DNA of 64,000 nt, from the NCBI RefSeq assembly GCF_036321535.1, contig NC_087436.1, forward strand, positions 41,108,001 to 41,172,000, given 5' to 3'. Below, in pieces: positions 1-64,000 of this stretch (position 1 is its first letter; each line of letters begins with the position of its first letter). Under the pieces are notes generated by a model. That model saw only the letters and a list, made by a program, of their open reading frames with translations, was not told where the DNA came from and did no database searches. The stretch comes from Camelus dromedarius (taxonomy: Eukaryota). The translations under genes and the position numbers were made by a program.

Positions 1-539
1 AGCCAAACATCAGAGGCATCTGCTTGTTTTATTGCTAATTCAGTTGATGTATTTGCTTCCATTGCTATAAAAATTTTCAATGTCTTAGTAGAGGTCAGAG
101 CTAGGAAAGATGTGAGAATGATTTTGAAAGACTGTTAATGAGGTGCTGAATATCTGTCAAAATACAAGTTGGCCTTCAAGAGAAGTTAATTATCAGCAAT
201 ATGTAACTAAATAAAAGAGACAGAAAATTAAAATCTTAAATGACAGAGTATGTTCAATAGGAAATTTATATAAGCCACACATATTCTCCAACATGCTTTG
301 TGACTATCTTGTTAATTCTAATATTTCCATGTTAGAAGTTACCAGGAGTCTCTAACAGGAAAACAAACAAAACAAACAACAACAACAAAAACTTGCATTA
401 CTGTGAACAGTCTTTCTGGCTAATGAAGGCTACAGCGACCTCAGCAGGATAGTAATCTCACTGAAGAATGCATAAAATTAAACTTTGATGCTGAATATGA
501 AAATGAATATGTGGATATTTTATCTTATTATTATTTAAA

Positions 540-3220
540 TGGCATTTTAAAATCCACTTTATGAAGGCATAATTTAAAGAGTAACATTTTTAAGTCTACA
601 ATTAGATAAATATTGAAAAATGTTACAGGTGTGTGACTGTATATTAAATCAAATATAAGTAATCCCAAACTTGTCTATCCATCTAACCATTGATAGATAC
701 TTTGGTTGTTTCCAGTTTTTTTAACACTTGAGATACACTTTACATACCACAGAATGCACCCATTTCAGTGACTTTTGGTCTTCTGGTATATTTACAGAAT
801 TGTTTAACCATCACCACGAACAATTTAAAACATTTCATTACCTCCAAAAGAAATACCTCATTTCTGTAATTGCCTCCAACCCATCTTCTAGCTCACTCAT
901 GTTTCAGCAACCAGCAATCTACTTTCTAGCTCTATAGATTTGCCTATTTTTCACATTTTATATAAATGAAATCATGCAGTATGTACTCATGTGACTGGCT
1001 TCTTTCACTTAGTAGAATTGACAAGATTCAACCATGTGGTAGCATATATCAGTACTTTATTCCTTTTTGTTTCCAAGTATACAGATCACATTTTATTTAT
1101 CCATTTATCAGTTAATGGACATTAGGGTGGTTTCCACTTACTGGCTTTTATGAAAAATACTGCTATAAATATTCATTTATAAATTTTGTTTGTAGACACG
1201 TTTTCACTTCTCTTGGATATATGTCATATAGTATTTCTATACTTATCTTTGTTTTCAGTTTATTTGTTTTGTCTTTATAAACAGAGGTTCTAAGAACATT
1301 CAATTAATAGTCCTTTTTTTAGATATAGTTTTTGTTTGTAAATTTCAGAAGTAGAATTTTTGGATTGCATGAAGTTTTTGTTCACCATTTTAAGAAACTG
1401 ACAAACTGTTGTTCAAAATAAATGCAACATTCTGTATTCATACCATGAATAGTTCCAGATGATTTTCATTCTTTTCATCATTAGGTAATTTAAGCTTTTT
1501 GAAAATTTAGACAATAGAGTGAATGTGTAGCAATATCTAGTGTAGTTTTACTTCGTGTTTCTTAAATGATTAATGATATTGAGTATCTTTTCATGTCCCA
1601 TTGGTACTATTAAATTTTGTATTTCTTCTTTAGTAAAGAAACTGTTCAAATTCATTGGTCATTTTTTATTGAATTGTTTTCTTACTGATGATATTTAGAA
1701 TTCATTACATATTCTGGATAAAGAATTGAGTCAGAGATATGTTTTACAATATTTTCTCTGTGAATTGCATTTTCATCTTTTTAACTGTGGCTTTTGAATA
1801 GCAAACTTTAAACATTTTTGATAAAGTCAAATTTCTCATTTTTTTATACATTCAATTTCTTGTGTTTTAAGAATTCTCTGCCTAGCCCAAGAACACAAAA
1901 ATGTCACCAGGTCTTATAAAAAATTCGAAGTTTTACCTCTTACATTGAGATTAATATTGAAGTTAATATTCATATGTTTTTGAAGTGAATTTGGACATTC
2001 TTTTTTCCGTAGGGATGTATAGCAGCATTCATTGAAAAAACTATCTTGTACACCCATTGAGTTACACAGACACCTTACAAAATCAGTTGACTATATATGT
2101 GTGGGGGGGGCTTTATTTTTGGAATCTCTAACTTGTTTCATTGATACAGTTGTCTATTTTTATAGAAACACCATACTTTCTTAATTCTTTGTAGCTTCTT
2201 GATAAAACTTGAAATCTGATTATTTAATTTCATTTTTTCCTTATGTTTTAATAGTGTTCTCTCAGTTTCAGGTTTTTGTTTTTCTTATAAACTTTAGAAT
2301 CAATATGTCAATTGCTATAAAACCATTATGCTCATAATGGTATAGTGAATGGTATTTTATTGATTCTATATATCAAATTGAGGAGGCTTTATATCCTGTA
2401 ACATTAGGACTTTCGATCTATGAACATGCTATTTCTCTTATTTATTTAAATTATTTAAATTCATCTCAGCAATCATATGTAGTTTTCAGTGAACTGGTTT
2501 TATGCATATATTATTAAATTTCCTCTTAACAATTAGATAATGTAAATGCTATTGTAAATTATATGGTTTTTAATTTTAATTTTCAACTGTTCATTGCTGC
2601 TAGTGTTCAGAAGTACAACAGGTATAATTTTAATTTGTGTATGTATAGTATAGAGATTATAACATGTGGTCAGTGTTTTTAATCAAAGCTAAAAAATATA
2701 TGGTTTTTATTTGGTCTATTTAGATCATTTCAATTTAATGTAATTTGAATATGATATGTGTGTATCTTTCAACTTGTTATCTCATTTACACTTGGCCAAT
2801 TTGTCTTTCTGTTGCTTTGCTTCTTCTTTTCCTATTTTTAATAAACTATTTTTTTCACAATTCCACTTCATGTTAACTACTGGCTTATTGACTCTATGTC
2901 TTAATTTAATTATTCATTCTTCTCTTTCATTTATGGATACATTTTTATTTATTTATTTTGTTTCTGGTAGAATCATATTTTCCTGTTCCTGTGCAAGCCT
3001 AGTAATTTTTTTTAAGCCTAGTAATTTTTAAATGCATGCTGGACATTACAAAATCTACACCTTTGAGTGCTGGAATATGTTGTATTTGTGTAAATTTTGG
3101 ACTTTTTCTAGTGTTCAGTTTAGTTAGAATTGATTGTAACCTTTCAAGTCTTACTTTTAAGTTTTGTTATGATGGGTACAGAGGAAGCTTCATCTGGGGC
3201 TAACTTATTGCCCTACTCTG
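540..3220 (-). mobile_element. Ancient degenerate LINE-1 (L1M-type) fragments, with an apparently nested L1 3' end at ~725-1230
   Basis: Antisense L1 3'UTR/ORF2 motifs such as 'tgactggcttctttcacttag', 'tttatccatttatcagttaatggacatt' and 'aatgattaatgatattgagtatcttttcatg'; T-rich; no intact ORF. Boundaries approximate. Confidence 0.8.
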
Positions 3221-3279
3221 CTTTATGAATCCCAAACATAAGTGATCTTTTTCTTAGTAAGACAAGTAATATAAATAAA

Positions 3280-3590
3280 TTAAGGAAAACATATATATAT
3301 ACAATAGATAGTGGTAGATAGAGGTCTAGGGAGACCTGGATCATATATGTTCTCTGTAAAGGCAGAATATGTTATTCTTTTCAGTCAGTTTTTATCATGC
3401 CAAAATGTTGGACCATGTATACTATGATTTCTGAATTTTCAAGGGAAAGCAGAAATTTAGATTTTTTTTGTTAAAACTTTTGATTTCTAGGTATAAGAAA
3501 TCAATTAAAAATCTTAAAATTCCTGGGAAATAAAACATTGTATGGTTCACAATATATAGACCTGGAGGATAGATTTATTAAATGGGCCAT
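3280..3590 (-). mobile_element. MER102-like hAT-Charlie DNA transposon relic
   Basis: 'gatttctgaattttcaagggaaagcagaaatttagatttttt' and flanks resemble the reverse complement of the MER102 consensus as I recall it. Confidence 0.5.
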
Positions 3591-4349
3591 AATATGTATA
3601 AAATATTATTAAACATTCTTGGGTCTAGTAAGCTTATAAGTCCATATTAACTCCAAGAGCTTGTTGACAACATGTTGTACAAAAGTTGCATGTTTATCTT
3701 GTCTAGTACGTGGACGGTAACTCAAGAATCCAAACATTGTCAAAACTAAAAATTAAGTTATTATTTCCCCAATATGAACATTGACTTCCTGGTAGATCAA
3801 TGTTTTAATCACTGCATTTCAAAGCTACATACTTTGCCTGTCTCCAGCTTGCCTGGCATCTGTTAGAGCAATGCACGATGTGAGGGTGTGACAAGCATTT
3901 AATGGAGCTTGGGAGGCAAATGGAATTAGTAGAGGAATATATATATAAGGCATAATGGGTCTAAAGCAGTGTTTACGAAATATTTCTTATTAAAGAGAAC
4001 ATTACACACTTTTTAAGATGTTCTGGACCAAAAATAATCTAAATGTTCAAAGAAACAACTTTGGCCAGAACACTTTTTGCATTTTTAAGCTGCATTAATT
4101 ATGTATTTAATTTTTAACAGCAGGTTTGAAAAGAAAAAGAGGACATTTTGTTTTGCCTCTTTGATCATGGAACTCTGACCCTTAAAAGACAGCAATCTCA
4201 AATATTTCTTTATCTGCAAAGTATAGGCAAATTATTTCTAGCAACTGTTACTTTCTATCAGTTGACAAGTCTTGTATTCATAAGAAAAGTAAATAATATG
4301 AAAATAACTTGTTGGCAAATTGATTCAGTAGAGATACTAGGGGCTTAAT

Positions 4350-4540
4350 CGCTGGTCAAGCTTCACAGGAAACAGTTTATTTATTTACTTTTCTGTAACT
4401 TGGGACACATATCATAATCTATTTAAATTCCTCACCTATACAATAGAAATCATAATACCTGTTTGCTTTCCTGTTTTGAAAATGAAAGATAACATAAAAG
4501 GCGCCTAGCAAATAACAGATGCTCAATAAATGGTAACTCA
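4350..4540 (+). mobile_element. MIR SINE fragment
   Basis: MIR core/3' motifs 'ctgtaacttggga...ttcctcacctatacaatagaaatcataatacct...gcgcctagca...gatgctcaataaatggtaact'. Confidence 0.7.
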
Positions 4541-7500
4541 TATAAAGCATGATGACTGCCAACCCTATCCTATGATCTGCATTAAATTTAAGGATTTAAA
4601 AAGTGGAAATTGATCTTGTTATAAATGTCAACATTTAAATATAAATGTTTCTTATTGTCTTTGGCTCTTATTTGTGTGTGAAAATACTCAGAGTACATTT
4701 AACGCCAGTAGAAGAGCTCTAATATAATATGGAATATTAGAGTTAATTTCACCCTGTAGAGAATTTAACATCAGTTACCTGTATTTGGAAGGAGCACAGT
4801 GGTCTGTAGTATTATTTTTAATTCAATTTTTTGCTGAATTGTTAGTAAATTCATTGACTAACGTGTCAGAGTACCTTGAAAATCAGACAGCATTAAACAA
4901 TGTAAGCAATTATTATTAGGCTTTATTAATATTTTTCAGTTGATTCTGATTTAAATAAAACCAAATACATAGATGAGGTTTAATTGTAGTGCACCCTACC
5001 ATGCTTTAATTAATCAATCAGTCTTTGGATGAGAATGTTTGATGACATTATCCAATTTCTTTTATTTGCCCTTTAACTTTCATCTAGGCCAACAGAGTCA
5101 GATGCAACTGCCATAGGTATTAAAATTCCCAATCTAGGGGAAATGGAGGTTAAACAGTAAGCAAAATACCTCCCTGGCATTGATCTTACAGTCACGCTGA
5201 CAGAGTTTCTAAAAAAAATTATCAGTATCAGTGAATAAATGGCATCAAAATGACAAAATAGATGGATTTGATTATTTTGCTTTGAAAGGTACATTCCTTT
5301 AATCTTGCAAGTGTTTTTCAATTTATAAGAGACTAAATGAACCAACATTATTTTTTAGTTAATGCCATAGCCACTTTGGGTGATTACCCAGAGCTAATCA
5401 GGTTATATGACTCACTGGTATTTTGCTACCTCGCTCTAATAACCTGAAATCTATGCTATTCATTGCATATTTTGAAGCACTGTATATATAAGATTAATAG
5501 CAGCTAAAGTGTACTGAATTCATTAAGATTGGCTGTGGAGATTCAATAGTTCCTTACAATAACAATCTGTTTGCTGATCAAAATATTTATGGAACCAATT
5601 TCCTTGAATAAAATAATAAATTTAGTAAGCTATTCCTTTTATTACATTTGATTATATTTATTTATATAATGTAAATAAATATAGTATAGGTAAGTATCTA
5701 AGTAATTCAGACAAAATGATTCAATTCTAAACATCCATATTTTGTATGGATATGCTGTCTGTTTAAGAATTTTCACATAATTTTTTTAGAACTTCAATTT
5801 GTGTGTGTATGACTATTCCAAAGGGTTGTTTAACAATTTCTCTAGTATGAAAAGGTATGTTTGATTTTAAATTTATACATATTTAAGTAGAGGAAAAATA
5901 AGTTGTCTTACTTTTTAACAAGTAACTTTCTTTTAAAGTTGGCAGAGATGCAAGAGCACATTCAAACTTCCACCACAGGAATACAAAAACCTGTTCAAAA
6001 ATTTTAAGCTTAAAATTTAAAAAGCCATTGAAAAATCACAGTTGACATGGTAATATAGAGTAAGGTTATATTACTTTATAATTTAAATAGAGCTTTGGTT
6101 AAAAAAAAGACTGACATCCTTTAATACTTTAATAGATCCACATTATACGATATATCATGTATTATTTTATAGAATAAAAACATAAATTCTATCTTTAATG
6201 TTGCAAAATAGTAACTTTACCTTGATATGAAAAATGTATTTGCATGGAAAAATCATATGCATTTATTATAAATATGTATTATGTTTCAAAACCTGGAAGA
6301 CATTAGTAAAAGTGAAGTCACACAGAAATGTGCATGTGTGCATATACATATGGATAACAATGCCTACATTATGGAAAAATAAATTTCCTAGAATACATCT
6401 GACTAAAGAGAGTCATTTATATAATGAAACTAACATAATATGGTCTATTAAGTATTTTATAATATCAAAGATAGACATACTAAGATATCATCCAGAAATG
6501 TAAGACCAAGGATAAAGTTAAATAATCAAACTCAAATATTATGTTACCATCATCAGCACCTATCATTTATCACAACTGTGATCACTAGAATATAAAGCAA
6601 ATTAATGGGCATTTAACATAATTTATTTTGTACCCTTGAAACTTAATTCCATCATCAAAAGACTACTTTTTAAAAGTGTTTAAAAATGAAGAATCGATAT
6701 TTTTGAAATAGTTTCGTTTAAAAGCTGGTTTAGATTTTCCAACATTTAAGTTTCTTTTCAAATGTTTCTTGATTAAACATATCTTCTGTTAAACAGAATT
6801 ATGGTGATGCCAACCCTGATATAATTTACTGGGATCACTGACCCAGTATATTTTGTGTTCAGATGCTTATTAAAAATGGTTGTTAGAATTAGGATTTTTA
6901 AAAGAGAAGGGTAACTACTGTTAATCAAGCATCAGTTATAACAGAAATCATTCTGAGATAGTTTAATGAAAAATGTCTATAAGACAGCTAAAACATAGCT
7001 GCAAAAGTACTATAAATCTGAGTGACTGGCATATTTCACTGCTGGGATAGTATGTGAGATTCAACTTTTTATGAGTTTTTTTTTTTTTCTTCAGAGTTCA
7101 TTTTCCTGTTAAGAAATTTTAAACTTATAGCAGTTATTAGATTCAAATTAAGAAAATATATTACCATTCAATTTTAAGGTACTTATACATTAAGCCCTAA
7201 AGGAAAAAAAAAAGTATTGGCTCTAGAACATCAAGTAAAATTTTAAGTGAAAATAAATAAATGTTTGAATGTTTAAAAATGTCATCTTGCACATATAGAT
7301 TTTTATTATATTTTCAAAACTATAGAGTCATTTATGGTGATATTATTTTAAAGTTCAAGTGTTAAAATATTTTCAAAAATTCATGGCAAGCATTAAAATT
7401 TAATATGTTATATGGATACATTTAAATATATCAGGAAATAAGTTTAAGACTGCCTAGGGCACACATTGCTGTTATAACAGTTGGTAAGTGGTAGAGTGGA

Positions 7501-7839
7501 GTTATTTTTTTCTTTAGTATTGGAAAAAAAGAGTTTCAATTTACTTGTCTCTTAATACATGGAGGAGAATGATTCTTAGCAGCAATCATTTAATTGCCCT
7601 TTACCAAGTCTGTAATAATTGTTATAGGCACTACAGAAAAGCAGTTAAATTGACAGATAACTTGTTTTAGTTTATTAAAATTTAAATATTTTTATTCTAC
7701 CTTAAAGTAAAATTTGAAATTTACATACTCTACCCTTTGTTTTTAAGTTTTGTTGTTACTAGTTTTGAGATTGAATTTTAACTTCCTAAATTGGTCAAAT
7801 GTAAATTAAAATGAAGTCATCCAGTTACAGAGATTTAAT

Positions 7840-8860
7840 ATTTAGTAATGAATGATGAGCTAAGAAAGTTTGACTAATTCTACCAATGAGAACAACTAGA
7901 AATCTTACAGAGAGAAAAAGAAGAGAAAAGAAAAACTGGAGATCAAATAAGACAACAAAGAATTGCAGGACCAAAATCTAAGCGACAAAGAACAAATAGT
8001 GATGTGAAACCTGCATTTAGATTCATTCTTTTCTTGGAGATGTCTACTAATTCAGAAAGATTAGCTGCGTGACAGAAACCAAGCAACAAACAACACTCTT
8101 CAAAACTTCCTGGAGTGAAGAAAACAAATGGAGTCTAGGGTCAGGCAAAAATGGTTTTCTTGGGAAAACTTTTAAATTTTCAGTTACAACACCAATTGGA
8201 CCAAGGGTGAATTGGAATTACATGGGCCCTGCCAGGAACAAAATATAAATCTCTGAAATAGCACTAAGGTGGTCTGAGACTGTTATCACATCTAGTGTTG
8301 ATAGATGCAATCAAAAATTCCCTCTAGAGGAAGAAAATACCATTTTAGATCTCAAAGTATTTGAAATATTTTTTCAAATAAGCTATCAGGCATTCAAACA
8401 CAAGTAAATAGGAACATAAAAGAAAATGACATGTTTGAAGACAAATCAACAGAAATTAATCAACAGAGTTATATGTTATAGGGTGTGATGCAGTCTTTAA
8501 AACTATTTAGGGAGCTAAAAAGTCAAGAACAAGAATTTATTCAGAAAATTAGAAATAATAATAATACCAAGTAAAAGCTAATAATGAAAACAAAAGCATC
8601 AATATTAATGAGGCAAAAATGCAGAAATTCAGGTTAAAGAAATCAACAATACCAAAAAAACCTATAAATACACACACAGGCATATTTCAAGTAAATGTAA
8701 TTGAATCAAATAAAAATTAACTATTCTAAAAAAATGTTTCGAACCGACAGTCAAATTAAAAAGGAACTAGAGTCAAAATAACACTAAGCTTTTCAACAGC
8801 AACCCGTAAAAAAAGTTACAAATTAAATACTTCAGAGTTGAAGGAAAATGACATTAAATA
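7840..8860 (+). mobile_element. Very old L1 5'/ORF1-region remnant
   Basis: A-rich with L1-like phrases ('accaatgagaacaactagaaatc', 'agcttttcaacagcaacc'); interrupted by an antisense L1 3' end. Confidence 0.45.
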
Positions 8861-9450
8861 TAATATTTTAAAATAATAACAACTTGAAGTATATTGCATT
8901 ACAATAAACTGCACATATTTAAAGTGAACAATTTGATCAATTTTGACCCAAAGGAATACACACCCTGAAACCATAACCACAACCAAGACAACGAACATTT
9001 CTATACTCCAAAAGTTTCCTTGCACCTCATTGTAATCACCCCTGTTCCAAGTCCCATTCTCGAGGTAGCCACTTACCTACTTTCTGTCATGACTTTTTTT
9101 TTCATTTTCTAGAATTTATATAAATTGTTTTAATTTTATATACTTTTTCTCCCTACTTTTTTATATTTATCATAATTATTTAAAAATCCATCCATGTTTT
9201 TATGTTTCAATAGTTCATTCTCTTTTATTGCTAAGCAGTATTTCATTAAATGTGTACAAATGAGTAATCATCTGTTGGTGGATATTGATTTGCTTTCAGT
9301 TGAGGGTTATTATAAATAGGGCTGCCATATACATCCATATACAAAGCTTTGGACATGTTTTTATTTAATTTGGGTATATGTAGGAGCAGGATGACTGAGT
9401 TGTATTATATATTTAACTTTTTAAGCTTTGAAACTTTTTTCTAAAGTGTG

Positions 9451-9485
<35 letters not shown>

Positions 9486-9640
9486 TGTGTGTTTTGTTGT
9501 TGTCATTTTGTTTTGTTTTGTTTTTACCATTTTGCATTTCCACTAGCCATGTAGCAGAGTTGTAGTTTCCTCATGTCCTCGCCATCAATGGTTTGGTCAG
9601 TTACATTTTAATTTTACCCATTCTAATAATGTCTTATACA
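8860..9640 (-). mobile_element. Old L1 3' end (L1MC/L1ME-like), containing a TG microsatellite
   Basis: 'ttgaagtatattgcattacaataaactgcacatatttaaagtg', 'aatagttcattctcttttattgctaagcagtatttcatt', 'ccattttgcatttccactagcc'. Confidence 0.75.
9446..9492. repeat. (TG)n microsatellite
   Basis: Directly visible interrupted TG run, followed by GTT/GTTTT repeats. Confidence 0.95.
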
Positions 9641-10139
9641 TTAAAAATGTATATTTTGCTAAAGTATTATTTAAATATAATGTCCTATCAAAGATATTCT
9701 TACACTTACAAGACCTGAGGAAATCCTGTGTGAAAACATTCTCAAAGAAGTACTATGGAAAGGATAGTAATAAAGCCAGAAGGTCACTCTAAAATATATA
9801 TAGGTAGTAAGAGTAAATGAATGGTATGAAAAATACATTGCCTAAAAGAGCAATTAAAAAGCCAAACAACATAGTGATGGATGCTAACTCAGTGTAATGG
9901 CAATGGTGATGATGTTGAGCATGAAGAGGTTGAGAAGCACCAATCAAATCCAATTACTTCTTTATGTTGAGGCTGAAATGAAATGATCCTAGAAAATCCT
10001 TTCCCTGTTAAAATTTAAGGGCTTTCTTCTGCTTTCTACTACAGGGTGCTTTCATCTCTAGTTCACACCTAGTAAACCCTGCCTTTTGGTGTAGCATGCC
10101 ATGTCTTGAAGGGAAAAAACCACACACACACACAGTTAA

Positions 10140-10260
10140 CATGCTGACTTCACACTTAATTTAAGTGGTTTGACAACCTTAGAACTGCACTTCTCTTATG
10201 TAAAATGAGATGACTAACCATTTCAGGGATTGTTATGGGGTGAGACTCTGAAGCATTATG
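10140..10260 (+). mobile_element. MIR core fragment
   Basis: 'cacttctcttatgtaaaatgagatgactaaccatttcagggattgttatgggg'. Confidence 0.55.
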
Positions 10261-11722
10261 GATGTTTCAAGTACAGTTGCTAACTTTTTCCAATCAGAAG
10301 ATTACAATGTCCTCGAAACATTAACAAATATATATTCTACATGTTTAAAATTCAAACATTCAATAGAGGTGATAACTGAATGTCTGAGTTTTAAACACAG
10401 TCATACACACACAAATGCACAACTTCAGTATATACTCACATGTGTAGCCAAGTGATTATTCATCCACTAGACTAGTATAATACATATAATATTGAGAATA
10501 AAAGTATTTTTGTGATACTCTGAATTGTATTCTCTCAACTAAGCATAGTTTACAACAGCAAAATAAAACTCTAACCATATTCTGCAGTGAGTGTCAGATA
10601 ATGCCTGCCAAACTATAATGCTAGTGTCTTCCTTCAGTGAACAAGCTTCATTAATTTGCTTTAACTTTGGCAGAAGACGTACTGTTGGGAACACAATGGC
10701 AGGTACTTCATTATGAGTCCAGCTGGTGCTCATAAATGGTTGAATTCAACCCAACATATACACCAGTCATTTGTCCCTGTAAGACTGTGTGTCAAGTACA
10801 ACCCAACATTCATACAGGTAGGCCCAGGGCTCAAAGAGAAAGCCAATTATGTTCATCCTACACTAACCCACGTAGGGACTTCAAGGATGCTGCCCCAAAG
10901 GAACAACATCTTTCTGTGATTCTTAAAAATGAGAGAAAATTAAATTCCATTTTAATCAGTAATTCATAATGAGAATTGATATTCATCCAATATGAATCCA
11001 GATTCTGTGTGGCTACTTCTGAAATACAACTCTCACAGCTGAACACATTAGAATAACAGAATCATCCTATAATGACACATGCTGGCTTTGGGTTTGCTTT
11101 TGTTTTTGTGGCAATTAATCCATTTTGTTTCACAGAAATGTATGAGATTGCTTTAATAAAAAGTATTTTCTTTCTATTTAGAACAACCTGCAGCCATATT
11201 ATTCTCTGAAGTTCATGTGTTTTGCCATTGGTGGGTATGGAAAAAGCAAAAACCATGGGTAATATATTAAGAAATCTTTTCTGAAGTATAATAATAAGAA
11301 TAATTTATAGATAACCAGAAATAATAGGCTGTGATCAAAGGTAGCTATTATGAAGTATGACAATATGAAATGTTCTTAATCTATCTATTAATAGGCCAGA
11401 ATTATTTAATCTTTGTGGGCATTTTACTTTGTATCCTAATGGTCCATTACCTTTACACATTCATCTACCTTCTTCTTATTTTATTCTTTTCCATCCTATT
11501 TCTCTCAATAGTGGTTGAAAAAATCAGACTGCTTGGTGCATAAACTGGAGTGTTTAATCATGCTGCAAAAATATTGCTCTTTTTGTTGCTGCTGAGGAAA
11601 GAATTGCTATTTTGTCTGTTCTCCTGCCCTCTTTTCCCTACCTGTGTCCTCTTGTGTGGCTAGAATGGAAACTGAATACCCAATTCTATCTTGAAGAAGT
11701 TGAAAACTATTTCTAGACCCAT

Positions 11723-12166
11723 TGTGCTAGTTTCCTATTGCAGTTGTAACCATTATCACAAATTCAGTGGATTAAAACAATGCAAATGTATTCTTTTACG
11801 TTCTGGAGGTCAGAGGTCTAGAATTGTCTTCTCAGGGCTGCATTCCTCCTGGAGTCTGTAGAACAAGACAAAACTATTTACTCGTCTTTATCGGTTTCCA
11901 AAGTCTGCCTCCCTCTAACTTCTGAGCCAAAGCTTATCACTTTCCCACCCTCCCCACCCTCAACCCTTAACCTCCTGCCTCTCTCTTATAAAGATACTTG
12001 TAGTTAGAGCAGGTCCAATAGGATAATGCAGGGTCATCTCCCCACTTCGGTAACTTTAAGTTAATCACATTTACAAAGTCTTTTCTGTCATGTAAGATAA
12101 TACAATCACAGGTTTGGGGGATTAGACTTGGACACATTTGGAGGGGGTGTTATTCAGCCTTCCTCA
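11723..12166 (-). mobile_element. MaLR solo LTR (MLT1 family)
   Basis: TG...CA termini and a perfect 5-bp TSD CCCAT (11718-11722, 12167-12171); MLT1 motifs 'ttctggaggtcagag', 'cttaatcaca'-like 'gttaatcacatttacaaagtc', 'cacaggtttgggggattagacttggacac'. Confidence 0.85.
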
Positions 12167-12284
12167 CCCATGAACTTCTAACTGCTTGGCTCAAGGAGGT
12201 TGGGCAGGTGAGCATGTCTTCACTAGCATTTCCTGGCCTTGTCTTTATGAAAAGGACTACCACAATGATGCTAGCTAGTAGAGA

Positions 12285-12927
12285 TGTACATGTACTTCTG
12301 TTTTGTTCAATTAATGATTTATTTTACGGAGTAGGGACAAGTAAGGGGTTAATTAAATCTAGTCTAATGGTGTTAGACTACTTTAATTTGAATAGTTGAG
12401 TTAGTTCAGAATTTTGGAGACCGATTATATATTGGAGAGGCAATCTTCCAGGTTTCTGCCACTACTCCCTTTCCCTTTTAATCTCCTGACTGACTTATAT
12501 AACCTTACAGAGCAAGAGAAGACTGACCCTACAAATTGCACAAGACCTCTAAACCTTCTCTCATACTTTTGGAGGAGACAGCAGATCAGTCAGTCTGTTC
12601 CATGAGCTGACAACCGCTGAAGTGTATCTGATGTTCTGTGCTTCTTTGGGTAGCTGGTTTGTAACAACAGAGTGCTTTATTGGCTATGGTCACCCTTAAG
12701 GACAGCTGTGTCTGGTGCTGGGGTCATCTAAGGGTGACAGAGCAACCTCTGTGGGCACTTGCATCCCAGAGAAGCAAAGTGCCCATAGGCCTTAGACTTC
12801 AGAAGATAGATTTTCCTTCTCAACCAAGATCCTGTTACCAGTAATTAATTTCCCTTGTATGAACCTTTCTAGAATAATTTCAAATGGGATTAAGCCCATC
12901 TTCAGGGCAAATCCCACATTACTACAT
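12285..12927 (+). mobile_element. Possible ancient LTR (family unresolved)
   Basis: Starts near TGT and ends 'cattactaca', with an LTR-like 3' phrase 'cctgttaccagtaattaatttcccttg'; more GC-rich than the flanks. Weak. Confidence 0.3.
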
Positions 12928-15590
12928 TCTTGTGTAATTTCTGGGACTAGTGGGAGTTAAATTCTATCAGAATGCAGTATAATATATTGCTATCAGTATA
13001 TCCTGGGCTAGTCATTCTTAAATAACCCTATGTACAGGGCAAAAATATTCAAGAATGTTTCTTTTTTTTTTTTTTAACCTCCAGTACAAAGTTTTTTTCT
13101 TGCTTTTATTATTTGCTTTAGTTTCAAGTTTCAAATTTGTGATTCATATAAAACTATTTCAACAATGCATTCAAAGGCTCAAGAATAAGCAATCCATTAA
13201 TTATACATTACTCAGAGAGCTGAAAGCTATATGCCAGATTTACATAGATTAGGAGGAACATACTGCTTTATTTACTTCATTTCCCAAGGCAGGAGCATGT
13301 GTTTCTTTGGGATCTGAAGTTTTAAGTAAGCTTGGAAATAACTTTTTAACAGAAGCTAAAGAATTTTTTTTATTACATGTTATGCCAAGGACCTAAGGAA
13401 ATAACTTTGACCCTGGTCAGAACATAAAGTGCATATGCAGTTGGCGGAAATCCTCAGAGGCAGCAGTGTGATTGTATACGAGTGAGGTTCAACAGGGTCT
13501 AACAGTGTTATGCTCGGGATTGGTCTCACACATCCTATGAAAGATTACATCAGAGGCCAAATCACTGAATGTCAAAGCAAACAGTGGCTACAATACATGC
13601 ACTGAATTCATAATACCACTTTACAGGGGGAAAATATGCTACACATTTGCATGATAGAAAAACTAGTACTTTCTCCCAGGAGTGGCAGAACAATGGTTTA
13701 GAGAAACCCAAATGACTAATTCCTCATAGGAATGATGCATAGTTAATGCCGATTTATAATCCAAGTTGTTCATTAAATAATGGTTGACTTAATCACACCT
13801 AAGGGGGATTCTGGAAGTTATAAATACAATAAGGAAAATAAATAATTTTGACAGTTTATCAAAAATGAGAGCAATTAATGAAACCCCATCTGAGATAGAA
13901 ATGGTATTCATGTGAGAAAAGAAATTCTATCGACTGGTGATAACCAGTTTCTCTAATTCTTTACAGATATCTCTAAAATGCAATCTCTCTTTTAGTTTTG
14001 TAGCTGCAACTTAATAATTAATTTTCAGCATGTCAAAATTGATCATCAAAGGAATCACTGCAATATTTTAGCTACATATCCCAAATTATTGTTCTAAACC
14101 TAGAGAATATGTGAAAATCTTATACTTCTTCTAGTGAGGAATTTGTGTCCAATTTTTATAGCTAGGAAAAAACATACTGAGAATGAAGGACTTGTCATAT
14201 TCCTCACATTACCACAGTCAACAATTCTAACACTGCATATCACCTTTTACCCATTCTCAGCCATTCACGATGAGAAGAACTATATATTGCTTGGATCTGA
14301 GGTATCCTAAAAGAAGAACGAATCTGAAAAATTCTTCAGAGTCTTCTGAGAGAAACTGCAAAGAGTAGTATAATTATGAGAAGTGTGTTGGGATGGAGGA
14401 GTACTTAATTTTTTACCAGAATGAAAATATAACAGGATCAGTATTTGTTAATATATAAGCATTCTCAGCCCTCTTCACTAGGTTTGTTTGCTAATGTGTC
14501 TTATCCTTCAAAATCAGAAGAAAAGGAGTATAAAAAATAGGAATATAAAGACAATATTTTTCAGATATTCTCTGTTGTTGAAATCCAGATAATGGACTAA
14601 GTGGAAGAGAAAAACAAAAAATCAGGGATAGTAAATTGAGTAGAATGAAAGTATAGGTAAAGTAAAGAGACTAAAGAGAGTAAGGGAAAATTCCTGACTT
14701 ACAAACAGCTGAAGATGCTGGTGGGAAGATACTTTCAACAAGGCTCTCTACATATACTATTCATTGATACATAAACACATTGAGTGATGATGGAAGATTA
14801 CTGGCCAAATTAAAGAGCAAGAGAAAAGTTCCTCCTGTATTTAAACATTTCCAGTTAATTATGTAAATGTGCTAAACTGGAAAAGTTCCAAAGTGATTTG
14901 CCTTAATATTAGGAATATAAATTATAGTCCACATCTTATTGGCCCATTTTTTGTCAGATCTATACTGTAACAGTATGGTGGCTATATAATAATTTGTCCA
15001 AAATAGTCCATTTTAAAGACCCTTGGACTTGAAACTTGAAAAGTTTACCAATGCCTTAATTGGAATATAAACAATTTCAAGATTATACAGGCTAAAAGTT
15101 TATCATGGGTAATTTTCATTTTTCTAACTTCATTTCTGTATAAGAGTTATAAATTCTCTTGTTAGTTAGAAGACAGTTTGATTTTACCTATCTCATTTGC
15201 AATGGGTCCATAATAATAAATTGCTGACCACAACGGATCAATTTCTAAAAAACAAATACAAATGAGAACATTTTTTCTGGTACAATTTATATGTTAAAAT
15301 TCTTTTCCAATGACTTTGGACTAATGAACTTGTTTTCAAGGTGTCCAAATTTGTCAATCTTTGCAAATATTGGTATGCATGGTACTCAGAATTTACATGG
15401 TTACATTATTACTCAGTATGTATATAACAACTTCACCTCCAAACTGAGGCAGACCTTAATGGTGCTGGTTCAATTGGTTAAATATGATAAAATTTCAAAA
15501 GCAAGGTAATGTGGAAGAAAAAAGAAAACATGTATATAGCCACAAATCCAAGCTAACAGAAAAACATCCAAATCAAGATGAAAATTAATT

Positions 15591-17274
15591 GGAGATTGCT
15601 GCAAGACTGCAGAGTAGGAAGTCTCTGAGCTCACCTATCTTCATGGGCAGACCAAAATTACAGTTATTTTCACAGCAACTATTGATGAGAAAGACTGGAA
15701 TCTCCCTAAACAGATCTTCTATAACTAAAGATAAAAAGAAGAAACCACAGTGAGACAGGTAGGAGGAGAGGAGTTGCAGTATAGTCAAGACCCACACCAC
15801 TGGTGGGTGATCCACAAATGGGAGAATAATTAGTTGAAAAGGTTTTCCCTAAGGAGCAAAGAGTCTGAGCCCTGCATCAGGCTCCCCAGCTCAGGGGTTC
15901 TGCGAGGAGAAGATGAGCCCCCAGAATGTTTTGCTTTGAAGATCAGCAGGGCTTTCTTTCAGGAGTCCCAGAGGTCTGTGAGAAATAGAGACTCCACCTT
16001 TAAAAGGTGCACACAAAATTTTACATGCTATGGGACCCAAAGAAGAAGCAGTAATTTGAAAGGAGCCTATGTCAGACCCACCTGCTTATCTTGGATAGTC
16101 CCCTGGAGAGGTAAGAGAAAACAGGAGCTTACCCTGGGGACATAGACACTGGAGGCAGCCATTTTCAGGAGTTTGATCTACCACTTGGACACTGGTGCTG
16201 GCAAGAATCAACCTGGAATCCTCCTTCTAGCTTGTTAGTCCTACGATCCAACCTAACTGCTGCCCACAAGCCTGTAGCACCAATATGAGGACACCTAAGG
16301 CCAAGCAACTAGCTGGGCAGAGACACAATCCCACTCACTAGCAGCAAAAACAAACAATCCAGTAGGAAAAAAAAATGGGCAAAAGATCTGAAAAGACACT
16401 TTTCCAATGAAGGCATGCAGATGGCCAACAGGCACATGAAAAGATGCTCAACACCACTAATCATCAAAACCAAAATAAGTTAGCACCTCACATCTGTCAG
16501 AATGGATAGCATCAAAAATAACAAATGTTAGCAAAGATAGGTAGAAAAGGAAACCTTTATACACTGTTGGTGGGAATGTAAATTGGTACAGCCACTATGG
16601 AAAACATTATCGAGGCTTCTCAAAAAACTAAAAATAGAACTACCATATGACCCAGTAATTCCACTCCTGGGTATATATCCAAATAAAACAAAAATACTAA
16701 TTCAAAAAGACATATGGACCCCCATGTTTAAAGAAGCATTATACACAATGGCCAAGAAATGGTTGCAGTCAAAGTGTCCATCAGCAGATGAAAAGATATA
16801 GAAGATATGGTATATATTTACAATGGAATACTACTCAGCCATAACAAAGAATGAAATATTGCAATTTGCAACAACATGGATGAACATGGATGGTATTAAG
16901 CTTAGGGAAATTAGTCAAACAGAGAATGACAAATACTCTATGTTATCACTGACATGTGGAATCTGAAAAATAAAACAAATGAATAAATAGAACAGAACAG
17001 AAACAGACTAACAGATATAGAGAACAAACCAAGGGTTACAAGTAGGGAGAGGAAAGGAGCGAGGGGATAGAGGTAAGGGATCAAGAGGTAGAAACTACTA
17101 TGTATAAAGTAGATAAGCTACAAGGATATATTGTATAGCAGAAGGAATATAGCCAATATTTTATAACTTTAAATGAAGTATAATCTATACAAAATTTGAA
17201 TCACTATTTTGTACACCTGAAACTAATACAATTTTGTAAATCAACCATACTTCAAAAAATAAAACATATTTAAA
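15591..17274 (+). mobile_element. Internally deleted older LINE-1 (5'UTR joined to ORF2 3' end and 3'UTR; L1MA9-like)
   Basis: L1 5'UTR-like start 'ggagattgctgcaagactgcagagtaggaag'; switch at ~16345 to ORF2 C-terminal sequence (ORF 16583-16801 'VQPLWK...[16 protein letters not shown]'); 3'UTR and A-rich tail; degenerate TSD aagatgaaaattaatt (15575-15590) / aagactaaaattgatt (17275-17290), 13/16 identical. Confidence 0.8.
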
Positions 17275-17599
17275 AAGACTAAAATTGATTTAACATAAAT
17301 GTTTTATTTAAAATATGTCCAAACCTAGAAACATATTTACCATTCCACACATGTCCTACAGAAATGTAAAGATAAAAAAATAATAACTTAATAACATAAA
17401 GTAATGCAAATTGTATTACTTCCATGTAGACTAGGCAAGCCTATAGTTACTGAATTGATATAGCTGAGGCACAACTGGTATTAATGATACTATTTTTGAG
17501 GGTTGGCCATGTACATGTAAATTTAGATAAATAACGTTAGTGTTCTGGATTATTTTTGCCTCTGTAACTAACTTGTAAACATTTTCTTATATTTTCCTA

Positions 17600-17870
17600 T
17601 AAGTATTATATTAAATAATATGGAGTATTATTATTATTAAATAATTATTAAATAATTTAATAATCTGTAATTATTATTTATTTAAATTTAAAATTATTAA
17701 ATGCTTTAGTAATATTAGTAAATAATGTAATCTATATTATTAAATAATTTATCTATAATTAAATGGTAATGCCATTTATTATTAAATTATTATTAAATAA
17801 TATTATTAGATATTATATTTATATTACTAAATAACTTAATAATGATTACATAATTTAATAATCCATAGTT
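17600..17870. repeat. AT-rich low-complexity tract (TTA/TAA-based degenerate repeat)
   Basis: Almost entirely A/T with recurring 'tattattaaataat'. Confidence 0.85.
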
Positions 17871-18289
17871 AAATGGGGATGCCAACAGCTTATTTTTTTC
17901 TGCATGAAAGAAACAAGATTATAATTTATGGGTTGTTAATATTTTAAAAATTCTAAGAATGATGTAAACATCAGTTGATAGAGGAGATAGTCTATTCAGG
18001 AATAATATTAGTATATATTAAAATCAAATTGTCTTCTCACTGTGAAATGAGACTCATCAGATTTAATATCATTATGCATAATAAGAGAAAACAAGTTTAT
18101 ATATTTTATTATTCTACTTAGTTTAAAATAGTAAAAGGTATTATGGTACATAGGTTTATATTTTTCTAGTTAAGTATTACAAATTGATGCTAATACATTA
18201 CAAAATGTATTTTTCCATTAAGTTTTCCAAATTCATATGAACAAAACACAACCCCAAGGCTGGTTCTGTTTCTTCTGTGACTACTGTTC

Positions 18290-18600
18290 AGAATTCTTCC
18301 ACATCTGTGTTTCATGTAAGTGTTCATATTCCTAAACCACTACTTTCAAGCTTCTTCTCATGCTCGTTCACACTCTTCGTGGGTGAAATAATCCATAATT
18401 ATGGCTTTCACCTAAAATCTATATGGTTGGGCCAAACCACTTCCTAGAGCTCCAGATACATTTTATTTTTCCTTGTTAACTATTGGAAAGCTTATTACCC
18501 ACCTTCTCAAATCTGAAGTTTTCATCTTCCCCTCCAAAACTGCCCAGCAATCTGTGTTCCCTGTTGCTGTGAGTAGCAACATAGCTTATAAACAGTTTTA
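18290..18600. mobile_element. L2 LINE fragment
   Basis: 'cttcctagagctccagatacat', 'tcatcttcccctccaaaactgccc' resemble L2. Confidence 0.45.
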
Positions 18601-21600
18601 TCAATGATTTTAAGAATGGACCACAAAATTTCCTTTTCTAAAATCCCCTTCTTTGTTCTGAACATGTTGTTAACTTTATTAAGGTGTTTAACTTCCTCAC
18701 CTGGACCATGTGCTATAGGTGAAGTTGGCCTAGCTCCAGTTCCTGGAGGGCGGGTCCTGATTGATTTAAACCATAGTGGTGCAAGTCAAACAACCAACCA
18801 TGGGTTGAGTCTGTTCTGGGAATATGAAGCCTACTAGTAAATGAGGCATGAGGAAAACTCTTGAGTTCTATAACATAAGGATAAACTTATCTAACAGAGT
18901 TGACTGGAAAGTAATAATAAAAACAATCTGGGCATTTGATGACATTACTAAGACACTGAATTAACTAACAAGAGGACTACCATGCATTGGGACTTACTGC
19001 ATGCATTGTAAACTTGAGTCTTATTTTTTAGGTCATTATGAGTAATGTATTTGTTAATCTTAAATGAATGAAAGCACCATGATATAAATGGTCATGGCAG
19101 AAAAGTGGGAGTTATTCTCCACACCAACTTAAAAGCATTCTTCCACTGCTTTCAAAGTTACATTTTATGTATCATTTGAATGAGCTATTTCCTCTTGGCT
19201 AAAATCTGTGCTACCTTTGTTACGTTTTTAAGAGAAATTTCCTGGTATTATTGAAACAGCCTCTGAAATCCATGGACCTAATCCACTATTATAGCCTACA
19301 TCCTTTTCCAAAAAAATTTTTTTCAGGTTACTTAATATGATGAACTTCTTGAGACTATAATTCAACATTAAAAAAAATATTACTAATGCTTAGTATAGTC
19401 CTGGAAATTAATAGATATCTAGTTTCTTGAATGAACAAATGATTATGCAACAACATATGTTAAACTCTACGAAGAAAGATTGGCTTCCAACCCTTGACTT
19501 TAATGGTAATGAGTACTGAGTATAACTCTTCTATTTTGCAAATATTTTGTAACAGCTTAAGAAAAATGTTTTAATATTTGTGTCTTGTTTATATCCAATA
19601 GTACTCTAAATCCTTAAATAAACCTAGTATAGTATAAAGCAAGATGAATTTTCCATAAAGATCCTATATTTAATTTATGGTTCTTCTGCTAATTATATAT
19701 ACAATGTTCAACTATATACTTGAACAGTATAAACTCAGTCTCCATATATGTATAATAATAATAATTATACCAAATATTACATTACATGAAAATAAAATGA
19801 GAATTATATTGAACTTCTTTGAAAATGCTAAAACTGTTGTTATTAAAAGTAAAAATTCTGTAATAGAAAAAAAAATCAATGTAAATTTCCAGAAACTGCT
19901 GTGCCAATCAATGATATAATGTCTTGAGGTAATCTCAATCATCTGAGGTACATATAAAGAAAAGTAAGAAAATGAGGATTTGTAATGATCAGACCCAATA
20001 ACTTTTAAAAGCCCTCTCTCACAATTCTGTGGACTGCTTCCTCTTCTGCCCCAGCACAAATGAATTATTTGATTTTATAAAGTGCTAAACTATAAAGAGG
20101 TTGTTTGGTGATTTTCAGAGTTGTATTATAATGAAATCAGATCAATTTCTATCATCTTTCTCCTGGGAAGTCATGAATCAATAATAAACCCACTTCTACA
20201 GAAAAATAACAAATCATTGTTTAAAGGTTAGTTCTTCAGATGCCCATGAATCATATATGAGGCATCATCATAAAAGCAGTAAAGCTGATAGCATTGAACA
20301 CATCTTGATTAAATTATTACATAATATAGTTGAAGATACATATGGGCTTTGTCAGGTATGTTCTGGAGACTTAACTCAGGGAATGGAAAAACAAGCCTTT
20401 TCAGATTGAGATTCATTACAAATTGTGCATCACACTTCATCAAGCTCCTACTGAAGAGAATTTGAAAGTTGTACAGCCAAACTAGAGGCAGGACTACTTC
20501 AGAATTGATTATAGCAAGTTGGAAAAGTAGTGAATAACTTGTTTATATAACATTTAAAATACATGTGTTAAAAAGAAATTTGAAGGTAGAGAATGTACTA
20601 GAATTGATAAAATATAGAAAAAAGACAAAAAAGTAACATCTATGAAGTCTTTGCCTTTCCATATGACCATCATATCAAGCCTTATATGCACTGGTATGAA
20701 TGAATACAGAGAGATTCTGTCTGGAAATCAATTAAGGACTTAGTAGCATTGCCTATCTAATAGTGGAATAAACTTAAAATTTTGTTGATGAGACCTTGCT
20801 GAGCCAATGGACAATAAAAAGCTTCCCCCCAGCTTTTAAAAGTACTGCAAATCATATCGCTCCAGAAATATCTGAGAATTCATATTAAAGATGAGTACTC
20901 TATTAATCTCTGTTTTTAAAGCAGGAAGCATGCATGTGCCATCGACTTGAGCTTATATTGCATGGGTAAGGTAAAATGTCTCTAGTTCATCCTTGGAAAA
21001 AAATTATTTCATTAAATATTTGAACTTTTTCAGCTTTCTATTTCTTTGATGAAAATATTCACATTCTTAGTTCCTATATATGCATTTACAATCAATTGTA
21101 TTGAAGTAGAAGAGAACACAACAGATACAAATACCCTTTTGAACAGTGTGCCAGATTAATATAGAATTCTATTTGTAGTTTTGTTTGTTTATTTGCTTGC
21201 TTTTTGTTTTAACAAATTATCTATTATACAGACTAAGAACTAGGGTCTATTTTAATTGTAGCATTGTAATTCTGGCTAAAGATTGGGTTGGTTTATCTAA
21301 ATTTCATATCAATCCCATTGGTCATTTACCTATCTCTCAAAGATTTTAACAATAACAATAAGTCATAAACTTGAAGTAAAAAAAATGTACTTCTTTAAAC
21401 CATTTGTAAGCACTAACAAATTTTCTTTTTGCAACATGTTAACTGAATCTTATTTTGAAAAATATACTCCTCAAGCATAATAGCTTTTCTGAGATATTAT
21501 TCTTCATTGATTTTAAATTGCTAACAATATGCCTTTACATTAGCAAAGTCTGATTCAGTTACCAGTAAGATTCAAAATCTACGGTGTTTTATTCTGCCCA

Positions 21601-22599
21601 TTTAATGTCTGCCAACTAGAAAATTTTACTTTAATCATGATGAATGAACAAGAACTCAACTGTAAATTTTAAATAACTATGTTGTAGTAAATGCAGAATA
21701 AAAGGCATGGTTTAGAATAAGGTTGAGAGCAAACATTGATGGATAAGATTACTAAATTCACTTATGTAAGATAGAAATAATCTGTCAAAATTACACAAAC
21801 TATGTTGAATCTGTGAGAGGAAAACCAGTTAGTTGTCAAGCTGAGTAACAGATATACACCCGTTTTAGAATAAATTTCATTGTTCATTTACAAAACATTT
21901 CATCAATGATGTTTGATTTCTTGCCTGTACTGATGCTTAAAACAAAAAGATATCTAGATAATCAACATTCCTACTCAAAACATATAAACATGACAATATT
22001 CTAGATTTTGATCATTTAAAAAAATGTACACATTGCCATTATTTTCAAAACTGCAAGTCAAAATATTTCTAAAGTAATGAAATAAAGATATTTCTATGAT
22101 ATTCTACTTTCTGAAATTAGCCGAACATAACAAAAATAACATAACTAAGCTCTGACGTGCACACGTGTTCTGAAACAAATAAGGTAAGATCTCTGAAGGA
22201 CACATTTCTAGAGATCTCGTCTCTCATGCAAAATTCTTTGAAGCCATAAAGTACAACCACTGATTTATTACATGAAATAGCATGGGAAATTGTTCTTCTA
22301 AGTCATCTCAGAAGTAAACTACACATTGAAGTGTAAGAATAGTGCCATATCAACATAACAAACCAGGCAAGCACACCATGTTCACAGGGATAGGAAAGCA
22401 GGACTACTCTAGACGTCTCTTCAACTACTAGAATGGCTCGAGGTGAAAAGTGATGAAAAACCAAACCAAAACAAACCAAACCAACCTTATCCAACTAGCA
22501 TGAAGAAAGTGTTTAAAACAAAAGGTTTTACTAAATTGAATAGTTATTGCCTGAGAACAATACGAATACCATAATGAGTTCAATAACTCAGGATTGCAT

Positions 22600-24600
22600 A
22601 ATTACCTCTAACGACATTTAGGTGGGTTAATCACAAGCAAAAATCCCTTAATTATTAGTTCAACATCCAAAGTCAAACATAGGGAGTTTTATGACCATCA
22701 GAGGGCTTAGATGGCTGAATAAAACACTCATTCTGTGATCCTTCTGATACCTGATTTGAAACATGAAGTGACTTGATGGATAACATGAGATTGCATATGT
22801 GAGACTGACTCACTTATGGAAGAGTACAGATCCAAGAACTTACTATGTGGGAGGATCTGGGTTACTCAGTGTTCTCAACTCTCCAGCTTCCATGTACACT
22901 GAGGCCACTTTGCCAGAAGAGGCAGTGATGCTTCCCTTGAATGAAGAAGCTCATCTCTTTAATAACTAAGAATTCCCTCACCTAAGGAAGCTTCCTTGTA
23001 GTGGAAGGCTGATTCTCCCCATGCCCCTCTTCCCCATTGCCTCTATGTCTACCATTAGAATCAGATATCAGCCTGTCTCTGGGAGATGTATAAACACAAG
23101 GAAGGTTAAAAATACAAACATTAGAAAATCACTGTGTGTAAATAAATTCTGAGGATGCTAGAAATAAAAGAGAGAGAATATTATATTTTTACATTGGAGT
23201 AAATTTTAAGAAATGAATGTCTTTGCCCATAATCTGAATTCAGTAGATCACTTGGAACACAAGAATGTGGTTTGAATTATTCATTCTTTACTTGATAGCT
23301 AAGTGGAACATAGCCTTAAAGAAGATAGATTAGAGAAATAATTAATTAGAGGAAACAAAAGATTTGGGGATATAGCCACCTGTACCCAAACTATGCTTCT
23401 GTGCTTGAGGAGAGAGCTCAGAAGATAATAAAATCATCAAATTCTTGAAGAACATATTACTAAGGGGAACAATATTTGCATACACACATATATACATATA
23501 TGTGTACATATCTACTTATTTATACACACACATACACACACATATATCTTTCTTGGTTATTTTCTGTGGGTTCGTGATGCTGCTGGGAGATTGTGTTATT
23601 AAAATCTTCTCCCAGACTTTAGTAGAAAGATACAACCTGGGGCAACTGAGACCACATACTTGTACTTTAGTGCCAGACAGTGGATTCCAAAAGAGGTAGA
23701 ACTGGTTATTCAGAAGGATTATATCAGAAGGAATCATTAATGTTGCTTAATTGTGTACAGGGTCTCTGGATTGAAACAAATGGTCAGCTCACTTGTTCTT
23801 CTTATAAATGGTATACCTGACATTATTTCATCCATGTGAATGGTAGCCTAATCTAGGAATCAAAGATTAGAATTATGGACTCTTTCATAGTTTCCAGAAT
23901 TAAACAAGTGCAGATATTTCAGGATCTGTTTAAAGAAGTAAATGTTTGGTGTATTATTGGAAAGCGTATCTTCCAATAAACTTGCAAGCATATTCTAAGT
24001 TTTCTTTTACATTCCAGATTTATATGAATCAACAGTGAAAAACTATACAAAGAGTTCACAAGTTGGGCACTCATCTAGAATGAATTATGCTTTCAAACAC
24101 ATAATACAATAATAAGCTTAGTTCCAGAGTTTCTCCCTGATTCTCCTGGGCTATGCAGTCCAAATTTCATCTTGGAAAGAATGACCTACCTGCTTTATAG
24201 GAGTGTCAGAAAGCTGTCAAGGTTGAAGTGAGTACAATGTATTTCTACCTTATTTTGTGATCCACTGATAGAGTCACTAAACAGAGTTAAAATATTGCGC
24301 TATTTTTATGCAAAGCAAAATGGAAGTCAAGCACAAGGCTTTGGAAAAGAGAAACAATGTTGGCAAAAATAGCTCTTTCATCAGAAGGTGAACCATCTTC
24401 CTCCTTACACTCAGAAAAAAAGAGTAGAGCACATCTATCTTGAGAATGTATCCAAGTAGAATATAAATAGGAAGTTCTCATGTCAATAAAGAAATAGAGT
24501 ACAGCCAATGCTGGTCTTAACTGTGTTGCTTATGGTAAACTGAGGGTGGTAAACTCTTAGTGAGTATAAAACAGTTATTTGATCCCGCCAAAATTTTTGC
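22600..24600 (+). mobile_element. Highly degenerate ERVL/MaLR internal (gag-derived) sequence
   Basis: 'gccactttgccagaagaggcag...gctgattctccccatgcccctcttccccattgcctctatgtctaccattagaatcagatatcagc' resembles ERVL-class gag region; no ORF. Boundaries uncertain. Confidence 0.45.
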
Positions 24601-26299
24601 ATGGAACTACTAGAGTAGATTACAACTGAATAGAATAAATTGAAATAGAATCACTGTGGTACAAATAATATTTTAAATATTCGTTGGGCTATTAGAAATG
24701 CACTATATTAGTTATAATTATAAAAAATTGAGATTGTTCCTATAGGCTATGAAAATAATTCCTATCATATTTCACAAAAATAATTTTGAATTCTTGAATT
24801 TAAAGTATTACACTGCACATGTTAGTTTGATTCCAGAGCTAAATAGTGACAACTAATCGATGAAAAATAAATGAACATTAATATTATAAGACTCCTTCAA
24901 CACTTTGTTTATAGCACCATTAAAACAAGCTAGATATTGCATTTAAAGAATCAATATGGTGATATGGAAATTATGAGGCTAATACTTTAAATTTTTAGTG
25001 TGATGAATAGTTGTTAAATATTTATTCCTTGATGATTTACCTCCTTGATTAGTTTGCAAAAGTTATTCCACTTTAAAAAAAAATGAGCAATCTGGACATA
25101 TCGATTTCCTTTACATTGGACTATACAGACATTCTCTAAGGTTGGACAAAGAAAAAAAGGAAAAAAGGTCATCCAGGAAAAAAAAAAGAAGGAAGATGAA
25201 TTTTAGTTTATTCTGTGTTATGAATTTTGAAGCAGTACAGGATAAAAGAATGAAGGGGGAAAATGCTGGTGGCCTTTGTTTTAAATGTTCAGTTACTTGA
25301 CATTTAACATCTTACACCATGCTCTTTGGTTTAGTTATAGAATTGTAAATACGTAACTTTCTTCTGTGCCTTGGCTAACTTTCAAATTTATTCCATTATC
25401 TTCTACATTAAAATATACAATGTTTGCTATCTTTAAAGTATTTACAATTATAGAAAGAGATTTAAAGAAGATACTTTTTGTAGACTATTATCTATTATAT
25501 TCAGAAATACTATTTATAGAAATATCCCTGAAGGTCATGAAATCTTATTGGCTTTGTTTGTGATCCTTTTGGATACAGACTACAGAAATTGCTCTGGTTT
25601 CTCCTATAATCCTCAGTGTTCAATGTCACCTCATTTTTTCCTTTTATTCACATGTAAAAGAGAAAAATAAGTTATATAAGTCTAATATGCCCAAGTCATT
25701 CTATTTGCAAGAATAAATACAATTTTTATTTAATTATATAAAAGAAAGAGGATAACAATGAACAGATGAGGCTTTGAGAAGTTCTGAGAAATCTGTGCAG
25801 AAGCCCTGAGAAGAGAACATAGGGCGACCTTAAATATACCTTAGTCTTCACTGAAGACTCCTTTGCCTCCAGTCCCTGAGGTACAACAGAAACATTCTGG
25901 GATTTTTAACAAATAAATTGAAATCCTAGTTTGGGAAAAGTTCAAACTGACTTGGAAAAGAAGAAAAACTATTTGAAATTTCTTATTCAAGTGAACCTAC
26001 TAGCTGAAAACTTGGATGGCACACACACACAAAATAATGGTATAATCTTTTATAATGGTAAAAAAGACTTGATGCCTCTTAAGTTCTTAAAAAATAATCT
26101 CAAGATATTTAAGAAAATTGGTTCCCATTTTTAAAACCATAATATTCCAAATAAATCTTCAGCCTGATAATGTACTGTTTATTTTCTTCTTAGTCAGAAT
26201 TTTTTTCCTGAATATTTATCTATATAACAATTATTTTACATTTCTAATTTTTATTTCCATATTTCAACATTCTAGCTTAAATACATTAATATATTGACA

Positions 26300-26660
26300 C
26301 TTCAACAGTTCAAAGCAATTCTGATGCTAACTAGTTAGTGTAGAACCCACAAGTCAAGGGCATGATCCCCAAAAAGACTGCTCTCAGTTCAGATGTCAGC
26401 TGCAAATTTGAGAGTCCCCAGGCCACCTGCTCTTCTAAGCAACTGGCTACAAAAGCAGGAAGATTCCATTCCCTTATTTTCAACAAGTCACTGGAAAGAC
26501 ATACAACTTAGGAAAGCACTGTACTAATTATTACAATTGTATTATAAAGGATACACAACAGGAGCAAGCAAATGAAGAAACAAATAGGGCACAATTTGGA
26601 AGAGTTGCAAGCTAGCTGCTTCTGTACCCTCTCCCCATGGAATAGGGACACATTCTAAAT
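26300..26660. mobile_element. MER21-like LTR fragment
   Basis: 'caattctgatgctaac...aagactgctctcagttcagatgtcagctgcaa...gtccccaggccacctgctcttctaagcaactggctacaaa' matches MER21 as recalled. Confidence 0.7.
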
Positions 26661-26799
26661 CTGAGATCTTGAGGGCAAGTTGAATTTGTGTACAGCCTTT
26701 CTGTTTGGGGAAATGATAAACCACTAGTTCTGTGGTTTTAGTATAACTACTCCTGACAGGGTAAGAGCTCTATTCCTTAGATGATAATTTTCAGGTAAA

Positions 26800-27595
26800 C
26801 CAGAGAAGACTCCTTCTTAATTTACTCTACAATCCTATCTGCTGCCACACTTAACACCACAGAAGTTTATTTCTCAAGTCAAATCAGCACCTTAGAGGTA
26901 CACTGCTCCATGAAACCACTCAGCAAATCATGTTGATAAAAGCCTTGACCTCTTCAACGTGTGGCTTTCACTGTAGCTCTGGGTATTGACATCCAACTGG
27001 CAAATGTGTTTAAGAGGTAGAGTGAAAGATTATGAGCCAGATTTAGAAGTGTTGTATATTACATATGCCAACTTTTCATTAGTCAGGAACAAGGAATGGT
27101 TTTGGTAAAGAGGAAGTTAGTCTCTGTGAATTAGTTATCTAACTCTACATAACTTATTTCCCCTAAATTTGGTAGCTTAAAAACATAAATATTTATTATC
27201 TCATATTTTCTATGGGTCAGGAATCCGGGACCAGCTTATCTGGGTTCTCTAGTTCAAGGTCTTTCACGAGGCTTCAGTTAACTTGTCAGTCAAGACTTCA
27301 GTCATCTCGAGACTCCTATGGGGAGATCCATTTTCAGCTCATGATATTTGTCTCTGAATATATTCACATGGACCTCCCCAAAAGGCTGTTTCAAGACAAA
27401 GCATCTGACTTTCTCAAGTAAATAAAAGCAATTTAAGAGACAGCTATACAAATTAGGAGGAAGCCATAGTCTTCCTGTACTTTAATCTCAGAGGTAAAAA
27501 TCCCATCATTTCTGCCACAGTGTATTCATTAGAAGCATGTTAATATGTCTAGCCCGTACTCAACAAGAGGGAATTACACATGCTCTGAAATATAT
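26800..27595 (-). mobile_element. MaLR LTR fragments (MLT1 family; clearest copy ~27125-27595)
   Basis: 'tagcttaaaaacataaatatttattatctcatattttctatgggtcaggaatccggga', 'catcatttctgccacagtgtattcattagaagc'. Confidence 0.7.
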
Positions 27596-28179
27596 GAGTT
27601 TCCCATAAGTATTTCTTGAGCTTCTACTATGTATATATCAGTGTGCTAGTTAAGGAAGAGGGTGTGAATAAACAAGAAGAGAAGGAGGAGGAAGGTGGGG
27701 GAGGAGAAGAAGGAGAAGGAGAAATTATAAAACAGCATGAATAATAGAGAATGAGAATTAAGTTCTTATTAGATGAAAAATGTTGGGTTTTTTTTAAGGT
27801 TTCATAATTTCCAGAAGCCAATTTTAATCTTAGAGGTGTCTACCACACTTTATCACAATAAATGTAAGAGATACATTATAAGAATTCCAACCATTCCATA
27901 TTGATTATAAAGGAGCCATCCACATAAAGTATGTCACACAACATAATTTCCTAACCTTAATGACAGAAATAGGTAAATATATATGACAAGTTGAAAAGAG
28001 TGAGAAACTTTACATATATGAAAATTTATTAGGTAAAAACTGTTCTAAAAAGATAATGTAAATGAAAATTGTATTATTGTAATTCTATATAAAACTCACT
28101 TAAAGTTCACTTTATTGTGAATAAGCGTAAGGTCAGACTAAATCTTAAATGAGAACTTTGCTTCAAAATTCAATGTTGT

Positions 28180-28326
28180 GGGGAGGGTATAGCTCAGTGG
28201 AAGAGTGCAAACTTAGCATGCACGAGGTTCTGGGGTCAATCCTCAGTACCTAAGTTAAAAAATAAATAAACGAATAAACCTAAATAACCCTCACCCCCGG
28301 GCAAGGAAAAAAACAAACAAACAAAC
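28180..28326 (+). mobile_element. tRNA-derived SINE, camelid Vic-1-like
   Basis: 'ggggagggtatagctcagtgg' (A box) ... 'ggggtcaatcctcagtacc' (degenerate B box); A-rich/(AAAC)n tail; degenerate TSD aaattcaatgtt (28166-28177) / aaactcaatggt (28327-28338). Confidence 0.85.
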
Positions 28327-28847
28327 AAACTCAATGGTAAGCTGACCAAACCTCTGTGTTTAGTTCACAGGGCTGTAAATGAATCTCACTGATAATGAAG
28401 ATCAATATATTTTACCCAGAATCCCAATATACAAAATTTTTCATGTAACTGCTTTGCTTTATATTTTTCCTTAATTAATAATCAGTATATATCTAAAAGG
28501 AGACATGCTTTTAGTGACGTTATTTGTACCTTCTAAGAGGGATCGCAACTATATTTGTTTCAAAACTCAAAAATGTATAAACACATAGGCGTTCATTAAT
28601 AGAAAAATAAAAGATGAAATCCATGAGTTGTCAGGCAACATTCTGTGTAGACAAAGAGTTTCTCTAAATAGTATGATTTATGAGATACAGGAAAAGCTTT
28701 CCCCAAAAGTACAAACTTTATCAACCAATTACAATGTAGGCAAATTCTAATCCAAGTTACACATGCATTTCTAAATTTCCTTTTAAAAAGCAAAGATGCT
28801 ATGTAAGCACAATTTCACAGAACTTTTTAAGTTATTCTACCTGTAGT

Positions 28848-29274
28848 TAAAGGCAAGCTGGTAAAATGTTTAAAAATCAGCTATTCAGGAAACAATAATA
28901 ACTCCAAATTCTGAATTGTAACATTTGTTAACTTCTGTAGTATAAATATCCTCACCATGATTGAGTCGAAGATATTAACATGACCTCAGTGAATGCATAG
29001 TTGAGAAAAAATGTGAAGCAGCACACCATTACATAGCAGTTCCACCCCAAAACTATATGTATAGATCCTCAAGAATATAGATGATAGTAAAATGTAGTAA
29101 AATAATTGTGAAGTGATGAATTTTGGGTATTTATTGTGCTTTTGATATAGTTAATTTAATTGTAACTTTATAATTTTTAACAATGGCTAACTCCAATAAT
29201 CATCCTTCAAAATTCCTAAAAATTTAGCAATCCACTTATTTTAGCAAGTATAGGCCAACTCTAGCTCACTACTG
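28848..29274 (-). mobile_element. MER63B-like hAT-Blackjack DNA transposon
   Basis: Collinear with the reverse complement of MER63 as recalled, across ~430 bp; terminus 'ctagctcactactg'; degenerate 8-bp TSD cctgtagt (28840-28847) / actatagt (29275-29282). Confidence 0.75.
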
Positions 29275-29557
29275 ACTATAGTACATTTTGAGATGTTCAT
29301 TTATAATAGGGGATAGAGGAGAACTTAAGGGGACAATGACACCAGGTCTGTGAAATCAGGAGAATGGAGCAAAAAGGGGGATTATTCTAGTGACAATATT
29401 AAGGTAAGCAGAAATGAGTTGTCTGTTTAAAATATTTCACAGAATTGCCTAATGTGGCATCTTGGATGGGCACTTTTTGTAGTGGTAATCTAAATAAACC
29501 ACTCTTCTATAAACTTGATTTTAGTATTTTAATCTGATGGAAGGAGTTTTCACATAT

Positions 29558-29945
29558 TGAGGTATGGGGAATTTATTATGGCTTCTACATGATTTAACTT
29601 GAACTTTGGGCTAACTAAACTAAAACAGCCTATTTGTGGCCTTTTAAACATGCTTTGATATCTGCTGTGGTTTCAAGGTCTCCCCTTGTAACTATGCAAA
29701 CATTTCTGACACCACCCAATCCTTGCTTAACAAGCACATTTACTTCTTGTCATCTCCAGCTTCTAAAAAAACAACTTACATAATTTTGTGGTTTTTGCCT
29801 TTATAAGTTACCCAACTTTGTAGTCTGGCAGAACAAAATACAGGTGTGTTTAGAACCTGTCACCCAGGCTATATTCCTCAGTTTAGCTCAAATAAAACTC
29901 TTTTCTATTCCTATTATAGATTGTTTATTGATTATTTCTGTAGAA
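29558..29945 (+). mobile_element. ERV1-like solo LTR
   Basis: TG start, TATA-like 'ctttataag' at ~29800, AATAAA at 29891, T-rich U5; candidate 4-bp TSD ATAT (29554-29557, 29946-29949). Confidence 0.6.
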
Positions 29946-30008
29946 ATATGAATAATTCCATGTCAACCATGCATTCGAAAAATCTTTTTTTTTGTGGAAT
30001 CACATTAA

Positions 30009-31720
30009 TTTTTTTAAACTTTTTTTTTATTGAGTAATAGTCATTTTACAATGTTGTGTCAAATTCCAGTGTAGAGCACAATTTTTCAGTTATACATGAA
30101 CATACTTATATTCATTGTCATATTCTTTTTCACCGTGAGCTACCACAAGATCTTGTATATATTTCCCTGTGCTATACAGTATAATCTTGTTTATCTATTC
30201 TACATTTTGAACTCCCAGTCTGTCCCTTCCCACCCCCCACCCCCTTGGCAATCACAAGTTTGTATTCTATGTCTATGAGTCTGTTTCTGTTCTGTATTCA
30301 TGGTTTTGTTTTTTTTTTTAAGATTCCACATATGAGCGATCTCATATGGTATTTTTCTTTCTCTTTCTGGCTTACTTCACTTAGAATGACATTCTCCAGG
30401 AACATCCATGTTGCTGCAAATGGCGTTATGTTGTCGGGTTTTATGGCTGAATAGTATTCCATCGTATAAATATACCACTTCTTCTTTATTCAGTCATATG
30501 TTGATGGACATTTAAGCTGTTTCCATGTCTTAGCTACTGTAATTAGTGCTGCTATGAACATTGGGGTGCAGGTGTCATTTTGAAGTAGGGTTCCTTCTGG
30601 GTATATGCCCAGGAGTGTGATTCCTGGGTCCTATGGTAAGTCTGTTCCTAGTCTTTTGAGGAATCCCCATAGTGTTTTCCACAGTGGCTGCACCAAACCG
30701 CATTCCCACCAGCAGTGTAGGAGGGTTCCCTTTTCTCCACAGCCTCTCCAGCATTTGTCATTTGTGGACTTTTGAATGATGGCCATTGAGACTGGTGTGA
30801 GGTGATACCTCATTGTAGTTTTGATTTGCATTTCTCTGATAATTAGTGATATTGAGCATTTTTTCATGTGTCTATTGATCATTTGTATTTCTTCCTTGGA
30901 GAATTGCTTGTTTAGGTCTTCTGCCCATTTTTGGATTGGGTTGTTTGTTTTTTTCTTATTAAGTTGTATGAGCTGCTTATATATTCTGGAGATCAAGCCT
31001 TTGTCAGTTTCATCTTTTGCAAAAATATTCTCCCATTCTGTAGGTTGTCGTTTTGTTTTATTTATGGTTTCCTTTGCTGTGCAAAAGCCTGTAAGTTTAA
31101 TTAGGTCCCATTTGTTTATTCTTGCTTTTATTTCTATTGCTTGGGTAGACTGCCCTAGGAGAATATTTTTGAGATGCATGTGAGATAATGTTTTGCCTAT
31201 GTTTTCTTCTAGGAGGTTTATTGTATCTTGTCTTATGTTTAAGTCTTTGATCCATTTTGAGTTGATTTTTGTGTATGGTGTAAGGGAGTGTTCTAGCTTC
31301 ACTGATTTACATGCTGCTGTCCAGTTTTCCCAACACCATTTGCTGAAGAGACTGTCTTTATTCCATTGTATGTTCTTGCCTCCTTTGTCGAAGATTAGTT
31401 GACCAAAGTTTGTGGGTTCATTTCTGGATTCTCTATTCTGTTCTATTTTTCTATATGTCTGTTTTTGTACCAATACCATGCTGTCTTGATTACTGTAGCA
31501 CTATAGCATTGTCTGAAGTCTGGGAGAGTTACTCCTCCAGTCTCTTCCTTTTTCTTCCATAATGCTTTGGCAATTCTAGGTCCTTTGTGGTTCCATATAA
31601 ATTTGATTATGATTTGTTCTAGTTCTGCGAAATATGTCCTAGGTAATTTGATAGGGATTGTAGATTGCCTTTGGGCAGGGTGACCACTTTAACAATACTG
31701 ATTCTTCCAATCCAGGAGCA
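30009..31720 (-). mobile_element. Young 5'-truncated LINE-1, copy A (ORF2 3' part + 3'UTR + poly-A)
   Basis: ORF 30631-31479 is L1 ORF2 C-terminus with the CCHC motif '[18 protein letters not shown]'; premature TAG at 30631-30633 and TGA at 30490-30492; G-rich 3'UTR; poly-T on the + strand. Confidence 0.97.
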
Positions 31721-31849
31721 TTTGAATTTAAAGGAAAAAGTATAGTTGGTCATATTGCTGAAATTGCCAGCTGCATTTTAGGAAATCTAATTTTCTAGAA
31801 TTCTCAGAAAGCTCCAGCTTCATACTTGCAAACATTTCTTAAACTACTT

Positions 31850-32060
31850 TTATTAACCAGGAGCTAGTCTAAATGCTAGGCATGTATCCCTTGTTTAATT
31901 CTCACAATAAAACATTACAACACTTTTTAATATTTTCATTTTAAAGATAGGGAAACTGAGTCATAAAGAAGTTAAGTAACTTTTCCAAAGCCATACAAGC
32001 AGTAAAGGAAGTAAGTGGACTTTAAACCTAAGTAGTGTGGCTCTTAAAACCTCTTTAGTC
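31850..32060 (-). mobile_element. MIR SINE
   Basis: 'cattttaaagatagggaaactgagtcataaagaagttaagtaacttttccaaagcc' is the antisense MIR core. Confidence 0.8.
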
Positions 32061-32094
32061 TTTAGGCAGAGTGTATTTTAATTTGTTTGTTTTG

Positions 32095-32255
32095 ACTAAT
32101 ATCAAGTAACTCAGCCTTAGATTGGATTTCTTCATCAGCGAAAAGAGGAAAATAAAAAGCTTCCTCATAGTATTTTTGAGATGATTAAATGAAATGATAC
32201 TCATAAATGTGTCTAGCTATACAGTATAATTGTAGTTGCAGCATTTATTATTAAT
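32095..32255 (+). mobile_element. MIR SINE fragment
   Basis: 'caagtaactcagcct...tttcttcatc...cttcctcatagtatttttgagatgattaaatga'. Confidence 0.65.
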
Positions 32256-32289
32256 GGTATTTGGAGCATGAAGTCTGTCTAAAGAAATA

Positions 32290-32650
32290 ATCTGAGATAT
32301 GAAGAAAGATTTATATATAATGAAATTGAAGACAGTTTTATTATTATAGTAAAAATGAGAAACAGTCTAAATATAATTTAAGAAAATGGTTATAAATAAA
32401 TTATGGTACATCCAGGGAACATTATGAAGTCAGTAGTATTATCTTTCAAAAATATTTAGTTATTTGGAAATGTTTATAATGTAAGAATAAATGAAAGAAA
32501 TAATGAAAATCACATGGAAGTACTTGTATATAAATGCACTCAAATATATGACTATTAGGAATTGCTCGATGTTACTACTGCTTAGTTCTGGCTCGTGGCA
32601 TTATGATTTATTTTCCTTTCACCTTTTGTAAAATCCAAATTCTCTACAAT
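32290..32650 (+). mobile_element. Ancient L1 3' end fragment (L1ME-like)
   Basis: 'aatggttataaataaattatggtacatcca', 'tgtttataatgtaagaataaatgaaag'. Confidence 0.55.
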
Positions 32651-33129
32651 AGATATCTATCAATTTTATGTAAATATAAGGCGTTAATTTAAAATTTTAT
32701 GTCTGCAAAAGATTAGAGGAAAAGTGACATTTTATATCCTGATAGAACTTTTAAAAATTTTATCATGATATGCTGTAATGAGAGTATTCATATTATAAAA
32801 AATTAGAACTACATTTTAAGTATATATTATTTATAAGTTCTTTTCAAAAGTATGCTCATCAAATTAATAGCAAAATTACTGCACTGCATAAAATTCCCTT
32901 TAGTAATTTTCATTAAGTGGACTTCTGGTTTATTTTCTGCCCTAAGCACTACTAGTTTTTTCTTTTTCTGAAAGAAACACTATGAGGCTTAATTATTAAT
33001 TGTGAAGTATTTGATCTCTCTCAAATGCATGTAAGATATTATTCAAAGAATTGTAATCAGCATGCAAATCCAAATAAAGTATTAACACAAGTAGAATACA
33101 TTAAATAATTACATCCTGGTCTCTATTAC

Positions 33130-33500
33130 ATGACAAAATGGTGAATTCTGGTATTTAGCAGCCCTTCCTCTATCCAAGCCTGTGAACTGCTTCCCCTGTC
33201 CCTTAGTGCTAGCTGTGGGCCCAGGAACCCAGATGGCCTCTCATCCACAAGTAGTGCAGAGTGTGCTTCTCCACAGGATGGTGGTGTCAGGGCTCTAAAG
33301 GGTGGAGATGAATGCTGCAAGGTTTTTTAAGGCCCAGCCTTAGAAATCAAATTGTATCACTGTACCAAAATGCAGTTAAAGGCCTTCCCAGATTCAAGGA
33401 GTCAAGAAATTGACTCAGACTCTTGAGTTGAGAAGTGGCAAAATCACATTGCTAAAGAGCGTGGGAGGAATCTCACGCAGCTGTCTGAGAAAGCATTCTC
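33130..33500 (-). mobile_element. Old MaLR LTR fragment
   Basis: 'aaggcccagccttagaaatc...tatcactgtacc...ccagattcaaggag...gagaagtggcaaaatcacattgc'. Confidence 0.55.
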
Positions 33501-34830
33501 ACCTAGTATCTACATTTCCCCAGCTGTCACCTTAGGCCTACCCAGGGAGAGGGCGGAGCACTACTGTTTCAAAGTGCACTTTGTCATGTCCCTTCACGTT
33601 GCCTGTCTCTTCTCTGCACCCACGATTCCCAGGGAGAAGTAAACTCCGGAAGCACAAAATAACATTCTTCATAATCCTTCATAAAGGAAGGATTCAGGCA
33701 TGATTTTCTCTGCCCATTTTTCCATGAAAAATTTTCAAAAAGTAGGTGGGTATTTTTTATCATGTGGGAGGCAAAGTACATAGGCATGGAAAATGTGAAA
33801 GTACAGCAGTGGGCATTTATTAAAAGACATATGTTCAACATTAATAAAATCACTATGAAAGTTAAAAAAGAAACATTAATGTCACTTTCCTTGCTTACAG
33901 GAAGGTTACTGTCAGTTTGATAATTCAAACATAACTAATACACATTGAAATTATAAAACAATATATTATATAATAGTTATTTATATAATTATGCATTAAT
34001 AAGACACAAAATACGCATACAATTTGTGGAATGTGTGGTTAGGGTGATCTTAATTACTGAGAATAAAGGTAATTTAGATTTGAGTAGCTTTTGAAGAACA
34101 GGAGGTGAATTTTAGAGATAATAGCTGGAGCTAAGTAAGATAGAGAAGGCTATTAAAAATCAAAGTATGTTTAAGTAGATATGTGGGTCTATATTTGGCA
34201 ATTTTGAACTGACACCTTAATAACAATTAACAAAATAGTCCCACTATGCATCTGGTTGGTTGTTCAATCCAGAAATGTAACAACTGTCTTTCACTGATGT
34301 CCTTCAGGCATATATTTAAGAGTAATGGCCAACACTTACTGAAAACTACATCCCCTACTTTTGAAATGATCAGTGTTCTTGTCTAATAATGGAAATAATA
34401 ATGTATTTGTTGTAAGCATTAAATAAATTATTAAAGGTAAGACCCTTAGAATATGATCTGTCATATAATAATATTGCAATAAATGTTAACTATTGTCACT
34501 ATTAATATTTACATCATCGTTATTACTCTATACCAAATTTATCCACTCTTCCCCACCTTTACGGTAACTACCTTATTCTAAAATGCCATCTCTTCTTGCC
34601 TGGCTGCCTATAATGGTCCCTTCTCTCAGCTTCCACTTTTGACTTTAAACATAGTTTTTCAAAAAGCAGTAAGATATATTTTCTATTAGCACAAAAAATC
34701 TTACCAGTTTTTTCCTGATAAAAAGTTTGTTTTTCATTTGTATCTTTATCTTAAATGTGATGTATCTTTTTGCTTTGGCTGCTTTTAAGATTCGCTACTT
34801 ACATATAGTTTTTTGCAGTTTGCCTATGCC

Positions 34831-35430
34831 TATGGCAGACAGACGCTAAGGTAACCCCAATGATTTCCAGTCTTCTAATGTTCACACCATTGTGTATTCT
34901 GTCCCCAACCCCCACTTCCCCTGTGTCTGGGCAGGATCTGTAACTTGCTTCTAACCAGAACAGTATGACAAATGTGATGAAATGGTAATATCCTAATGAG
35001 ATCTGATTAGGTTCCACTATATGGCAAAGGTAATGAGATACCATTCATACGACCCTGTTAGATTAGAAAAGACTTCACATTAGCTGATTAGGGCTAGAGC
35101 ATTTCCTTACAGGCTTGGTGTAGTAAGGATAAGTGGCCATGTTGAAAAAGTCCACGTGGTAAGAAACTCAAATGGTTTCTAGCCAATGGCAAAGAGCTGG
35201 GGACCATTCTTACAGCTACAATGGAATGAACTCCACCACCAACCTGAGCTTAGCAGCAGGTTCTTCTCTAGGCAAGCTTCTAGAAGACAGTAAAGCCTAG
35301 CTGTCACCTTGACTGCAGCCTTGTGAGACCCTTACCAGAGGACCACTTGGGCCTGGCCTGGGCTCCTGACCCAAAGAAACTGTGAGATAGTAAATGCGTG
35401 TTTTTCTAAGCCAATGAGGCTGCAGTGTTG
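34831..35430 (+). mobile_element. MaLR LTR (MLT1E-like)
   Basis: 'caggatctgtaacttgcttctaaccagaa', 'gactgcagccttgtgagaccct', 'cctgacccaaagaaactgtgagatagtaaatg'. Confidence 0.8.
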
Positions 35431-36123
35431 AATGTGTGAGTGCATATCCAGAGTACCCTTGAATTTAGTACTTTATTTTGAATATGATCTACCTTGCTGA
35501 TCCTTTAAGAGGAAAAAAAACCAAATTTGATCCTGTAATCTCTAAATATATTTGGAACTCGGATGTTATCTGTTTAATTTCCTCTTATTCCCATTTATTT
35601 TATTACATTCTGTGAATCCTCCTGAAGCTACATGACAGAAGCTACACTTCAATTGAAACACACATTTTTAGGTAGTTGTGTCACCCTTTCACTATACCGA
35701 GTATAATTAGTTATGTTGTGCAAATTGTTACTATTATGAGAAAAAAAAGCAGTAAGTGTAATTTTTTTTTCCTAGATCACATCCAAAAGCAAGTTAAGTT
35801 TCTCTCTATGGGCCCAAACATTTAACTCAATATTCATGTGAATAGCAGAAGGCACTATCATAATTGGGAAATTGAATACAAAACCTTCTAGAATAGAACA
35901 TACACAGAATAATGATACACATTTATATGGCTCCTTGACTCCCTGATTTGTAATAAATTTGCATTAGAGCCCTATTTAACTCTTTAACAAATTTCCAAAC
36001 TATTTTACAATTCCATCAAAAAGCCCATGACTAAGATAACTCAAATCTCTGAGAATCTGTTTTTAAAATGTTCAACAAGAGGAACAAATAAATAAATATG
36101 AAAATAAAATTCTGTTTCAGAAG

Positions 36124-36148
36124 TGTTGTTGTTGTTGTTGTTGTTGTT
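36124..36148. repeat. (GTT)n microsatellite
   Basis: Directly visible. Confidence 0.9.
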
Positions 36149-37375
36149 TTAACCTTGTGTTCACCCCTACATCAAGTTGTATTGAACATCTGTCAAATTT
36201 CTTGCCTTTCAGGAAATGATTGCTCAGTCATATTTTTGCAGGAAAAAAAAGTTACCTTAAAATAGAGTAACACTCCAAACTCTAGAAAGACAGTCTCATC
36301 ACTACAGTTCTTACAAATGTGCAGTTTATTACTTCAGAAAATGGTAACTGCGTCTGTTCATTTCTTCCATCTCCAGAAATAATCTCCTGTGAATGCTGCC
36401 CAGTATATCAATTTCCCCTCTACCACTCATGGTGTAATAAAGGAGGTATTGGAAATCCCACTTCTATTCATTTCTTTTTTTCCCCTGATTCCAAGGACAT
36501 AAGGAGACATCAAAAATAGTTCAGAGGTGAGCTTACTGCCATTATTTTCTGATATAAATAAAACTTTTTAAAAAGTAGCTGAAATTTTAAAATTTTATTT
36601 CATTTTCATACTCTATCCATTCCTGTATATTCTTGTATAAATATGGGATAAAACATGTATAACTATAGATCCTATAAAGACAATTCATATAGAGATTCAC
36701 AGCATTAGCAGAATTTTATCCCATTACATATAAAGTCAACTAAAAATTAGGGGGCACATCTGAAAGTTTACGAACACTCACATGGAATTAATATCCCAAT
36801 ATACAAACTTCTCACACTTCACTGCATATCAGTTCAAAATTCTTATAGGAAGAGAATGATCTTTCATATATGATTATTTCATAGAAATCTTAGATTTGAG
36901 ATAATTAATACACTCTCTTCTAAACTTACAGTGTTCACAGTAGATTTGGGGTATAATCAGTTTCACAGCTTTTTTTATTTGTTTTCTGCTTTTTCTATTT
37001 ACTGTTTTCTTGAGGAAGATTTGTGAGAAATAAAATATTTGGTCATAAAAATTAACATTCATATTTTCAATATACTAAATATATTTTCAGATATAAAATG
37101 TAAGCTTAATAAAAGAAATTCTTTACACTAATTATGTGAATTAATTATGAGTAACTGCTGTTAAGCAGAAAAGTTTAAAGGAACAAGTAATAAAATTTTT
37201 ATATTTATGCCAGTTTCCAGATCCAGTTGTACTAACTCTTATGTTTCAAACAAGTGACTCTAATAGTCTCAAAATTAGGATCTATGAATAAATAAGAATT
37301 CGTAAATCCTTTATGTAACTGATGCATGGATGAAATGAACAGTTTCAAACAAGTAGATATTCAAAATCTATTTTG

Positions 37376-37413
37376 AAAGTTATGAATGGGTAAAAGTTAT
37401 GAATGGGTAAAAG
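37376..37413. repeat. Perfect 17-bp tandem duplication (aaagttatgaatgggta x2)
   Basis: Directly visible. Confidence 0.95.
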
Positions 37414-37665
37414 CAGCCTGGGTGAAATAGAGTACCAAGTATTTGATTTTTTAATATGATGCTAGAATATACATTTTTCTTACAAACCATGTATGAGTTA
37501 AATTTGAAAGTCAGAAGTCATGTAATGCAAAAATTTATGTAATCTACCTATATACATTTTCCATGATATATAAGAAGAGATATGAATTTAAAATTAAATT
37601 ACATTTAATATCATTCAGCATGATTGAAGTATACAAAACAACTATAAAAAATATATTAACTGAAT

Positions 37666-38390
37666 AGGGCCTACTACTTAAATGTTCAACCAATAGTTAC
37701 ACAGGGCCTCTGGCTCTAGAAGGCCCCACTTTTGGGGTTTAATGTTCTGTGGCAGTCATCTTGAAATTCTTAATTTTATTTTTAAATTCCTAAGTGAAGT
37801 ATTTGGTAAGTGAGGATCCATGAGGCAACGAATCATGCACCAGGTGCCTGGGATCTCAGCTCATGTGCCATAGCTCATCCTGCCACTCTCCATTTCCCTA
37901 GAATGGATTCTTCACCACCTGCTCCCTGTCTCCTGATACTCCAGCTCCACCTGTCCTTTCTCACACCATCTCTCTCCCACAGTAGCTGCTGCTCTCCACT
38001 TGGAGTGGCAATTGGGTCCCATCAGCAGATGGGAAAAATCTTCATTTCGTCTTTGCTCTCCACCCCTAGTAGGGGCCTGAGCACAATAAGAGAAGGATTG
38101 GGGTCTCCCCATATCTTAAAGCTTCTAGTACAGGGCAAGGTGACAGCTATCCTCTCTCTGGGCTGCAAGCCCCATTGTGCGTTCAGCAGGCAACTCTGCA
38201 GGGGCCTCTTGCCCAGCACTGATCTAGGTACCAACCACATCCTGGTGTGGAGGGTGCAATCTCCTGTAGGTCACCCAGTGGATATGAGCTAGGGTGGCAG
38301 CCTGTGACAAGAAGATGCTGAATTCTCTGCCTCTTCCCAAGGCCACGCATTTTAATTTTTCACCGAACCCTGAAAATTATATGCAGTCAG
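37666..38390 (+). mobile_element. MER45-family hAT-Tip100 DNA transposon (MER45B/C-like)
   Basis: 5' part 'cacagggcctctggctctagaaggcccc...ggtttaatgttctgtggcagtcatcttgaaattcttaat' and 3' part 'ggccacgcattttaatttttcacc...aaaattatatgcag' match the MER45 ends as recalled. Confidence 0.75.
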
Positions 38391-39863
38391 ATATGACTAT
38401 GAGTATGTATAAATGCCATTAAGCATTTTGAATATATGAAAAGATTTTTCCCTACCAGTGTTTTTTGCTCAAATAGTTTTTCACTTACTTGATGATTATT
38501 TTTAAGGTTTTTCTGCTTGGCATGTAACCTTTTTATTTTGTGATAAAAATGCTTTCATATAAATTTCATCTTAACTACTTTTAGAATGAAATTTTGAAAT
38601 TGAAAACAAAGTGCGCACTTTCCTTACTATGTATAGGTGGAAATATGCAGTCATTTTATTGGTTATTGGGTTTTTCATACAAACAGATATCATATCACTT
38701 TTAAGAGAAATATACACAAGGAAGAAGCCACAGTACCAGTTGGGAAAGGGAGCCTCAGGGAATATAAACTTGTCCTCTCAAATAGACATACATGTAGTCT
38801 ATTAGTTAAGGCCACAATTCCAAACCACCTGAAGACAAAACATTATATCTTTGGTTCTTTTTTATACAAGAACTATGAACTAGCAAATTTAATAATAAGG
38901 TGATATAATGGACTTATGCATTATAGTTAATTGGTTACATAAAATCTTAAACTCTCAGTCTCTGTTTCCCTCACAATTCTCCCTCCCTCACCATCATGTA
39001 AATCATAAAATGATGCTTAACACAAAATGGAAGGGACAAAAAAATTAAAAAACAAACAAACAAAGGCACACAGAAGAGGAATCGAGGGAAGAATTTATGA
39101 AGATAAAGCAAAACTTTGGGGACCGGGGAGGGTAACCTGGCATAAAAAGTGTGTCCTATGCAAACTTAGTCTCCAATTAGAGCACAGATGACAATGTGGT
39201 TCTTTATCTTACCTTTTCTCTTATTGGACATCATACAACTCAAGGGTTCTTACAATCTAAGAGACTTAAATGCTTGAAAGGCAGTGTCTTCCCCTCATCA
39301 CCGAAACCAGATGTCTGTAAGGGCAGCTTTCACATTCACTTCCTGCAAACTCAAAGGATCCCAAGGAGGAACAAGCAATTTAGGCCTACAATGTGTCTGG
39401 GGAGGGAGGAAGCTATAAAGGATTAAGCTGTTGGATGAGAGGCTGATACATTCATGAAGTGGGGCTGGAAGAGGAGGACAGAAAAGCACTGATGTGGTGG
39501 GGTCCTTAGTGGTCCATGTAGATAGGTTCTCCCTATCTGTGAATCAACAAATGGCTCTCAGGATAGCCTCACCACTCAGAATGATAAAATGTTACCCACT
39601 ATGGTAGAATTGACATGTGAGGGAAAAAAATACAGAATGAACAAACAATCTGCTTATTTCAGGGTAGAACTAATTATTTTTGCTAGTGCAGTGAACTTGG
39701 GCAGGACTGAAAAAAAAAATTTGTAGACTTCCATGCTAATAGACCCACAAGGTTTCCAAATGAGGCCATAGGCAGATAAATCAGGAAAATGGGAAGCACT
39801 TATGCTTCAGTGGATTACTAATTAATCAATCTTCATTGGATTACTACAAATTTATCTCACCCT

Positions 39864-39890
39864 TCTCTCTCTCTCTCTCTCTACCTCTCT

Positions 39891-39928
<38 letters not shown>
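39864..39928. repeat. Compound (CT)n(CA)n microsatellite
   Basis: Directly visible. Confidence 0.95.
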
Positions 39929-39930
<2 letters not shown>

Positions 39931-40039
39931 CTCACCCTAATCACTTTCTCACTAACTTCTATTCAACCTAACAAGCTACAGTCAAGCCTTCATTTCATAT
40001 TAATTGTACTCAGTTTTTAACAGTACATCAAATACTTTA

Positions 40040-40350
40040 TTGACTATAGCTATTCTTAGGTTTGAATTTTTATTGTTTGATTCTGCCATTTTTCACCTTG
40101 GTAATCCCCACTGATCATTCAGGTCTTGAATAAAAGCCTCATTTTTTTCTAGCAACCATTACCTGTTGCCCCGCATATGGGTTATATATGCCCTTCACAT
40201 TCTGCTGTAATTGTTTAGTTATCTCTATGATCATCATGCACCAAACTATTAAATCCTCAGTTTCCTATCTTGTATCTTGTCCTCTTCACTGTTATATTTT
40301 CAGTCTACCAAAGAGTGCCTTGCCCAACTAAATGTGTTAAACATTATCTG
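40040..40350 (+). mobile_element. L2 3' fragment
   Basis: 'tatcttgtcctcttcactgttatattttcag...agagtgccttgccca'. Confidence 0.45.
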
Positions 40351-40459
40351 GCATAAGCTCTTTTGGATGTAACAATATTCTCATCAGAGCTCAAAAATGC
40401 CAAGTAAATCTATAATGACGTTTTGAAATACATGTCTTACTACATAACCTGCTAAAGCA

Positions 40460-40680
40460 ATTGAGTGTGTGTCCCAAAATCAAAACACCTGAGTTTAAAA
40501 ATGAGCTCCACCTCTTGCAACTGTGTGATGTTGGGCAACTGGCTTTTCTTTCCATGCCTGAGTCATAATCTGTAAAATGAAAATAAAGATTCTGTACCTC
40601 ATGACTTTGTTTTGAGAACTGAATGAGATTATGTGTGCAAAGCCCTCAGAACTTCATCTGGCAGTGTTAAATATTACGAC
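40460..40680 (+). mobile_element. MIR SINE
   Basis: 'cctgagttt...gctccacctcttgcaactgtgtgatgttgggcaa...tctgtaaaatgaaaataa...gagaactgaatgagattatgtgtgcaaagccctcag'. Confidence 0.8.
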
Positions 40681-41129
40681 TGTGATGTCTGTGAAACAAT
40701 CTGGGGATTAGAAATTTTAAAAAAAAGATGAAAAATACAATCTAAATACATATTTGGAACAAATAATAAATGAGGGAGGTAGATCCAACCAGTTATTCAG
40801 ATATAAGGAAAATTCTAATGCTATGAAAGAGGTACAATTATACTCTTCCCCAAAAGGTAAGATGAAAAATATAAGAGAAGCAATTAACACAAAAAATGTA
40901 AATGGCCAATAAATGTGTATCAGTGCTTAACTAAGTTCACACAGTGAATTGCTGGCAATGTCTTAATAGAACTCAGGTGTTTTTGTATTCAATCTGTTTT
41001 CCATTCTGTTGTGTAATCTTTTCTTCAGTAATTATTCAGACTGTCTACTTGTGGTATACAGCAATAAACTCTGTGCTAGAAACTTTCCTCATAACTTTTG
41101 TAAATTGGTTTTGCTTCCCTTCAAAAAAC

Positions 41130-41230
41130 GTTCTTCCTTTTTCCTGTTCCTCTCTCTTTCAATCTCTCTTCTTTCCTTCCTTCCTTTTTTCTTTTCCTTC
41201 TTTTCTTTCTCTTCTTTCTCCCTTTCTTTG
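41130..41230. repeat. CT-rich low-complexity (polypyrimidine) tract
   Basis: Directly visible. Confidence 0.85.
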
Positions 41231-42319
41231 ATTTAAAATATTTGCAAACTCTTGGGAAATTTTTAACAAAGATAGCTTTCATACAATCTACCATAAATGT
41301 ATACACATTAAAAAATTATGCAATTTTTAAAGATTTGATATGTTGACTATTATTCTGTAAATATAAAGGCTAAAAGTGGTTTATTTATCCACTGTACACA
41401 GTGAAGATAGCATGGAATACTGTACTAATCTAATGCAAAAAGTCTTGCATTCAGAAAATTATGCACTCATTCAACCTTAGTAAGTCTTTCTTAATTACAT
41501 TGCAGAGTTGCATTAAATATGAAAAGCAAGCTTCTCTGGAAATCAGCAAACCTTGTATTGAAACATTCTTTCCCAAGCTTAAAATTGCAATTAGCCATTA
41601 CTATCTATTACACACAGTAATCCTCATAATTGCTGCTTCTGTTCATTAGTTTCCTTTCTTGGAGCTCCTCTTTACATAATTAACAGTCTGATTTTTGTAT
41701 ATTTAAAATACTAAACAGAAAACTTGGTATCAACAAAACAATATTATTCTCTAATTTAAACAAAGGTACCCTGGCATATTACACTTGCTATAATAAAATA
41801 CATGGTTTTAAACTATACAAACTGCTGAATGATTTCAAAATGTTAATAGCACTAAAATACATCCAGAAGCCTCAAATTTAGTTGGTATTAAAGTTTTCAA
41901 GTGGTGACAAACATAAGGTATATTTAGAATTGATTTTATATATAAATCTCGTTTGTATCCTTAAAATCTTACCTCCCAAATGTAGTCCCAAAATGCAAGG
42001 AAACGGCAAATAAACGTAATACGTTAAAATGAAGCTTTAAGAGTAATACTAAACATGTTTTAGTAACATGTTTATTTTATAATATCTAACACTTTATATT
42101 TTCCAAAGGAGAGAAATTCCAAATATCTAAACATGTCTCCATAGTTTTTTCTTCTGTAAGTAGATTCCTTCTTATATTAGCAATCTCTGTGCTACATTAG
42201 CCATATATACATACATAGTAGCACATTCTGTAAAGGATAAGTCAAAGAGTTTTTAGTGAAACACTGATTAAAATAAGATATGATGGCTATTTCATTATAT
42301 ACACAAAATCAGCAGAAGT

Positions 42320-42495
42320 AGTGGACAAAGATTGACATTGTTGTTATATTAGCATCTTCCTGCAATAGGTATTTACAGCTCATCCAATGAAAAGGTGGAG
42401 CTTGTTTCTTTCCATTGAACACTGACATGTGTGTGACAAGATGTGTCCAATGAAATTCAGTGGGAATGATACTATGCCAGTTTCAACTTCAGGAG

Positions 42496-42526
<31 letters not shown>

Positions 42527-42852
42527 ATGCTTTTACTCTCTCTTTCAGAAATCTGATCAGCTGCCTTATGAATAAACCTGGACTAGCTTACTGGTGGATA
42601 AGAGGCATGTGAAACAGATAAACTATCTAAATTGAAGCTATCCTATGAACACCCCCACCCGCACTCATCCCCACCCCCTCATTGACCTAACAGCTGACAA
42701 CACACTAATAAACCAAACTCCAAGCAGAAGAACTGCCTAGTTGAGTCTAATTCAAATTGCCAACCCACGAAATTGTGAGCTAAATAAAAATTTGTTGTTT
42801 TAAGATCTTATGTTTGAAATGATTTGTTATGAAGCAAAATGTAAGCAATACA
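42320..42852 (+). mobile_element. MaLR LTR (older MLT1 type)
   Basis: 'cagaagaactgcctagttgagtctaattcaaattgccaacccacgaaattgtgagctaaataaaaatttgttgttttaag...aataca'. Confidence 0.75.
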
Positions 42853-43037
42853 TTAGTTAATATAATAAACAAAATGGGATATTAAGATGGATGGTATTTG
42901 GAACAATGTATGAAGTTTCCTTTCATGATTGAATTACATTCCAGTAACAAAATTTTTAAAAATAATATATACTTTGGATAATTGGCACATTTACATAAAC
43001 ACATTACATACACAGGTACAAAGAGATTCTTAAAAAT

Positions 43038-45377
43038 TACACCAGATAGACTGGGGGTAGTTTGCATAATCCCTGCATCCTGATGTTATACTTTTGTGAA
43101 GTCTTCTCCCCTTGAGAGGGCATGGTCTGTGACTAGCTTCTAATAGACTAATGGCAATGGTAAAAGGATGTCATGTCTATTATTTCATTACATTATATAA
43201 TCAACTTTCTTGCTAACTCTGTAAACTCTAATTCCATAGCTGTTTTTGAATAATAATTGGACCCTGCTGTGAAGCCCATGGGACAGGAAGCTGAAGGTGG
43301 ACTTCAAATGATAGCCATGAAGAAACCAGAGGTCTCAGTCATATACTTATAAGGAAATAAATCCTGCCAAAAACCAAAGTAAACTTGGAAGAAGATTCTT
43401 TCCTGGTCAAGCCTCTAGATGAAATTGCAGTTGAACTGATATCCTAGAGACAGCCTTGTGAGACCCTGAGCAGAGGACCTAGTTAAACTCTATCCAGAAT
43501 TCTGACCCAAAGTAACTGTGAGATAGTAAACGTGTGTAATTTCAAGCTACTAAGTTTGTGGTAATTTGTTGTACAACAATAGACAACTAATGTGTTGAAG
43601 ATGCACCTTGGTTTCATCTTGCTGCTTATAATAAATTGCAAGAGGAAAAATATAAATTGAGGGGAAAACTGTTAACAAACATGACACAGGATATGATTTA
43701 AAAAAATCCGTATTTAGTTGGTAAGATATGTTAAAATAAAAAAAATTGACTTCTAAGATATGGAATAGAGATAAGCTTTAATAGGCAAGAAATTTAAGAT
43801 GTAACTTTACAAGTATTTGCTAAAATTTCATAAAGATGAAAAGGTCAAAAGTGTTCAGTCACATAAACAGCCATTTCAAGAGACTAAGGATATATCTCAC
43901 AGATCTTCTCAATAAAACACTAAGACCTCTCTCTAAAAGCTTAAAAGCATGGTCCTTCAGCCATACAAGCAAAATGTCAAGGTGGGGAAGGGCTTATCTC
44001 AAAAGATTTGTGGGTGTGCTTTTTGCTTAATGAATTGAACCTCAATGAAATCTGTAAGAGATCCACAAAATATCTAAAATGTACTTCAGCTAAGGCATCA
44101 ACAACTTCTATTATAGGGACAAAGAGAGTATAAAAAGAAAGAAGTCTGCTGGAACCCAAAAATACTACTTCCTGGAAGCCAGCCAATGAAATTATTCAGT
44201 TGGGAACACATTCTATCTTCAATGAGAAGGACAGAATGGCTCAGGATGCAGAATCAATAGCCCAGAGGGTGAAGGCAAAGTCACAGAGAATTACTCCCAG
44301 ACCTTGAAACACAATCAAGAAATTATTAACATTTTCCTAAGTGGATTTCAGGATTGCTAAGCACCAGTGACTTTTTTTTTTTATTTCCATTTCCTTTTTT
44401 TCTGAATGAAAATATCTATATAGCTGGCCCTCCATATCTGCATATTTTGTAAAACTCACGTACACAGAGGGTCAACTGAATTCATTGTATTATGGCATAC
44501 ATCTTATATTAGGGATTTGAGCAGCCATGGATTTTGGTATCCACGGGGGTTCCCAGAACCAATTTCACACAGACACCAAGGAACAGCTGGAGTTGCAGCT
44601 GTTTTCGTATGTCTGCCCAATATTGTATGTTTTGAGTGTTAACTTGTCTATTTAGTATGTGCATATTGGTAGATCAAGAGGAACTATGCCTATAGGCCCT
44701 CATCCACACCTGGAGCTGATTTAGATTCTGAAATCTGAGCAGATTCTGTAATGGGATGAGACACTGGGAACCATGCGAAAGGGTGAAGGTACCTTGCATG
44801 TGGGAGGAACAGAAATAATTGGAAATCAGAGGAAAGAATGTGCTGGACAGATCTGGGTTGGCCCCCTTTATAATCCCTGCCTCCTGATGTCCACACCCTT
44901 GTTTAGCATCTTCCTATTGAGTGAGCATTATTTATGATGTGTTTCTAACTGATAAACAGTGACAAAAGTGAAAGATGTTATTTCTGCGATTTCGTGACAT
45001 CATATAAGACTGTCTTGCTAGCAGACTCATGCTAGACTCTACCTCTAACTCACTTTGAACAAGTAAGCAGCCCTTTTCAGAGGCCCAGATGGCAAGTACC
45101 TAAGAACAGTCTTTCGGAGCTGTGGGCGGCCTCCAGGTGACACCCATCAAAAGGCTAGGAACCCCAGGTTTAAAGATGTATGGAAATAGATTATGCTAAA
45201 AATGTAAGTAAACTAAGGAATATATTGTTAAATTGCAGCCTTGTGACATTCTAAAAAGAGGAATCAGCTCTGCTGTATTCAAACTCCATACTTCTGGAAA
45301 TTGTGAGATAATAAGTGTGCTATTTTAAGTTACCAAGTTTGTGTTATTTTACTATGCAGCAATTGGTAACTAATACA
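43038..45377 (+). mobile_element. MaLR provirus: LTR (~43038-43592), internal region, LTR (~44839-45377); MLT1E-like
   Basis: Two related LTRs ('ataatccctgc..cctgatgt', 'gcagccttgtga', 'tgtgagata', 'aagtttgtg...aactaat'); purine-rich tract before the second LTR; MLT-int-like sequence between them. Confidence 0.75.
44421..44589. mobile_element. MER2/Tigger-family TcMar MITE nested in the MaLR internal region
   Basis: 'agctggccctccatatctgc...agggatttgagcagccatggattttggtatccacgggggttcccagaaccaat...caccaaggaacagctg'. Confidence 0.75.
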
Positions 45378-45939
45378 AATAGATATTTGACTAATAACAA
45401 ACATATGTATACTACCTTAGGCTGTTTAATATATGATTGAAAAGCTTCATTCTTCTCCAAGGAAATCAGATTATTTCTTTACAAATCCTTTGAAGTTTTT
45501 ATTTGTAAGTCAAGTTTTGAAATAATTTTCTTTATAGGAGTAAAAGTATATTGCTTTAAACACAACATAATTTATTTTTTTTAAATTTCATGCATCTATT
45601 TTATAGTTGATGATAGAATTATTATCTCAGTACTAATTACTGAGCTTCCAAATACTGCACATGTGGCTGCTTTAATTTCTGGGAACTGTCTAGTACTTTC
45701 ACTTAGTTTTCATGGTAAAACAGTTTTTGTCAATATTAGCATATTTGAGAATATTTACTTCCAATAACAACTGTCTTTATATCAATAATACCCTGACTGT
45801 TAGTATTCTCTATGTCATGAGCTTTGTCTCCACAGATACTTCATCACTACTGACATCCCTCAACAAAATATTTTTAGTAAATCACATGAAACCCACAGGT
45901 CATGGAAGACAGAACTGATAAAAGCTAAGAAAAGGATTT

Positions 45940-46440
45940 CAAAAGTTAAAGAGTTAAAAGGATTCATGGAAAAAATTAAAGATATGAGAAGATCAGTAAG
46001 AAAGATAGGCCACAAGTATCAATGGTCTTCTCAAAGAAGAGAATTGAAATAACGAAATGTTATATAATACAAAATATTCCAGGAATAAAACAAGTTTTAA
46101 TCCACCAAAATAAATGGTGAATTGATAAATAGTCCAAAAAAGTTGCTGGATTTCTATAATAATAAAAAACCTGGGTAACATAATCAAGTAAAAACTAAGA
46201 GGCTATGTACAGACTTCTTTCCAGGGACATTTAGCACCAGAATACTGTGGAGAAATATCTACATAATGCTTAGAAAATAAATTCTGTTCTGAGAAATGTA
46301 TATCCATACAAATTGTCCTTTATGTCCAAGTCAAGAAATTGGAATATATGAACATGCAATGGCATAGAATTATTGATTTTGTGTTTCTTAAAGCCACTAC
46401 TAAGAATGAAGTTAACTTAATAATGAATTTGCCAAAAACT
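45940..46440 (+). mobile_element. Ancient L1 ORF1-like remnant
   Basis: A-rich; 'gaatactgtggagaaatatctacataatgcttaga...tatatccatacaaattgtccttt'. Confidence 0.45.
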
Positions 46441-47404
46441 GAAATACTTATGTATATATGTAACAAAATATGTATAAGATCTATATGAAGGAAATTATAA
46501 AACTCTGATGAATGAAATCAAGGAAGAACTAAATAAATGGAGAGACATCTCCTGATCAATAATAGGAATTCAATATTGTCAAGATGTCAGTTCTTCCCAG
46601 ATTAATCTATAGATTCAATATAATCCCAATAAAAATCTGAGCAAATAAATTTATGCATATAACAAGCTGATTCTAAAATTTATGTGGAATGATAAAAGAC
46701 CCAGAATAGCCAAGTCCATATTGAAGGAGAAGAACAAAATTTGGAGGATTGGTGCTACCCAGCTTCAAGACTTATTATATATCTACAGTAATCAAAACAG
46801 TGTGGTATTGTTAAAAGATTGGACAAACAGATCAAAGGAACAGAATAAAAAGCCCAGAAATCGATGCCCATTGATTGATTTGTGTATGTTGAAGTATCTT
46901 TAGTACAGTCAAGTTAAGTACAGTCAACTGACCTTTGACACAGAAATAAAGGTAATGTAATAGAGCAAAGATGGACTCTTCAACAAATGATGCTGAAACA
47001 ACCAACAACCACATGCAAAAAAAGTAATCTAGATACGACCTTATACCCTTCATAAAAATGAACTCAAAATGGATCATAGACCTAAGTATAAAATGAAAAT
47101 TAAAAATCACCTAGAAGATAACACAGGAGAAAACCTAGATCCCCTTGGGTATGGCAATAACTTGTAAGATACCACAACAAAGGCATGATCCATGAAATAA
47201 AGAATTGATAAGCTGGATTTCATTAAAATTAAAAACTTCCACTCTGTCAAAGACAAAGTCAGGACTATGAGAAGAAAAGCCAAAGACTGGGTGAAAATAA
47301 TTAAAAGCATAAAACTGATAAAGGACAGTTCTCCAAAATATAAAAAGAACTCCTAAAATTCAACAGTAGGAAATCAAACAATCGGATTAAAAGATGGGTC
47401 AAAG
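46440..47404 (+). mobile_element. Old L1 (L1MC1-like) ORF2 fragment, left part of the host of copy B
   Basis: Degenerate ORF2 ('WNDKRPRIAKSILKEKNK'); continues collinearly after 50417. Confidence 0.85.
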
Positions 47405-50401
47405 CTCACAGAGAAAAGAGAGAGCACAAATAAGCAAAATAAGAAAGGAAAATGGAGAAATTATAACCAATAACATAGAAACACAGAATATCATATGAGA
47501 ATACTATGAACAACTATATGGCAACAAAATGGATAACCTAGAGGAGATGGACAAGTTTCTGGAAACATACAGTCCACCAAGACTAAATCAAGAAGAAGTT
47601 GACCACTTGAACAAACCAATCACTAGAAATGAGATCAAATTAGCAATAAAAAACCTCCCTACAAATAAAAGTCCAGGACATGATGGCTTCACTGGGGAAT
47701 TCTACCAAACATACAAAGAAGAACTCATACTAGTCCTTCTCAAACTCTTCCAGAAGATTGAAAAGGAGGGAATACTCCCAAATTCATTCTATGAAGCAAC
47801 CATCACCCTAATACCAAAACCAGGCAAAGACACTACCAAAATAGAGAATTACAGACCAATATCACTTAAGAATAAAGATGCAAAAATCGTTACCAAAATA
47901 TTAGCAAATAGAATCCAACAGCACATAAAAAAGATTATACAAAATGATCAAGTGGGGTTCATCCCAGGGACACAAAGATGGTTCAACAAACACAAATCAA
48001 TAAATGTAATGCATCACATCAACAAGAGAAAGGACAAAAACCACATGATCATCTCAATAGATGCAGAAGAAGCATTTGATAAAATTCAACACCCATTTAT
48101 GATAAAAACTCTCACCAAAGTGGGTATAGAGGGAACATATCTCAACATAATAAAAGCTAAATATGACACACCTACAGCCAGCATAGAACTTAATGGTGAA
48201 AAACTCAAAGCTATCCCACTAAAATCTGGACAAGACAAGGCTGCCCACTATCACCATTCCTATTCAACATAGTCTTGTAAGTCCTAGACAAAGCAATCAT
48301 GCAAGAGAGAGAAATAAAAGGGATCCAAATTGGAAAAGAAGAGGTAAAATTGTCACTATATGCAGATGATACGATACTATACATAGAAAACCCCAAAAGG
48401 TCCACACAAAAACTACTAGATATAATCAAAGAATTCGGCAAGATAGCAGGTTACAACATCAACGTACAAAACTCAGTTGCATTTCTTTACACTAATGATG
48501 AATCAACAGAAAAAGAAAGTAAAGAAACAATCCTCTTTAAAATAGCACCCAAAGTAATAAAATACCTAGGAATAAATCTAACCAAGGAGGTGAAAGACTT
48601 ATACATGGAGAACTATAAAACACTGATCAAGGAAATGAAAGAAGACTTAAAAAAAAATGGAAAGATATTCCATACTCCGGGATTGGAAGAATCAATATTA
48701 TTAAAATGGTCATACTGCCCAAGACAATCTACAGATTTAATGCAATCCCCATCAAATTACCCAGGACATATTGCACAGAACTAGAACAAATAATAAAATT
48801 TATATGGAATCACAAAAGACCCACAATTGCCAAAGCATTACTGAAGAAAAAGAAAGGCTGGAGGAATAATCCTCCCAGACTTCAGACAATACTACAGAGC
48901 TACAGTAATCAAGACAGCATGGTATTGGTACAAAAACAGACATATGGACCAATAGAACAGAATAGAGAATCCAGAAATGAACCCACAAACTTTTGGTCAA
49001 CTAATCTTTGACAAAGGAGGCAAGAACATACAATGGAATAAAGACAGTCTCTTCAGCAAATGGTATTGGGAAAACTGGACAGCAGCATGTAAATCAATGA
49101 AGCTAGAACACTCCCTTACACCATACACAAAAATCAACTCAAAATGGATCAAAGACTTAAACATAAGACAAGATACAATAAAACTCCTAGAAGAAAACAT
49201 AGGCAAAACATTATCTCACATGCATCTCAAAAATATTCTCCTAGGGCAGTCTACCCAAGGAATAGAAATAAAAGCAAGAATAAACAAATGGGACCTAATT
49301 AAACTTACAGGCTTTTGCACAGCAAAGGAAACCATAAATAAAACAAAACGACAACCTACAGAATGGGAGAATATTTTTGCAAAAGATGAAACTGACAAAG
49401 GCTTGATCTCCAGAATATATAAGCAGCTCATACAACTTAATAAGAAAAAAACAAACAACCCAATCCAAAAATGGGCAGAAGACCTAAACAAGCAATTCTC
49501 CAAGGAAGAAATACAAATGATCAATAGACACATGAAAAAATGCTCAATATCACTAATTATCAGAGAAATGCAAATCAAAACTACAATGAGGTATCACCTC
49601 ACACCAGTCTCAATGGCCATCATTCAAAAGTCCACAAATGACAAATGCTGGAGAGGCTGTGGAGAAAAGGGAACCCTCCTACACTGCTGGTGGGAATGCG
49701 GTTTGGTGCAGCCACTGTGGAAAACACTATGGGGATTCCTCAAAAGACTAGGAACAGACTTACCATAGGACCCAGGAATCACACTCCTGGGCATATACCC
49801 AGAAGGAACCCTACTTCAAAATGACACCTGCACCCCAATGTTCATAGCAGCACTAATTACAGTAGCTAAGACATGGAAACAGCTTAAATGTCCATCAACA
49901 TATGACTGAATAAAGAAGAAGTGGTATATTTATACGATGGAATACTATTCAGCCATAAAACCCGACAACATAACGCCATTTGCAGCAACATGGATGTTCC
50001 TGGAGAATGTCATTCTAAGTGAAGTAAGCCAGAAAGAGAAAGAAAAATACCATATGAGATCGCTCATATGTGGAATCTTAAAAAAAAAAAAAACAAAACC
50101 ATGAATACAGAACAGAAACAGACTCATAGACATAGAATACAAACTTGTGGTTGCCAAGGGGGTGGGGGGTGGGAAGGGACAGACTGGGAGTTCAAAATGT
50201 AGAATAGATACACAAGATTATACTGTATAGCACAGGGAAATATATACAAGATCTTGTGGTAGCTCATGGTGAAAAAGAATGTGACAATGAATATAAGTAT
50301 GTTCATGTATAACTGAAAAACTGTGCTCTACACCAGAAATTGACACAACATTGTAAACTGATTACAACTCAATAAAATAAAACTAAAAAAAAAAAAAAAA
50401 A
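47405..50401 (+). mobile_element. Young 5'-truncated LINE-1, copy B (~3.0 kb; disrupted ORF2 RT + C-terminus, 3'UTR, poly-A)
   Basis: ORFs 47529-48272, 48299-48784 (YADD), 48706-49011 and 48977-49768 (CCHC motif) are consecutive frameshifted L1 ORF2 pieces; perfect 16-bp TSD aaaagatgggtcaaag (47389-47404, 50402-50417) at a TT/AAAA site. Confidence 0.98.
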
Positions 50402-50417
50402 AAAAGATGGGTCAAAG

Positions 50418-51395
50418 ACCTTAAAGGATAAAGGACCTTAAACTTGCCAAAGAAGATACATGGAAAAAAATTAAGCATATGAAAAACTGTTTCACATCAT
50501 AAGTCTTCAAGAAAATGCAAATTAAAACAACAATGAGATACCACTACATACTTATTACAATGACAAAAGTCAGAACCATGTCAACACTAAATGCTGAGTG
50601 AGATTTTGGAGCAACAGGAACCTTTCATTTATTGCTGGTGGGAATGCAAAATGGTATATCCACTCTGTAAGATACTTTGGTGGTTTTTCTACAAAATTTT
50701 ATCAGATGATCCAGCAATCTCACTCCTTGGTATTTATGCAAAGTATATGCATGCAAAATCCACACATGATGTTTACAGCAGCTTTATCTATAAATGCCAA
50801 ACCTTGGAAGCAATCAAAATGTCCTTCAGTAGCTGACTGGATAAATAAACTGTGGTGCATGTAGACAATGGAATATTATTCAGTGCTAAAAAGAAAAGAG
50901 CTATCAAGCCATAAAAAGACATGAAGAAGTCTTAAATGCATATTAACAAAAAGGAGCCAATCTGAAAAGGCTACATACTGTGTGATTCCAACTATATGAC
51001 ATTCTAGAAAAGGTAAAACTATGGAGACAGTAAAAATATCAGCTGTTGCCAAAGGTTGGAGGGCTTTAAGGAGGGATGAAGAGGCACATCACAGAGGATT
51101 TTTACGGCAGTAAATATTCTGTATGATATAATACTGATGAATATATATCATTATACATTTATTTAAATTCATAGAGTACACAACACCTAAAGCAATCCAT
51201 CAACTATGAATTTTGGGTGATGATATAACAATTTAGGTTCATCAATTTAATAAATTTATCATTCTGGTGGGGAGTATTGGTAATGGGGAGCCCGGGGATG
51301 TGAAGGGTCAGTGGATACATGAATAATCTCTGTTCCTTCATTTTAATGTTGCTGTGAATTTAAAACTGCTCTAAAAAAATGAAGTCAATAGAAAA
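50418..51395 (+). mobile_element. Old L1 (L1MC1-like) ORF2 end and 3'UTR, right part of the host of copy B
   Basis: 'aaatgcaaattaaaacaacaatgagataccactac', 'gccaatctgaaaaggctacatactgtgtgattccaac', end 'gctgtgaatttaaaactgctctaaaaaaat'. Confidence 0.85.
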
Positions 51396-52019
51396 AAGTG
51401 AAGCAGAGGAATTTAGAGTTACAAAAATAAATAGGTCAATTAGGATGGAGTGCCTAAATGAAAGGGGTTATAGATTTCCTTTGTATCACTGTGTCATTTT
51501 AGAAGTATTTTTTCTCCTCCTCTATGTGCATTGGAGAATTACAAACAAATGTTATAAAGCCATTTTGAGAAATAATTATTTTGCCAAACTGCATTAAATT
51601 TAAGGCTATAACTAATTAAAAAAAACAAAAACTAACCAAATGAAACAACATTTGTTCTCTGATTCTAATTTAGGAGCTGAAAGAACAAAGAAAAACTTTG
51701 AGCTTCATGGTAGCAGCAAGAAAAATCTTGATAATATGTGTTACAACCATGGAAGGAAGTGTGCCCAGTAACAGATGTGTGGCCATCATATGAAAAATAA
51801 AAAAAAAAGATGGAAGAAGGAGTGTTCTGTCAACAGACACTACTAGTAAATTAAGTCTTTAAAACCAAGTCAATATTATTTTGTTATGATGAATTTTATT
51901 TTGGAATGCCTCTGTGCAGCTTCCTAAATGATTTGTTTATCATTGTCCTTTTAAATACTTTTTCAGTATGTTTTGGCAAGATATGCTGACTAAAAGATGC
52001 ATCTGTCCAGTTTTGTCTT

Positions 52020-52995
52020 GTTTAATTTTTTATTGTGATAAGAACACATAACATGAGATTACACACTTAACAAATCTTTAAGTGCACAATACTGTATTGT
52101 TAATTATAGGCACAATGTTTCAGCAGATCTCTAGAACTCATTCATCTTGCATAACTGAAACTTCATAACCTTTGAACGGCAACTCCCCAATTCCCTCTCC
52201 TCTCAGCACCTGGCAATCACTACTCTGTCTCTATGAACTTGGCTATTTTAGATACCTCATATAATTGGAGTTATGCAGCATGTATCCTTCTGTGACTGGT
52301 TTATTTCATTTAGCATAATATCTTCCAGGTTAATTCATGTTTTTGCATATGGCAGGATTTTCTTTTTAAGGGCTGAATAATATTCTATTATATATATATA
52401 CATACATCACACACACACACACACATATACATACATATATATATACCACATTTTCTTTATCTATTCATCTGTCATTGGGTATGTAGGTTGCTTTCATTTC
52501 TTGACTATTGTAAGTAATGCTGCAGTGAGCATGGGAATTCATGTATGTATTTATTGAGGCCTTGATTTAAATTCCATTCGAAATTATATATCCAGTAGAA
52601 CTGCAAAATTATACGGCAATTCTATTTTTAATTTTTTGAGGAATCACCATACATTTTTTTTCATTGCGGCTGCATTATTTTACATTCCCACCAACAGTGT
52701 ACAAGGGTTTCAATTTCTCCATATACTTGTCAACACTTGTTATATTTTGGGAGTTTTATTTATTTATTTATTTTTGGCAACAGACAATCTAGCAGTGGTG
52801 AAGTGATGAATCATTGGGGGTTTTGATGTACATTTCCCTTATAAGTAATGATTTTAGCAGTTTTTCGTATACCGGTCAATCATTTATATGTCTTCTTTTG
52901 TGAAATGTCTATTCAAGATTTTTGCCCATTATTTAATCAGGTTATTTTTTGCTACTGAGTTGTACACTTTCTTTTATATTTTGGATAATAAGCCT
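52020..52995 (-). mobile_element. L1 3' end (L1MA9-like), with a (TA)/(CA) microsatellite at ~52388-52445
   Basis: 'cagcagatctctagaactcattcatcttgcataactgaaac', 'tttacattcccaccaacagtgtacaagggtt'. Confidence 0.85.
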
Positions 52996-53129
52996 ATTTT
53001 TCAACATAAAGGGGAAACCACTTACTTAAAAATAGCAGAAATAAGCCTGTACACATACATACATATAGTAGATAAGTATATATGCATTCATTTATTCCAA
53101 AAGCAACTACCATACTAGTGCATTAAAAT

Positions 53130-54349
53130 TACCTGCCAAAGGTGCAGGTGAAGGCCCAGCTTGGAAGAAGTACTCTGTGAGGATGGTATGCTGTCCTCCA
53201 AGAGGTATTAAGATTATTGAATCACAGACCTCTGTCTCTGCATCCTCCGTAGGAAGAAAACATGGATCTGGAAAGCAGAGATGAACTCTCTGACCATTAT
53301 ATCCAAAGATTCATATCTGGAATCCTGTCCTTGAACTCTGGGCTCTGCAGGGTTGGAGGGTCTCATGCTGAAGGGGATGGTATCTTGGCAGTTTCCAGTA
53401 CACTGTAAACTATGTAAGCTAGGCTACCACTTGGGTACTTTGGACTCCCATGGTCCAGGGATAAGTAGGTCAGAAGAGAACTCATCACAGTGACAGAGGA
53501 CACTGATTATGATTAAGAAGAGGTAGAGCTGCTGTCACACACTGGGGCGAAGAGGAATATGTGAGTAACTCAAGTAATCCACATGAACTCCTCTCCCTAA
53601 TTCCTTGCCTAACTGTGACTATGAATAAGTGCAGCAACTCCAGACTATGAAGAGTATAGTTACAAGGGACACAGGCTCCTCAAGAATTGCTGAGGCCAGC
53701 AGAGGCAAGGGGTATTTAGAATGGACAGTGATGAAGGGAAACTTTGTGTACCAACTGTAACCATGAAAACTATTCCAACAATGAGGGCTCTACTGAATCT
53801 CAGTAACCACCAATTCTGAGTTTATCCTTAAGATGAAAGTCAACTGGAACCCTGGAAGAGTGGCTCTCAAACACCTAACATGAATGAAGAAGGGGATATG
53901 TCTTGTGCAAGAAAAAGACAATGAAGGTCATGAAGGAGTGCTGCTTGGATTTCCCTTCAAGAAAGAACTTGCTACTCAGCTAATAGTACTTCCAGGATTC
54001 ACCCCAGCATTTGAAGTCCACTGCCTTCTCTTCAGGTATCCCTCAGCCAGGGGTTTTAATACAACAGGAGTTCTAAGCATTGGCTATTTCTAGCCAACAT
54101 GGCACCCCTCTAACAGGTAATCTTTACTTTGGTTCTTCCCATTGGGTTGACAGATAGACACTGATGTATGAGACTTCAGGTACAGAAAACTGCTTCAAAC
54201 ACTCTTTCCTTTCACAGTTGCATCTGAATCACATTTGAAGGCTTTCAGAGCCCGTCTATTTCTGTGTCCCTTAATCTTTATCAACAGTTATCCCAAACAA
54301 AACTCGTTCACACTTAACAATGACTGTTTCTTAGAGAAAACTACTGACA
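53130..54349 (+). mobile_element. ERVL internal 3' remnant plus LTR16B-like LTR (~53915-54349)
   Basis: 'cccttcaagaaagaacttgct', 'taatctttactttggttcttcccattgggttg', 'ttcctttcacag', end 'actactgaca' resemble LTR16B as recalled; purine tract 'gaagaagggg' upstream. Confidence 0.6.
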
Positions 54350-54616
54350 CTTTGGTCTTTGGTACCAAAATATTTGTATCAGGTAGCACTGAGTTTTAAT
54401 GTATCATCATGTGGTAAACAGTGCCATAATGAGATAAGGCATTGAAAGGAGTTAATTTTCTTTATAGTTTGCAGGAAATGGGTTTACATTATTGCCTGAA
54501 AAAAGCTTTTTATTAAGGTAAGTTTTCTATTACATTTTTTTCAGTGTAGTGTTCTAAAACTTTAACTTGTAATAACTTTAAGAAATTTTATTTGAGCTCA
54601 TTACATTGATTTAAAA

Positions 54617-54870
54617 CAGTGGTTCTTAACCAGGAGAAATTTTTCTCCCAAAGAGCATTTTGCAATGCCTGGAGACATTTCTGGCTGTCACAGCTTCATG
54701 TGTGGGTTTTGGGGTCTTTTTTGGGCAGAGGGGGGTTGAGGGCTGCTACTAATACCTAGTGGATAGAGACCAGGGATGTTGCTAAATATATTACAGTATA
54801 CAGCACAGACTTTGTCAATAAAGAATTACCCAGCCTAAAATACCAAGAATGCCAAATTTGAGAAATTCTG
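54617..54870 (+). mobile_element. MER20 hAT-Charlie DNA transposon
   Basis: 'cagtggttcttaacc...gcaatgcctggagacatttctggctgtcac...gagaccagggatgttgctaaa...tgagaaattctg'; degenerate 8-bp TSD atttaaaa/attcaaag. Confidence 0.85.
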
Positions 54871-57359
54871 ATTCAAAGGAATAATTTTCCATTTATCATC
54901 AACTGGTAATATAAATGTATTTTATTTATTCAAAAATATAAAGTATATTTCAACCAGACTTACTAATTAAATAGTTGATCAACTTAATAAAATAAACTAC
55001 TCAATCTATTTAGAACACAGACTTAGGTGAGTATATTTTATTCAAAAAGTTAAAAGTGAGAGAAGTGACAGAAATGAGAAAATGTAACAGAAGTCAAATT
55101 CAAGCAAATAAATGAAATGACTTCTGAACTGTCAAAAATTCTGTTTTGACTTCGGTATTAATGAAGCCCATGTTTTTAAGATATCAGTTTTCTTCAAAAC
55201 ACCTAGGGCTCAATTGTCTTCACTGTAGCTTTACCCAATTAAATACAAGAAATTTTCTACTTACATTTTTAAAAGAACTAGAAGTTAAGAATTCCATTCT
55301 GTTAAGAAATCAATGAAAATCGGCAAATTTAGATTCTTTTAATGCATTCATCATAAATACAACTAAAATTATGTATCATACTTTTGAAATATTAAATCCT
55401 TACATATATTAGCAATAATAGTTGTAAATAAGAAATATTGTTATTTTTAAATAAAATTTGAAAGATTGATTTGTGGATAATTTAATTATAATGGAATATT
55501 TTATAGAAAGAAAACACTGTGAACATTAAAATAGGCTAAATATATTTAAAAATTATGAGATTCATTTTTTCAGAAATCATTTCTTCAGTGTGTTCATGTT
55601 CAATTATTCTCACAGAAAAAAGATAAAATTTAATATTCATGAACAGATCTAAAACTATAATGTTTAAACTACAAAGATCTTTAGAACTGATTAAATTCTA
55701 TACATAACTCTTGAGATCAAGAAAGGAAAATGCAAAAACACTTCAATTATGTATCAATATCACCACTATCATCTCAGTAAAAAAAGATAATTACAATAAT
55801 TAAATTCCAAAGTCAAATGAACAGCAATAGGAATGGAGAAATTTGTAAATCTCTGACTTAGCTAAGCAGTTAGTTAAAATGACTTTCAAATAAATTTGTC
55901 AGTGTTCTGCCTAACTGTATTGTCACCTAAAATAATCATGAGAAGGAAGATACAAAAGTTGAACTTTTTTATTTTTTAATGTCCCAGATTACTTTCTAGG
56001 TAGTCTCCTTGAACTTTTTCCCATGGTCATTGCTAATCAGATAATTCATTATTGAAATGAAGCTCTGAAAAGTTTACAAGTAATACATTTCAATTTTTCT
56101 CGAGTGCCCAAATCCATTAATTCATTTAATTAGAAGTAAGAGGCATTGATTTTTGCAGCAACAATTTACATTAAAAGTAATGCACTTTTCAGTAATCAGG
56201 GACACTGAGCCACCACAGTCAATGGCTCATTACTCAAATACTGTAAAGGAGCATAGAATGGGATAATTAATAATTATGGCTTCAAATGACATTTTTCCTA
56301 GATTAACAAGTAATATAAAGGATTACATTGAACTAAATCTGTGACAACTCTAATTTCAAATATTAAATGTTCAAAAATATAAAATATTACAATATAAATA
56401 ATAAATAATTTCTGGGATTTCTTTGAAAGTATAAAAAGAAATTGCACCACTCATTATCAGATAATATACTATTATGCAAAGGGATGTCTAAAATCACAAA
56501 TCTAAGTTGTCATATATGTTTCTACATTTCCCCTGAGATATCCTTCACCAAATACCACTTCTATCTAATTAGGTTTTGGAGCTGGATATATATCACAATA
56601 TCCAATAGAAATCATAAAACAAATATATATAAAGTAGAGATGAAAACTTCACAGATATAGACATGATTCTTATCAGAATATGAATGGAAAAAAATTTCAC
56701 TCTTACTTTTTAAAAGCACATTCTAGTACTTACATATGTAGCTTTTAGCAATAGCTGTTGTGATGAGTCTATTAGCATGAACTTAATCCTTAAATACAAA
56801 ATTTTTCTTATAAAAATACCATCTGGGAGAAATGAATCTGATGACAATCTCCTTTAGAGAAATGTCTGATTACATCATTTCACCAGGACAACGTGCACTG
56901 TCATTCAGTCACCGAATCCGTCTGTCACTGGAAGGCGGGATGGCACAGTGGACACCTAAGCAACTTAATGGTTGCTTCATAGCCACTTTCATGTTTTACA
57001 GATGTTTGATTATTCATACTTTCTTCAAAGGGGGAAAAAGCTAGGTTCTTTGATTGCTTTGTAAAAATCAAATTGGGAGTATTCTACCTTTGCTAACAGG
57101 TCATCTCAATATTTAGTCAGTTGATATACTGTACCATCAAATGATCATTGTCAAGAATAGCTGACTATTAAAAAAAGTTTACAGATCATGGACCTAGACC
57201 GCTCATTGTCTTTTATGTATTAAATATCTGATATTTAAAATTAAACATAATTTCAGGTCCAATCAATATTCAATATTAGATCATACCAGATTTTTGATAT
57301 CATTCAAATCTGTATAGTACATTATAGGTTCTCTTACAACATTCAGCTTTCATTTGAAG

Positions 57360-58600
57360 TACCTATAGCAGTCATGATTTTATATGTATTTGCATGAATA
57401 TTTTATCAGTAATTTTTGGTCTAACAGTATTTTAAGCTTATAAATATAGGAACTGTATTTACTATTTGATAATTTATCTTCCCCTATCACTTAACATAAT
57501 GACTAACACATGGTAAGTTCTCAGCAAATAAAAGAGCTGTAAACAGTTGAATGGCTCAAATCCACCAACTCTCATAAATTTCTAGAGGGCACATTTTTTA
57601 GAGTCCTCACAACAACTCCTAGACCATATATGTAAATACTAGATCAACAATGAATTTTTATGTGCTCAACATAATAAAGTTGCATTCAGTTACATACATG
57701 AGGTCACTATGCCATCATCATCTCTCTGTCTATCATTATTGTAAATAGATGAGCCTTAAGTCATCGCATTTCACTGGTAAAGATAATTACTGAATTAAAT
57801 TCTTAAAACAATCCTAAATACATTGGCTTTCTTTTTTTCACTTATTCTTTATAGCTATCTTCCTTTTGGTTGACATTTTTACATGTCTTCAGCAGATATT
57901 TATCAAGTAAGCACTCTGTGCTCAAACACTGTGGTAGGTAGAGCTTTGCTACCATTATTGAAGAAAATAAACAGATACCTATTCCTGTGAAGTAGAAATT
58001 CTATAAGAAGCTCTAAAATATTAAAATGTATGACTTTCATTTACATAAAAATTGCTGAAGGACTCTCTCATCATAAACATATACATCTGCTCTGAATATG
58101 ATACATGAAAATACACACAGTAATCAGTATGCTAACTAAACAGTGCTCAGAGATTGAATTTATTGATAGGTAGATTTTATTCTGTTATTGTTGTTGATAG
58201 GCATGTCATTTGCAAAACAATGTAATTAAATGTTTTATTTAATGACTTCTGAGATTATTTAGGTAATGTACTAATCTTAACATTGTCGGAATTCTAATGG
58301 CATATATCCTATGCTAAATTTGGTAAAATTGCATATATTAAAGTTGAAGACTATGTATAATATTACTTAAATTATACAATTAATGATATTTTCAATGAAA
58401 TATTTCTCATGTAAATTACAAAGTTACTAAATGTGGTTAACCTATAGCCATTCATTCATCTAATCATTCATATATTCATACATTCAAAAATAATAAGTAT
58501 CATCTATGAATCAGACATTGTCCCTGAAATGAAAAAAGGAGAAAACTGCAATGTGCACAGCCTTAAAGACCTTAGAATAAAATGAGAACGAGTTAAATAA
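57360..58600. mobile_element. Scattered L2 3'-end fragments (~57360-57550, ~57880-58010, ~58445-58600)
   Basis: 'cattcattcatctaatcattca', 'cagcagatatttatcaagtaagcactctgtgctc', 'taacacatggtaagttctcagcaaata'. Confidence 0.5.
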
Positions 58601-59399
58601 GAGGGTGATAAAATCTTGGGAAGATACATATTTGCAATAATATCATCTACATACTATGTTTGACATCTACAATATCATAGGCAGCACTTTTATCAATCAC
58701 TTAATGTAATTACTTTGCAAAAGTCTTGATTTGTTCATTCTTTGATAAATATTAGTTGAAGTTCTATTGGGGAGGCAGACATTATACTTTAAGATCTTGT
58801 TAAAATGGTGAACAAGTTAAAAAGGTCCATATGCTTATGATATTTCCATTCTCTTTCAGAAAAGAAAAAGTAAATAGTAAATCTATTAAAAAGTAAAATA
58901 ATTAAATTGTGATAATTTTAATACACAGTCATCAGAAAGGTGATGATAGTTGACTGGTACAAGCTAAACATCTAATTTTTTTTAATATATGTAAAGGGTA
59001 TACTTTACCTTTCAGAAGTACATGGACAAAGCATTTCTCTTGGGTGAACTAAGCCAACAAGACCTTAGACCTGGTTCTTAAAGGCTACAACTTCCAGGAA
59101 AATCATCTTGTTTTTATCAAGAACAGATTTTATATACCTGCTAGGTCTCCCTCTGTAGAAACTGGTCTCATGACTCCTTGACCACCGGGGAAAACAACTG
59201 ATGATAACCATAACAATTTCTAAATCTTATGACAAAAGTTATATACCAGTCATTTTCACAGGGTTAAATTTTCAGTTTTATCATCTTCCTCAGTGGCCCA
59301 GCCTTTCCCTCACAAGAAGCCAATAATACCTGCTCTAATGAGGAAAACCGCAGGTGTTATAAAAGAGATTGAAAAACTTAACCCTGTATTATTTTAATG

Positions 59400-60080
59400 T
59401 AGTATTTATTATGTACAAAATGCATGCCACATACTTATGTGTTAAATCATACTAAAAAACATAAATATAATACTCCCAATCTCCAAACTAGCATGAGAAT
59501 TAAAATAGCATCTACCAAATTACAGACCCTCTTTTTCACACTGAAGTACAATTTTTTTTTCACTTTAGTGTTTGCTATTCCCATACTTTTTAAAGTGTAA
59601 CTTTGTCATTTATAGTTTGTGTCAAAAAAACCAAAATACTGTTTAGTTTTGCTGTATTTGTGCCATATAATGGTATCATATTGTATACAATCTTCTGGGC
59701 TATTCTTTTTATAATACATCTGAATACTTCCAACATATATCTAAATTGCTGGGTATAACAGATGTTTATTTTAACAAATGCATAATATTCTACCATGTAA
59801 ACATTCCATAATCTATTTATTTATTCTTCTCAAAATGGAAGGTTCTTGATTTCTTTTTTTGCTTTATTTTCATTCCTAAGAACAGTCTTTCAGACATCTC
59901 TCATATATAAACTTGAGCTTTTTAAGGTACTTAGGAATAGGATTACTTCTCATACAGATATACACTGCTCAACTTTAAAGATAATGTCAACTTATTTTCC
60001 AAATAATTTGTACCAATATAGAAACACACTATCCACATATTAGTATTGCCATTGCTCTATATATTTTTTCTCCCACTTGA
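59400..60080 (-). mobile_element. Ancient L1 3' fragment (L1ME-like)
   Basis: 'aatggtatcatattgtatacaatcttctg', 'cataatattctaccatgtaaacattccataatctatttat'. Confidence 0.6.
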
Positions 60081-60340
60081 GCTGTGAGATTAAAAGTGAT
60101 TGGCCCTAGGTCTCATCCACTTAAAATTTAACGTCATTGGCTCTTATATGAAGGAAAAATAAAGATGAAGTGAATGAATAAAATATAAAGAGATGAAAAA
60201 GTGCAGAAGTTAAGAATCAAGTAAGTTACAATCAATTAACTATTAAATCTAATAAGATTTAATCAAGGTTGCTATCATCCAAAATATAAAAATGACAAAC
60301 AAGTCTTTATGATAATTAAAACACCAGAAAATACCATATA

Positions 60341-61502
60341 TCTGACATACATTTAAAAAATTTTCTCCTAGAAGAAATAAAAGCAAGAATAAACAAATGG
60401 GACCTAATGAAACTTACAAGCTTCTGCACAGCAAAGGAAACCAGAAATAAAACAAGAAGAAAACCTACGGAATGGGAGAAAATTTTTGCAAGTGAAACCG
60501 GCAAAGGCTTGATCTCCAGAATATATAAGCAGCTCATACGACTCAATAAGAAAAAAATAAACAACCCAATCCAAAAATGGGCAGAAGACCTAAACAAGCA
60601 ATTCTCCAAGGAAGACATACAAATGATCAAAAAGCACATGAAAAAATGCTCAATATCACTAATTATCAGAGAAATGCAAATCAAAACTACAATGAGGTAT
60701 CACCTCACACCAGTCAGAATGGCCATCATTCAAAAATCCACAAATGACAAATGCTGGAGAGGCTGTGGAGAAAGGGGAACCCTCCTACACTGCTGGTGGG
60801 AATGCAGTTTGGTGCAGCCACTATGGAAAACAGTGTGGAGATTCCTCAAAAGACTAGGAATAGACTTACCATATGACCCAGGAATCCCACTCCTGGGCTT
60901 GTATCCAGAAGGAAATCTACTTCAGGATGACACCTGCACCCCAATGTTCATAGCAGCACTATTTACAATAGCCAAAACATGGAAACAGCCTAAAGGTCCA
61001 CCAACAGGTGACTGGATAAAGAAGATGTGGTATATTTATACAATGGAATACTACTCAGCCATAAAAACCGACAACATAACGCCATTTGTAGCAACATGGA
61101 TGCTCCTGGAGAATGTCATTCTAAGTGAAGTAAGCCAGAAAGAGAAAGAAAAATACCATATGAGATCGCTCATATGTGGAATCTAAAAAACAAAAACAAA
61201 AACAAACAAACAAAAACAAAGCGTAAATAAAGGACAAAAATAGACTCACAGACAGAGAATACAGACTTGTGGTTACCAGGGGGGTGGAGGGTGGGAAGGG
61301 ATAGACTGGGATTTCAAAATTGTAGAATAGACTACACTGTATAGCACAGGGAAATATACACAAAATGTTATGATAACTCACAGAGAAAAAAATGTGACAA
61401 TGAGTGTGTATATGTCCATGAATAACTGAAAAATTGTGCTGAACACTGGAATTTGACACAACATTGTAAAATGATTATAAATCAATAAAAAATGTTAAAA
61501 AA
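60341..61502 (+). mobile_element. Young 5'-truncated LINE-1, copy C (open ORF2 C-terminal frame, 3'UTR, A tail)
   Basis: ORF 60407-61186 runs uninterrupted to the natural ORF2 end ([18 protein letters not shown]...[10 protein letters not shown]); perfect 15-bp TSD agaaaataccatata (60326-60340, 61503-61517). Confidence 0.97.
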
Positions 61503-61517
61503 AGAAAATACCATATA

Positions 61518-62480
61518 ATATACTATTAATGATAGCAATAAAGATCTTAATCTAAAAATCAATGAATTCAAACAAATGTTCACAAATGTATCCTTAAAAG
61601 AAGAAATTAAACCTTTAATAATAGAAGTTTTATCTAAACCATTCTATAGTTTGAGAGGAGGACAGAATTCTTTATAGATGCCAATTCTCCCCAAATTACT
61701 TTATAAATAATTTCAATCTTCATAAAGTTTTCACTTGAATTTTTGAGCAACTTGAATAAATAGTTTACTCTAAAATTTGTAAACAGAAGAGATGTCATCT
61801 AGAGCTAAGCAAATCTTAAGAAAAGATAGGGAAATTACTTACCCTATAAAATGCACTACAAAGCCACATTTATCAACTATGAGGTACCAGATTAAAAACT
61901 GACCACTGAAATAGACTAATGAATGCAGAGTCAGGCTGCATATGGAGTCTTCCAGCGTGATGTTACACAAGAAGAACTGGGAGTTTTATCATGTTTGGAG
62001 ATAGAATTTGATCAAAGACTTTTATAGCATCTGTTACGATCATATTTTCCTTAATTCACTTATATGAAGAATTATACTTATAGATTTACTAATACATCAT
62101 GATTGTAATTTTGATATATACTCAACTTGATTATGGTATATTTTTATATTTTGTGAATACTATGTTTGACAACTTTGCATATTTATTTGTGAGATTTATT
62201 TTATATTTTTGTGCTCTAATGTATTTTCAAGATTATAATGGCCTCATGGTTTCACCTGGGTAGTATTTCCTCCAATTATTTCTTGGGAAGAGTTTTATTA
62301 GGCTCAAATCATCTATTACTTGAAAATTTGGAAGAATTAAGTCTCTGTCTTTGGAGGGAAAGATTGTTGCTATTAAATAAATATTGTTAAGTATAGGAAT
62401 CATCAGGATGTTATCTACATTTGATTCAGTACTAGTATATTTTTAAACATTTTACATCTTTATTTTTCATCACCAATATT
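61518..62480. mobile_element. Ancient L1 ORF2 remnants (plus strand to ~61950, then minus strand)
   Basis: 'gatgccaattctccccaaatt', 'ctaagcaaatcttaagaaa'; then T-rich antisense-like sequence. Confidence 0.5.
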
Positions 62481-64000
62481 ACTTTCTACTCTGTCAATTC
62501 TATTTCTTTTTAAATCTAAAATTGTCCAGTAATTTTACAGTGGTAATTGATTCCAAATGCTTTCTTTAGCTCACCAAAGAAGTTTGAACATGATTTTGTC
62601 TTCCTACTTCACTTTAATACACTTTATATAATAATTTATTTACATTTTAGCCAAATGTACAGAGTACAGGTAAATGGAACTTTTTTTAATAACTGATCTT
62701 CCTCTTATGCATCCCTATCTGCAGCACACAGAATAAGACAAAAATAAAGTACATTTGACCAATTAAATTTGATAAACACACTATAATTCTGAAGTATGTG
62801 TCTAAGTAAAGCCTCTTAGACTATGCAATCTCCTCAATTACTAAAAAAAAAAAAAAAAAATCAATATAATCTTTTCTCAGGTAAGTTGTACTCTTATCTT
62901 TTTATTTCTCTGCCTTTCCTTCCCTATGATATCCAGAAACTAGCTGCAGATTTTCATCATTCTACATTATTTTCTTCTTTTGCTTTAGGAAGCCTCCTCC
63001 AGCTAAAATGACAAATGGCATTTAGAAAGGCAATATAAATCAATGAGCATTTTAAAAGTATTGTGCTTTTAAATTCTGTGAGCAGTCATGTTCTTTAATT
63101 TCTCTGAGACAGTGAATCTTTTGTAATTAACATTTTTATATTAATTGGAAAAGAAATCAATTTTTCTTTTTAATTTGTTAGACTTTAACTCTCTTATTCA
63201 GATAAGAACGTTGATGGCAGCAGCAGTCAATGACTTTATGGCTTTTCTCTTTCTTTGAAACCCCAGGTAAAGCTCTGCCTCATCTCCTTTTATCCAGGCC
63301 ATAGCTGAGGTCACAGAATGGCCCTTGAGATTTGAGATTATTCCCCAGTGTAGATTGAGTTGAAGAGGTCTTATTGTGCAGCCTGAAGTTTGTATTTCTT
63401 TCTTTCCCATTTCCCTGCATGTGAGCAATTTTTCATTTCCAAAATGCTGGAATATTCTTTTCTACATCAAATTTTTATCTTCAGTAGGGACTGGAAAAAG
63501 TAAGTCCTTCAAGATTGCATACTGAGTGATGTCAAATAGTCCTAGCAGTTTGGTTGAAAGTTCTAACCCAGAATGGTCAACTTCCAGCTACAAAAACAAG
63601 AAATAATAGAAAAAATAAACCCTAAATATTTTAAATCTATATATATTCTCAGAAGAAAGAAAATAAAGAAAAAACACACATACAAAAAGAAAGGTCATAT
63701 TGGGTCAAGTACAGGGTTCAAAGGGTAATGGTTGAGGCTTTCGTATCTACATGGAAGAGGTCTAGTTTGAGTTCTGGGAGCTAGAACTGAACCCACAGTG
63801 AGAAGCAAGTAACCCCAAGGTAAACGTAGGCTCACTGTTATTTTTAAAAATGAGCCAGGAAAAACTGTGCTCACTCAAGGAAAGTACAGTTTCTTTCCCT
63901 TTCCCTTTTATTTCTCATTTTTTCTCACTAGGTTAGCCCAGGTTTTCTTTTTCTTTCTATTTTTTTTCCTTCCTAGACCATCTGAAAGAAGAAACAAAGT

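Follow-up and report, generated by a model that had tools for sequence, protein, structure and literature searches.

Two inverted L1 insertions in the dromedary genome, probably homogenised by repeated non-allelic gene conversion, form a possible inversion substrate

In a 64-kb stretch of Camelus dromedarius DNA, here called the window, two L1 fragments in opposite orientation (copies A and B) were found to share a perfectly identical core enclosed by layers of rising divergence, and this pattern suggests that two separate insertions were probably homogenised by repeated non-allelic gene conversion, leaving a pair that may act as a substrate for inversion. An earlier note on this DNA had reported that the reverse complement of 30320-31138 equals 49261-50079, and direct base comparison gave 819 of 819 identical bases, with 0 differences; the exact match extended 11 bases further on the 3' side and 0 bases on the 5' side, reaching 830 bp (Table 1). 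When all 53 A/B differences were shuffled over 1686 columns, none of 20,000 shuffles contained a run as long (mean 140, maximum 388). This run of identity lies far above the divergence of the flanking homologous sequence, the contrast by which gene conversion is recognised.

Table 1. Positions of the L1 copies, their target sites and the zones of the A/B comparison in the window.
Feature	Position	Strand	Remarks
Copy A	30009..31721	-	5'-truncated L1: ORF2 end, 3' UTR, A-tail; ~1.7 kb; blastn and alignment
Copy A, tentative target-site duplication, 5' copy	31719..31729	-	partner 30003-30011; 9 matches, 2-base indel; by eye; weak in AT-rich DNA
Copy B	47405..50401	+	5'-truncated L1, ORF2 from upstream of the RT domain to A-tail; ~3.0 kb; frameshifts and stops
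Copy B, 16-bp target-site duplication, 5' copy	47389..47404	+	behind TT/AAAA-type endonuclease site
Copy B, target-site duplication, 3' copy	50402..50417	+	16/16 identical to 5' copy
Older L1, 5' half	46432..47404	+	64% identical to B; aligns to B-equivalent 48549-49475; B inserted into it
Older L1, 3' half	50418..50891	+	resumes in register; 50447-50891 aligns to B-equivalent 49500-49960; by eye to ~51390
Copy C	60341..61502	+	related L1; open ORF2 end; 15-bp target-site duplication 60326-60340 / 61503-61517, 15/15
Identical core in A	30309..31138	-	830 bp exact
Identical core in B	49261..50090	+	830 bp exact
5' unconverted zone	31448..31721	-	partner 48672-48950; 30 substitutions and 4 indel events, 268 columns
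5' intermediate layer	31139..31447	-	partner 48951-49260; 5 substitutions and 1 indel, 309 columns; contains third shared stop
3' intermediate layer	30082..30312	-	partner ~50090-50320; 4 substitutions, 231 columns
3' unconverted zone	30036..30081	-	partner 50321-50366; 8 substitutions, 46 columns
Third shared stop, TAG	31443-31445 (A); 48953-48955 (B)	- (A); + (B)	Trp in homologues; in 1.6% layer
Enclosed segment	31722..47404	.	between two 5' ends; 15.7 kb; 18.1 kb between inner core ends

Over their common length (A 30009-31721, B 48672-50393) the two copies were 95.8% identical by blastn, but the divergence was distributed in steps, and read from 5' to 3' it amounted to 11.2%, 1.6%, 0%, 1.7% and 17.4%, a nested and symmetric arrangement. 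The four steps gave Fisher p-values of 1.7e-6, 0.0015, 0.0022 and 9.7e-5, which are optimistic because the zone edges were drawn after the differences had been seen; with the same post hoc edges, the outer zones did not differ from one another (p = 0.23), nor did the inner layers (p = 1). Within the inner 1.37-kb block, a run as long as the core was reached in a fraction of 0.00055 of 20,000 shuffles, and since it is rare even there, two layers are indicated. The earlier description of divergence on both sides of the core held for the 5' part, substitutions and indels included; in the 3' UTR, divergence was high only in the last 46 columns. The layer of about 1.7% on either side of the core had escaped that description.

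The shared lesions of the two copies were then compared with copy C, a related L1 in the same window. The two nonsense codons noted before were found as described: a TAG common to A (30631-30633, minus strand) and B (49766-49768), where copy C has TAT, and a TGA common to A (30490-30492, minus strand) and B (49907-49909), where copy C has TGG. A third shared stop, overlooked until now, is listed in Table 1. The core differed from C at 34 amino acids, and by comparison with up to 120 mammalian homologues 14 of these were derived in A and B, 11 in C and 9 were of unclear polarity; copy C is here the sole outgroup of the same lineage, the others being distant homologues, and some of the residues counted as shared and derived may be subfamily traits. 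Since 14 core residues are derived relative to both copy C and the homologues, the identity of A and B is not a matter of simple youth. The codon differences from C were 34 non-synonymous and 13 synonymous, a ratio that fits neutral decay after insertion. Conserved codons were changed at 7 of 35 positions in the 5' zone of A, at 2 of 40 in that of B and at 15 of 134 in the core (6 of these 15 also changed in C), and these counts did not single out the donor copy. GC-biased substitution, a frequent but not a necessary mark of conversion, did not show either: the balance, which is unpolarised and has no power, was 19 sites strong in the core and weak in C against 27 of the reverse kind.

L1 elements show cis-preference, and an element with a disabled ORF2 is a poor source of new copies. 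This bears on the reading that a single mutated source L1 gave rise to A and B as sisters, or that they belong to a young subfamily carrying the stops, with a core identical by descent. Belonging to the same family and lying in neighbouring positions would suit such sisters, but they should diverge evenly, whereas 11%, 1.6%, 0, 1.7% and 17% were seen; moreover, the upstream frameshifts of B mark a long decay, and a source with three ORF2 stops would have been a poor one. We therefore regard this descent as very improbable.

Each copy was next considered as an insertion. In copy B, Pfam RVT_1 was detected at 47499-48269 and 48281-48781 (E = 3.4e-20), and all 8000 scored protein candidates reached E <= 0.001, those with names including LINE-1 ORF2, with 55-79% identity among the best 120 listed. 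An A-tail, 5' truncation and a target-site duplication were all present for B and for C. The motif beside the 5' target-site copy of B is presumably an endonuclease site of the TT/AAAA type, and the 16/16 duplication has a composition-based chance expectation of about 2e-6 over 4000 sites. Because this perfect duplication lies inside an older L1 that is collinear across B, copy B is its own insertion. The earlier note had made no mention of the intact duplication. For copy A, a 7-mer word search for a target-site duplication gave no match, and the partner sequences in Table 1 were picked out by eye. The weakness of this duplication, together with the fact that the whole of A falls within the span of B, could be taken to mean that A is a DNA-level inverted duplicate of the 3' end of B whose ends decayed later. 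However, the alignment showed that A terminates at its own A-tail without any of the flank of B, and in the tail and the final 46 columns of the UTR it is nearer to C than to B (at 8 differing sites, A equals C at 5 and B equals C at 3). A perfect centre with decayed ends would, in addition, still require conversion, and we consider an origin of A by duplication extremely improbable.

Collectively, the nested layers, the three shared stops, the 14 derived residues, the target-site duplication of B and the unconverted copy C supported the earlier proposal of independent insertions followed by non-allelic gene conversion. A and B would be separate 5'-truncated insertions in opposite orientation, with their 5' ends inward, that may pair ectopically, so that a double-strand break in one copy could be repaired from the other. 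At least two conversions would be needed, the older tract spanning about 1.37 kb and the recent one covering 0.83 kb or more; long-running concerted evolution, its edges eroding where heterology blocks pairing, would amount to the same. The pair looks like a neutral by-product of repair, without apparent function. Excerpts of PMC3961182 state that mammalian conversion tracts rarely exceed 1 kb, so a tract of 830-1370 bp counts as long, and this weighs against conversion. The layers could also reflect a collapse in assembly or polishing, in which the true copies differ by about 1.7% across the 1.37-kb block, following one old conversion, and one centre was written twice. Where differences persist, the layers measure 309 and 231 bases, close to a short-read insert length, and a collapsed repeat patched from anchored mates would look like this too; at 1.7% the core should hold about 14 differences. 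On the other hand, there was no N within the 64 kb, the contig exceeds 41 Mb, a hint of long reads able to bridge a 1.7-kb repeat, and words of the inner segment were found at 0.99-1.00 in 20 of 24 contig runs from 10 studies, although 14 of these 20 may be the source and the result is uninformative on the core; four of the 24 runs contained next to none of these words. A collapse leaves the 1.7% layer, with the stop shared in it, unexplained; conversion has to be invoked in either case, and we hold collapse to be an unlikely explanation of the perfect centre.

The inversion itself was assessed from the flanks. Inverted repeats of high identity do flank the enclosed segment, as NAHR-mediated inversion requires: the arms of 1102 nt are 99% complementary and 17,584 nt apart. 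The two L1s are a possible substrate for inversion of about 18 kb, which a crossover within the core would bring about. The locus had been put forward as a candidate inversion hotspot, and no inversion is shown; a search for swapped target-site copies as the mark of a present inversion found none, and because the target-site copies of B are paired and the interrupted older L1 is collinear, the chromosome is in the ancestral orientation, with zero or an even number of flips. A different route to the layers would be inversion by crossover, reversion at another point and then allelic recombination in the enclosed segment, which would bring together a left copy that had been swapped and a right copy that had not; the two would then carry the same stretch, and the layers would record repeated flips. 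Long tracts would come naturally from this, as would the ancestral orientation and the paired target sites that were observed, and recurrent inversion is listed, in excerpts of PMC3961182 and bioRxiv 10.1101/501981, for HsInv0341, a human inverted L1PA3 pair (6.2 kb) with 20.8 kb between its members. The route is our own suggestion for L1 pairs, however, and it takes three events per layer against one for conversion, while in yeast a crossover is the outcome of only about 4% of conversions (PMC9731477). No inverted allele was observed, and a start at 12% divergence is hardly possible given that eight human LINE-1-mediated inversions (median 5,487 bp) had a median similarity of 97.1% (PMC9675761). 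Flipping and recombination is thus quite unlikely as the origin of the layers, and gene conversion remains the reading followed here. It is conceivable, but doubtful, that the dead L1 fragments form an accidental mini-palindrome that has been in concerted evolution for millions of years with shrinking edges, its segment of about 18 kb toggling and still segregating in either orientation. Old inverted L1 pairs at spacings of 10-20 kb would in that case make up a general and under-counted class of mammalian inversion substrates that renew themselves, and a single genome would suffice to recognise them from their nested divergence layers.

The enclosed segment looks, from its sequence, like non-coding, repeat-rich DNA. 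No Pfam family exceeded its cut-off in 145 frames and one 160-aa frame; the frames were those of at least 62 aa (152 found; 145 and 6 scanned, 48619-49008 within the 145-frame scan), so that short exons could escape. Matches at E <= 0.01 occurred in 5 of the 145 frames, all under the curated cut-offs, and as candidate genes these were taken as chance. No Rfam or tRNA match was found in the whole 64-kb window, a short motif common to A, B and C had 0 matches in metagenome contigs, and the core sequence had none among plasmids. With the enclosed DNA yielding no gene, a phenotypic effect is improbable, except if the window lies in an intron or has a regulatory role.

The A/B pair is probably a further case of a known process, conversion between transposon copies, which excerpts of PMC6598467 describe for Alu-Alu and LTR-LTR pairs and as raised at short distances (<10 kb). 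As in those cases, neighbours from the same family diverge less and have derived changes in common, but here the copies are L1 rather than Alu or LTR, lie about 16-18 kb apart, and show two nested layers and a tract of 0.8-1.4 kb. With the human L1-flanked inversions cited above it has in common an inverted L1 pair, a similar spacing and a near-identical stretch; in contrast, A and B are much shorter (1.7 kb, of which 0.83 kb is perfect), their identity is secondary between old copies, and inversion is here only potential. Conversion also keeps inverted repeats similar, and may lead to inversion in passing, in the Saccharomyces flip/flop region (PMC9731477) and in X-palindrome arms (PMC8981503); a mammalian X-linked recurrent inversion (Caceres et al., as cited in PMC9731477) likewise has inverted repeats homogenised by conversion. 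As far as the excerpts of these papers go, the arms in those systems are at least several kb long, most of them hold genes, and homogenisation extends across species; the repeats described here are dead L1 fragments with no gene found. A literature search with little coverage of subscription journals returned no paper dealing with this locus, nor any on inverted L1 pairs of camelids that had undergone conversion.

The importance of the pair is modest. Its layers keep a clean record of how dead retrotransposons were repaired from one another ectopically, they warn that repeats are misdated when judged by their identity, and a small inversion that short reads would miss could segregate at this spot. 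The case would gain weight as one entry in a census of converted L1 pairs across the genome, inverted against direct. In this window, copy C, which is in direct orientation and nearer to B, showed no homogenised tract with it. Over the core, B and C differed by 55 substitutions in 813 columns, and their longest identical run, of 81, was reached by 13.8% of 5000 shuffles; when the 3' UTR was added, this run was reached by just 2.8%, which we ascribe to uneven divergence between ORF2 and the UTR. As a single observation, homogenisation affected the inverted partner at a distance of 16 kb and spared the direct copy at 10 kb.

A repeat finder returned two inverted arms of 1102 nt, 99% complementary and separated by 17,584 nt, and among the 25 longest of 164 inverted pairs, the other long ones were only L1 copies and one dinucleotide run. 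The arms belong to L1 copies A and B, which, like the related copy C, are 5'-truncated ends. When the window was compared with itself, A aligned with 48672-50393 of B at 95.8% over 1728 columns, and A and B each aligned with C at about 88.5%. An 819-bp identity had been described earlier, and this was reproduced: the reverse complement of 30320-31138 equals 49261-50079 at 819 of 819 bases, and the exact match continues 11 bases further 3', giving a core of 830 bp. The four stop codons placed in A and B, and the sense codons in C, were likewise as claimed when checked against the sequence.

Coordinates of the L1 copies and other features in the window
Feature	Position	Strand	Remarks
Copy A	30009-31721	-	
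Copy B	47405-50401	+	RVT_1 matches (Pfam)
Copy C	60341-61502	+	ORF2 end open, 288 codons stop to stop
Core in A	30309-31138	-	
Core in B	49261-50090	+	
Segment enclosed by A and B	31722-47404		
Identical 16-bp word	47389-47404 and 50402-50417		directly before B and directly after its A-tail
Older L1 hosting B	46432-47404 and 50418-51390		64% identical to B
Old L1 3' fragment	16346-17250	+	65-72% identity to A, B, C
Old L1 3' fragment	52251-52995	-	65-72% identity to A, B, C
Extremely AT-rich stretch	17600-17885		short tandem units of 11 and 22 bp; imperfect self-complementarity
Direct repeat in enclosed segment	35238-35401 and 43373-43537		72% over 167 columns
Perfect tandem duplication	37376-37413		17-bp unit, 2.2 copies
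Stop-free frame	37810-38292		160 codons; GC-richer patch
GT and AC microsatellites, opposite orientation	9446-9492 and 39893-39928		
GREB1 N-terminal domain match	7946-8134	-	Pfam E = 0.0026; 18.1 bits, below the 27.2 cut-off

The junctions indicate that B is an independent insertion. It is bracketed by the 16-bp word and nested in an older L1; on B-equivalent coordinates, the left half of this host reaches 49475 and the right half picks up again at about 49500. A stops at its own tail and has no flank in common with B, and its candidate target-site duplication is tentative only. An inversion by crossover in the core would part the target-site copies of B and split the older L1. Because these copies are paired and the older L1 is unsplit, the chromosome is ancestral in orientation, or was flipped an even number of times, and a swapped pairing of target-site copies was looked for and not found. 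The older L1 serves as an orientation marker of the locus.

Read in the 5'-to-3' direction, the A-B alignment had substitutions in 30/268, 5/309, 0/826, 4/231 and 8/46 columns (outer zone, inner layer, core, inner layer, outer zone). With zone edges picked after seeing the data, every step between zones was significant in Fisher tests, and matching zones on the two sides of the core did not differ. When all 53 differences were shuffled, the observed run was reached in 0 of 20,000 trials (maximum 388), and when the shuffling was confined to the inner 1.37-kb block with its 11 differences, it was reached in a fraction of 0.00055; homogenisation hence left two layers. A third stop common to A and B, where homologues have Trp, lies in the 5' inner layer, which was therefore homogenised as well. 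The 2.5e-8 changes per generation and the five-year generations given in PMC8605555 amount to 5e-9 per site and year; at this rate, and assuming a camelid host, rough ages are about 13 Myr for the outer zones, about 1.7 Myr for the inner layer and at most 0.36 Myr for the core, and a halved rate doubles them all. The main rival is technical, namely that the core identity stems from a repeat collapsed in the assembly and patched at its edges. The inner layers are about as wide as a short-read insert, as expected of such a collapse, whereas the window (33% GC) holds no N and lies in a chromosome-scale piece, mildly favouring a long-read assembly; moreover, a collapsed core would leave the 1.7% layer and its common stop, still a real conversion.

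The core differs from C in 55/813 columns, with 34 non-synonymous and 13 synonymous codons, a ratio that neutral decay would be expected to give. When up to 120 homologues were used to polarise the 34 changes, A and B carried the derived state at 14, both core stops among them, and C at 11, while 9 were ambiguous. L1 shows cis-preference. The 120 listed relatives of the C-terminal frame of B, at 55-79% identity, included LINE-1 ORF2 sequences of pig, whales and primates as well as sequences from unnamed contigs, and no L1 copy of the same lineage elsewhere turned up among them. C has the same orientation as B and lies 10 kb away from it, and no B-C conversion tract was detected over the core, the longest run, 81, being reached by 13.8% of shuffles (2.8% with the more diverged UTR added). 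Copy C is flanked by a perfect 15-bp target-site duplication, and conserved codons were altered only in C at 3/131 and only in the A/B core at 9/134; from these features and its open ORF2 end, C looks less decayed.

Separate junctions, nested identity and disabling changes common to A and B were observed, and these supported the earlier note's reading of independent insertions followed by conversion; its candidate inversion hotspot was not borne out on this haplotype, which is not inverted. Judged by sequence, the pair shows what was tested for in a conversion tract between transposon copies. A and B would pair ectopically, a break in one being repaired from the other, and this probably happened at least twice; alternatively, conversion may have been continuous, eroding from heterologous edges. 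Published work reports that transposon copies diverge less when they undergo conversion, which is more frequent between copies lying close together (PMC6598467), that inverted-repeat conversion occasionally ends in crossover, inverting the spacer (PMC9731477), and that some human inversions are bounded by L1 pairs in inverted orientation, with one of these inversions listed as recurrent (PMC3961182, 10.1101/501981, PMC9675761). Measured against the mammalian conversion tracts described in PMC3961182, this one is long, so that beside conversion a less likely route also comes into question, in which the segment flipped, reverted and recombined to give the identical tract. The pair behaves as a miniature version of homogenised inverted repeats; that it is a toggling L1 mini-palindrome, one of a general class, we consider unlikely. 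The pattern is real and of a kind already known, the locus being a further case, and literature searches, which covered few subscription journals, found no published work on it.

The two old L1 3' fragments, in opposite orientations, gave no sign of homogenisation. Rfam and tRNA matches were absent from the window, 145 further frames gave no Pfam match above cut-off, and the GREB1 match was taken as chance. The stop-free frame, with no Pfam match, is probably part of an old repeat, and the direct repeat presumably represents two old LTR-type elements. The second microsatellite, within the enclosed segment, could act as a linked marker.
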